NCBI RefSeq assembly: GCF_963921235.1
Contig: NC_086097.1
Location: 56,546,001-56,610,000, forward strand
Direction: 5' to 3'
Length of the DNA stretch: 64,000 bases
Source: Mobula hypostoma
Taxonomy: Eukaryota
The first letter of the stretch is position 1. Every line of letters begins with the position of its first letter. The notes beneath the pieces were generated by a model, which did no database searches, had not been told where the DNA came from, and was given only the letters and a program-made list of their open reading frames with translations. A program made the position numbers and the translations under genes. Shown in pieces: positions 1 through 64,000 of the stretch.

Positions 1-430
1 ATCACCAAAGACGCCCACCATCTAGACCATGCCCTCCTCACGACTACCTTCAGGTAGGAGGTACAGGAACCTCAGGTCCCACACCACCAGTTTCAGGAAC
101 AGTTATTACCCATCAACCATCAAGCTCCTAAGCCAGCATAGATAACTTCAGTTAGCTTTAACACTGAACTGTTTCCACATCCTATGAACTCCCTTTCAAG
201 GACTCTACAGCTTAATTCATGTCCTCAATATTATTTATATATTTTTTTCATTATTTGCATAATACATCCTCTTTTACATGTTGGATGTTGCCAGTCTTTT
301 TTATGTAGAGTTTTTCATGAATACCATTGCATTTCTTTATTTTCCTGTAAGTGCCTGCAAGAAAATTAACCTCAAGGTAGAATATGGTGACATTAATCTA
401 GTTTGATCACAAATTTACTTTGACTTTGTG
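1..430 (+). mobile_element. 3' end of a Rex1/Babar-like LINE
   Basis: Encodes an LPSGRRYRNLRSHTTSFRNSYYPSTIKLL-like C-terminus and ends aaatttactttgactttg. The same family occurs at about 11045-11417, 21405-22220 and 22850-23470. Confidence 0.75.
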
Positions 431-794
431 TAATAAATAAATTGGTTTAATAAAAAGATGCAAAATATGTTAAAGAATGTAATAAATAATGTTAACAGAA
501 GCAGAAATTATACTGCAATGCCAACCATCTAATTTTCAATCTTTTAATTTACAAGTGCCATCCTCAGAATGCCGAGGTTCTTGAATATAGGTGAGCTGAG
601 GCTTTAGCTGTAGAAATCAGTCACTCTGAGTTTGCAAGAACATATTTGAGGGTGAGAGAGGAAAGCCTCAGAGAGTTTTCAAAAAGTGGCCTAAGGTATC
701 TAACCTTATCTGTTTCTAGAGATTGCTCAGCTGGGAAGGAGAAGAAGGAGTTAAGAGTTTGTTCGAAGGTGACAATGACAAATTAGTTTTGTGT

Positions 795-1005
795 CTGGAG
801 GAACTTGGCAAGCCAAGCAGCATCTATGGAAAAGAGTAAAGAGTCAACATTTCAAGCCGAGACCTTTCATCAGTCCTGAAGAAGGGCCTCAGCCCGAAAT
901 GTCGACTGTTTACTCTTTTCAATAGATGCTGTCTGACCTGCTGAGTTCCTCCAGCATTTTGTACATGTTGCTTTGGATTTCCAGCATCTGCAGATTTTCT
1001 CATGT
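795..1005. mobile_element. Palindromic non-autonomous Penelope-derived element
   Basis: 795-873 is an imperfect reverse complement of 876-954, and each arm begins with a hammerhead core. Relatives lie at about 11418-11550 and 12546-12770, with a single arm at about 9126-9330. Confidence 0.75.
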
Positions 1006-1695
1006 TAATTTTCTGTCTGGTTGGAGTAGGTTCAATTAGAAGCCTTTTTATGTGGGTATGTGACATCAATAACAAGTTTCTATAATGCATAACCTGCAGC
1101 TGTTGTGTTCTGGAGCATTAATTCTGTCTCTTTCTCAGTACAGATCATTGCTTTCTTTCCCTACAGATTCATAAAATAAGACTGTTCTGATGCTCCAAGA
1201 CATTTCGCTGAATGGGACTGATGTGATGCTTCAAAACATTTCCCTGAATGAAGCCTATCCTCCTTCATATTCACTGCCGCTGTCAAGGGGAAGGCGAAGA
1301 TTGAATACAGGTGCAATACTATCAGATACAGAGAGACATGTGAATTGGGTGTTGAATGTCAAGACATTAAGCATGAGTGAACTCAACAACCAGATACATG
1401 ACCTGATAATCATTTGGCTTTTTCTCACCCTCAGTGTGTCCTTCTGATAAATTCTGCCAATCCTAACTCCCAACTAAGTTCAACAGTCCATCACAGTGTT
1501 CTCAAGAGTACGCGGAAGAGGTCAAGACCAGGGCCCAGACACACTAGTGATGTGTGATTAAATGCACTAGTTGCACAGTTAACAGTTTAACTTCCTAGCT
1601 GTTAGTTCATGACAAATATCAAGTGCATTCCAACTGTTGAATATGGTGAGTCACCTCTTCTCAGTCTAGCTATTAAAATTAATTATCTCTTAGCA

Positions 1696-2743
1696 AAGAA
1701 AGAGGTGGCTGAAGAGATGCTGGAGGCATTAGTATTGATCTTTCAAGAATCACTAGGTTCTGAATGGTTCTAGAAGACTGGAAAATTGCAAATGTCACTC
1801 CACTCTTCAAGAGGGAGAGAGGCCAGAAGAAAGGAAGCTGTAGGCTAGTTAGTCTGACCTCAGTAGTTGGGAAGATGTTGGAGTCGATTATTAAGGATGT
1901 GGTGTGCGGGTACTTGGAGGCACATGATAAAATAGGCCGTAGTCAGCATAGTTCTCGCAAGGGAAAAACTTGCCTGATAAATCTGTTGGAATTCTTTGAA
2001 GAAATAACAAGCAGGACAGACAAAGGAGAATTGGTTGAGATTGTGTACTTAGATTTTCAGAAGGCCTTTGACAACATGCCATATATGAGGCTGCTTAACA
2101 AGCTACGAGCCCATGGTATTACAGGAAAGATTCTAGCATGGATAAAGCAGTGGCTGACTGGCAGGGGGCAAAGAGTGGGAATAAAGGGAGACTTTTCTGG
2201 TTGGCTGCCAGTGACTAGTGGTATTCCACTGGGGTCTGTGTTGGGACCGATTTTTTTTAATCTTATATGTTGAATGATGGAACTGATGGCTTTCTTGCAA
2301 GCTTTGCAGACAATATGAAGATAGATGGAGGGGCAGGTAGTTTTGAGGCAGTAGAGAGGCTACAGAAGGACCTGGACAGTTTAGCAGAATGGGCAAGGAA
2401 ATAGCAGGTGGAATACAGTGTTGGGCAGAATGTTCTAGAACAGAGAGACCAAGCACAAAATTTCTCTGAAACTAGACAGGGTGACAAAGAAGGAGTTTGA
2501 CATGTTTACCTTTGTCATTCAGAACATTCACTACAAAAGTTGAGACATCATACAATAGCCATATAAGACATTGATGAGACCACACTGGAGTACCACGTGC
2601 ATGTTTGGTTGCTTTGCTATACGAAGGATGTCATTGATCTGAAATGGGGACAGAAAAGGTTCACATGAAAGGGCTTCAATTATAAAAAGAGACAAGATAG
2701 ATTGGGAACTTTTTCCATGAACGGTGAACTTACAGGGGTATAA
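1696..2743 (+). mobile_element. Degenerate CR1 RT fragments
   Basis: EDWKIANVTPLFK, SLTSVVGK, LDFQKAFD and GIPLGSVLGP. The CR1 sequence resumes at about 4004 after nested inserts. Confidence 0.88.
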
Positions 2744-2744
2744 G

Positions 2745-3065
2745 CACTATGGTAGCGTCGTGGTTAGGGGCTCCAAGGTAGTGTAGTGGTCAGGGTGACG
2801 CTATTAAAGCTCGGTGCATCGGAGTTCACAGTTCAATTCCAACATCATCTGTCAGGAGTTAGTACGTTCTCCCCGTGGAATCCATGGGTTTCCTCCAGGT
2901 GCTCCAGTTTCTTCCCACAGTCCAAAGACATACCAGTTAGTAGGTTAATTGGTCATTGTAAATTGTCCTGTGATTAGGCTTGGGTTAAATCGGGAATTGC
3001 TGGGTGGTGCGGCTCGAAGGGCCGGAAGGGCCTACTTGGCTCTGTGTCTCAATAAACAAATAAAT
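2745..3065 (+). mobile_element. tRNA-derived V-SINE (HE1-like)
   Basis: A/B-box-like head, V-domain gggtttcctccaggtgctccagtttcttcccacagtccaaagac, and an A-rich tail. Confidence 0.8.
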
Positions 3066-3071
3066 TATAAG

Positions 3072-4003
3072 TACATCTTTCTCTCCCCCCCCCCCCTCAC
3101 TTTCCTCAGGGATCGCTCTCTACGTGACTCCCTTGTCCATTCGTCCTCCCAATCCCTTCCCACCAATCTCCCTCCTGGCACTTATCCCTGTAAGCGGAAT
3201 AAGTGCTACACATGCCCTTACACTTCCTCCCTCCCCACCATTCACGGCCCCAGACAGTCCTTCCAGGTGAGGCAATACTTCACCTGTGAGTCAGCTGGGG
3301 TGATATACTGCATCTGGTGCTCCCAATGCAGCCTTCTATATATTGGCGAGACCCGATGCAGGCTGGGAAACTGTTTCGCTGAACACCTACGCTCTGTCCG
3401 CCAGAGAAAGCAGGATCTCCCAGTGGCCACACATTTTAATTCCACGTCCCATTCCCATATGTCAATCCATGGCCTCCTCTACTGTCAAGATGAAGCCACA
3501 CTCAGGTTGAAGGAACAACACCTTATATTCCATCTGGGTAGCCTCCAACCTGATGGCATGAACATTGACTTATCTAACTCCCCTTTGTACCCCATCCGTT
3601 ATTTATTTATTTTTTATTATTAATTTTTCTTCTCTCTCCTTTTTCTCCCTCTGTCCCTCTCACTATACTCCTTACCCATCCTCTGGGCTTCCCCCTCCCC
3701 CTTTCTTTCTCCCTAGGCCTCCTGTCCCATGATCCTCTCATATCCCTTTTGCCAATCACCTGTCCAGCACTTGGCTCCATCCCTCCCCCTCCTGTCTTCT
3801 CCTATCATTTCGGATCTCCCCCTGCCCCGCCCACTTTCAAATCTCTTACTATATCTTCTTTCAGTTAGTCCTGACGAAGAGTCTCGGCCCGAAACGTTGA
3901 CTGTACTTCTTCCTAGAGATGCTGCCTGGCCTGCTGCGTTCACCAGCAACTTTTTTGTGTGTTGCTTGAAATTCCAGCATCTGCAGATTTCCTCGTGTTT
4001 GCA
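3072..4003 (+). mobile_element. Penelope-like element, 5'-truncated, with GIY-YIG endonuclease and terminal repeat
   Basis: VIYCIWCSQCSLLYIGETRCRLGNCFAEH (GIY-YIG with a CxxC insert). A 10-bp TSD AAATTATAAG sits at 3062-3071 and 4004-4013. Confidence 0.9.
3866..3903 (+). ncRNA. Minimal type I hammerhead ribozyme motif in the Penelope terminal repeat
   Basis: TAGTC-CTGACGA-AGAGTCTCGGCCC-GAAAC-GTT-GACTG gives stem I, the CUGANGA core, stem II, GAAA, a palindromic ACGT stem III and an NUH triplet. Confidence 0.7.
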
Positions 4004-6605
4004 AAATTATAAGGGGCATGGATTAGGTGAATGGTCACAATTCCTTTTTCTGGATAGGGGAGCCCAAAACTAGTGAGCATCGATTCAAAGTGAGACATGG
4101 AAGATTTAAAGGAGATGTGAGGGGCAACCTTTTCACACAGCAGTTAGTAGATATGTGGAATGACCTGCTGTGCGAATTGGTAGCGGCTGGTACAGTTATA
4201 ACTTTAAAAGATGTTCAGACATGGATAGGAAACATTGAGGGAGATACGGAAAAATATAGGCATGCAGGACCAGCTCAGGTAGGCAATATGGTTGGCATTT
4301 GAAGGGTCAGACTTTGTCTGTGTGACTCTTAGACTAATATGACTTAATCATGGTGGCTAACCTGGGGAAACTAGGAATATTATGAAGAGGTCTGATCTCC
4401 ATACTTAAATGGGCTGAGTGCAAGAATGGTGACCAGATTAGTTCCAGGAAATGAAGGTTTACTATATGATGAGATATCAAGCAGACTAGATCTGTACTTC
4501 GCTGAGTTTAGAAGAATGAGAAATGATCTCATTGATATACACAAAACGTTTATGGGGCTAGACAGTGTAAGGGTGGAGTTGATATTTTAGCCTTCAAGAT
4601 GGTCTATGACCAGGGAGCAGAGGCTCAAAGTAAGGTTTTGTTTGTTCAGGATACAGATGAGAAGAAGTTTCTTCACCCAGAGGAGAGTAAATCTTTGACA
4701 TTCACCACTCAAAGGGATTGTGGAGGATTAATCACTGAGAATAAGCAAGACAGATATCAGTGGATGCTTAAATCTTATGAGGAACAAGAGATATGGGTTG
4801 TTGCAGAGAAGTAGCACTAAGGTAAAAGATCAGCCCTGATCACAAAGAGTGTCAGAGCTGGCATGATGGCCCATTCCTATTTTTATTTTTTAGATTGTTA
4901 TGCAGTCAGAATGGCCATTATTAGCATGTGTTCAAAGTACTAGCTTTGTCCCAGCAATGAACACTTAACCAATAGAACCAGAAAACAACATCCTTTGAGA
5001 AATGGTATTATGGCACACAGCGTGAGGTGAAACAATTGATTTTTCTATTAAAAGTTGGGCTATCTGCAATCAAATTAAACTAGGAAGGTAAAATTACAAT
5101 TCTAAAATGGACCACAATGTAGTAAGGGCCTGTTCCAAGCATTAAATTCAAATTCACAATTTACTCTTCTGTAAAACTCCAACATAGATATAGTCACCAC
5201 TACCAACAGGATGCACTGGGTACTCACATTCCAATTAATAAGTGACATTAATATGAATTAATGTAAAGCAAAAGCCACCGTTTTGTACTGATTCTTCAAA
5301 TTAGCTTAATGGGTTGGAAACTGAAGAAGAAATCAGTGATCTGCAGTTAATCTTAAAGGTAGCAAATGAATTTAGTCTGTGATGGAAAGGAAAATGATGT
5401 AGTTGATGAGGAAAAAATAAAGTTAATTGTACTAAAATTCTTAATTGCTCAGGATTGTTAGGGCAGGTGTTGAGGCTGTTCCATCTTGCTGGATTGTCAA
5501 GGAAGTATCATTTTAGGATGAAGGATCTGTTACTTAGAACAGAAATAAGGAGAAATTATTTTACCTAGAGCATTATAAATCTTTTGAATTATCCACCTCT
5601 AAGGGACAGGACATAGCATGTAGAACAGTACAGCACTGTAAAGGACTGTTGCCCATAATGTTGTGCCAACCTTTTAACCTACTCCAAATTAATCCTCCCA
5701 CAGGGCCTCCATTTTATCTTTCAACCATGTGCATAGTTAAGAGTCTCTGAAATGTCCTTAATGTATCTGTCTCTACCACAATATCCTGCAGTGCGTTCCA
5801 TGCATTCCCCATTCTCCACTCTGTATAAAAAACTTAACCCCTTATACTTTCCTCCAATCACTTTACAGTATGTCCTCTTGTATTAAACATTGCTGCTCTG
5901 GGGAGAAAGGCACTGCCTTCCCACTCTATTTATGCCTCTGTGCAACCTTTCCTCATAAGACATGTTCTCTAATTCACACAGCATCCTAGCAAATCTCCTT
6001 TGCAACCTCTCTAAAGCTTCCACATTCTTCTTACAGTATAAAGAGGCAAGAAGAACTGAACACAATATTCCTACTGTGGTCTGTCCAGAGCTTTATAGAT
6101 CTACATCATTATCTCTTGGCTCTTGAAGTCATCCATCCTCCCCAACTAATGAAGGCCAATAACACCAACATTTTCTTAACCACACTATCAAACTTGCATG
6201 GCAACTTTGAGGGATTTAAGAACTTGGATCCTAAGAACCCCCTATTCCTCCACCCTGCTAAGAATCCTGGCACTAACCTTGTACTCTGCTTTCAAGTTTG
6301 TCCACCCAAAGTGTATCACTTTATGATTTTCTGGATTGAACTCCATCTGCCATTTATCAGCCCAGCTCTACTTCCTGTCAATGTCCCATTTTAACTAGAC
6401 AACCTTCTACAATATCCACAACATCACCAACCTTTGTGTCATCTACAAACTTGCTCACTCAGCCTCGACTTCCTCATCGAAGTCATTTATAAAAATCACA
6501 AAAAGCAGCAGTCTAACAACAGATCCCTGTAGAACTCCACTAGTCATGGTCCTCCAGACAGAATACGTTCCATCTACTACCTCTCACTCCCTTCTGTGGG
6601 CAAAT
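4004..6605. mobile_element. Cluster of degenerate CR1 3' fragments (plus strand 4004-4890 and 5430-5610; minus strand 5612-6605)
   Basis: Translations such as HRFKVRHGRFKGDVRGNLFTQ and EALERLQRRFARML, with CR1-like 3' UTRs. About 4900-5420 is unique sequence. Confidence 0.75.
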
Positions 6606-7171
6606 GTGGATGGAATTGAAATAATTCTGAACACTGAAGTTATCAGCGGATGCGGGGATTAGGCAGGAATGTGCTTAAAACATGGGGCCTACCATCATCA
6701 TGCTGAACAGCTGAGCAGCTTGTGAAGCTGAATGGCTCAGGCTTGCCTTTTGTTCTTCTTAACAGAAACAGTTCAATACATAAAGACGAAAACATATGAA
6801 ACAAAATAATTAGGGGAGATATATAGTTAAACTGCATACCACAAAGGATATGCAGTCATAATGTTGGTTTAACAAACATGGAGCTCGAGACACTGTGATA
6901 CAAACGGCCGCAGCTAGAGATGGTTTATAACATTAACCCTGGCAAATGGTTTATGTTCATTGTTCTCCAGCTTAATATCCCAGGTTTTATCTGGTCTTCA
7001 GAAAATGATGTTCTGAAAGCAAGCTAGACAAATTCCAAACCATTTACACAATAAGTTTATTTAGTTTTTTTTGTGATACCTTCAAATCGCTAAACATTAA
7101 CAGTGCACAGTATTGCTCTACTATGGGACAGAGTGATAGAGTATAGTTTCAGACCCATAATCCCAATCAAC

Positions 7172-7470
7172 ATTTTTATTTTGTTTTATTTATTCCGCGA
7201 TACAGCGCAGAATAGGCCCTTGCAGCCCTTCGAGCCACGCCGCCCAACAACCCATGATTTAACCCTAGACTAATCACAGGACAACTTATAATGACCAACT
7301 GACCTAGCAACTGGTACGTTTTTGGACTGTGGGAGGAAACCAGAGCACCCGGAAAAAAAGCACGCATTCCCACAGAGAGGACATACAGACCCCTTACAGA
7401 GGATGCTGAGATTGAACTCCAAACTCTGACGCTGCGAGCTGTAATCGTGTTGCACTAACCACCACACTAT
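7172..7470 (-). mobile_element. V-SINE (HE1-like)
   Basis: Reverse complement of the 2745-3065 family. More degenerate copies lie at about 49255-49455 and 57540-57685. Confidence 0.8.
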
Positions 7471-7550
7471 TTGCCCCTTACCTTTTACTGTGGTAGGAAC
7501 TGTCAGCCATGACAATGGAGACCAACGCCACTTACAGAAATGTTGATGAG

Positions 7551-8987
7551 CATGGTTCCCTCTAAGCTGTGTGTGTGTGTGTGTGTGTGTGTGTGCACAC
7601 ATCTTTTTCAACCAGCGCACAAAGGAAATTAATGTGCGCACAAAAGGTTAGTTACCTAAAATAATGTAGTAATTAATAATTATACTTATTGAAAATAATC
7701 TTTTAGCTAACTGTTTCTGTTAACTAGTTAGTCAGTTTTTCAAATACCACAATGCACATCGCTAATTTACGTCACCTCACCTTTCCTGTTCCGGTTTGTA
7801 CAGCTGCATCACGGTGGCAGCCACGTTTGGCGGACAGTGTTCATATCGTAAAGTTTACAAAGATTTGTTTCAAATCCTGTAGATAGCTTACTAAGTTTTT
7901 ATTGAAAAAAGTATTGATTCACTATGTCGAATTCAAAAGAAGCGAAGGGCGTGAAGCGCAAAAGAATTGCAAATTTGTTTAAAGTTGAATGGCTTAACAA
8001 AATAGTAGAAACTGCTACACCGAAAGCTCATAAGGTCATGAACATTCAGCTACAAGAAGTATTTATGTATGATTCGGAAACTGGAGTTATCTGTTTGTAT
8101 TGACGTGATGCGAAAGTTGCTGGAGAATTTGCTAGTGGAAAGAAGTGGGATGATATTTGGAAACTTAACTTTTTGAAGCGTCAGTTGGCAAGTAAATTTG
8201 GATGGTGTGCAAAACCTCAGGCAGCAGAACCCGTCATTACCCGTTACAGGAGTGCTACGCATGTTACGGTTGAGTGCAGATGAGCAAGAGCGAGACCGAA
8301 AGCAATCAAACCCAGAGGAGATCAATGTTGAGGTACAAGAATGGTCAGCTTTTGATTTCTCCGCAATTGCAGATTGTGACTTCACATTTGGCAATGAACA
8401 AGTTAATGCCTTATGTCTAAAATATCATGATTTTCTAGCTGAAAATACTGTAATAGTTAGACAGTTTAATGATTTCAAATTTTCCACACAAGAAAAAATT
8501 AAATCCAAACTGATTTCAAACTTTGCTCAAATGGTAGCATTTGTACTTCAAAATGAACAGTTTTGCGACTTTGCACAGTTGATGGATATCGGGGAACCTT
8601 TCTTGCGTCTAGTGTGGACTGTAAGTGAGGTTTTAGCCTAATGAATCAACTCAAAAACAAGCTGAGAAACCGTTTAGGTGAATGTCATTTGGATATGTTA
8701 ATGTGAATCAAAAGCTATCAATTGGATGGAAGTTCTATTAGTCTAGATAGAGTTTACAAAGAATGGGTAAATGCCAAAGATAAGAGAGAGAAAAAATAAC
8801 TGAGAGACTTAAATATGTATGTTATTTTTCTTGTTATTCTGTGCAGTTTTATGTCAAATATTCTGTAAACCTACATAAACTGTGCCATGTGTGCATTCAG
8901 TGCGCATATACTTTTGTCACAGGAAAAAAATTCGCACAACGTAAGATTTTTGCGCACACTGACTACAAAAAATTAGAGGGAACATTG
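7551..8987 (+). mobile_element. Internally deleted hAT DNA transposon
   Basis: TIRs CATGGTTCCCTCTAA and TTAGAGGGAACATTG. 8-bp TSD TTGATGAG / CTGATGAG. Transposase N-terminus from ATG 7924 (MSNSKEAKGVKRKR..FKVEWL) and a C-terminal dimerisation-like GFSLMNQLKNKLRNRL. Confidence 0.88.
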
Positions 8988-9434
8988 CTGATGAGAGGTT
9001 TGGGACAGAATGGGTTGCTTGAAAGCCCCTTTGAGACCTCTGTACATGATGAGGACAGGCCATTACAAAAGGATAGAAACACTCTAAAAAGAAAGTCTCA
9101 CAAAAAGCATGCTGGTGATTCAAAAACACGAGAAAATCTGTAGATGTTGGAAATCCAAAGCAACACACACAAAATGCTGGAAGAACTCAGCAGGCCAGGC
9201 AGCATCCATGGAAAAGAGTACGTTTCTGGCTAAGACCCTTCCTCAGCACTGGAAAAAAAGTTGAGAAATCAGAGCAAGCAGGAGAGGGGAGAGGAGGAAG
9301 AAGTACAAGGTGGTAGGTGAGAGGTGAAACCAGGACAAAATTTGTGAGTGAATGAATTCTGCCACATTTATAGGACACCTCAGTTGTGACAAATTCGAGT
9401 TTATAGCCTTGAATGTATGTTTTAATGTAAAACA

Positions 9435-10020
9435 AATAATATGTAATAATTTATTTATATAGCACCTTTCATACTTTAAGATGCAAGCTCAAAGTGCTTT
9501 ACATAGATTGTACAGATAAATCAATAAATCAAAAAAAAGACAAATTTAAAAAGCATAAGTAAAGGCTAACATTATATAGAAGAAATTGTAATCAAATATA
9601 CAAAATTATATAAATGTAATCAACATCAATAAGCATTAAGTAATCCTACAAGTAGGCCAAATTTAAAAAGTAGGTTTTTAGAAGTGTTTGAAATGTTCCA
9701 CAGTACTAACTTAGTCAGTAGAGTATATCACATTTTTGGTACAGAAAAGCAAAAGGGCACATCACCATATCTTATATGGTTGGCTCTAGGAACACTAAGT
9801 ACACCAGTATTCGCTGATCTAAGTTTACAAAGGGGTGAGGCACTCCAAAATATATGGAGGAGCTGGATTACTCAAAGTTTTATATACAATTACGAGTATT
9901 TTAAATTGATCCTAAAGATCACAGGCAGCCAGTGAAATGTGCTCAGATTTTCTTTTTTTGGTCAAGATTTTTGCTGCTGCATTTTGAACAAGTTGTAGCT
10001 GATTTATATCTTTATGAATA
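9435..10020 (-). mobile_element. L2 LINE 3' fragment
   Basis: LQLVQNAAAKILT...EHIS, and an L2-type 3' end (tgtaaagcactttgag...gctatataaataaa). Confidence 0.75.
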
Positions 10021-10109
10021 TGATGTATTAATATAATTCTAATTTCCTCAATTAATCCTATAAATAGAAGAAACATACAATAACAACACACACAAAATGA
10101 ACCAGTCCA

Positions 10110-10370
10110 TCTCGACACATTGCAAATCATAGTCAAGGATTTCAATCAGGCTTGCTTGAAGAAATTCTTGCCCAATTACCATCAGCATATAACCTGTAGC
10201 ACCAGAGGTCCTAACACACAAGGACACTGTTATGCTAAGATAAGGGATGCCTACCATTCCGTGCCCAGACTGCCTTATGGTAAATCTGATCACTTGGCTG
10301 TCCTTCTCCTACCTGCACACAGGCAGAGGCTAAAGAGCAAAGCTCCAGAGATTCGGACAGCAAAGACGAG
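10110..10370 (+). mobile_element. Rex1-like endonuclease fragment
   Basis: DFNQACLKKFLPNYHQHITCSTRG...GKSDHLAVLLLP. Confidence 0.7.
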
Positions 10371-10379
10371 ACAGAGGAA

Positions 10380-10725
10380 CCCTGGTCTCTCAGTCACTTG
10401 GAGTTCTGTGGTCTCTTAGTCTCTCGGGGCTCCTGAACACTTAGTTTCTTGGGGGTCCCTGATCTCTCAGTTTCTTGGAGTTCCCAAGTCTCTCTGCCTC
10501 TTGAAGTCCCCAAGTGTCTCTGCCTCTCAGGATTCCCATGTCTCTCTGCCTCTTGGAGTCCCCAAGTCTCTCAGGGTTTCCATGTCTCTCCACCTCTTGG
10601 GGTTCCCATCTCTCTGCCCCTCAAGCTCCGCAAGTCTCTCTACCTCTCAATGTCCCTCTCGAGTTCCCCAGGTCTCCCTCTCAAGTTCTCCATGCCTCCC
10701 TCTCAAGTTCCCCGGGTCTATCAAG
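10380..10725. repeat. Degenerate pyrimidine-rich minisatellite (unit about 22-27 nt)
   Basis: Repeated units like gtctctctgcctcttggagtccccaa. Confidence 0.8.
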
Positions 10726-13537
10726 TTGTCCTTGGATATTGAATTTTCAGGTCCTTTTAGAGCTCCTTTTGTTTTTCTCAAGCGACTGGCTCTTTTTAAT
10801 ACAGACTGCTGGAGCCTCTGTTTAATCTTGTTAAATTTGTTTTGATAAACTCAGGGATCTGTTTTACTTCTATTATTTAAACAGATGTCCAATTAGCTCT
10901 ACTCACAGGGTCCTAGTTTGGAGAATATTACTTCTCACAGTGTCACTCGACTGGTATATTATGAATAAACTCTCATCACCATCTTTATATCAGAGACTGC
11001 CCTTCCTCTGCACTTGAGTTACGATATCGCCAGCACGTTTCATGACATCAGGACCCACACCACCAGGTTCAGAAACAGTTATTACCATTCAACCATCAGG
11101 CTCTTGAACCAAAAGGGGATAACTTCACTCAACTTCACGTGCCCCATCACTGAAATGTTCCCACAACCTATGGATTCACTTTCAAAAACTCTTCATCTCA
11201 TGTTCTCGATGTTTATTGTTTATTTATTTGTTATTATTATTTCTTTCTTTTGCGCATTGGTTAAAGGCCCAAGTTGGAGTGGTCTTTCATTGATTCTACT
11301 ATGATTGCTTTTCTTTTATGGATTTATTGATATCCCCACAAGAAAGTGAATCTCAGGGTTGTATATGGTGACATCTATGTACTTTGATAATAAATTTACT
11401 CTGAACTTTGAACTTTAAAAATGCTAGAGGAACTTAGCAGTTCAGGCAGTCTCTGTGGAGGGAAATAACTAGTCAATATTTTGGGCGGAGACCCTTCATC
11501 ATGTCCTGATCTTGACTTAAGGTTTCCGGCATCTGCAGAATCTCTTGTGTATCTAAATATACAATAAGATTGCAATATGACGATGTGCCACAGAAGAGTT
11601 GTATCTTAATAATAATAATTCTTTCAAATCTATATCAAATTGGGGAAACATGATTAATTGTGATAATCACTAATGCTCAAATTAACTGTCGTTCAGGTCG
11701 AGTGGTCTTAAATATTGTAGCTGCTGAGAAGCTAACAATGGAGGTGGGGTGTGGTGGGGGCTGGTTAATTCTAAGGACTGAGATCAGCACGTTAACAGTC
11801 CTTCAGAAGCAGGCAATAATCACAGTCAGAGGGAAACTAATTAATGCTAGGGGAAACCTCTCAAAACATAAGTACCATCTTACCTAACAGCCACTTCATC
11901 ATTTTATCATATTCTCACAAGGGCCTCTGCTAGATTGCAGACACTTCAGAAAAAAAGGGTCAATTCACTTTCCCATTCATTAGCACTGCGTATTGGTAAC
12001 CATATGAGGGAGCCTTCCGCTGCTCATATGTAATAAAACAGGAATTGTTAAAGCATTCACAGGAGGTACATGTTGCCCAGCCAGCAATAAATGTCCCATT
12101 ATACTTGCCTTTCAGAAAACAGCGGTGAGCTCTCTTCTTGAGCTATTGGAATCCTTGAAGTGAAGATGCTCCCAATGGGACAGAATTCCATATGTAGACC
12201 CAGGATTGTTGATAATTCACAGTGCCACCACTTTAGACTAATCAGTGTTTAATCTGGTGGGTGCACAACCCCTTCCCCATGGAAAGAATGAGGCTCCTGA
12301 AGCAGCATTAAAGCTGCACTCACCTAGCATGTGGAGAGCATTCTCTCACTCTCGTGACTTGCATCCTGCAGAAAGAGGAAAAGAAGTGCCTCTCTTCCTT
12401 CAGAATTTGCATCCTCTCCCACAGCACAAATTTGGCGGATTTCATTAAGTAAATCAGAGAAAAACATTGAATAAAACATGGAATGAGGGATGTACTAGGG
12501 AGAAAAAAAGAACTCAGAGAAATGAAGGAAGAAGGCCACCACTAACAGGAGAAAATCTGTAGATGCTGGAAATCCAAAGCAAAACCCACAAACTGCTGAA
12601 GGAACTCAGCAGGCCAGGCAGTATCTATGGAAAAGAGCAAATAGTCAACATTTCAGCAAATCCTGGGGCAGGGAAAGTCCTGATGAATGGTCTCGGCCTC
12701 AAACATCAACTGTTTACTCTTCTCCATTGATGCTGCCTGGCCTGCTGAGTTCCTTCAGTATTTGGTGTGAAGAATGCCACCAATCAAATTTAAAGCTAAA
12801 ATTTCAATATAACTGATCTCAGCCCTCATTGAATCAGGAATTCAGACTAACCTGTCCTTTAAGAAAATCTTGCAGGAGCAAGTTTGGTACATGAGAAAGG
12901 GTGACACTAAGATATTCTTCTGATTTCCTTTCCCTGCCCCAGGATTTGGGATAAAAAAATTTATTGAAACATTAGCTCTGGTCTTCTCCCCACAGATACT
13001 GCCTGACATTCTGAAACTTCCTAGTATTTTCTGTTCAAATAGAAAATGATTCCCCAAATAACAGTCTGCTTTATTACCACCTAAGTTGGATTCTATAGTG
13101 AGTCACAGAAAGCAGGAAACATGGAGGGACGTGTCACAAGATAGACTGGGGACATCTGGACAGCATCAATGAGAGGAAGCTGAGTCATGTTGTTATACCT
13201 GGAAGCACATGCACTAATGGGCATTACTCTTTCAAACTTTGGATGTAGAATTAATGATGTGACCAAACTGCTCAGCCCACACACCATCTAACATTCCTTC
13301 GTGAGAAAACAAAGAGATTCTCTAATAAGATCACTTGCACAGTGGATGAATGAGCTTTAATTAATTACAAGCTCTTTCCACACTGTTTAATAATACACAA
13401 AACGAGCAAAGGAGTAGTTCATATTTCTCTCATGCTTGCTTTACCTTTCAGCATCATGCCTGACCGAATACTCTAGTTTTCTATTTCATTCCCATTACCC
13501 TCAAATTCCTGACACCAAAAAGTACAGCACATTTATG

Positions 13538-13634
13538 CTACTACTACTACTACTATTACTACTATTACTACTACTACTACTCCTACTACTACTATTACTA
13601 ATACTACTACTAATACTACTACTACTAATACTAC
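13538..13634. repeat. (CTA)n / (TAG)n microsatellite
   Basis: About 32 imperfect CTA units. It explains the poly-Leu ORF at 13436-13744. Confidence 0.95.
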
Positions 13635-15799
13635 GTCAACTCAGGCCTAGGGGGCCGGCGTCGGGCACGATGACAGACTCTCCACCTCTCCCTCTCCCTC
13701 ATTTAAGCAGTTTAGTGCAAACAATCATAGGGCAATTCTTTTAAAAACTTTAAACCTATCTTTCTCCTTATAGTTACTGTTGGCAGTAACTTCCAGCCCA
13801 CAACACCACCTGAGGTATCATTGGGAATATATTACTGATGTTAACGTAGACAAGACACAAGAAGGTTTATTGAGATTAAAGCAAGATTCCTAGGATATTG
13901 AGGATATCTTCACACAGATATTTTAAAGTTTTGAACAGCCAATTAACTTTGTGTTTGAAATATACTCTATAATGTAATACACAGCTCATTCCCAGTCAGC
14001 TTTTACAAAAAATACTATGAAAATTATCTGAAAATATACTTCAGAGGAGTTGATTGAGGGATGTATTAGCTGGAGTACTGTAGATTACATCCCTACACTT
14101 CTTCAACATGGTGTTGTGGAAACTTTTGTATTCCTCTGGGGGAAAGCAGATGGGATTTCAGTTAACCATCCCATCTTAAAGAGGGCATCTCCAGATGATG
14201 CATCGCTGCTGGGCCAGAATGGTCGGTGTCCAGAGAGAGTATGAGGATGAAAAGCATTGTTACATGTATTCCACTCAATTGTTCCTAAGGTCTGTCATCC
14301 ACACCCATTACTCGGCTTTCCACTAAGGCTACAAGTTGATCTCCAGGTGAGAACTTCCTCAGGGAAAACGGCTCCAATCATATCCATAGGTCACTGCACT
14401 GCCAATTCTTAAATCCCTCAAAAGTGATTTGATAACCAATGAAACCGTGACCTTGAGGCTGGACCAGGTATCAAAGAAGTCAAACGAGTTGAGTATTTGG
14501 GAAGTGTTGAATAAAAATCTAAAAACAATTTTTAAAACTGAAAACACTAAAAAGCTGATAAAACCCTCAAAATAGCTAAATTAAGTTTAAATAAATCAAA
14601 TCAATTAAAAGGAAGTATGTGCTCAGAAATTTAGCTTTCTCCCACATGTCCATTCCTCTCCATTGAAATGATCCTGTGTTTGATTTCCCATCTGGGAAAC
14701 TGCAAGAAGTTTTTCCTCTACTGCTGGATTCTACGAGAAGGTTACACACCAAGTCCCAAGTTTCCTCACAGAGATACAGCTACATACATAAAAGTCCAAA
14801 TCTTTTAATGAGATTTTCAGCCAGAGTTTATTCTGAGATTTTTTTTAACTTTGGAACCATAAGATAATTCAACAGTATTAATCATTGGTCTACTCAGTTC
14901 AGTAATGCATCATGAATGTGTGATTTATAAAATGTCAATAACAATTTTGAAATGTTGGATTTTATTGTGACATAAATATTCAAGAACTTCAATACACCTT
15001 ATAGAATTCAGTTCAATTCAATAAATTAGTCACAGAATGAGAAAAAGGCCTCTCGATAAAATTGCTTGCCGATATAAATTAATCATGGCTAGTCTGCCTT
15101 TAAAGAGTTTGTAGTTTGAAATATGTGTTTGTATATTTCACTTCAATGTTACTAAAGATTCTGCATTTGATTACTTCCTGCTGGTTTGAAGTTCTGCTTC
15201 CCTGCATTGCAAAGCCAGCTTCCCACAACAACGTTAACATTTATGACTTCACTTACAGCAAACCTTGTTGGAATTGCCGATCTTATTCTTACAATAACAT
15301 ATAGTTAAGTCCTGAATTTCTACAGCAGAGTCTATGGTGTGGAACCCAACAATTGTCGTGCTCCAACACACTGAAACTAATGCACAGAAACCCCATCTGA
15401 AGTGAAGTGTGAGTTGGTGAGTTCTCCCCAACTCACCAGCTCACAGCTCACTCTCCAGATCATTAATGCGTCATGAGGCTTGAGAGGAATCTAGAATTAT
15501 ACAGAGGAGAACAAAAGATTGATTGAAAGGGGGAGACATAGTATAAGAGTAAAACTTCTAGGGAACAAAAAAAAACAACTGTAGTAGTTTCTGTAAATAT
15601 GTGAAAACACTTAACTGGCCAAAAGGTCAGAGAAAGCAAATTATATGAAAACAAAGAAATTGCTCTGTCTTCAAAATAGAGCACAAATACCTTCCAAATC
15701 AAGGATCTAGTGAGAGGGAAGAACTAATATAAATGAGTAACTGTAAAGAAATAGGGCTCAGAAATGAATGGAGCTGAACGGCAAGAAATTCCAAAAGCC

Positions 15800-16774
15800 T
15801 GACAATCTACATCATAGAATGCTAAAAGAAACTAGTCAGGAAAATTGTCGGTCATCTTTTAATTCTCGAGTTCTTTAAACTCTTGACCAGATCCTACAGA
15901 CAGAAAGGTGGTAAATGTAATGCTGTAGCACTATTTTAAAAAAGGAAAGAATGAAAAATAATTCACACATTACTGAGCCTTACATCATCAGTGGAGAGAA
16001 TGCTCGTGCCTATTGTGAAAGAAAGGAAAGCATTAGGCAAAGTCATTCAGCATGGATTTACAAAAGAGAAATCATGCCTGACAACTCTACTCTCTTTTGA
16101 GATTGTAACCGCAGACATTCCACCTCTCCCGGAAGTTCCCAGAGTCTCCCGCATATTGATAGCGGCTCCCTAACGCCCGCAAATTATATACAATATCCCG
16201 GAAATCAATTTTTTTGAGAGCAAGCAAGAGAGAGGGGGGGGAGAGAGAGAGAGAGAGACAGAGAGAGCAAGTGACAGACGTAGCAAGAGAGTGACAGAGA
16301 GAGCATCCTGATTGGTCTCTCTTTGTGCTAAGTAGACACCTATCAGTTTTCTCTGTGGGGGGGCTTTACAATCGACATCTCTCTCTTTCATTGTCCATCA
16401 GTTCAGTTTAGTGTCCTGCAGCGCCATGGCAGAATGTTCCAAAAAAAGAAAATATAAAATGTACTTCACCCCAGACTACACTAAAGTGTACCCCCGCCTA
16501 ACAGGGGTCAAAAATAATGACAGTGTTGCTCGCTGCACTGTTTTGCAACAGTGACTTTTCTATTGCCCATGGTGGGTTACGACTGTAAAAGACATGCTGA
16601 GGTGAGTTTAACAGGTGTCATTTGTTCATTAGCATAGCTAACGTTATTTAAACTAGCTGGCCAGCTGCTAAGGAGCTACTCTATTGATGTCCTACGTGAT
16701 GAGGCCAAACTCCCTGAAAAGCTATTAGATTAGCATTTAACTATTGAGACTGCCAACAAAATACTCAACAAGGA

Positions 16775-16818
<44 letters not shown>

Positions 16819-17770
16819 AGTTTCAATATGTAATCAAATAAATTGCTGTGTTCTTTCATAATCAAATGTCCTGAATACATACACCCTCGGAGGTCAACCC
16901 AGGGGAGGAGGGAGGGTGGTGGTGCTACCTCCCTGAAATGAGTTTTTGCAGGGTGAGATGTCTGTAACTGGTAGAAAATAAGAGAAACCCAGTGAAGGTA
17001 ATGTACTTGGACTTTCACAAGGCTTTACATAGGGTCCGTAACAAAAGGATTGGGTGTAAAATTAAATCACATGAGACGAGGGGGTAATTACACTGGCATA
17101 AACTGTTACAGGGATCAGGCTCAGCTAATCTTAATATATACCCACAAGTTGGGTAAGTGAATGTAACATCTCCAAATCTGCAAAGGACGCAAGGCCCAGG
17201 GGAGTAATGCAAGCTGTGAGGAGGATGCAAAGAGGCTCCAAAGTGTTTTGGATATGTTGAGTGAGTGGACAAATGCATGGCAGATGCAGTTTAAATGATA
17301 AGTGTGAGTATTCACTTGGTTCTGAAAACAAAAAGATACATTATTATATGAAATGGTGATAGATTAGGAAAAGGGAGTTGCAACAAGACTTGGTTGTCCT
17401 TGAACATCATTTGCTGAAAGCAGATTTTCAAGGGCAGCAGAAGATTAGGAAGGGGAATGGTATGTTGACCTTCACTGCAAGAGGATATGAGTACAGCAGT
17501 AACAATATCTTGCTGCAGCTGTACAGGCCCGTAGTGACGACAGGAGAAATGCTTTTATCCGCAGAGTGCCAAACCTGTAGAATTTTCTACCACAGGGAGA
17601 CCGAGACATCAAATACATTCAAAAAGAGTGTAAAAGGGATAAGGGTTGAAAGCAGGAACTGGATGCTGAAGTGGATAATCAGCCTACAATACATTAAATG
17701 GTGGAGTAGGTCCAAAAGACCAAATAGCCTACTCCGACTCCTGTTTTCCAAGTTTTTTGTTTTTCTGACA
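15800..17770 (+). mobile_element. Old CR1 RT remnant split by a hAT insertion
   Basis: QHGFTKEKSCLT lies before the insert and the YLDF-like segment resumes at about 16970. The CR1 3' end is at about 17760. Confidence 0.75.
16112..16964 (+). mobile_element. Non-autonomous hAT-like element with a BED-finger exon remnant
   Basis: TIRs CAGACATTCCACC and GGTGAGATGTCTG. Flanks TGTAACCG / TGTAACTG. The internal MAECSKKRKYKMYF...ARCTV/CNSDFSIAHGG..DCKRH is followed by a GTGAG donor. Confidence 0.75.
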
Positions 17771-20700
17771 TCATAGAAACTAGCAGCAAGTTTGCCTCAC
17801 CCGAGAGCAACGGTTATGGTTGCTGTTACTGCTGCAGTCTCAGACACATAACTGAAGGACAACAATGAGCCGACAGGACACCGGCCACAGGCATCAGGTT
17901 GTTATCAGATTTAGTGCAAGGAGGGGACACTAATGATTCCTAGCTTCACAGACAAGTAAATAATGCTTTTAGGCCCTAAACATTTGCTGAATTGGTTGAG
18001 CAAACCAAGTATCAATTGGAATGCTAAAACTAATTTTAATTATTTTACTTCAGGCAGCAAAGCAATCGCCAATGGTTCCATGTCTGAATGGTGTTCAGTT
18101 GTTGGAATAAAGAACATACAGACTACAATACCTTCCATAATCAAACATCTACCGAGTCAGCAAGTGGTGCATGTAAATAACCAGTTGGCTGAGGTACCAG
18201 GGACCAACCTGCGCTCATGAAACGATACCCTACAGAAGAAAAATATCTGTAGACAGAGGAGAAAAGGTATTGTAATGAGAAAGAAGTACATAAAATTTGA
18301 AATGTACCCATATAATTTTTATCCTATTTACCTCTGAACCTAAGAGTTGTCCTTGTGTCTGCAATAAAATTATCCAATAATTTCCTTGAAATCAGACTGG
18401 TTTAGAACAATGATCTGTGCTGACATTTTTTGTCAATAGATTGCACAATCGTCAATAAAAGGAACATCTGCAGAAGAACCAAAGAGCTGTCCAACTAATC
18501 AGTGGTTAGTATTTGCATTGTGAACGATAAAAAATATTTAATACAACTAAACTACATTGGCAATATAATATAGAAATTAGATTAATTGTTCTATATTAAT
18601 TACATTTAGACAGCGGATAAATCACAGTTAAATCTTATGTACCCGATGAACCGAACAGCACAGTTCAATTTAAAACTGGAATGAAATTGAACTGATAAGA
18701 CTGCACTGTTAGTTACATTGAAGACCAGTCTCTCAGATATTAAATTGAAATGGATAATGCAAACATTATTAAATACAAAGGCAGATTATTTTTTTCCCAA
18801 TCGTAATGTGCTATTGTACTCTGATCATTGGCTTTAAATGTTACATTAATGAGCTTAAATGAATGCCAGGGACTACAAGAACAGAGCTTATTGTGGAACT
18901 AGCATATTTATTGTTTTGTAACATTCAGATTGTCAAATAAATTTGAAAATTATTTCAAAAACATCTGCATTTATCAGTGAAAGTTATTGCTCCCTAAAGT
19001 TCTGCTTCGGCTTTCAACTTTGCCCTTGTATTTCCAATTGGCATTGAGGTAAGTTATCAAAAGATCAGATTGCTAACAAGGGTAAAAAGGGTGAAGAACT
19101 CAATTCTGAAGCAGGATTTTGGTTGTACTCATATGAAGAGAAAGAATAAATTATAATTATTTTTATCTGTGTCCTTTCATGTAATAATATATGCAATATT
19201 TAATATTACTTCACAGAGCGAGTGGACTACCTGAAGTGGTATTAGGTAGCTCATTACCTAATCTCTATATTTCTGACTCTGGGGAGTAGTATCAGTCCCC
19301 GGAAAAGCCAGATTCTTCATATCCTCAGTAATACATTCTCTACTCTCAGAAACAGCTTACTGCTGTGCTACTTGGTTTCTGATATACTCAAAATTTTTCA
19401 GTACTTATTTCTAGATGGGACAAATGTTAGTATTAGCAAGCAGTGGTACACAGAGTCAGTGCATGTCTGTATATAAATCCATGTGTCAGTGTCCACAATT
19501 TCCTGTAGAATTATCGAACGGACGCAGTCTGAATTTTGCTCAACAATACATCTACTTGTACCTCACATGGGTTTTTGCTAGAAAGCATTTGCATTTTAAT
19601 GTGCACTTCACTCCAAGGTGCTCGCACAGTCAATTTAACTGAGTTATGAATTCATTGTGGACAGCCAGATCTGCAGGTTCATTTCAAGCTGGAATACTGC
19701 TACCCTATGAATAATGGTTCCCCCAGAAGAATCCAGGTCATGTGCTGCAATTTGAGTTAGACGGAGGACCCAACATCTGTTTCAGGATACCCCTTCTAAA
19801 TATTACTGTGTGAAATTACCATAATCTACTTATAGTCGCTTCAGACATGAGACAGTCAAACAGTTGCTGTAAAAAAAAGGAAAGTAACATTCATATTAAA
19901 AAATACTCTTTTTGTGGAGTTAGCAGGAGAGCATTTTCTGATCCCACATTAGGTTATAGGTTGCTAACTACCATGTCTTGTCTCCCAAATCCTTGTCTGT
20001 CTCAACATCCCGATCTCCAACCCATAGTCTCCGGGCAGTCTCCCCATTTTGACCTGCTTGTGGAATCAGCTGGCCTTGAGCAGAGGAACACTGGGGCCTC
20101 CAAGGCCAGTACGTCAACTGTCTATTGAGGTCTTCTCACCAACCACTTCAGATCAACTACACGATGGGCATAACCCACTTTCAAGGCCAGTGAATTCAAG
20201 GGAATTTCATTTGGCACATCATTACTTCTGGAGTAATATGTCTTGAAATTTCTATTTATTTCTCTGTGGCAGGTACTATGTCTACTTAAGGTCCTGTTTG
20301 TAATCAGATTGAAAGGGAAAATTTCAATAAAGCATGTCTTTCCTGGCCCTTAGTCTGAATTTATTACTGGCACTGACAGCTGAGATTTTACTAAATTTGC
20401 AGGAAATTCTATTCTTGCCTATGTAATTTTGGCTGATTCTTTTGACAGAAAGATCAATTTTAACTGTTAAATTGTTTGTGTAATCATCTCATAGTGAAAT
20501 GCTGGGTCACATGTGATTATTTCTGTATGAGAATCTCTGTGAAGACAACAGAATCCACTTACACATAATACAATATTACATTTAATGAGTGAAGGTAGGT
20601 ACATAAAAATTGATTTTCTGAGCGCACAAGAATGAGTGACGTATGTAAAGGAACTATGTCCCAGTCTATCAGATAACAAGCTATTCAATCCGAAACAAAT

Positions 20701-21566
20701 CCAGCCTGGATGCTCAAGCAATTTCTTTTCATCTTCCATAATAATCTGCTTGACAAATCACACTAAATATCAAATGTGGGGTACAAATGTGAACTTTGAA
20801 AGGGTACAGACAGGAGTTAAGAGATCATTATCCTGTTATACGACAATGGTTGTTCAATGGTAAGATTAAACAACTCAAAATCATGAGACTTGGCTCATGA
20901 TATAGAAAGTTTCAATTTCAAAGATTTTAAAGTTATATAAACTACACCAATAAAATGTCTCAGCTGTGGTACACTATTGGATTAATGGGATTACCCAGCT
21001 GTTTTAGCCCGGTCTCTTTAGAGAGGAAAATCTGCCATGTTTACCCAGGTTGATCTGTAAATGACTTCAAGCACAAAATAACAAGACTGATTTAAAATGC
21101 CAGGAAAGAGTAACTTCTAGGAATTACCCCACCATTTATTCTGCACCTTCAAAATCTTGTGGCATCGGGCCAAACAATGCTAACAAAATCTCCCACTGAT
21201 CCATGATTACTATCTCCTGCTCCCCCTCAGCAAATTAATCATCACTCTTTCATATCGAACCCCACTTGGGAGAAACTGTAGGGTCAGAACAGCACAAAAT
21301 GTAGTCTGGGTGAGACTTATACACTGTTCATTGCCAAGAACAGTGTAGCAGCAGCAATAATCTGAGGTGCTAGTTTAGTTTCTTCTACAACCAGCTGACA
21401 TCTACACAAAGCGCTGTCACAGGAAAGCAGCACCTACTATCAAGGACCCCCACCACCCAGGGTCATGCTCTCTTCTCACTGCTGCCTTCAGGAAGAAGGT
21501 ACAGGAGTCTCAGGACTCACAGCACCAGGTTCAGGACCCCTCAACTTTCAGGCTCTTAAAGCAAAG

Positions 21567-21913
21567 TGTTGCAAGGACGTGGCTGGGGACGAACCCAAGT
21601 GCAGGACACAGATGCTGAGGCAGAGTCGTTAGGCGTAGCCCCTTCGCGAACAGGGAGTCAATACCCAGGAGACGATGCGAAGCTTAGAACTAACAGTTCT
21701 CAGGAATAGGAAACAGGGTATGCTCTCACAAGAGTCGACCAACGAACTGGCGGCTTCTTGCTGTGGTCGCAGGGTTTTTATCCTGCCGTTTGATGGGAAG
21801 CAGGTGTGTGTAGTTAGTGGTACTTGGGAATGATTGGAATCTAAATGAGGTGATCGAGGCCCAAATGTTGAGGCAAATGGCAAGGTGGGGGATTGCCAGA
21901 CGGGACCATGACA
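21567..21913 (-). mobile_element. Solo LTR (347 bp) nested in a Rex-like LINE
   Basis: TGT...ACA termini with a perfect 5-bp TSD CAAAG (21562-21566 and 21914-21918). The host LINE sequence rejoins across it. Strand inferred from TATA-like and CACCTG motifs. Confidence 0.85.
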
Positions 21914-22849
21914 CAAAGGGGATAACTTCACTTAACTTGGCTTGCCTCATCTTTGAAATGTTCCCACAACCTATGGGCTCACTTTCAAGGACTCTCCTTC
22001 TCAATGCTCTCAATATTTATTGTTTATTTATTTATTATTATTATTATTATTATTTCTTTTGTATTTGCACAGTTTGTACATTCTTAGAACACCCAGATTG
22101 GTGCAGTCTTTCACTTACTCTATTATGGATTTATTGAGTATGCCCACAAGAAAACAAATCTGAGGGTTGTATATGGTGACATACATGTACTTTGAAAATA
22201 AATTTACTTTTTACTTTGAATGCAACTTCTAGCATTGTCCTGCTCCAAACATGTAGCTGGATTCCAAACGAGACTGACCTAGATAACCAAGTAGCATTTG
22301 GCCACAAGTGGTATTATGGAGCCCTCATAAAATTAATAATTAGGGCTTAAAATCTCATCTGGATCAAGTCATAACTTACACAAAGGGACAGTGGTTTTAG
22401 CTGCTTGATCATTCAGCTCATCATTTGTAACTGAACTTCAATTATTATTTTGAAAGGGAGATTACACTAAGTTCCTCATTCCAATATATAACGGTTTAGG
22501 GCTCTATTTTACAAATACTTCGGGGTTTATAAATGAATCATCTAATTTATCTGCTTCTTTATGCCTCACAAAAACAACTAACAGCAAGAAGGAACTTTAG
22601 GACATTCTTTTCATGCCAGATCCCACCATGCATAAGTATCTAAGATAGGGTGGTCACAATAATCTTCAGGAATAACTACTGATTGGCCCATTCAATATTC
22701 ATTACACCAAGACAGGCAACCATTCATTCAGTCTGTACAACAAATGGGCATGTTCTTTAAAGCAAAAAGCATCTTGGAAGTTGGAAATGCCATCATTAGG
22801 ACAAATGTTACATTATGGAAATACCTGAACAGGTGCAGCTATAGTACAA

Positions 22850-23480
22850 TTAGGACTGCATCACGGGCTGGTATGGAAACACCATTGTTCGTGAACAGAA
22901 AATCCTACAAAAAGTAATTGATATGGCCCAGTCCATCACGGGTAAAGCCCTCTCCTTCACTGAGGACATCTACATGTTGCAGGAAAGCAGCATCCATCAT
23001 TAGGGACCCAAACTACCCAGGTCATGCTCTCTTTCCGCTTCTGCCAAGAGGAAGACAGCACAGGAACCTCAGGACTCATACCACCAGGTTCAGGAACAGT
23101 TATTACTGCTCGACCATAAAGCTCTTAAACCAGAAGGGATAACTTCACTCAGCTTCACATGGTCCATCACTCAACTGTTCCCACAACCTATGGACTCACT
23201 TCCAAGGACTCTTCATCTCATGTTCTCGATAATTATTGCTTATTTGTATATTTCTGGTATTATTAATATTTATTTTTTTCTTTCATTTTGTATTTGCAGT
23301 TTGTTGTCTTTTAGACACCGGTTGTCTGCCCTGTTGGTGCAGTCTTTCATTGATTCTGTTACGGTTATTGGATCTATTGAGTATGCTCACAAGAAAATGA
23401 ATCTCGGGGTTGTATATGGGTAACATATATGTACTTTGATAATACATACACGTTGAATTTGGAACTTTTGAATTTTGAAC
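22850..23480 (+). mobile_element. 3' end of a Rex1/Babar-like LINE
   Basis: KAASIIRDPNYPGHALFPLLPRGRQHRNLRTHTTRFRNSYY, plus the shared 3' UTR. Confidence 0.78.
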
Positions 23481-23728
23481 GTTAAAGTGTAAGCTTTCAA
23501 AACCATATTCAACCTCCTTAGCTGACATTTCTGAATGAAAACCGCCATAGTCATCGCATTGTCTGCAAAATCTCAAGCTTGGAGACCACCAGAAGTTGGG
23601 GGACAGTATCAAAGCCAATAAAGGATAAGCAATAAATATTAGCCTTGCCAGCAGTGTCCATACTCTGATTTATTTTGCAAATTGAAAGGGTAATCTGAAC
23701 ATTAACACAAAACATACATATTCATAAG

Positions 23729-25463
23729 CAAATAAGTGGGAGGAGAAGATGGCGACGTGACGCAGCTTGCAGCGGCCACTCTGGTGGTGATGTCTGTTAT
23801 TTGTCAAGTAGGGTGCCGTGCACAATCCTGATTTGATGGAGACGGACGTGAGAGCATGGAGGAGCATCTGGAGAAACTTCTGAAATGCCTGCTTCATTGC
23901 TGCTGCTACTCTGTGGTCCAGAATCTCCGGAGGAGAAGGCTCCAAGTCCTCGGCTTTGCTTGTTGCTCGGCGGCCGGGGCGGGGTCAAAACGCTCGGCAG
24001 ATGATGGTGCTCGGAAAGGCTGTGTCGGAGGGGCTGGTTGAAGGCTCAAAGTTTTTGGACAGACTCAGAGTCCGCTGTGGTCGGGTGCTTCCAATGGTGC
24101 TGCATCGGCAAGTTGGCAGCGCTTGGAGGTTCATGGCAGGGAGAGTTCCTCCCTTCTGCCGCCTGCGTGAGATAGAAACACAGAAACATAGAAAATAGGT
24201 GCAGGAGTAGGCCATTCGGCCCTTTGAGCCTGCACCGCCATTCAGTATGATCATGGCTGATCATCCAACTCAGAACCCTGTACCTGCCTTCTCTCCATAC
24301 CCCCAATCCCTTTAGCCACAAGGACCATATCTAACTCCCTCTTAAATATAGCCAATGAACTGGCCTCAACTGTTTCCTGTGGCAGAGAATTCCACAGAAT
24401 CACCATTCTCTGTGTGAAGAAGTTTTTCCTAATCTCGGTCCTAAAAGGCTTCCCCTTTATCCTCAAACTGTGACCCCTCGTTCTGGACTTCCCCAACATT
24501 GGGAACAATCTTCCTGCATCTAGTCTGTCCAATCCCTTTAGGATTCTATACGTTTCAATCAGATCCCCCCTCAATCTTCTAAACTCCAACGAGTATAAGC
24601 CTAGTTCATCCAGTCTTTCATCATATGAAAGTCCTGCCATCCCAGGAATCAATCTGGTGAACCTTCTTTGTACTCGCTCTATGGCAAGGATGTCTTTCCT
24701 CAGATTAGGGGACCAAAACTGCACACAATACTCCAGGTGTGGTCTCACCAAGGCCTTGTACAACTGCAGTAGTACCTCCCTGCTCCTGTACTCGAATCCT
24801 CTTGCTATAAATGGCAGCATACCATTCGCCTTTTTCACCGCCTGCTGTACCTGCATGCCCACTTTCAATGACTGGTGTATAATGACACCCAGGTCTCGTT
24901 GCACCTCCCCTTTTCCTAATCGGCCACCATTCAGATAATAATCTGTCTTCCTGTTCTTGCCACCAAAATGGATAACTTCACATTTATCCACATTAAGTTG
25001 CATCTGCCATGAATTTGCCCACTCACCTAACCTATCCAAGTCACCCTGCATCCTCTTAACATCCTCCTCACAGCTAACACTGCCACCCAGCTTCGTGTCA
25101 TCCGCAAACTTGGAGATGCTGCATTTAATTCCCTCATCCAAGTCATTAATATATATTGTAAACAACTGGGGTCCCAGCACTGAGCCTTGCGGTACCCCAC
25201 TAGTCACTGCCTGCCATTCTGAGTCTAACGGGACTTTGAGACTTTTTTTTTACCGTGCCCATGGTCTGCTCTTTATCAAATTATGGTATTGCTTTGCACT
25301 GTTGTAACTATATGTTATAATTAAGTGGCTTTGTCAGTTTTAGTCTTGGTTTGTCCTGTATTTTCTTGTGATATCATTCTGGAGGAACGTTGTATTATTT
25401 TTTAATGCTTGCATTTCTAAATGACAATAAACGAGGACTGAGTGCCCTCATAATCTAATCTAA
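23729..25463 (+). mobile_element. Non-autonomous CpG-rich retroelement (about 0.65 kb) split by a CR1 insertion
   Basis: Begins GGAGGAGAAGATGGCG and ends aataaa...(taatc)n. The two halves are colinear with an uninterrupted relative at about 45553-46167 on the minus strand. Confidence 0.7.
24173..25222 (-). mobile_element. 5'-truncated young CR1 (RT C-terminus plus 3' UTR)
   Basis: 318-aa ORF with GVPQGSVLGP and FADD, nearly identical to the 50.7-54.7 kb copy. Tail tagaaacacagaaacatagaa. Confidence 0.93.
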
Positions 25464-25718
25464 CTTCAGAAATCAGATACTTCATTTTTATTGATACTTT
25501 GTACAGTGATTGTCTTGAAGCATATTCAATTATTTTAGATATATTAAGACCATAAGACATAGGAGCAGAATTAGGCTGTTTGTCCCATCCAGTCTGCTAC
25601 GCCATTTAATCGTGGCTGAATCATTTTCCTTCTCAACCCTAATCTCCTGCCTTCTCTTTGTATCCCTTCATGCCCTGAGCAATCAAGAATCTATCAACCT
25701 CTCCCTTAAATATCCTTC

Positions 25719-27921
25719 AACTTAAAGGAGGGTAACTTTGAAGGTATGAGACATGAATTAGTTAAGATAGACTGGCAAATGATACTTATAGGGTTGACGG
25801 TGGATATGCAATGGCAAGCATTTAAAGATCGCATGGATGAACTACAACAATTGTTCATCCCAGTATGGCAAAAGAATAAACCAGGGAAGGTAGTGCACCC
25901 ATGACTGACAAGGGAAATTAGGGATAGTATCAATTCCAAAGAAGAAACATACAAATTACCCAGAAAAAGCGGCTCACCTGAGGACTGGGAGAAATTCAGA
26001 GTCCAGCAGGGGAGAACAAAGGGCTTAATTAGGAAAGGGAAAAAAAGATTATGAGAGAAAGCTAGCAGGGAACATAAAAACTGACTGTAAAAGCTTTTAT
26101 AGATATGTGAAAAGAAAAAGATTGGTTAAGACAAATGTAGGTCCCTTACAGTCAGAAACAGATGAATTAATCATGGGGAACAAGGACATGGCAGACCAAT
26201 TGAATAACTACTTTGATTCTGTCTTCACTAAGGGGGACATAAATAATCTTCCGGAAATAGCAGGGGACCGAGGGTCCAGTGAGATGGAGGAACTGAGGGA
26301 AATACATGTTAGTAGGGAAATGGTGTTAGGTAAATTGAAGGGATTAAAGACAGATAAATCCCCAGGGCCAGATGTTCTGCATCCCAGAGTGCTTAAGGAA
26401 GTAGCCCAAGAAATAGAGGATGCATTAGTGATAATTTCTCAAAACTCTTTAGATTCTGGATTAGTTCCTGATGATTGGAGGGTGGCTAATGTAACCCCGC
26501 TTTTTAAAAAAGGAGGGAGAGAGAAACCGGGGAATTATAGACCGGTTAGCCTGACATCTGTAGTGGGGAAAATGCTAGAGTCAGTTATCAAAGATGTGAT
26601 AACAGCACATTTGGAAAGCAGTGAAATCATCGGACAAAGTCAGCATAGATTTGTGAAAGGAAAATCACGTCTGATGAATCTTATAGAATTTTTTGAGGAT
26701 GTAACTAGTAGAGTGGATAGGGGAGAACCAGTGGATGTGGTATATTTGGATTTTCAAAAGGCTTTTGACAAGGTCCCACGCAGGAGATTAGTATGCAAAC
26801 TTAAAGCACATGGTATTGAGGGTAAGGTATTGATGTGGATAGAGAATTGGTTGGCAGACAGGAAGCAAAGAGTGGGAATAAACGGGACCTTTTCAGAATG
26901 ACAGGCAGTGATTACTGGGGTACCGCAAGGCTCAGTGCTGGGACCCCAGTTGTTCACAATATATATTAATGATTTAGACAAGGGAATTAAATGCATTCTT
27001 TCCAAGCTTGCGGATGACACGAAGCTGGGCGGCAGTGTTAGCTGTGAGGAGGATGCTAAGAGAATGCAGGGTGACTTGGATAGGTTAGGTGAGTGGGCAA
27101 ATTCATGGCAGATGCAATTTAATGCGGATAAATGTGAGGTTATCCACTTTGGTGGCAAGAACAGGAAAATAGATTATTATCTGAAAGGTGTCCAATTAGG
27201 AAAAGGGGAGGTGCAACGAGACCTGGGTGTCATTGTACACCAGTCATTGAAAGTGGGCATGCAGGTACAGCAGGCGGTGAAAAAGGCAAATGATATGTTG
27301 GCATTCATAGCAGAGGAATCGAGTACAGGAGCAGGGAGGTACTACTGCAGTTGTACAAGGCCTTGGTGAGACCTCACCTGGAGTATTGTGTGCAGTTTTG
27401 GTCCCATAATCGGAGGAAAGACATTCTTGCCATAGAGGGAGTACAAAGAAGGTTCACCAGATTGATTCCTGGGATGACAGGACTTTCATATGAAAAAAGA
27501 CTGGATCGATTAGGCTTATACTTGTTGGAATTTAGAAGATTGAGGAGGGATCTTATTGAAACGTATAAAATTCTAAAGGGATTGGACAGGCTAGATGCAG
27601 GAAGATTGTTCCCGATGTTGGGGAAGTCCAGAACAAGGGGTCACAGTTTAAGGATACAGGCGAAGCCCTTTAGGACCCAGATGAGGAAAAACTTCTTCAC
27701 ACAGAAACTGGTGAATCTGTGGAATTCTCTGCCACAGGAAACAGTTGAGGCCAGTTCATTGGCTATATTTAAGAGGGAGTTAGATATGGCCCTTGTGACT
27801 ATTAAGGGATCGGGGGTATGGAAAGAAAGCAGTTGGATGATCAGACATGATCATACTGAATGGTGGTACAGGCTCAAAGGGCCAAATGGCCTACTCCTGC
27901 ACCTATTTTCTATGTTTCTAT
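25719..27921 (+). mobile_element. 5'-truncated young CR1 of the same subfamily, inserted into an older minus-strand CR1 3' end (25548-25713 and 27922-28130)
   Basis: ORF fragments are nearly identical to ORF2 of the 50.7 kb copy. Tail ttctatgtttcta. The flanks join up as one CR1 3' region. Confidence 0.92.
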
Positions 27922-30900
27922 ATACATACAGACTTGGCCGCCGCAACAATTTCCACAAATTCACCATTCTCTGGTAAAGAAATTCTTCCTGATCTCTTTT
28001 CTAAAGGGACGCCCCTCTATTCTGAGGCTGTGTTCTCGGGTCTTATACTCTACCACCATAGGAAACATCCACTCCACATCCACTCTATCAACGCCTTTTC
28101 ACCAGTCAATAGGTTTCATTGAGGTCATCCCCAAATACAGTATATATATTTCATTGATATATGCCTCTAAAAACTGCCTATCATACTAAAGGTATCTCCA
28201 TTTGAGGAGATTCTTGTTGTAAACAAACCACAATAATTGCACGGTCACTTGTTTCGATAGTGGCAAATAGTACTTTTTGGGGATGCACCAGAATCTGTAC
28301 TGGGTTGGAAAGACTGTAATTCAAGCACACAGCTCAGTGCGTACATACAGAAAAAGTAACAGTGGGGTCCCTAGGATTAGTGCATTACATTGGTTGTACG
28401 ATTTAATGGTTTGGGTTTTTCTACTCTTGGAATTTATTTGGGGTTAGTCACAGCATGCTTACATACCGGTATCTTGAAAATTCCATCTAGTTTCTCAAAT
28501 TGTTAATTGGTGATTTGGGGGGAAATGGCCTAGAGCCTTTAAAAAATAAGATTTTACTTTGACATGACAAGGAAGAAGTAAAGTATCATCCATGCTTTCG
28601 GTCTTCATTTAATTTCACATGATTCATTTCAGAAGTACATCCAAAAAGGCATCCACATCACAGCCAATCCAAGGGAGAAGGTTATCCAGACAATGCGATC
28701 AAAGCACAGAAAACTATCTCCCTTGCATGGCCAAACCAAACAGGAAGAACACCTACACCAACCAACCAACCCAGGACAGAAGGCCATCTACCCCACAAGC
28801 CTAACTAGGGAAAAAGGCCAAATTTGCCAATCCAGAGACAGCAAACTACATTTTTAAACTTAGTTTTTCTGAATAAAATTGAAGTTCAGAACTATTAACC
28901 TCTAGGTGACTACACTGGTTACCCAGTGATGTCACTCACATGAAAGTAAGTGCCAATGGTACTGAGTGCCAGCCTCACTTTGGAAACACAGATCGGTGCC
29001 AAAAGAAGCTTTACTAGCACTCTGCTGCAGGGACGTGAACTCACTGAACAGATCCCCCTTTCGTCTATTCCCCACCACAGTCACTTAACATACTTATAAC
29101 ACTTATGCAACTAATCCTTTGTAAAGTTTCCCACTTTATTGGGGAATTCTGGATCTTATAGATCTTCAGCTGCACCAGGTAAAGGCCATTCACCCTTTTT
29201 AAAAAAAGCTCAAATCCTTATTTCTTATTCCATCTCACCATTTATTTTTTATTGTTTTCTGCTTAGTGCAAATTCTTCAATCACAAGGCTTTCTCTCATT
29301 TAATTAGCCATCTTACTAGTATTCTGTAACAAAATAGATGCCACTTGGAGGGAGGGGCCATCACCTTTAAACTCCCTGTCTGCAGTGAGTCGTCTATAGT
29401 ACGAGATGCAAAGTTAGCAGCAAATTTCAGATGTCAAGTTAATTCTAGATCTGCATGCTGTATATCTGTCATTCTTTGTGTAACAATATACCAAAACTCT
29501 GCCAAAAGGTAAACAACTAGCCTTTGTTTCTAACCTCCTTCCCCCCAGAAATGCAAATGAAAGGTGGAAAGATTACAATATTGATAACAAATCAGAATCA
29601 TGGAATCGTTCACGCACAGTAGTGTTCATTGCCTACACTGGTGAAGACAAAGACAACTGCAATCTGCAGCTCACATCCTTCTGATTTGTGTGCAGTTAGA
29701 CAGATGTGACACTTGAAGAATTACACAGCTCCAGGAAGAATAAAAGAGGATGTGACAGATTAATATATTGCCTCTGATGTTGGATCCCACAGCACGAGAC
29801 TAGTTTTCAAAAAAGAGAAAAGTTGGAGGAGCTTCATGCCTGCGTGCAGTAAAATCTCAGAAGTTCTGTTTTTGTTGCAGGAACCAATGGAGTAAGTGGA
29901 AGCTTCACTGGAAACTGAGAGGGGCCCCAATGAAGAAATGGTCAGGGGATACTGGGCTGTTCCACCTTCATGAATGCACAAACGGCAGAACTGGTGGAAT
30001 TCAGACAACGTCCACCAAACAAACTTCCAGACCATGCTTTTCCCCTGCAAGACATTCAGGACCTAGGGGACACCAGTTAAAATCAGCTGCCTTTCTTAAT
30101 GTTCAGCAAATAGCAGAACATAATGGTTGGAATCAACTTGCAAGATGCATGCCGTCTCCCTGGACAGTAGCAAATACAAGGTCACTAGTCTCTATCTTCC
30201 TCAGACTGCAATCTCAATCAAAAGTGGAAGACTAGACCAGAGAAGCTGACAAAACAAAACAGCGGCTGTTCCCCCCTTGAACAACATGTGGAATTTTCAC
30301 ATGTCATGAATGGTCATCAATGGAACCTAATCATCAATGGACCTTTGAGAAGATCTTTTTGTTATGGAGAACAACAGTCTGTGATACTACAGTCAAACAA
30401 AAGAGGTGTGGAGGAAGTGAATAAATTACTACGAAAAATGTTGTCTTTCACTGGTAAAAGAGAAACACAAATTAAACACAACTTCCACTGAACTTCTCCT
30501 ATCAAATAACTATGCCAGTTATTAATTTTATGAACAAATCAAAAAGTGTATCACAAACCAACTGACAGTTAATAACTCTTCTAAAACCAGTGAAAGAGCA
30601 GGCATAAACACTAAAGAAATCCATGTACAAATTAACAAGAACGAGGGTCTGTTTCTCTACCTTCTCCTCCAGAGGTCTGCTGGGAAATTTTTAATAGGAA
30701 TTTAGTCATGAATAAATTTATGAATGAAAAAAATATGTCCTTTAATTACTTACCCCAAGATCTTCTATCTTTAATCTAAATAACAGTGTGCCAAATAATC
30801 TGAAATTGGATGTCAATAGTGAATAATTATTGCTGAAATATTCAACAACTTACTGGGCATTAGCATGTTCCTTTTAACTGTAGCCATGTAATTCAAATTA

Positions 30901-31617
30901 CTTTTTGTTAATCATGAAAAGAATGCTATGGAATAAGATCTTATGTTATATCAAATGTTTCTGGAGGGCATTTTGTCTATAATTACAAACCTATTCTTTA
31001 ATTTCTGAGCCCATCACTAATTAAATTACTAGACGCGTAGAAAGCAAGAAATTCCATTAAAATGAAATGTTCTTCCCAAGCTCCAAGTAGATGGCCAAAC
31101 ATTTCCAATATTTAATAATACAATTCACCTACAGGGATTGAATACTGCACTTATGTAATACCTGTTGATGGTTTTTATGTCCTTTGTACAGTCCTCACAA
31201 TGGCATTACCACTAGCAAGATAAAACTATCAGAAAGAATTTCCATCTATGTTTCAGAAATGAAAGTTTAAGCTGTCCCATCATTTTTGAATTGCCTTTGA
31301 TTAGTATAAGACACAAGACAGACTAGATGATGCAGTGCTGGTCATGTAATAAAATCTTCTGCAGTTCCTCACGGGACCCTCTCCTAACAGGATCTGACGT
31401 TAAGACAAAATAAATATTCATACAGGTGAGCAAAACCTTGATCAAAGAAGAGCTAGAAGGAGTAAAGGGAGGTAGAGAGATAAAGCAATTAAACAAGGGA
31501 ATTTCAGTGCCAGGGGCCTGGGAGGCTGTGGTGAAACAAAAAATTTGGGGGGAGAAAAGAAACCAAAAATAGATGGAACTAAGATACCTCAAAGGGCAGT
31601 AGGGCTGGAGGATTCCA

Positions 31618-32590
31618 TCTGCCCTTTTTCAGCCCATTTTTCCAGCAAGCTTTAATAGTCTTTCTTGCTGTCCACCATGCCCCCTCCCAACAATCTTGGT
31701 GCCATCCTCAAATCTGGAGATCCAGTTTTCTACATTATCACCCAGATTGTTGATATAGATGACAAACAAGAACAGATCCAGCACTGATCCCTGCAATACA
31801 CCACTAGTCACAGGCTTCCAGTCGGAGAGGCAACCATCTACTCTCACTCTGTGCTCCTTCTGTGAAGTCAATATCTAATCCAATTTACTATCTTGAATTC
31901 CAAGTGACTGAACCTTCTTGACCAACCTCCCATGTGGGACCTTGTCAAAAGCCTTGTAGACAAATCCACTTCCCTGCCTTCATTAACTTTCCTGGTAACT
32001 TCCTAGAAAACCTCTATGAGATTGGTTAGACCACACAGAAAGTCATATTGATTATCCCTAATCCGTCCCTGTCAATCCAAATATTGTATATCCAATCCAT
32101 TAGAATACCTTCCAATAACTTCCCCACTACTGATGTCAGGCTCACCAGACTACAATCTCCTGACTTATTTTTAGAGTCTTTCTTAAACAGTGGAACAACG
32201 TTAGATATCTTCCAATCCTCCGGCACCTCACCTGTGGCTAAGATGTTTTTAAATATCTCTGCTAGAGCCCCTGCAACTTCTGCACTAGCCTCCTACAGGG
32301 TCTGAGGGAACACCTTGTCATGCCCTGGAGATTTATCCAGCCTAATTTGCCTCATGACAGCAAACACCTCCTCCTCTGTAATTTGTACAGGGTTCATGAC
32401 CTCACTATTGCTTTGCCTCACTTTTATAGACTCTGCGTCCGTCTCCCGAGTAAATATGGATGCAAAGATCCTACATGCATCAATGAACACTTTAATCTTC
32501 CAGAGGACCAATTTTGTCTTTTGCTCTTAATATATCTGTAAGAAGCCCTTGGGTTTCTCTTTCACCTCCTCTGCTAGAGCAAACTCCTGT
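31618..32590 (-). mobile_element. Degenerate CR1 RT fragment
   Basis: PEDWKISNVVPLFKK, SLTSVVGKLLE and VTSGVLQGSVL. Confidence 0.85.
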
Positions 32591-32984
32591 AATGGGTAGC
32601 AGACAAGCTCCAGACAACTTAGAGAATGCAAATGGATCATTTGTGACTTAGACATATATATGGTCAGCTTATCTGAGAGAATGATAACGTGTTTTCATAA
32701 TGTGTCATGTGAAATGAAAAAGGTAAATTTCTTCTAGACAACAAAAGTAGACACCAGAGGCTCAAAACAGCAGCTACCAGAGCCGGATTACCTGGCAATC
32801 AGAAAAGAGACAAATAGTAAACAAAACATTCTTGTCTCCTTTTCTTCATGAAATGTTACAAGGTTATTAAGCAATGTTTATTCATGTAAGATCCATAGAT
32901 GGGATGGGTTTCTGAACAATTTCCCTGCAACCATTGTGATGATGGTGCTCGCTCAATTGTGTTAGGAAGAGATATTGTAGGATA

Positions 32985-34085
32985 TAGTTAGATAGATACT
33001 TTATTGATCCCAAAGGAAATTACAGTGTCACAGTAGCATTAAAAGTGCACAGATATACAAATATTAGAAAAGAAATAAGAAAGAATTTTTAAAAAGTTAC
33101 CTCAAACAGTCTAATAGGAGTGGGGTCAGCCTTTTCCTGGCTATAGGCTGACTCCCTATAGAGCCTAATGGCTGAGGGTAAGAATGACCTCATATAGCGC
33201 TCTTTGGAGCAGTGCAGTTGTCTTAGTCTATTACTGAAAAAGCTCCTCAGTTCTGCCAAAGTGGCATGCAGAGGGTGAGAAACATTGTCCAGAATTGCCA
33301 GGCTTTTCCAGAGGTTCCTTTGTTCTACCACAACCTCCAGTGTGTCCAGTTTGACTCCTATAACAGAGCCAGCCTTTCTAATCAGTTTATTGAGCCTGTT
33401 GGCATCACCCGTGTTGATGCCATTGCCCCAACACACCATATATGGAAGATTATACTGGCAACAACAGACTGGTAGAACATGTGAAGGAGAGGCTTGCATA
33501 CGACAAAGGACCTCAACCTCCTCAGGAAGTAGAGGCAACTCTAGCCCTGCTTGTACACAGCTTCTGTGTTGGTGCTCCACTCAAGTCTGTCATACTGGTG
33601 CTTGCAGGTCCCCACCATCAACAGTAACAAGGAGCAGTGCAGACGTAGTCTTCCTAAAGTCCATCACCATCTCCTTCGTATTACTGATGTTAAACTGCTA
33701 AGTCCTCCACCAGGGCCCTGTATTTATCCACCCCTCCTCCTTTTATACACCCAACTGCTGCTGATCCATCAGAGAATTTCTGCAGATCACATGACTCTGT
33801 GTTGTATCTAAAGTCCGCGGTATACAGGGGAAACAGGAAGGGAGACAATACAGTCCCCTGTGGGGCCCTAGTACTACTTATAGCCACTCACAGTTCTGAA
33901 GCTGCACAAACTGTGGTCTGCCAGTCAGGTAGTCCATTATCCAGGATACAATGAAAATGCCAACCTGCATTGAACGGAGCTTTTCCCCAGCAATGAGGCT
34001 TGTATGGTATTGAAGGCACTCGGGAAATCAAAAAAACATGATCTTCACAGTGCTGTCCTGTTATCCAAATGGGAGTAGGCTCTCA
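32985..34085 (-). mobile_element. Rex1/Babar-like LINE: RT and 3' end
   Basis: STRAPQGTVLSPFLFPLYTADFRY...QKFSD, RLNKLIRKAGSVIG and SFLPSAIRLY. The tail aataaagtatctatct recurs on the plus strand at about 63930-63990. Confidence 0.82.
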
Positions 34086-34239
34086 GTTGGACTAGAAAGG
34101 GTGATACACATCCAAGGCAAATGGTTCAGAGTACAGTTTTAATAGCAGCTCCTGACTTTGTAGCCTTCTTCTATGAGAAGGACTGAAGTAATTATGCTAA
34201 GAGAACATCATCTACTTTAAGTTTTTTCAGTGTTGCATA

Positions 34240-37200
34240 CCAATCGAGGAGGTTCGCTAAAGCTACTGGGGAGAGTTTAAACTAGAATTGTTGGGGGGTG
34301 GGAACCCAACTGAAGAGACTGGGGAAGAGGAGGTTGGCTCACAAATAGAGAAAGCTCGTAGACAGTACGAGAGGGAGGAAAGGCAGGTGATAGCGAAGGG
34401 ACGCGCTCAGACCGAAGGTTTGAGATGTGTCTATTTTAACACAAGGAGTATTGTGAACAAAGCTTAGAGTGTGGATCAGTACTTGGAGATATGATGTGGT
34501 GGCCATTACAGAGATTTGGATGGCTCAGGGACAGGAATGTTACTTCAAGTGCCCGGTTTTAGATGTTTCAGAAAGGACAGGGAAGGAGGCAAAAGAGGTG
34601 GGGGCGTGGCACTGTCGGTCACAGATAGTGTCACGGCTGCAGAAAAGGTGGACGTCATGGAGGGATTGTCTACAGAGTCTCTGTGGGTGCAGTTAGGAAA
34701 AAGAAGGGGTCAATAACTTTACTGGGTGTTTTCTACAGGCCGCCCAATAGTAACAGGGATATCGAGAAGCAGATAAGGAAACAGATCCTGGAAAGGTGTA
34801 ATAATAACAGAGTTGTCATGATGGGAGATTTTAATTTCCCAAATATCCATTGGCATCTCCCTAGAGCCAGGGGTTTAGATGGGGTGGAGTTTGTTAGGTG
34901 TGTTCAGGAAGGTTTCTTTACACAATATGTAGATAAGCCCACAAGAGGAGAGGCTGTACTTGATATGGTATTGGGAAATGAACCTGGTCAGGTGTCAGAT
35001 CTATCAGTGGGAGAGCATTTTGGAGATAGTGATCATAATTCTATCTCCTTTACAATAGCATTGGAGAGAGATAGGAACAGACAAGTTAGAAAAGTGTTTA
35101 ATTGGAGTAAGGGGAATTATGAGGCTATCAGACAGGAAATTAGAGGCTTAAATTGGAAATAGATGTTCTCAGGGAAAAGTACGGAAGAAATGTGGCAAAT
35201 ATTCAGGGGATATTTGTGTGGAGTTCTGCATAGGTACGTTCCAATGAGACAGGGAAGTTATGGTAGGGTACAGGAACCGTGGTGTACAAGGCTGTAAGAA
35301 ATCTAGTCAAGAAGAAAAGAAAAGCTTACAAAAGGTTCAGAGAGCTAGGTAATGTTAGAGATCTAGAAGATTATAAGGCTAATAGGAAGGAGCTTAAGAA
35401 GGAAATTAGGAGAGCCAGAAGGGGCCATGAGAAGGCCTTGGTGGGCAGGATTAAGCAAAACCCCAAGGCATTCCACAAGTATGTGACGAGCAAGAGGATA
35501 AGATGTGAAAGAATAGGACCTATCAAGTTGACAGTGGGAAAGTATGTATGGAACCGGAGGAAATAGCAGAGGTACTTAATGAATACTTTACTTCAGTATT
35601 CACTATGGAAAAGGATCTTGGTGATTGTCGTGATGCCTTGCAACAGACTGAAAAGCTTGAGCATGTAGATATTAAGAAAGGGGATGTGCTGGAGGTTTTG
35701 GAAAGCATCAAGTTGAATAAGTCGCCGGGACCGGATGAGGTGTACCCCAGGCTACTGTGGGAGGCGAGGGAGGAGATTGCTGAGCCTCTGGCGAAGATCT
35801 TTGCATCATCAATGGGGAAGGGAGAGGTTCTGGAGGATTGGAGGGCTGTGGATGTTGTTCATTTATTCGAGAGAGGGAGTAGAGGTAGCCCAGGAAATTA
35901 TAGACCAGTGAATCTTACCTCAGTGGTTGGTATGTTGATGGAGAAGATCCTGAGAGGCAGGATTTATGAACATTTAGTGAGGTATAATATGATTAGGAGT
36001 AGCCAGCATGGCTTTGTCAAGGGCAGGCGATGCCTTACGAGCCTGATTGAATTTTTTGAGGATGTGACTAAACACATTGATTAAGGAAGAGCAGTAGATG
36101 TAGTGTATATGGATTTCAGCAAGGCATTTGACAAGGTACCCCATGCAACGCTTATTGAGAAAGTAGGGAGACATGGGATCCAAAGGGACATTGCTTTGTG
36201 GATCCAGAACTGACTTGCCCACAGAAGGTAAAGAGTGGTTGTAGACGGGTCATATTCTGCATGGAGGTCGGTCACCAGTGGAATGCCTCAGGGATCTGTT
36301 CTGGGACCCTTACTCTTCGTGATTTTTATAAATGACCTGGATGAGGAAGTGGAGGGATGGGTTAGTAAGTTTGCTGATGACACAAAGGTTGGAAGTGTTG
36401 TGGATAATGTGCAGGGCTGTCAGAAGTTACAGCGGGACATTGACAGGATGCAAAACTGGGCTGAGAAGTGGCAGATGGAGTTCAACACAGATAAATGTGG
36501 TAGTGGTTCATTTTGGTAGGTCAAATATAATGGCAGAATATAGTATTAACGGTAAGACTCTTGGCAGTGTGGTGGATCAGAGGGATCTTGGGGTCTGAGT
36601 CCATAGGATACTCAAAGGAGCTGCGCAGGTTGACTCTGTGGTTAAGAAGGCGTACGGTGTATTGGCCTTCATCAATTGTGGAATTGAATTTAGGAGCCAA
36701 GAGGTAATGTTGCAGCTATATAGGACCCTGGTCAGACCACACTTGGGAGTACTGTGCTCAGTTCTGGTCGCCTCACTACAGGAAGGATGTGGAAGCCATA
36801 GAAAGAGTGCAAAGGAGATTTACAAGGATGTTGCCTGGATTGGGGAGCATGCCTTATGAGAATAGGTTGAGTGAATTCGGTCTTTTATCCTTGGAGCAAC
36901 GAGGATGAGAGGTGACCTGATAGAGGTGTATAAGATGATGAGAGGCATTGATCGTGTGGATAGTCAGAGGCTTTTTCCCAGGGCTGAAATAGTTGCCACA
37001 AGAGAACACAGATTTAAGGTGCTGGGGAGCAGGTACAGAGGAGATGTCAGGGGTATGTTTTTTACTCAGAGAACGGTGAGTGCGTGGATTGGGCAGCCGG
37101 CAACGGTGGTGGGGGTGAATACGATAGGGTCTTTTAAGAGACTTTTAAATAGGTACATGGAGTTTAGTAAAATAGAGGGTTATATGTAAGCCTAGTAATT

Positions 37201-37277
37201 TCTAAGGTAGGGACATGTTCAGCACAACTCTGTGGGCCAAAGGGCCTGTAATGTGCTGTAGGTTTTCTATGTTTCTA
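34240..37277 (+). mobile_element. CR1 LINE (different subfamily): ORF1 tip, full but degenerate ORF2 and 3' tail
   Basis: ORF fragments carry YRPPNS, MGDFNFP, SDHN, YRPVNLTS, PQGSVLGP and FADD. Multiple stops and frameshifts. Tail ttctatgtttcta at about 37265-37277. Confidence 0.93.
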
Positions 37278-39129
37278 ATTGGTCAGGCCACAGCTCTAGG
37301 GTCCCTGTCACAGCTGTGACAATCTTTTTGAATGCCATTCCTGCAATCACAGTGTGAACAAATACAACTGTGCATTGCTATAACTTTGGTGAATGGGCAC
37401 ACGGGGAAATGAGGAAGGAGAAAGAAAAGAGAGAAACCAAGTTATCATTGCTGCAGTGACATTAATGAGTTTCCCACTCAAAGGCATTATGGGACTACCA
37501 TCTATGCAACAGTAATGTTAATTGAAATAAAGAACCAGCTCCCCTTTTAGGGATAACTTTGCTATTTTTGTTATATCCCGAAGCAACAATTTAAAAAACG
37601 TCATTTAAAAAGTGCAAAGGGATAAAAATCAAAAAATTCCACAAGGTTCTGTGATCATAATTTCAGACATATTAATTGAAACTCAGAAGAAAGACTGTAA
37701 ACTGACATCCATTTCTCCAGGTTGTCTGAAAAACGCAGAGTAGAATATTGGTAGTCTATGTAGAAATTGTACTTCTGGGTATCTGAATTGACTGCAACTC
37801 ATTCAAGTCATATGAACAGAGAAAGAAGTCATATAAACTGTAAAGTTGTATATTTGAAGTTTTTATTATTTTGAAAATAATGATCAACCTAGATCTAGGA
37901 TTCTGTACTGATATAAAGATGAATTCTCTGTAGTCCTTCAGGAAGGGTAGCAGTTTTTTGGAAAACAAATTTATCAATTTAATAGGTTCAGTTTAGCTTC
38001 TCCAGGAATCTATATACAATTGTAAAATAAGAGATGGTCAGAGGTAATTTCCCACTGGTCTTTAAATGCTTCACAATAGTGAATGTTTTCTAAGGTTATC
38101 AAATCACTTTACATCTTTAGCCAGGGAAAAATAACAAATTTCCTTAACACTTTATTCCAAGATTTTAAACTACTGCTGTTTGTTCACCTTTGTATGTGCT
38201 CAAATTTGGTGTATCACCTGCATATTTAACAGAGAACAATTTAACAAAATATACTAATTTTCTAATTTAGGCTTCCTCATCATGTATATTGTTGCGCAAC
38301 GTGTGGCGGAAGAATTAAGGAATGGACACTTAGATCTCATGGTGCAATGAATATCGCAGAGGACAAGTAAATGTTTAATCCAGAATAAAGAAGTATGATT
38401 ACCTTGGGTCATTTCCTCTTCAAAAGATCTCTGGTTAAAGTGTTGATTATTGAGTTCAAGTTTGTTTTTCATTGGTGTACAAAATTATAAAATCAACTGT
38501 CATATTTAGAAACAACAGAATGTAATGGCATGAGGAAAGAACTTTGTTTTATTAATAGGGTGGTAAGTTTAATCAATAGAAGATACTGTAATTGAGCTCA
38601 AGGAAGAATACATTTTTTAACAAATCGGTCTCACTATGGACAGGAGGTGTTGAAGATCTTCCTGTGTTTGAGACCATTTATTTGTGCCTTATTGTCAATT
38701 GACTAAGATTTTGGATGACTTGGAACAACCCTCCTGAAGAAGAAAAAAAAAGAATTTCTGTTCTTTTCTTCCTGAGCTGTCGAGTTTGCTTTGGAATTGC
38801 TCTGTTAATGGCATTATTTAATTCTTGACAACGACAATTTGTGTGATAAAATATGCCTTTTAATCACTATCTGATGGAAAGGACAAAATAACCTTCCCCC
38901 CAGTCTCAGATCTGGAAATGGCTTTTAGCCAAAAAATAGACTGAACAATGCCCCTTAGGAAGTAGATACTCATCAGAATAACACATCATCTCTCCCTATG
39001 TTTTAAACATTTTACAATTTGTAGCCGGAGACTCATAGGCAAATAAAACATGATGTGATGGAATTGTCAAAGCCTACAGAGTACATTGTCGATATTTCTG
39101 AAGAGCCCTGTGTAAAAATTCCTATCTAG

Positions 39130-41420
39130 GCGCCACTAAATGTTGGCAGAGATATACAGCAACCGATCAGATGTCGCATTGATACATGTCGCAGTACAGT
39201 CGAGGGCAGCTGGAGAGGACCAGAGGGATCTGTTGACAGGGTTGTGAGGCTAGTGTGGACAATAGACCTGTTGGACCCAATGATCCGTTTCGGTGCCGTA
39301 AATTCCATTTCATTTTAGAGTTCACCATTCTGAGCCTTTGCGCTTTGTGGCACAGTGCCAATCTACAGCGGGCACCCTGTTCGTTAGATGTTGCCTGTTC
39401 ATTCGCCACCCGTGCAGGAACGGGGTGTTTATGTTCGATAAACAGAGATTCCCAAAGGGAAAGCGCTTCGCCTTCTCACTGTCCCGCCCCCGCCTTCCGG
39501 AATAAAACGAAACTGGAGAGGTGGGGAGGTGAACACCCGCTCGCCGTGTGGAGCACGGTCTGTTTATTTAACAGCAGATTAGACGCACAGTGAGATTACC
39601 ATCAGACGAGGCGCTAGTAGTAAAAAGATGGTAACTAACTCAAATTCCTTATCACAACACCATGCAAATGATTTGGACCAATTTAATCTGCCCTTTTTGT
39701 ACCGTGAGCCATAAATCTCAAAATTTAATCGCAAATCACAGTCCAAGTTACGTGTTGTTTCGGCAACTGATGGCTTCACAGTCGTGTCAGTCACAATACC
39801 TCAATAATGCAATCTTCTTAAAATCACATTTCTATTCACTTTGCATTCTTTCAAGCGTCTGTCGTTCAGCAAACACACTCGCGCGCGCATCCACACACAC
39901 ACAGATTGATTTTGTTCGGTCGGTGAAACTCGATAATGCAAGCTAATTCTCTGCTAGGGAAAAAAAAAGATATTGCTATTATTTTAAAGTGAAGATAATT
40001 TTGTGAAGAAAGAGCTTACCCTAAAACCGAGGGGTGATTGATCAGTACAGTGATCCCTTGGGCTACACGGGACAGCCCCGCCGATGGGCTGAACCGAATC
40101 ACTGAACAGACCCGGTTGCTGGGCGATGCTCAGATTCGCACGCAGTTGCCCCTTCCCACCTTCCCAAATCATAAACATAATACTCTGGTTTTAATAACTG
40201 TGACTGATGTGAAATTGAGTTACTCCTTAAGAAATATATTACTCCTTAAGTTTTCTTGGCAGACTCTTGTGTTTAAAGCAATTGCATCTGGTAATGCGAG
40301 AACTAAATTTTTTATCAAAAACTTCCAGTGATACAAGCGATTCAATTACACCGTCAAGCAGGAGTTCGGCGCCAACACTTCACTTACTTTGGTGACTCGA
40401 ATATCCCGGGTAATAACCATAATATCCCGTGATCCGTAAGATCCTGTCTTCTATGCTGGAAACCCCGTTGGATGCAGCCTTGACGTCCATAAAGGATCGG
40501 GAGCACTGCTGGTCTTCGGAAGACGGAGGAGACAAATACTTCAGCTGATTCAGGTGCAGACTTATGTCCGACAGTCTCCGCATGGTTTTGTGAGTGAGCG
40601 GGGAGCTGCTTACCGTCAGTCTCTGCTGTCGAAAAGATCATCCCCTCCTCCCACTCTCCATTACAGCACCGTCACGTCTAGGGGGCAGCCCAGCTCCTAC
40701 CTCGAAAACCCGGCGCAGTGTCCACCTCCACTGGCGGCAGTAGGTTTGATGCACGGTGCAAGGAAGGGGACACTCGTGTCGTGCTGTTGTCTGTTTGGTG
40801 GAACATTAAGAAACGGACTGCAGTTTGTTGAACATAATCCTTTTATTTTAAAATAAAACGCGAGTTGCATCGAAGATCTGCATCAGATTACCGAGTGCAC
40901 GGTCTTGCACCAAATCGCCCACTCTATGCACACGCACACACGCTGCCCTATCGGGAAAATCTTCTTTCACTGTGGAAGCGCTGTGCAGACTTTTAAAATG
41001 CAAAGCGATATTGACCTTGGATACCTTGACTGTGACACAGGAGACCCTCGCTGGAAGGATTTATTTCATAAATAACATTTTTTTAAAATTTCAAACTAAT
41101 TTCGAATAAAGTGACAGCTATTTCGAAATCTTGAGAAACCCTCAAACCGGCCTTGGGAATCGAGCGACCATCAGAAGAGCATAAAACGAAGCAATGGCCA
41201 CAAAATGTCCAATGCACTGTGGTGTTCACAGTGTGCTCCCTTCCGCACTGGGGAAACAAACCTCAGATCGGATGACCGTTTTGCGGAGCATCCGTTTACA
41301 GGGGTGACCGTGAGCTTCTTGTTCCCCGCCACTTTAATTCCCCATTCTGCCCTCAGCCTGACCTCTTGGCCAGGTGCCTTTCTGCACTGTTAAGAGTTAG
41401 GCCCCAACACAGGCTTGAGG
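39130..41420 (-). promoter_or_regulatory. CpG-rich promoter / first-exon region of SLC35F4
   Basis: Visibly higher CpG density (e.g. ctcgcgcgcgcat, cccgcccccgcc, cggcgcc) than the CpG-depleted flanks. Few repeats. Surrounds the coding exon. Boundaries judged by eye. Confidence 0.65.
40388..40583 (-). CDS. SLC35F4: First coding exon of solute carrier family 35 member F4 (putative thiamine/organic solute transporter family)
   Basis: Translation MRRLSDISLHLNQLKYLSPPSSEDQQCSRSF-MDVKAASNGVSSIEDRILRITGYYGYYPGYSSHQ matches the recalled human SLC35F4 N-terminus MDVKAAPNGVATIEDRILRITGYYGYYPGYSSQK. It ends at a consensus donor CAAA|GTAAGT (GT at 40387-40386, phase 1). ATG 40490 to the donor is 103 nt. 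An upstream in-frame ATG at 40583 has ACCATG context. No downstream exons were recognised in the window. Confidence 0.9.
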
Positions 41421-41919
41421 AACAGTACCTCGTCTCGGCCTGGGCACATTACAGCCTTCTAGAATTGAAACTGAATTCTACAACGTCAGGTAACTTGACA
41501 TCTCTGTCTGTATCAGTGGTCCATCTGTGGACTTTTTTTTCTCTCTTGAACCCGGAAACATGCCCAGACTGACCTGCAATGTATGCCTTCCTGCTCTGCA
41601 TTTCACATTTTAAAAGCAGACATTATGTACTCACTCTGTAACTGCTCCAATCACTCAATCTTAACAACAGTTTGCAGTATGGCCGCTCCCCTGTTACCCA
41701 ATCAGAGAAATACCAGTCACCCACCCTGCCCGTGGCTAAGCAAGCTTCTTTCCTCTCCTTCCCAGTTTTAACAAAGGGAGTTTGACCTGAAACTTGATTC
41801 CGTTTCCCTTCCACAGACGCGTCCTTTCTTGCTGAATATCACCAAAGCTTTCCTATAATTAAATTAGTTGATCTAGTATAGATTTCCTTCATCACAGTGA
41901 CCTCAATTCACTCCGTGTA

Positions 41920-43555
41920 ATATCAAGAAATGGCTGAGAGCATTGGAGACAGCAAAAGCTATGGGGAAAGATAACGTCACAGCTGTAGTATTGGAGACCT
42001 GCACTACAGAACTAGCAATCCAATATAGTTACAACACTGACATATACCAAATAATGTGGAGAAGTAGTCTTTCCCCAAAAGAACAGTGCAAATCCAGTCT
42101 GGCAATTACCACACAGTCTTTCTTCTCTGCATTAATAGAAGCCGTCTGTGATATTGCTGTCAAGCAACACTGTCTTGCTGATAATCTACTCACCAATGCC
42201 CAGTATGGGTTTTACTGGGACCACTGCAGACTTCAGACTCTGTCACAGCTTTGTTCCAAAGAGATGAATTCCAGAGGTACAGCAGGAGTGAGTGCCCTTG
42301 ATGGCATTAGACTGAGGGTGCCCTGAAGGAGCCCTAGTCAGTTTGAAAGCAACAGACTGCAAAGGTTAGAGCTGCCCCTCACAAAAGGAAACACAACTGT
42401 TACTGGTGGCTCTCCGGGACGTCCCTGCAGGTGTTGCTCATGGTAAAGTCCCAGCTGTTTTATCGGTGACAGTTCTTCCATTATAACATCAGAAGTGGGA
42501 ATGTTCACTCATTATACAAAGTTTAATTTCATTCTCAACTCCTCACGTATAAGCAGCCTGTACACGGGTGCAAAAAGACCTGGACAACATGGGCAGAAAG
42601 TAGCAAGAAACATGATGCCATGTACCATCTGCTAAGTATATTGTAGTCACAAACCTTACACCAGTGGGCTCTCCCAAACCCACAACTCCTACCACTACAT
42701 AGGAGAGGAGCAGCAGGGTCATTACACTGCCATCTATAGGAGATCCTCCAAGCTGTACGCCATCCTGATTGGTCCCTCATGGTCACTTAGTCTAATTCCT
42801 GGGACTCACTGCCCAATAGATCTGTGGGAGAAACATTACCAGAACAAGCTCAGAGTTCCAAAGAGTGAGCCACCATCACCATTCCAAGCTCAAGTAGGGA
42901 TGGGTAATCAGTGCTAAATTAATCCCATTGACCTGTCTCTAGCCTATAGCTCTCCACACCCCTCTCAGCCATGTACCTATCTAAGCTTCTCTTAAATGTT
43001 GGAATTGAACCCACTTCCACTGGAGTTTGTTCCACGCTTGAACCATCCTCTCAGTGAAGAATGTCCCCCTCAGGTTCCCCTTATATAATTTACCTTTCAC
43101 CCTTAACCTATGATCTCTACATCTGATCTCACCTAACCTCAATGGAAAAGGCCTGTCTACATTCACCCTAACTATACCTATTATATCCCCATACGATCTG
43201 TGACATTATGTTCGAGTAATTATGGATTTATATTCCCAGGTCCCTTTGTTCTACCACACACCACAATGCCCTGCCATTCACTGTGTAAGTCCTTACTCCT
43301 GGTGTAGTTTGTTCTTCCAAACTACATCACCTTACACTTGCCTGCATTAAATTACATCTTCCATTTTTGAGCCCATTTTTCTAACTGGTCCAGAACATGT
43401 TGCAAGGTTTGATAGCACTCCTCGCTTTTCACTACGTCCCCACATCCATAAATTTGCTGCTCCAGTTTACCGCGTTATCATCCAAATCATTTATATAGAT
43501 GATAAGCAACAACAGACTCAGCACCAATCCCTGCAACACACCACTAATCACAGGA
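41920..43555. mobile_element. Ancient CR1/L2-group LINE remnant (plus strand, about 41920-42910) next to a CR1 fragment (minus strand, about 42940-43555)
   Basis: TAKAMGKDNVTAVVLETCTTELA and LLTNAQYGF are RT-like. HRLRVKGKLYKGNLRGTFFTER is on the minus strand. Confidence 0.65.
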
Positions 43556-45552
43556 ATGACAACTCTGAAAATCATTAGGGGACTCTGAGAAGACCCAGGA
43601 TACACTTGAAACTTTGCCTATTTATTACTATCCTGGATATAGATCAATAAATCATGAAATATTGCAAAAAGTCCATTGCAATCTACCATGTGAAATTGGT
43701 GTAATCACAAATCGATTTCAGTTTACTTAATTTCCTGGAGTAGGTGAATAAACACGTCTAAAATTCCTAATTTATTATTTTAAATTAATTTCAATTTCAA
43801 CAGTGACTGAACAAAAATTGTGGGGCCTCAGTTATTGTTTACATTGCAGAGACTGCTTCACTAATAGTGCCCTTTCTTCAGGAGGGATGTCAAAACCACC
43901 CTTTCTGTTCTCTCAGATGGACATAAATGATCCCATTACAATATTCATGGAAAGCACCGGGTGTTCTCTCAAGTCCCCTAATCAATATGTGTCCTTTATT
44001 TTTGTTTTTGGGACCACTTCATGTGCAAATTGCCTTCTGTATTTTCTATTTACAAACTACAAACTATAAAAACTATAAAACCGTGACTGTGAAGTGCTCT
44101 TGTAAAGCTTAGGGTAGGCAACATTGCTAAATACTGTAAACGTATGTCGCCCAATTTTATTTTCTAAAAGAAATGCCTGTCAGAAGGCTTCCAGAATGTA
44201 ACTGGTCTAAAATATTTTTTTTTAATATGAAGTCACTCCTAAATTAGCATTTTAAGAAAGTTTGAAGAATTGCTTTTCATCTTTCCCAATTTGTGGAGCA
44301 ACACTGCACAAGGGAAAGCATCAGTTCGCCATTCCTTTGCCAAACCCTCCAGGAAGATATTTCATACAAGGCAAACACAATTACAGTATTCATGTGGAAT
44401 CAGCCTATCAATGTAAGATTCTAATTGAAGGAGCTGAAGAACACCTCATTACAGTAGAATTAAACTTGTTCAAAGACAGGGCTGAAGAATTATTTAATGA
44501 ACATATATAATAGATGTGTGTGTTTTTCTGTGGAGGAATGGCAATTTTCCAGGATAACATTCTGCTTTCTTTTTCAATCTTGTGAAAATATAAGCCGAAA
44601 CATGGGAATATGACAGAAGCATAAAACAAGAGAAACTTGAAACGTCTCCTGTTATACAAACCATCAGAATCCACTCCAATTGAAAATAAGGAAAAGTGTG
44701 TGAAAAGTTGTAGATCAAACATCAATTTCACACCCAAGGTGAAAGCAATTGCAATTGAATTATGTGGCATCATAATCTTAACTCATCCCACTGTGATATT
44801 GACATTAAAACTTTTAGACCACTAACTATACATGAAACCAAGTGATGTAATACAACGACAGTAAGTGGAGTGGTTTTATGATGTCTGTTAAAACCCAGAT
44901 AAACACCAGAATGTGTGACTGAATTGATCAGGTGAGATGGATCGGTCACTGCTGTGAAAGACTGAAAATTGACAATAGCCAGAGGGTAAAGTTTACTCTA
45001 CTGAAGATTTAGCACAAAGCAATTGTTATGGTTATCATCAGAGGAGACTCAATGGAACGGACAGTTCTGTAGGGATATTCAACAGGAAGAGAAGTTTTGA
45101 AATGTACAGCAGTGTGGATGACAATAAAGAAGTGAAGCAGGAGTGGAGAGAACAACGGAGGAAACAACTGGGCCACAGTCATTCCAAATAATCACAGAGA
45201 ATATTGTTACATTCCCTGTATGTATATGTGTACAACTGTATCTGTTCAGTGCAGCCCTCCAGTGGGCGGGAGCATGCGTGAATTCTTGCAAACGCCACTG
45301 TGGCGCAAACGTTGGAAGTGGAATGGGAGTGTTTGGTTTGTAAAACAAACTTTCACAGTTACCAGGTTTAAGAGAAAGTTAAAGATATAATATTTCTTTG
45401 CCCATTTTAACTGTAGGGCAGCGTGGAGGTCTCAGAAGGCGTTTGCTGGGCAGTGTGTCCTCAATTTTCTGCCACTTCTATCACCATCAGGATGAACAGG
45501 GCAACTCGAGTTGCTGGGTCCCAGATACAGTATACTAAAAATTTTTTTTTAG

Positions 45553-46167
45553 CTTATGAAGACACACAATCCTCTTTTATTGTCATTTAGTAATGCATGC
45601 ATTAAGAAATTATACAATATTTCCTCCGGTGTGATATCACAAAACACAGGACAGACGAAGACTGAAAAAAACTGACAAAACCACATAATTATAATATATA
45701 GTTACAACAGTGCAGCAATACCATAACTTGATGAAGAAGTCCATGAGCACAGTAAAAGTTCAAAGTCTCTCAAATGTCCCACATCTCACACAGACGGGAG
45801 AAGGAAGAACTCTCCCTGCCATGTCGACCACAGTCCGACTCTGAGTCATACAAAAATTTCGGGCTCCGATCAGCGCTCCGACACCGAGTACTGAGCGCCA
45901 TCTCTGTCCGAACGATTTGACCTCAATCTCGGTCGCCAACAGCAGGCAAAGCCGGGGATTTTGAGGCCTACCCTCTGAAAGATTCCCGACCACACAGTAA
46001 CGACAGCAGCGAATGAGCGTTTCAGAAATTTCTCCAGATGTTCCTCTGTGCTTTCATGTCCCTCTCCATCAAATCAGAATTGTCCACGTCCCCTATTTAA
46101 CAGATATGATATCATTTTTCACTGGAGGGCTGCGCACGCGCGGTGCGCTGCTCTCTCTCCTCCCGCC
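45553..46167 (-). mobile_element. Non-autonomous retroelement related to 23729-25463
   Basis: Shared blocks atctggagaaa.ttctgaaa, catggcagggagagttc and atgacaataaa.gagga. Confidence 0.7.
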
Positions 46168-49100
46168 GTTCAGTAAAACTATTGTAAATGCAGATGCAGT
46201 AAAAATATTGTAAATGTTCAAGTCATTATACAGCTGCTTTATGTCTTTGGGGAGAGTTTCAATTGTTTTCATTTAGATTTCAGATTGTCTTTGTGCCTTT
46301 GCCCTTTTTTTGCTGCTAATGGTCTAATAGTGCCTCAATGGGCCGTTGTAGGTGACTTCTCAACATTTGGGAACTTATCCAATAGTGAGCTGTTACAGGA
46401 ATGCTGCATTAACCAGTTGGTACTTCCACGCGAGAACCTACAGACAAAGAAGCACATATATCCATGGGGTAGTGTATGTAGTGTTATAATTCATAAAACA
46501 CACCATGGCAAAATCATACAGGCCAGTAACTAAGTTATTTCCCAGCAATGGCACTGCCATAATCAGGCAAGGTCGCGGTACCCTGTATCTATTGTCATCG
46601 ATATATAATCTTTTTTACATCAGTGGAAGAATAAACAATGGGGGGGGGGAACAGAAGAGTGTGAATGAGATCAGACAACCAATAGCTGCATAAAAGGGCT
46701 GTGAAACCTACCAGAAGTGGGATTCTCAAACACTACAGCCTCCTTTCCACAATACAATCATATACAAGAATTAAAATCTTTGTCTGTTATTTGTAAGCAC
46801 CAGAACCAAATTTTGCATTTTCCTTAAGAACGCCCTTTGGAAAAGGGTTTCACCTACAGATAGATTGAGAAATTAAGGAGAGTATTACATTAAAAGAAGT
46901 TTAGAGCACTGCCAATGAATACATTAAGCATGGAGAATGAAAACATTTTATAACGCAGGAACGTCTAGGAAACTGATCATGAGGATTGAGGTTAAATCAC
47001 TGAGAAACACGAAGAAACTATGGAACAAATTGGTAAAAGGAAGAGGTTAACTATTGTAAATTTTGGTCCCAGGAGAATGATACGATTGATGTAGTGGCTG
47101 AGGTCACCAGCTGGGTGCACTATCATGGGGATGGAGGCTCTCATGAGACAAGTTGTTATGATTATTATTGGCAAACTGAGGCAGTGATTAAATGCCTGTA
47201 TGGATATAGTAGGTCCAAAGCTTGGTACAGCTCTTGAGAGATTGCTGTGTGCCGATGCAGTAAAAGTTGACTAGCACCACAGAGGCCTGGGAGAGAAAAA
47301 ATAAACAAGGGCTTAAAAATAATTCTGCTCAGGCTGATGCTTGAATATCAAAATGACTATGCAATAGGAAAACCAAGTAGATGAAGGCTGTATTTGAGTG
47401 GCAGTCTGCTCATCAATGCATCCACCTCGAGCGTTCAGTGTCTGAAAGGACACATCTAAGGAAAGTACTGTCTGGCATATGAATCAGAATAAGTGACTGA
47501 GCAACAGAGCATGCTTTTTAAGTCATCAGAAGGTCTCCTGACAGAAAAAAATGTCCACAGGCTTATACTGGCATGAACAACCTGAATTTCAGTCTCCATC
47601 TCTCAGGAGCTCCAGAGCTTTGTTCTCACAGCTTAGGGACCTGTACTTCAGGCTATCTGCCGTTCCTCCGCCTATGGTAGTCTTTTGCCGCTGGTTATTC
47701 TCCCTTTGCAAAGAATTAGTACAGATTAATTAATATTAGCTTAGAAACTGTAATGAGCTTGAAAATGTAGAATAAAACTTAGTGCTGGGGTAAGGGGGAG
47801 GGTGTGGGGTTAGGGACAATAAGTGATATTCTATCACTCAAGACCTGAGATGAGGAAGTTCACCAAAGAAACTATGTAGAGACTCATCTATGTCATGTTC
47901 CCTCAGCAGATTGCAAAGTCTGGGGAGAAGTGAGATGTTGATTAAATTGAGCCTCGAGAGTGTGGGGGATGGGGAAGGGTTGTCTGATGGGGACAGGTAA
48001 GTGCTGAGGATCATATAGGGATGAGGAGAATGCACAGTGAGGTCAGGATTACAACGTAAGGGAATCGTGCATTTAGGGAGAGGCTCATTACAGAGTTGGG
48101 GAAAGGATCCTGCTAATGATGATGATCAGGAGGTGTGGTGGGTTTTCGCTCAGTGAGATGGCCATTGTGTAGCAAGTGAATCAAGCAAATGATTGGAGCT
48201 GAGGGGTGGAGACTATCAGGGAGGAGAATGCACTGGGGCTGTGAATCAGAGAGACAAGGGGCAAGAAAGGAGATTGCATTTGGCCTGAGAGTTCACCCAA
48301 TTAAGGAGTAGAGGGGTTGAACTAGTCAGTGTGGAGAACAACCAAGAAAATATCATGGGGTGGGCAAAAATTACTAAGGAAGAGGATAGTGATGGCATGA
48401 GTATCTCAGCAATAGGGTGCCGAGATTGGGGGACAGGACACATCACCAAAAAAAGAAAACTTAAAGAAGGCCAATGGCCCAAATAATGTCAATTTGTACC
48501 AGAGCTGACCTCATCAATGCATCCTCTGCAAGCTTTCATTGTTTGAAAGAATACATCTTTGGAAACATGGACTGTTTTTTTTTCATTTCCATAGGTGTTC
48601 CCTGATTTGATGAGTTCCTCCAGCATTCTGTGTGTGTTTCTTTGGAAAGTGCTCTCTGGCACATGTGAATCAGAACAGGTGACTGTAAAACAATGCCAGT
48701 TTTTCAAGTCATTGGAAGGTCACCAGCGGGAAAAGAAAACACAGGCTTATACTACTTTGAACAACCTGAATTTCAGTGGCTTCAGTGGTATTCATGGCTT
48801 CAAATGGATATTGCTCTTTTGGGCAAACAAATATTGCATCACCTCATTGTCCATGGACCTCCATGTAAATGAAAGAAAATATGAAGAGGACCTGCCTTTG
48901 TGAGAACTTGAGAAATAGGAGCTGGAATAGATACTTGGCTCCTCAAATCTGTACTGCCATTCATGAAGATCATGGCCGATCTACGTCAATACCATTTTCA
49001 TGCACTATCCCCATATCCTTTGATCTCCTTCATACTCAGAAACCTATTAATCTCTGTGTTGAATGAATTCAACAATTAATTACCCTCTGTGGAGAGGGAT

Positions 49101-50976
49101 TGCTGTTCATCTCAACCTTAAAAGCCTGTTCTGACAATTTGACCTCTAGCTCTGGAGTCCTCACCCGGGGCAACATTGTCCCTGCACCCATTTTGCTGAG
49201 CTCTGTAAGAATTTTGTTTCTTTCAGTGAGCCCTCCTCTCTTTATTTTTTAAATTTTATTTAGAGATACAGCTGAGTAACAGGCTGTTCCTGCCCAAAAA
49301 GCCCGCGCCACCCGAGTACGTCCAAGTGACCTATGTCTTTGGGATGTGGGAGGAAATCCATGTGGTCATGGAGAGAACGTGCAAACTCCTTACAGACAGC
49401 AGTGGGAAATGAACCCAGGTCTCTACCACTGTAAAGTGTTATGCCAGCTGCTGTGATAACCTTGTCTTATGGTCTTATAACTCATCTACTCCATTTCTCC
49501 TCAAATGGAAGGCCACCATCACTGGGTCAAGTCTAATGAACCTTCACTGCTCGCCCTCCACAACAAGTGCAGTTTCTTAGGTAAGTGGACAAATCTGTGC
49601 ATAATTCTCCAGATGGAGTTTCACTAAGGCTCTGCATACATGCAGCAAGACATCTTTCCTCAAGTACACCTATCCTCTGAAATATATTGAACTTACAATA
49701 TCAGAAATGCAGTATTTTTTTAAAACTCACTTAAATAGCACTTATACATTGTGCTACACAATAAAATTTCTAGGCTAACGTGTTTTTTATACGCCTCATT
49801 ATATTGTGCCAATAGTATGGACAATGTAACAGTCTTTCTTTTCTGACTATAGCAGAAGCCCAACTGTGCAGCCCTTAGCTATTTAAGAGATAGCTGTCTA
49901 TTATGTTGTGTAGGCAGCCAATATTTTCCTTCCCTCTACCAGTCAGGAGTGTATTTTAATGTTCCACTCTATAGATTCAGTGAGGCTCACTAACACAACC
50001 TCACACCTTTGAATCATGCAGATAACTAGATGCTTCAAAGCCATTTTGTCAAAGATCTTATAAAAAAAAACTTCTTAAACTGCATGATGAAAGTATACAT
50101 TAGACAAAAATTTCTCTAAGGCAAGGGAAATAAAAATATGATTCTGCTAGCAATTCCTTTTAATTAAAGCCATAAATAATTTAAGGAACAATTGTTGAAA
50201 TAAAATTGATAGTTTACAATGGCTGTCATGAGATCCAGTCCGTGAGGAAATGCTTTTCAGGGGCCTGAAGCACAGAAATAATTATTTTGCTTGCCAGGTC
50301 ACTGTGCAGTTGTGAAGTTCACCAAATGTTACAATCACTGGTCTTTCTAGAAATGTAGAAGGTACAATATCATTAGACCTGTATGAAAAATTGTGTTAAT
50401 TGTCAGGTTTGAGAAGACCTGTGTGAGGTTTGTCTAATGAGAACCAATGAATATTTATGCCCCATGATTAGATCAGTTTCAGGCCATGAATATTATAATA
50501 CAGAGCATACTGATACAATTAAATTAAATAATACTTTATTTTAATAAACTTTGATGAATTGGTGTGGAAAAGAGTTCACAATAAAAGACACATATTCTGA
50601 CTAGGTTTAAATGCTGTTGAATTAAATCTTGTTGAATCTGTATTATCACAGCCAATAATTAATTTATATTTAGTTCAAAATAATATAGAAACATAGAAAC
50701 ATAGAAAATAGGTGCAGGAGTAGGCCATTCGGCCCTTCGAGCCTGCACCGCCATTTATTATGATCATGGCTGATCCTCCAACTCAGAACCCCGCCCCAGC
50801 CTTCCCTCCATACCCCCTGACCCCTGTAGCCACAAGGGCCATATCTAACTTCCTTTTAAACATAGCTAATGAACTGGCCTCAACAGTTTGCTGTGGCAGA
50901 GAATTCCACAGATTCACCACTCTCTGTGTGAAGAAGTTTTTCCTAATCTCGGTCCTAAAAGGCTTCCCCTCTATCC

Positions 50977-53793
50977 TCAAACTGTGACCCCTCGTTCTGG
51001 ACCTCCCCAACATCGGGAACACTCTAGCCTGTCCAATCCCTTTAGGATCTTATACGTTTCAATCAGATCCCCCCTCAATCTTCTAAATTCCAACGAGTAC
51101 AAGCCCAGTTCATCCAGTCTTTCTTCATATGAAAGACCTGCCATCCCAGGAATCAATCTGGTGAACCTTCTTTGTACTCCCTCTATGGCAAAGATGTCTT
51201 TCCTCAGATTAGGGGACCAAAACTGCACACAATACTCCAGGTGTGGTCTCACCAAGGCCTTGTACAACTGCAGTAGTACCTCCCTGCTCCTGTACTCGAA
51301 TCCTCTCGCTATAAATGCCAGCATACCGTTCGCCTTTTTCACCGCCTGCTGTACCTGCATGCCCACTTTCAATGACTGGTGTATAATGACACCCAGGTCT
51401 CGTTGCACCTCCCCTTTTCCTAATCGGCCACCATTCAGATAATAATCTGTTTTCCTATTTTTGCCACCAAAGTGGATAACTTCACATTTATCCACATTAA
51501 ATTGCATCTGCCATGAGTTTGCCCACTCACCCAACCTATCCAAGTCACCCTGCATCCTCTTAGCATCCTCCTCACTGCTAACACTGCCACCCAGCTTCGT
51601 GTCATCCGCAAACTTGGAGATGCTGCATTTAATTCCCTCATCCAAGTCATTAATATATATTGTAAACAACTGGGGTCCCAGCACTGAGCCTTGCGGTACC
51701 CCACTAGTCACCGCCTGCCATTCTGAAAAGGTCCCGTTTATTCCCACTCTTTGCTTCCTGTCTGCTAACCAATTCTCCACCCACACCAATACCTTACCCC
51801 CAATACCGTGTGCTTTAAGTTTGCACACTAATCTCCTGTGTGGGACCTTGTCAAAAGCCTTTTGAAAATCCAAATATACCACATCCACTGGTTCTCCCCT
51901 ATCCACTCTACTAGTTACATCCTCAAAAAATTCTATGAGATTCGTCAGACATGATTTTCCTTTCACAAATCCATGCTGACTTTGTCCAATCATTTCAGCG
52001 CTTTCCAAATGTGCTGTTATCACATCCTTGATAACTGACTCCAGCAGTTTCCCCACCACCGACGTTAGGCTAACCGGCCTATAATTCCCCGGTTTCTCTC
52101 TCCCTCCTTTTTTAAAAAGTGGGGTTACATTAGCCACCCTCCAATCCTCAGGAACTAGTCCAGAATCTAACGAGTTTTGAAAAATTATCACTAATGCATC
52201 CACTATTTCTTGGGCTACTTCCTTAAGCACTCTGGGATGCAGACCATCTGGCCCTGGGGATTTATCTGCCTTCAATCCCTTCAATTTACCTAACACCACT
52301 TCCCTACTAACATGTATTTCGCTCAGTTCCTCCATCTCACTGGACCCTCTGTCCCTTACTATTTCTGGAAGATTATTTATGTCCTCCTTAGTGAAGACAG
52401 AACCAAAGTAATTATTCAATTGGTCTGCCATGTCCTTGCTCCCCATAATCAATTCACCTGTTTCTGTTTGCAGGGGACCTACATTTGTCTTTATCAGTCT
52501 TTTCCTTTTTACATATCTATAAAAGCTTTTACAGTCCGTTTTTATGTTCTCTGCCAGTTTTCTCTCATAATCTTTTTTCCCCTTCCTAATTAAGCCCTTT
52601 GTCCTCCTCTGCTGAACTCTGAATTTCTCCCAGTCCTCAGGTGAGCCACTTTCTCTGGCTAATTTGTATGCTACTTCTTTGGAATTGATACTATCCCTAA
52701 TTTCTCTTGTCAGCCACGGGTGCACTACCTTCCTTGATTTATTCTTTTGCCAAACTGGGATGAACAATTGTTGTAGTTCATCCATGCAACCTTTAAATGC
52801 CTGCCATTGCATATCCACCGTCAATCCTTTAAGTGTCATTTGCCAGTCTATCTTAGCTAATTCACGACTCATACCTTCAAAGTTACCCCTCTTTAAGTTC
52901 AGAACCTTTGTTTCTGAATTAACTACGTCACTCTCCATGTTAATGAAGAATTCCACCATATTATGGTCACTCTTACCCAAGGGGCCTCTCACGACAAGAT
53001 CGCTAATTAACCCTTCCTCATTGCTCAAAACCCAGTCCAGAATAGCCTGCTCTCTAGTCGGTTCCTCGACATGTTGGTTCAAAAAACCATCCCGCATACA
53101 TTCCAAGAAATCCTCTTCCTCAGCACCTTTACCAATTTGGTTCACCCAGTCTACATGTAGATTGAAGTCACCCATTATAACTGCTGTTCCTTTATTGCAC
53201 ACATTTCTAATTTCCTGTTTAATACCATCTCCGACCTCACTACTACTGTTAGGTGGCCTGTACACAACTCCCACCAGCGTCTTCTGCCCCTTAGTGTTAC
53301 GCAGCTCTACCCATATCGATTCCACATCTTCCCGGCTTATGTCCTTCCTTTCTATTGCGTTAATCTCTTTTTTAACCAGCAACGCCACCCCACCTCCCCT
53401 TCCTTCATGTCTATCCCTCCTGAATATTGAATATCCCTGAACGTTGAGCTCCCATCCCTGGTCACCCTGGAGCCATGTCTCTGTGATCCCAACTATATCA
53501 TAATCATTAATAACAATCTGCACTTTCAATTCATCCACCTTATTACGAATGCTCCTTGCATTGACACATAAAGCCTTCAGGCGCTCTTTTACAACTCTCT
53601 TAGCCCTTTTTAATGCTTGCCCTGGATTTGTCGGCCTGCCACTTTTACTTTTCCCCTTTGTACTTTTTGCTTCTACGCTCACTTTACACCCCTCTGTCTC
53701 TCTGCACTGGTTCCCATCCCTCTGTTGTGAACTAACCTCCTCACACCTAGCCTCTTTAATTTGATTCCCACCCCCCAACCATTCTAGTTTAAA
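50977..53793 (-). CDS. CR1 ORF2p: APE endonuclease plus reverse transcriptase, with a frameshifted C-terminus
   Basis: APE motifs NARSIRNK, GITETWL, YRPP, MGDFN and SDHN. RT motifs YRPVSLTS, LDFQKAFDKV, GVPQGSVLGP and FADD. A net 10-nt deletion near 51021 relative to sibling copies shifts the last ~70 codons. Confidence 0.92.
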   Translation of the reverse strand, partial: FKLEWLGGGNQIKEARCEEVSSQQRDGNQCRETEGCKVSVEAKSTKGKSKSGRPTNPGQALKRAKRVVKERLKALCVNARSIRNKVDELKVQIVINDYDIVGITETWLQGDQGWELNVQGYSIFRRDRHEGRGGGVALLVKKEINAIERKDISREDVESIWVELRNTKGQKTLVGVVYRPPNSSSEVGDGIKQEIRNVCNKGTAVIMGDFNLHVDWVNQIGKGAEEEDFLECMRDGFLNQHVEEPTREQAILDWVLSNEEGLISDLVVRGPLGKSDHNMVEFFINMESDVVNSETKVLNLKRGNFEGMSRELAKIDWQMTLKGLTVDMQWQAFKGCMDELQQLFIPVWQKNKSRKVVHPWLTREIRDSINSKEVAYKLARESGSPEDWEKFRVQQRRTKGLIRKGKKDYERKLAENIKTDCKSFYRYVKRKRLIKTNVGPLQTETGELIMGSKDMADQLNNYFGSVFTKEDINNLPEIVRDRGSSEMEELSEIHVSREVVLGKLKGLKADKSPGPDGLHPRVLKEVAQEIVDALVIIFQNSLDSGLVPEDWRVANVTPLFKKGGREKPGNYRPVSLTSVVGKLLESVIKDVITAHLESAEMIGQSQHGFVKGKSCLTNLIEFFEDVTSRVDRGEPVDVVYLDFQKAFDKVPHRRLVCKLKAHGIGGKVLVWVENWLADRKQRVGINGTFSEWQAVTSGVPQGSVLGPQLFTIYINDLDEGIKCSISKFADDTKLGGSVSSEEDAKRMQGDLDRLGEWANSWQMQFNVDKCEVIHFGGKNRKTDYYLNGGRLGKGEVQRDLGVIIHQSLKVGMQVQQAVKKANGMLAFIARGFEYRSREVLLQLYKALVRPHLEYCVQFWSPNLRKDIFAIEGVQRRFTRLIPGMAGLSYEERLDELGLYSLEFRRLRGDLIETYKILKGLDRLECSRCWGGPERGVTV

Positions 53794-54620
53794 GTCACCT
53801 CAGTAGCCCCCGCTAATCTCCCTGCCAGGATATTGGTCCCCCTAGGATTTAAGTGTAACCCGTCCTTTTTGTACAGGTCACACCTGCGCCAAAAGAGGTC
53901 CCAATGATCCAAAAACTTGAATCCCTGCCCCCTGCTCCAATCCCTCAGCCACGCATTTATCCTCCACCTCATCGCATTCCTACTCTCACTGTCGCGTGGC
54001 ACAGGCAGTAATCCCGAGATTACTACCTTTGCGGTCCTTTTTCTCAACTCCCTTCCTAGCTCCCTATATTCTTCTTTCAGGACCTCATCCCTTTTCCTAC
54101 CTATGTCATTGGTACCTATATGTACCAGGACCTCTGGCTCCTCACCCTCCCACTTCAGGATATCTTGGACACGATCAGAAATATCCCGGACCCTGGCACC
54201 AGGGAGGCAAACTACCATCCGAGTCTCTGTACTGCGTCCACAGAATCGCCTATCTGACCCCCTTACTATCGAGTCCCCTATCACAACTGCCCTCCTCTTC
54301 CTTGCCCTACCCTTCTGAGCTACAGGGCCAGACTCTGTGCCGGAGGCAGGGCCACTGTCGCTTCCCCCGGGTAAGCTGTCCCCTCCAACAGTACTCAAAC
54401 AGGAGTACCTGTTGTTAAGGGGCACAGCCGCCGGGGTACTCCCCATCACCTGCCTTTTCCCCTTCCCCCTCCTAACCGTGACCCACTTGTCTGCCTCCCG
54501 TGGCCCCGGCGTGACCACCTGCCTTCCACTCCTCTCTATCACCTCCTCGCTCTCCCTGACCAGACGAAGGTCATCGAGCTGCAGCTCCAGTTCCGTAACG
54601 CGGTCCCTTAGGAGCTGCAT
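53784..54620 (-). CDS. CR1 ORF1p: coiled coil plus SGNH/GDSL esterase
   Basis: Coiled coil LLRDRVTELELQLDDL, and esterase blocks VIGDSIVRG, HIGTNDI and DGLHLN. The frame continues upstream of the listed Met as SPSLPDVYICAKCIE. Confidence 0.9.
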   Translation of the reverse strand: MQLLRDRVTELELQLDDLRLVRESEEVIERSGRQVVTPGPREADKWVTVRRGKGKRQVMGSTPAAVPLNNRYSCLSTVGGDSLPGGSDSGPASGTESGPVAQKGRARKRRAVVIGDSIVRGSDRRFCGRSTETRMVVCLPGARVRDISDRVQDILKWEGEEPEVLVHIGTNDIGRKRDEVLKEEYRELGRELRKRTAKVVISGLLPVPRDSESRNAMRWRINAWLRDWSRGQGFKFLDHWDLFWRRCDLYKKDGLHLNPRGTNILAGRLAGATEVTLN

Positions 54621-55324
54621 CTCGATGCACTTGGCGCAGATGTAGACGTCCGGGAGGCTTGGAGATATATCACACAGAACAATGCATATGTACGTATGTG
54701 TGATTAAATGCTACAGTACTATATAATTATTTTATACAAAAAATTATATTTCATATTATTACAAAATAATAGAAATACATTATCATTTAAGAAATGAGTT
54801 GTATAGAAAATTAAATCATCTCTTTTGGGGCTTGTAATTTTCTGTCTTGTACATTTCCATCATTTGCACTGTTCTCTAATTCTCACATATCCTAGAATAT
54901 ATATAGAATTTTCACTGAGCAAAGGTCAGGAATGCTTTGACCATTTACTTGGGATGTTTTTTAATTCACATTAGGTACCAATAGCAAGCTTTGAACAATA
55001 CATCAATAAATGAAGATGTCAGAATCTACCCTGAGAGTCAAATAGCTTTCCCATTCTTGAAGTTGAGGTAAAACTCCTGCACTAACTGCTGAAAATATTA
55101 TATCAAAACAGTATTATTTGTTTGTTTCTTGACCATTAGGTACCAGCTTTTGAAAGTTACCAGTGAACCTTTTTGTTTTAATTAGCTTTCACATCTATAA
55201 TAAACCCCTAGTGAAAAGTGTTATCAGTAATCTAATATAGTGGAATTCACAAACATGGGAAACTAGAAAAAGATTATCAATACATTAGACAAACCTCAGA
55301 CTGATTCGCTATAAAAGCTAAAAC

Positions 55325-56240
55325 AAAAGAAGTGCTGGAAGTACTCAGCAGGTCAGGATCAGTGGGGAGAGAAACGTGATCAACATTTCAGTCTGAGGTC
55401 CTCTTTCCGTACTTGGTGCTCGCAACACCTGCAAGACAATGTGTAGACTAGGCATTTGTTTTGCAGAGCATCTTTTCTCTGTCCACAGCAACCATTCTGA
55501 GCTTCCAGTTGTATGTCATTTGAGCTCCCCTTCCCATTCTCACACCAACCTATCTATCCTCAGACTCCCTCACTGGAACAGCGAAGCCAAACACAAGCGA
55601 GAAGAGCACCACATATTCCACTTGGGTAGCTTACAATCCAATGGCATTGAACACTGAACTTCCCAATTTGAAGTAAACCACTAGCCCCATATTCCTTTCT
55701 CTCTGCACCAGTGCACTCAGTGCACCCTCCCTTTGTTCACTTCTCCCATCTCTATCACCCTGCACACCCCACCAAGTTACCATGTTACCAATGGCTCATT
55801 ACACACTTCCTCTTAGTTCTATTCACCCATCACCCCCACATACATATTCATCTGGGTTGTTTCTCCATTGGTTCTCTTTTACTCCCACCTTCCCATCATT
55901 CTTCTATTAATAGCTCCACCTAGCACCTACCTGCCACTGTTTCTGCCCATTCGCTCCCTCCTATAATCTGTTTCCATCTGCTTAATCTTACCTCCATATC
56001 TTTATCTACCTAGCACCCATTGTCTCAACACCCCCTTTCACCCTCTCCCACTTGACCTCATCTGCCAATCATCCGCCCTACTGTCCTCATCTAATTCCAC
56101 CAAACACTACCAGCCTCTCTCACTTCTGTACACTCTCAGTCCTAACACAGAGTCTTGACCTGAGGTAGTGACCCACTTTCTACCCTCAGAAATGCTGCTT
56201 GACCTGCTAAGTTCTTCCAGCAGTTTATTTGTTGCTCCAG
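55325..56240 (+). mobile_element. Degenerate Penelope-like element with an inverted 5' terminal repeat
   Basis: CRLGICFAEHLFSVH...IFHLGSLQSNG (GIY-YIG C-terminal half), flanked by oppositely oriented copies of the terminal repeat. A further remnant lies at about 41200-41850. Confidence 0.75.
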
Positions 56241-58044
56241 TTCAGGAATGAAATGAGAGAAAAAAAAACTTCACCCAACTGGAAATGAACCTTAGATTCT
56301 CTCTCTGGATGCCCCAGTTACTGAGGAAAATCAAGACATAAATCCAGGGAATAAAGTGGAACGGGATTAGTAAAGGAAAGTGATGCCAAGGTGAAAGGTC
56401 AGCTATGATGTTTTTGAATGCGAATCAGGTGTGAGAATGTAATCTTGCTTCTATTTCTCATGTTCTTATACATTCACTGATCAGTACTGTAGGCAAAGAG
56501 TTTGTGCAGTTTGTGAATATAAATTTTTATCTGACTGAATTGGTCTACAATAACCACAATAATTGTGATAGGAAATGGAATTATCCAAATCATAATAATC
56601 TGTCAGATTTAGTTTCAAGGTGGCTCTCTCGCTCTCTCACCTCCAAATTAGAAGTGTGTCAGATAGAATCACGTAGAATAGAAACAAGCCCTTCTGCCCA
56701 TCAAATCCGCACAATCTATAAATTCACCAGTGGCACCACTGTTGTCATTAGAATCTCATATGGTGATGAGGAGCCTGACAGAAGTGAGATAGATTAGCTG
56801 GTTAGCAACAACAGCCTCAGACTCAAAGGCAGTTAGACCGAGGAACTGATTCTGGGCTTCAGGAAAGGGAAGATGGGAGAAAACAAGCCAGTCCTTCTTA
56901 AGGGGTGTGGTGGAAGGGGCGAACAGCTTCAAGCTCCTGGACATCAACATCCCAGAGGATCTATCTGGGCCCAACACATTGATGCAATCACAAAAAACGC
57001 AGACCAGGGGCTCTACCTCTTTAGAACTTTGAGGAGATCTGGTGTGTTAACAAAGATTCGTGCAGGCTTCTATAGATGTAGAGTGGGAAGCATTCTGGCT
57101 GGTTGCTTTACCACCTGACATGGAGGTTCCAATAAACAGGATCACAAGAGGCTGTAGAGGGTCGTAAACTCAGCCAGTTCCATCACAGGCTCAACCTCCC
57201 CCACCACCTAGGAGTTCTTCAAGAGGTGATGTCTCATGATGCACATGCCCTCTTCTCGTTACTACCATCACAGTGGAGGTACAGGAGCCTGAAGACCAAG
57301 GCTCAACAATTTAGGAACAGCAATTAGATTTCTGAACTGTTCATGAACATATAAACCCTACCCTGTTTTTCATTCTTTTACACTTTTTATGCATTTTTGT
57401 AATTTATAGATTTTTTTTTGCAAGGTATTGCTGCCACAGATTTCATGTCATATGACAGTACTAATGACTCTGGTTTGGATTTTGATCCATCAAGCACCTA
57501 TTTACTCAAGATCATCCCTAATCCCAATTTATTTTCCCCAAATTCCTATCAGCTTCTCCAATACTCTATCACACACCTACACTCTAGGGGCAATTTGCGG
57601 TACCAATTAACCTACCAACTTGCATTCTTTGGGATTTGAGGGAAAACTGGAGCACCCAGTGAGGTCCATGTGGTCACAGGGAAAAAAAGTTCTCAGCAAG
57701 TGCTGCACCGTAAAATACCGTCTGCTGTCTCATAAATTCCCATGCATTATTTAAAGTAGATCTAGGGAATTTTCCCAGGCATCCTGGCCAAAATTACAAA
57801 TAAAGTAGATTAATTGGTCATTATTTCATATTAGTGGGTAAATTGGCTGCTATATACTACACTGGTGATTCCATTTCAAAAGTGCTTCATTGACTACAAA
57901 GTGCTTTTGGAATGATTCATAAGAGACACTATAAATACAGCTGTTCTCTTTCTTCATATTTTTGCTCATCAATAAGGTGTAATGTGTGAGATGTGGGAAT
58001 TCTGGGAGACCTCCAACCACCCAGATAACCACACCAGCACCAGG

Positions 58045-61000
58045 TTCACCAAGCTGCTGCTCCTCAGAGAATGTGATAAGAAATTGGAGCTGCAGCTCGA
58101 AGATCTTCAGCCCATAGGGAACTGAGGAGATGATAGGTAAGGGTGGTAGTCAGCCCTAGGCTGCAGTAACCAGGAAAATTGGTGACTGTCAAGAGAGGTG
58201 GGTAGAGGTAGGTCTCTCCAAAAGGAGCTGTAAAGCGCTCCTTCCCTCGGCTAACCTGCAGGTCAGTCTTGGGAAAGGTGTAGCACCTGATTAGCCCCCT
58301 GATCAGGGTCACAAGAAGCCATGGAAGCAGGTGGTGGATGGTCGTATGAGCAGCTGGTGAACATCACAAGTCCCAGTTACGCAAACACTGACGCCAGACT
58401 GTCAATCTCTGAACAGTATTGAAATTGGTAATGGTTGGGGTCACCCATCTTGTAAAGACACAGTCCAGAAAAAAGGCAATGGCAAACCACTTCTGGAGAA
58501 AATTTTGCCAAGAATAATCATGGTCATGGAAGGAACATGATCACCCATGTCATACAACATGGCACATAATGAACAAATAATGAACATCAGGAGAGGGGAG
58601 GGAAATGGGCAGCCAGTGCAGAGTAGCCTGGTAGCTGTTCCCCTCAATAATAATCACCCTGTGTTGAGGGGAACAACCTACATGGGAGGGGCTGCACCAA
58701 CTGGATCTCTGGCACTGTGACTCAGAGAGGAAGGGAGGAGAAGGGGACTACAGTAGTGATAGGGGATTTCATAGAGGAGCAGACATGAGATTTTCTGGAT
58801 GTAATAGAGACACCCAGATGATATGTTGCCTCCCAGGTGCCAGGGTCAGGGACACTGGGATCAGATCCACAACATTCTAAAAGGGGGAGGGAGAGCATGC
58901 AGAATACTTGTTACATATTGGCACCAATGACAGAGGTAGGAAAAGCGAGGAGGTCCTGAAGAGAGAATTTAGGGAGCTAGGTAGAAAGCTGAAAAGCAGG
59001 ACCTCCAGGGTAGTAATCTCCAGATTGCTGCTTATCCCATACACCAAAGAGAGAAGAGAAATAGGATGATATGGCAGATGAATTAATGTCTGAGAAACTG
59101 TTGCTGGGGGCAGGGTTTCAGACTCCCACATCATTGAGATCTCTTCTTGGGAAGTTATGACCTATACGAAAGGGACGGGTTACATCTGAACCCGAAGGGG
59201 ACCAGTATCTTTGCGACAGGTTTAAACTAATTTGGCAGGGAGATGGGAGCCGGACTGGTAGGACTGGGGTTAGGTCTGGTGATTTACATGCAGAGGTAGG
59301 GTATAGTGAGACTGTCAGTAAGGACAGACAGATGATAGGGCAAAATTGCAGTCAGTGAGATGAGTTGCAGTGTAAATGGGGGACAAAATCAAAAAGGGTG
59401 TTGGACACAGGATTGAAGGTTTTATGTTTGAATGCATGCAGTATACAGAATAAAGTAGATGATCTGGTGGAGCAGTTAGAGATTGACATTGATGGCATCA
59501 CTGAGTCGTGGCTGAAAGAAGGTTGCAGTTCAGAGCTTAACATCCAAGGATGCACATTGCATCAAGAGGACAGGCAGGTAGGCAGAGGGGGTGGTATGGC
59601 ACTGTTGGTAAAAGGTGTAATCAAATCTTTAGAAAGAGGTGACGGGATCAAAAGAGAAGAATCCTTGTGGGTAGAGTTAAGAAACTGCAATGGTAAAAAG
59701 ACCCTAATGGGAGTTATATACATTCCACTGAACATTAGCCAGGATGTGGGATACAAATTGTGATGAGAGATAGAAAAGGCTTATCAAAAGGGCAATGTTA
59801 CAACAGTCATGGGGGACCTCAGTATGCAGATAGATTGGAAAATCAGGTTGTTACTGGACCCCAAGAGAGAGAATTTGTAGAATGCCTGCAAGATGCCTTT
59901 TTAGAGCAGCTTGTGTTTGAGCCCACTAGGGGATCGGCTATTCTGGATTGGGTGTTGCGCAATGAACCAGATTTGATTAGGGAGCTTAAGGTAAGGGAAC
60001 CCTTCAGAGGCAGTGATCATAATACAACAGCATTCACCTTGCAATTTGAGAGGGAGAAGCTAAAGTCAGATTGTACCAGTATTTACAAAAACATTTACAA
60101 GGGACTAGAGGAGCTGAGTTATAAGGAAAGATTGAACAGGTCAGGACTTTATTTCTTGGAATGTAGGTGACTGAGGGAGATTTCAAAGAGGTATAGAAAA
60201 TTATGAGGGGTATATATAGGATAAATGAAAGCAGGCTTTCCCCATTAAGGTTGGGTGGGACTACAACTAGAGATCATGGTTTAAGGGTGAAAGATAAACA
60301 ATTTAAGGGGAACATGAGGAGAAACTTCTTCACTCAGAGGATTATGAGAGTGTGGAATGAGCTGCCAGCACAAGTGGTACCTGTGAGCGCTATTTCAATG
60401 TTTGAGAGAAGTTTGGATATGTACATGAATGGCAGGGGTATGGAAGGCAATGGTCTGGGTGCAGGTCAATGGGACTAGGGCAGTTTAAATTGTTCAGCAT
60501 GAACTAGATAGGCCAAAGGGCCTGTTTCTGTGCTGTACTTTTCCATCATGACTCAAAGTATTCTAAAAGCTGGATGACACAACTGTGGCTGACAAGGAAA
60601 GTCAAAGCTAATATAAAAGCAAAATAAAGGACGTATAATAGAGCAAAAATTCGTAGGAAGTTAGAATATTGAGAAATTTTTAAAAACCAACAGAAGGCAA
60701 CAGAAACCAGAAGGGTGAGGTGGGGAAGATGGAATATGAATATAAACTAGAGGACACCAGAAGCTATTTCAGATATCTGAAGAGTAAAAGAGTGGTGAGA
60801 GTAGATGTTGGACTGCTGGAAAATGATACTGGAGAGCTAGTAATCAGGGACATGCAAAATGGTGGATGAACTGAATATGGATTTTTCATCAGTCTTCACT
60901 GTGGAAGACACTAGCAATATGCTAGAAGTTCAAGAATGACAGTGGGCAGAAGTGAGTGCAGTTGGTATTTGTAGACAGAAAGTGCTTGGGAAACTGAAAG

Positions 61001-62540
61001 TTCCGAAGGTAAATAAGTCACCTGGACCACACCCCAGGTTTCTGAAAGATGTAGCTGAAGAGATTTTGGAGGCATTAGTAATGATCTGTCAACGATCATT
61101 GGAATCTGGAAAGGACCCAGAAGACTAGAAAATTAGAAGTTTCACTGCACTCTTCAAGAAGGGAGGGAGGCCAGTTAGCCTCAGTGGTTGGGAAGATGTT
61201 GGACTCGAATGTTAAGGATGTGGTTTTGGGGTACTTGGATGCACCTGGTAAAATAGACCAAAATCAGCTTGGTTTCCTTAACCTGACAAACCTGAAAACC
61301 TTGGTTTTCCTGTCTGACAAACCTTTTAGCATCCTTTGAGGAAGCAACAAGCAAGATCGACACAGGAGAATCGGTGGCTGCTGCGTACTTGGATTTTCAG
61401 AAGGCCTTTCACAAGGTGCCACACATGATGCTGCTTAACAAGACCCTATGGTATTACAGAAAAGATACTTGCATGGATAGAGCATTAGCTGAATGGCAGG
61501 AGACAAAGATTGGGATTAAAGGGAGCCTTCTCCAATTGGCTGCCCATGACTAGTGATGTTCCACAGAGTTTGATGTTGGGACTTCTTTTTCTGTTGGATG
61601 TCAATGATCTGAATGATGGAATTGATAGCTTTGTGGCCAAATTTGTGGATGTTACCAAGATGGGTGATGGTGCATATAGTGTTAAGGAAGCAGGAGGCTG
61701 CAGAAGGACTTAAGAGAATGGGAAAAGGAGTGGCAAATGGAATACAGTGTTGGGAAATGTATAGTCATGCACTTTGGTAGGATTAAAAGCCTATTTTCTA
61801 AACGGGGAGAAAATTCAAAAATCTGAGGTGCAAAGGGACTTGGGAATCTTCATGCAGGATTCCCTAAAGGTTAAGTTTCAGGTTGAGCTGGTGGTGAAGA
61901 AGGCAAATGAAATGCCAACATTCATTATGAGAGGACTAGAATATAAAAGCAAGGATGTAATGCTGAGGCTTTATGAGGTACTGGTGAGGCCTCACGGAGT
62001 ATTGTGAGCAGTTTTGGGTCCCTTATTTAAGAAATATGTATTGACATTGGAGAGGGATCAGAGGAAGTTCACAAGAATGACTCCAGGAATGGAAGGAGTA
62101 TAGTATGAGGAGCAATTGATAGCTATGGGCATTTTACTCGCTGGAATTTGGAAGTATGAGGGTTATCTCATTGAAACCTATGGAATATTGAAAGGCCTAG
62201 TTAAGGTGGATGCGGAGAGGATGTTTCCTATGGTGGGAGAATCTAGGACCAGAGGGCAGAGCTACAGAATGGACAGACATCCATTTAGAACGAAGATTAG
62301 GAGGAATTTTGTTAGCCAGAGGGTTGTGAATCTGTGGAATTCGTTGCCACAGGTAGCTGCGGATGTTAGGTCATCGGGTGTATTTAAGGCGGTGATTGAT
62401 TAATCAGGTTACAGGAGGTTGTGAAAGGGAGAAGGCAGGAGACTGGGGTTGAGATGGAAATGGATCAGCCATGATGAAATGGCAGAGCCGACCCAATGGG
62501 TGAAATGGCCTAATTCTGTTCCTCTGTCTCGTGGTGTTAT
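58045..62540 (+). mobile_element. Older degenerate CR1 (ORF1 esterase remnant plus ORF2), interrupted by a second CR1 3' fragment (about 60075-60545) and a short retroelement
   Basis: Esterase remnants (HIGTND, DGLHLNPKGT), APE (LNACSIQNK, ITESWL, SDHN) and RT fragments. The CR1 3' end is at about 62540. Confidence 0.85.
58199..58586 (+). mobile_element. Short retroelement with an RTE/BovB-type tail, nested in CR1 ORF1
   Basis: GGCAATGGCAAACCACTTC...TTGCCAAGAA tail motif. TSD-like TCAAGAGAGG / TCAGGAGAGG. Confidence 0.6.
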
Positions 62541-62906
62541 GGTCTTTGGTAATTGTTGGAGATAACAGTGGAAGGTCATTGTACATGCTGTGCAATGCAT
62601 TTGGGAGGGACAAACACTGCACAGGAACGCACAATAAATGACAGAATATTGGGATAGTGGAGGAACTGAAGACATGTCCACAAATAACTGAAAATAGTAG
62701 GACAGAAAGGTGAAGTAAAGTGTGCATGTAAAATATTTCCCTTTATTAGTCCTAATATAAAATAAAAGTCATGACTGAATTATATAAAATACTTACTGGG
62801 CACGCATTTTTCCACATCAGATAGGCCATCTGAATTATAATAGAGGTTTTTCTAGTTACACATTCAGAAAGCTCAAGACGATGCACCAGTATCCTTCATA
62901 AAACTA

Positions 62907-63835
62907 TTGATTACAGCTCAGTGTTCTACACAATCATACCCCCAGTTCTAATCAACAAGCTCCAAAACCAGGGCTTCTATACCTGTCTCTGCAACTGGAT
63001 CCTTTACTTCCTCACCGGGAGACCACAGTCTGTGCGGATCAGAAGTAACATCTCCTCCTCGCTGACAGTCAGCACTGGCACACCTCAAGGATGTGTGCTT
63101 AGCCCTCTGCTTTTTTCTCTCGACACTCACAACTGTGTGGTGGCTAGGCAGAAGCATCCGTTAGTCTTGCGAGAACATGGATCTGCTCCTGGAAAGTCTT
63201 CACTCTCCAGGGTGCAGTCCTGGGCAAGGTTGTATGGAAGACCAGCAGTTGCCCATGCTGCAAATCTCCCCTCTCTACGACACTGATGTTGTCCAAGGGA
63301 AGGGCACTAGGACCCATACAGCTTGGCACCAGTGTCGTCGCAGAGCACCGTGTGATTAAGTGCCTAGCTCAAGGACCCAACACACTGCCTCGGCTAGGCA
63401 CAGCTAAAATGCTAACTATACATTTGCCGATAGCACAACTATTAGCAGAATTTTAGACAATAATGAGGAGGCATACAGGAGCAAGATAGATCAGCTGGTT
63501 GAGGGGTGTCACAACAACAACCTTGCACTCAACGTCGGTAAGACCACGAATTGATTGTAGATTTCAGGAAGAGGAAGTCGAGGGAGCACACATCTATCCT
63601 CACCAAGGGATCAGCAGTGGAAAAAAGGGTGAGCCGTTTCAAGAAGGCATGACTGTGGCCATATTTCATTGTGTGTTTGAGGAGACTCAGTATGTCACCA
63701 AAGACTTGAAAATTTCTACAGATATATCGTAGAGAGCATTCTGTCTGATTGCATTACCATCTGATTCAAAGGACCACTGCCCAGATTGGAAAAAGCTGCA
63801 GGACATTGCAAATTCAGCCAGCTCCATCAAGGGTA
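62907..63835 (+). mobile_element. Rex1/Babar-like RT fragment carrying a nested SINE
   Basis: [18 protein letters not shown] and [18 protein letters not shown] related fragment lies at about 56760-57470. Confidence 0.8.
63151..63391 (-). mobile_element. 5'-truncated CORE-like SINE
   Basis: Minus-strand GTCCTTGAGCTAGGCACTTAA resembles the CORE domain. 9-bp TSD GGCTAGGCA at 63142-63150 and 63392-63400. Confidence 0.65.
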
Positions 63836-64000
63836 CTAGCTTACCCATCATTGGGGACACCTTCAAAAGGCAATAAAAGGCAGCTGTTTTATTCTTCTTA
63901 CTACTTTTGTAATATTTGTATATCTGGGTACTTTTAATGCTACTGTGACACTGTAATTTCCTCTGTTATAAATAAAGTATCTACCTAACTCACCTTTGCC

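Follow-up and report, generated by a model that had tools for sequence, protein, structure and literature searches.

The junction between ORF1 and ORF2 of esterase-type CR1 retrotransposons probably carries a programmed −1 ribosomal frameshift cassette that would yield an ORF1–ORF2 fusion, a reading that comes from sequence comparison and to which we give a probability of roughly three in four. What the comparison shows is nucleotide-level conservation of the junction, frame relationships that persist from lineage to lineage, and a −1 frame that stays open beyond the junction. A −1 frameshift joining the esterase ORF1 to an AUG-less APE–RT ORF2 had been proposed in a preliminary description of the window (the whole 64,000-nt stretch of Mobula hypostoma DNA analysed here), and all comparative tests that were run favour it.

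The CR1 copy in the window and its family

The minus strand at positions 50685 to 54665 carries a CR1-type LINE copy that is truncated at its 5' end and inactive. It belongs to a very young family, A, and matches the full-length copy L001 at 99.7% identity over 2,566 nt. Compared with L001, the window copy begins at 54665, 54 nt past the ORF1 ATG. The ORF1 remnant (53784–54665, minus strand, stop included) encodes zinc-finger-like CxxC motifs, a putative coiled coil and an SGNH/GDSL esterase (Pfam Lipase_GDSL_2, E = 2e-16), and its frame runs from stop to stop at 54710–53784. Intact ORF1 has 311 aa and is full in copies L001, L004, L013 and L014; in the ORF1 alignment A1, C8, C11, C28 and C31 were nearly invariant and a heptad-like Leu series was present. 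The ORF2 open frame (50977–53799, minus strand), −1 relative to ORF1, contains a linker, an APE endonuclease and a reverse transcriptase, with Pfam matches to Exo_endo_phos (E = 2.7e-12) and RVT_1 (E = 5.4e-34). The C-terminal part of ORF2 (50783–51025, minus strand, stop at 50785–50783) was moved to another frame by an indel near 51025. The frameshift anatomy described earlier for this LINE stood, whereas expression from the window copy itself did not: because it starts inside ORF1 and its ORF2 changes frame, the copy cannot express anything.

The 3' end consists of about three units of the terminal octamer repeat (TTCTATGT)n at 50685–50706 (minus strand) without poly(A), with unrelated AT-rich DNA beyond. 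An 8-nt tandem 3' repeat instead of poly(A) is a hallmark of CR1, and this repeat together with the esterase ORF1 supported the earlier assignment to CR1. Within the CR1 group, only Zenon elements have poly-A tails according to the accessible text of one report (PMC13343379). Named ORF1 homologues came from birds, turtles, crocodilians, squamates, frogs, coelacanth, sharks and rays.

Family A is alive and very young, with many near-identical intact copies. All 40 scored genomic matches, out of 1,070 first-look candidates, were ~100% identical, and the junction was identical in 30 of 30 fetched loci, among which the ORF1 frame was open for at least 341 codons in 13 and the ORF2 frame was open to the end of the examined DNA in 19.

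Anatomy of the junction

The end of ORF1 had been read correctly, since positions 53795–53784 of the minus strand are ACT TTA AAC TAG. The slippery heptamer T_TTA_AAC (53787–53793, minus strand) stands in X_XXY_YYZ phase with ORF1, and the ORF1 stop TAG, read from the sequence at 53784–53786 (minus strand), directly abuts it. Two codons upstream of the heptamer, the ORF2 frame is closed by TGA (53802–53800, minus strand), which limits the shift window to 13 nt; both this closure and the −1 relationship to ORF1 agreed with the preliminary description. The ORF2 frame (53799–50977) opens GGT GAC TTT AAA CTA GAA TGG TTG GGG and overlaps ORF1 by 16 nt in family A. Its first in-frame Met was as late as described, codon 207 from the heptamer (AVIMGDFN), and lies inside the Exo_endo_phos match (residues 93–279). 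An ATG at 53782–53780 is in the third frame and belongs to an ORF of just 8 codons.

The stop is followed by a variable 7-nt spacer, AATGGTT (53777–53783, minus strand; 0.1–0.9 bits per position), and then by the conserved G-run GGGGGG-T-GGG (53767–53776, minus strand), which begins 10 nt after the heptamer at a spacing fixed among lineages. The G-rich tract noted before is real, with GGGGGG at 53776–53771, T, and GGG at 53769–53767. The junction peptide put forward at that time (...TLK/FKLEW) was wrong. In a tandem slip, Leu and Asn are still decoded in frame 0 and CUA is read next, which predicts the peptide ...EVTLN-LEWLGGG....

The same motif in other CR1 families

Of all 16,384 heptamers, 64 fit X_XXY_YYZ, and the 16-nt overlap offers 3–4 in-phase positions, so the chance of an in-phase slippery heptamer is about 1–1.5%. 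TTTAAAC alone is common in the window, with 20 matches versus 14.3 expected. The composite TTTAAACTAR-N7-GGG was observed 3 times in the window versus 0.00 expected, and all three matches are ORF1/ORF2 junctions of CR1 copies. The motif-sharing families A, B and C all lie inside the window. The junction of a diverged copy of family B, GGT TTA AAC TAA TTTGGCA GGG, is at 59221–59240 (plus strand), where the −1 frame ORF2 reads FKLIWQGDG. The junction of a third, diverged and 5'-truncated copy, of family C, is AGT TTA AAC TAG AATTGTT GGGGGG TGGG at 34276–34295 (plus strand), with ORF2 again in the −1 frame.

At least five diverged CR1 families of this genome have T_TTA_AAC followed by a stop, 6–7 nt and GGGGG where ORF1 meets ORF2. 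The motif was exact in 8 of 10 loci of family B, and family E was represented by L108. In the old family D it was exact in 14 of 30 loci, while 9 had base changes in the heptamer (one base in 8 loci, two in L089) and 7 had indels; as expected, these losses fit decaying dead copies. A metagenome set of 39 loci with 24–52% ORF1 identity included 18 informative loci that reach the ORF1-frame stop (24–38% identical). NNT TTA AAC plus a stop, in phase, was found in 12 of these 18 and GTTAAAC plus TAG in one; the motif was out of phase in two, both broken copies, and absent from three. Across CR1 lineages with 24–60% ORF1 identity, the heptamer, the adjoining stop and the G-run are kept at the nucleotide level.

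Conservation beyond the amino acid sequence

Among 19 lineage representatives, whose junctions were located partly by the regular expression TTTAAACT with the G-run outside that selection, position 1 of the heptamer was T in 18 (G in L037) and positions 2–7 were identical in all 19. The ORF1 stop, adjacent to the heptamer in every representative, was TAG in 14, TAA in 4 and TGA in 1, and G occupied +17 to +21 in 18–19 of the 19. The information content was 1.7–2.0, 1.3–2.0 and 1.7–2.0 bits per position for the heptamer, the stop and GGGGG (+17 to +21), respectively, and 0.0–1.1 bits, mostly 0–0.8, for flanking positions.

The -LN ending is strongly conserved at the protein level, and the slippery pattern might be a by-product of an ORF1p that needs a C-terminal Leu-Asn, or of chance. 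This explanation is already disfavoured and seems to us hardly credible. Within ORF1, TTA accounts for 33 of 241 Leu codons (14%), AAC for 31 of 82 Asn codons (38%) and T for 22% of third positions, and with this codon usage the LN constraint alone would give the motif in ~1.2% of cases per lineage. Yet TTA AAC was found in 19/19 representatives and the preceding T in 18/19, so that the conservation of TTTAAAC, suggested as a check of the earlier proposal, exceeds what the amino acids require. Furthermore, the neighbouring non-coding spacer varies but the G-run does not, and the count of the composite motif in the window argues against chance.

The C-termini of ORF1 proteins pointed in the same direction as a frameshift site. 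LN was the C-terminus in 84 of 120 ORF1 homologues among the matches listed. Of 166 ORF1 proteins with complete C-termini, 115 ended in LN, 10 in GN and 3 in KN, and the residue before LN lacked any NNU codon in 2 of 115, versus a background of 20%. Only four residues have XXA codons, L (UUA), G (GGA) and K (AAA) among them, and the residues before GN (Q/S) and KN (S/A) are compatible with G_GGA_AAC and A_AAA_AAC; read from protein termini only, these endings allow such variants in some clades. In the ORF1 tree, LN was the ending in 78 of 82 rows of the clade holding every named-source vertebrate ORF1. Outside the vertebrate clade, 26 of 55 rows, whole subclades included, had other C-termini, and the signature is not universal.

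The −1 frame and the start codons of ORF2

In seven lineages (families A, B and D, L036, L037, L039 and L042), a stop closed the −1 frame 1–3 codons ahead of the heptamer, leaving shift windows of 10–16 nt. In the linkers of 9 lineages, 0, 31 and 50 stops were counted in the −1, 0 and +1 frames, respectively, and the −1 frame was free of stops from the heptamer to the APE domain. The first ORF2-frame AUG came after the APE N[AV]RS motif in family A (codon 207), family E (codon 105) and L032 and L034 (codon 59). No ORF2-frame AUG was found near the ORF1 stop in families A, D and E or in L032, L034, L036 and L039. An AUG in this frame was located 5 codons past the heptamer in L035 and L041 and 4 codons past it in L053, and the first one was at codons 23–39 in L042, L037 and family B.

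These AUG positions bear on termination-coupled reinitiation, in which ribosomes that have finished ORF1 would resume translation in the −1 frame, either at the junction or close to it, on an AUG or a non-AUG codon, with the G-run holding or positioning the post-termination ribosome. Because of them, reinitiation could serve L035, L041, L053, L042, L037 and family B, and it is possible in some bird-like lineages because an AUG lies just after the stop. The stop abuts the junction in every representative, the open −1 linker fits reinitiation equally well, and the accessible text of reviews gives SART1 (UAAUG) and human L1 as precedents (PMC3708506, PMC3894237, PMC2881922). However, a stop-start overlap of the SART1/L1 type or a start codon at the ORF1 stop was not found, a nearby AUG being present in L035, L041 and L053 only, and families A, E, L032 and L034 have no AUG ahead of the APE motif. 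Reinitiation also gives no reason for nucleotide-level conservation of U_UUA_AAC, with its rare TTA and preceding NNU, and does not account for the exact fit of the alternative C-termini to X_XXA_AAC. We regard reinitiation as an unlikely account of the junction.

Downstream RNA structure and the G-run

A hairpin downstream of the heptamer, one of the structures suggested earlier, was not borne out, as RNAalifold and single folds gave no conserved or significant nested structure. With RNAalifold, one group gave 8 weak pairs and the other none, and the single folds had z = +0.38, −0.90, +0.46, −1.76, +0.74 and −0.52. For the suggested G-quadruplex, a three-layer motif was absent and a two-layer motif was present in 7 of 19 lineages only. 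No C-rich partner for the G-run was found in 15 of 19 lineages. Among nested structures there was no stem-loop 5–9 nt downstream as in a canonical cassette; a conserved G-run at +10 was present instead, and it is the sole conserved downstream element, at a fixed distance. The Gly codon of the G-run was GGG in 19/19 representatives, with G on its flanks.

Such conservation beyond coding need, without a predicted classical frameshift-stimulating structure, would also suit a signal in the RNA or DNA that has nothing to do with decoding and lies at the gene boundary by chance, for example a site for ORF1p binding or packaging, or a regulatory element rich in G, ORF2 being reached by internal entry or from a subgenomic or spliced RNA. 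We consider this quite improbable. The heptamer is always in the sole phase that permits tandem slippage and is always adjacent to the stop, ORF2 is −1 in intact lineages, and the −1 frame has no stops from the heptamer onward. In addition, contigs from four runs, which are not shown to be RNA, had no joint at the junction that recurred across runs.

Proposed mechanism and comparison with known systems

Under the frameshift reading, most ribosomes on ORF1 would halt at UAG or UAA right after U_UUA_AAC and release ORF1p. A minority would slip one base back on the heptamer, with tRNA-Leu moving from UUA to UUU and tRNA-Asn from AAC to AAA, and would take CUA next and continue through a linker of 39–77 codons into APE–RT. 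The predicted product is an ORF1p–ORF2p fusion (...TLN-LEWLGGG... in family A), Gag-Pol-like but without a protease, which would put one RT per RNA into the ORF1p assembly. We infer the slippage itself, its rate, and stimulation by a G-run without a predicted hairpin. No natural in-frame esterase–APE–RT fusion was found, which is weak evidence; the four longer matches were all gene-model chimeras.

The coronavirus ORF1a/1b site is U_UUA_AAC and that of equine arteritis virus is G_UUA_AAC. CR1 shares with the coronavirus and arterivirus ORF1a/1b the identical heptamer in the same phase and, under the frameshift reading, a polymerase made as a C-terminal extension of the upstream product, and the GTTAAAC variant of L037 matches the arterivirus form. 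However, frameshifting at the viral sites depends on a hairpin or pseudoknot 5–7 nt downstream, whereas in CR1 no structure was predicted, the 0-frame stop abuts the heptamer and the sole conserved 3' element is the G-run from 10 nt downstream. A 0-frame stop right after the heptamer is known from luteoviruses and dianthoviruses, which resemble CR1 in this respect. In protein-stimulated frameshifting (PRRSV nsp1beta/PCBP and cardiovirus 2A) the elements are at least 10 nt downstream, and CR1 likewise has its 3' element further off than a classical pseudoknot; however, a G-run occupies this place in CR1, not a C-rich motif or hairpin, and any binding factor is hypothetical. Stimulators 12–15 nt 3' of the shift site are associated with trans-acting factors in the accessible text of one study (PMC5009743).

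As proposed for CR1, retroviral and LTR-retrotransposon Gag-Pol systems make two products from one mRNA, a plentiful structural or RNA-binding protein and a scarce RT fusion, at a ratio set by slippage. CR1 differs as a LINE without a protease, so that its fusion would remain whole except where cut by a host protease, and in place of a capsid its upstream protein is an esterase with a putative coiled coil. According to the accessible text on the Dictyostelium APE-type elements TRE5-A and TRE3-A, −1 frameshifting was proposed earlier for their ORF1/ORF2 pair, though that text describes neither a slippery site nor an analysis of its conservation; these belong to another clade and another host, whereas CR1 has a defined heptamer, stop and G-run across jawed vertebrates. 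SART1 and human L1 resemble CR1 in having a bicistronic LINE RNA, an ORF2 that needs ribosomes that have read ORF1, and a stop at the junction, but they have no slippery heptamer and make a separate ORF2p, whereas ORF2 of CR1 overlaps in the −1 frame, often without an AUG. ORF2 of human L1 and SART1 is translated without frameshifting, as far as the accessible text of two reviews goes (PMC3708506, PMC2881922).

A further reading is possible, if rather doubtful. The RT of esterase-type CR1 might have been made as an ORF1p–ORF2p fusion since before the jawed-vertebrate split by a cassette of new design, in which X_XXA_AAC (U_UUA_AAC and, in some clades, G_GGA_AAC or A_AAA_AAC) and an abutting stop are followed exactly 10 nt downstream by an unstructured G-run. 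The G-run might serve as a linear stimulator, either through binding of ORF1p or of a host protein that recognises G-runs or as a weak quadruplex, and RT synthesis would be coupled to the amount of ORF1p.

Implications for CR1 biology

No description of such a frameshift for CR1 was found in the searchable literature. In the accessible text of reviews, translation of the second LINE gene is called "not clear" (PMC3708506, PMC3894237, PMC2881922). The sole cases known to have been worked out are L1 and SART1, both by reinitiation. As a separate observation, gene models already cross the CR1 junction by accident (P0038). For annotation, ORF2 of CR1 would be better modelled as a −1 extension.

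Esterase-type CR1 elements dominate among the retrotransposons of birds, reptiles and cartilaginous fish. If the frameshift reading is true, a very widespread vertebrate case would be added to −1 frameshifting, possibly with a new, structure-free stimulator. A Gag-Pol-like strategy would operate in the largest LINE group of non-mammalian vertebrates, whose active enzyme would be an ORF1–ORF2 fusion, which would bear on cis-preference, RNP assembly and the scarcity of CR1 retrogenes.

The family A element and other CR1 sequences

The copy of family A, a CR1-type LINE, extends from 54665 to 50685 on the minus strand of the window and showed 99.7% identity to full-length genomic copies. It begins 54 nt inside ORF1, its ORF2 is shifted to another frame near 51025, and the C-terminal part then terminates at 50785–50783. 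With the 5′ loss and the frame change, this copy is therefore dead. The 3′ end repeat, (TTCTATGT)n, was found at 50706–50685 (minus strand) without poly(A). Family A is young; all 40 scored genomic matches (out of 1,070 first-look candidates) displayed about 100% identity over 399–401 nt, and the junction was identical in all 30 fetched loci. The ORF1 frame was open for at least 341 codons in 13 of these loci, and the ORF2 frame was open as far as the sequence examined reaches in 19. Intact ORF1 encodes 311 aa, MTVRAVCCSRCRMW...EVTLN. An esterase in ORF1, APE and RT in ORF2 and a 3′ end of octamers are consistent with the CR1 clade, and the ORF1 type with lz, zf and esterase in one survey (PMC4120745) matches this element.

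Full-length family A copies vary in the number of a 5′ UTR unit of about 130 nt (CTTTCTGAGAGGCGGGACTGCGCAGGCG...GGCAGATTTAAAAGG), situated some 400 nt before the ORF1 ATG: two tandem units are visible in the genomic loci L001 and L014, a single unit in L004 and L013. This arrangement resembles the promoters of mouse L1, which consist of monomers. Both strands of the window also hold other CR1 ORF2 fragments of mixed ages, at least six in number, at 24503–27648, 31686–32466, 1699–2422, 5943–6625, 15451–17536 and 43195–43441, with 29–95% amino acid identity to family A ORF2. Two of the ORF2 3′ parts, at 24503–25222 (minus strand) and 25716–27648 (plus strand), face outward from each other.

The ORF1/ORF2 junction in the window copy

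ORF1, an SGNH/GDSL esterase (Pfam, E = 2e-16), extends from stop to stop over 54710–53784 on the minus strand and ends with the codons TTA AAC TAG. The preliminary description had placed a slippery heptamer at this end, followed by an ORF2 in the −1 frame with no early ATG, and this junction was confirmed. The minus strand reads GAG GTG ACT TTA AAC TAG AAT GGT TGG GGG GTG GGA, and the heptamer T_TTA_AAC (53793–53787) stands in the phase required for tandem slippage. The −1 frame is shut by TGA at 53802–53800 and is thereafter open for 940 codons, to 50977. It encodes Exo_endo_phos (residues 93–279) and RVT_1 domains (Pfam), and its first in-frame Met is codon 207 from the heptamer, within the endonuclease. 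The ATG at 53782–53780 belongs to the third frame, where it starts an ORF just 8 codons long. Bare TTTAAAC was frequent in the window, with 20 matches versus 14.3 expected. TTTAAACTAR-N7-GGG occurred three times versus 0.00 expected, each time at a CR1 ORF1/ORF2 junction.

In contigs of sequencing run X13 (organism D), the plus strand carries C and not T at 53800, which turns the closing TGA into TGG. Conservation between related hosts therefore extends to the heptamer but not to the closing stop. Among the sequencing runs listed as carrying this sequence, none was of RNA. The contigs of runs X1, X5, X9 and X13 showed about 40 variable sites in 53650–53950 and none in 53761–53796, which comprises heptamer, stop, spacer and G-run; this comparison was given no weight because 53683–53720 was equally invariant and the data are contigs.

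Programmed −1 frameshifting, the reading put forward in the preliminary description, is the explanation of the CR1 junction best supported by comparative sequence evidence, and we assign it a probability of roughly 0.75.

Conservation of the heptamer, the stop and the G-run

Two diverged CR1 copies on the plus strand of the window carried the same arrangement. The family B junction at 59221 reads GGT TTA AAC TAA TTTGGCA GGG, with an ORF1 of about 55% identity and ORF2 in −1. The family C junction at 34276 reads AGT TTA AAC TAG AATTGTT GGGGGG TGGG, with an ORF2 of 33–50% identity, also in the −1 frame. A genome search with a shark ORF1 yielded 100,332 first-look candidates and was the source of the loci of families B, D and E, the fifth family (E) being represented by L108; a search with a turtle ORF1 matched the same young families again. 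The motif was kept in 8 of 10 loci of young family B. Among 30 loci of old family D (...RALN; GC TTTAAAC TAA ATAGTA GGGGGG TGGG), the motif was exact and in phase in 14, the heptamer carried base changes in nine (TTTAAAT, TTTGAAC, TTTAAGC three times, TTCAAAC, TTCAAAT, ATTAAAC and TTTAAAA) and indels were present in seven, as would be expected of dead copies that decay from an ancestor with TTTAAAC.

Metagenome contigs scanned with a profile of 40 ORF1 homologues provided 39 loci with 24–52% ORF1 identity, of which 21 end before the ORF1 end and 18 reach the stop. Among these 18, NNT TTA AAC and a stop were found in phase in 12, L037 had GTTAAAC TAG, the broken copies L031 and L060 had TTTAAAC and a stop out of phase, and the motif was absent from L043, L065 and L069. 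Where an APE match followed, ORF2 was in −1 in nine loci, +1 in three and the same frame in one; the loci not in −1 are copies with other damage.

Information content was calculated from 19 lineage representatives in a heptamer-anchored, ungapped alignment. The heptamer reached 1.7–2.0 bits and the stop 1.3–2.0 bits, the junctions having been located partly via the heptamer and not via the G-run. The G-rich tract noticed in the preliminary description appeared as GGGGG at +17 to +21, a fixed 10 nt past the heptamer, also at 1.7–2.0 bits. The 36 upstream positions, the 7-nt spacer and all positions past +22 had 0.0–1.1 bits, mostly below 0.8. It is improbable that this conserved block is an RNA signal unrelated to decoding, which would leave the phase of the heptamer and the frame relations unexplained.

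Constraint on the amino acid sequence, or chance, is a highly unlikely source of the motif and is contradicted by codon usage. In the ORF1 bodies, TTA was used for 33 of 241 Leu and AAC for 31 of 82 Asn, and T stood at 22% of third positions. NNT TTA AAC would thus be expected at about 1.2% per lineage if only Leu-Asn were constrained, and conservation beyond amino acids, a check proposed in the preliminary description, was borne out. Within the G-run, the Gly codon was GGG in 19 of 19 representatives, with G on either side.

C-termini of ORF1 homologues

ORF1 homologues were named from rays, skates, sharks, coelacanth, frogs, turtles, squamates, a hummingbird and alligator, and 84 of the 120 listed end in -LN. 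After the best 150 of 15,551 HMM hits at E ≤ 1e-3 were added, 254 proteins were examined, 166 of them with a complete C-terminus. These ended in LN (115), GN (10; QGN 9, SGN 1) or KN (3; SKN 2, AKN 1), among other termini. The residue preceding LN lacked any NNU codon in 2 of 115 cases versus a background of 20%. Codons of the form XXA exist for four residues, of which Leu, Gly and Lys are three, and the residues preceding GN and KN are compatible with G_GGA_AAC and A_AAA_AAC. The protein termini thus suggest that heptamers may have been swapped within the form X_XXA_AAC, with predicted ORF1 ends of CAG GGA AAC for QGN and NNA AAA AAC for SKN or AKN; DNA of the QGN and KN clades had no match in the fetched loci or viral contigs, nor in a single-protein scan.

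A tree was built from 137 ORF1s with the last three residues removed. The clade with every named-source vertebrate sequence in the tree ended in LN in 78 of 82 rows, and the four other rows look damaged. The other clade (55 rows) comprised 18 LN, 10 GN, 1 KN and 26 other ends, and some subclades differ from these termini throughout. The signal therefore characterizes canonical vertebrate esterase-CR1 and not every esterase ORF1. Distant esterase ORF1s (proteins P0121, P0214 and P0170, and two tree subclades) end in -FFR or -FFH or carry 10–20 extra C-terminal residues; from these ends, they may have another type of junction, such as a U-rich shift site, readthrough or separate ORFs.

CR1 ORF1 esterase sequence was also found inside the gene models P0028, P0066, P0067, P0123 and P0124, under the names 40S ribosomal protein S24 isoform X2, transmembrane protein 204 isoforms, hydroxyacid oxidase 2 isoform X1 and V-set immunoglobulin protein; these are probably TE-derived exons or annotation chimeras. 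P0023, a 294-aa CR1 ORF1 homologue of 60% identity on a 4,159-nt contig, was filed as "SGNH/GDSL hydrolase family protein [Pseudomonas aeruginosa]". Its most likely origin is vertebrate DNA that contaminated a bacterial assembly, and as a single-protein query it gave no match against genome contigs.

Start of translation in the −1 frame

In families A, B and D, as in the metagenome loci L036, L037, L039 and L042, a stop shuts the −1 frame 1–3 codons ahead of the heptamer, which leaves a shift window of 10–16 nt with little in it beyond the heptamer. Between the heptamer and the first APE motif (N[AV]RS, 39–77 codons), nine lineages had 0 stops in −1 versus 31 and 50 in the other frames; hence the linker has been kept free of stops from the junction on. 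No AUG was found upstream of the APE motif in family A (first at codon 207), family E (codon 105) or L032 and L034 (codon 59). The first AUG was codon 39 in family B, 29 in L037, 23 in L042 and 5 in L035 and L041. The position of the AUG thus varies by lineage and the start codon is not conserved, while the heptamer is. Termination at the ORF1 stop followed by reinitiation, which we regard as unlikely though the least so of the alternatives, accounts for the stop next to the heptamer, for the uninterrupted linker and for the AUGs that some lineages have, but leaves the heptamer itself unexplained.

Under programmed frameshifting, the product in family A would contain the tryptic junction peptide ...LAGATEVTLNLEWLGGGNQIK. 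Four homologues longer than ORF1 were found in the search for natural in-frame ORF1–ORF2 fusions, and all four were chimeric gene models. P0038, a predicted stingray protein, reads ...ASREG-FKL-NLQGAG...LNARSVRNKADEL and joins ORF1 to the −1 ORF2 at the heptamer, so that a gene model or a copy with a 1-nt deletion mimics the proposed trans-frame product.

Sequence downstream of the heptamer

The preliminary description had proposed folding the downstream sequence for a hairpin, pseudoknot or G-quadruplex, and the nested folds did not favor a hairpin. In the bird-like group, RNAalifold returned one weak hairpin of 8 pairs; in the other group it returned nothing, and six single folds of 114 nt had z-scores of −1.76 to +0.74, none significant. 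A C-rich pyrimidine run able to pair with the G-run was absent within 120 nt in 15 of 19 lineages. The G-quadruplex was rejected as the conserved feature because none of the 19 lineages had a three-layer motif and 7 had a two-layer one. G5–6 was found at the fixed 10-nt distance, usually followed by 1–3 nt and GGG(G), and this G-run, apparently single-stranded, is left as the sole candidate element.

According to the review by Atkins, stimulators 12–15 nt downstream tend to act with trans-acting factors (PMC5009743). By analogy, a trans-acting factor at the G-run would be the most attractive lead. Unaided slippage on UUUAAAC may also occur at a low basal rate. A review of non-LTR protein biogenesis suggests that a single ORF2p per RNA may be all that such an element requires (PMC3894237); if one is enough, unaided low basal slippage could be sufficient for the element.

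Relation to published recoding in non-LTR elements

In a full-text literature search, no paper was found to describe frameshifting where ORF1 and ORF2 of CR1 meet; older CR1 papers (Haas, Burch, Kajikawa, Kapitonov & Jurka) lay outside its scope, and a prior mention there is possible. Among the matches listed, those to TTTAAAC were cloning primers. By term search, the 2016 recoding review treats HeT-A, TART and L1 as the only non-LTR elements (PMC5009743). A term search for "frameshift" was negative in the esterase structure paper, the survey of Jockey-superfamily ORF1 (PMC4120745), the amniote CR1 phylogeny, the 2A-peptide paper, the biogenesis review (PMC3894237) and a 2010 review. The June 2026 CR1-group survey (PMC13343379) had 0 matches for frameshift, overlap, slippery and translation. 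For TRE5-A and TRE3-A of Dictyostelium, −1 frameshifting is stated in a figure legend (PMC5911963). The novel part of the reading favored here would be that a classical heptamer occurs in a LINE of vertebrates, a host in which it was not expected, together with an abutting stop and an unstructured G-run.
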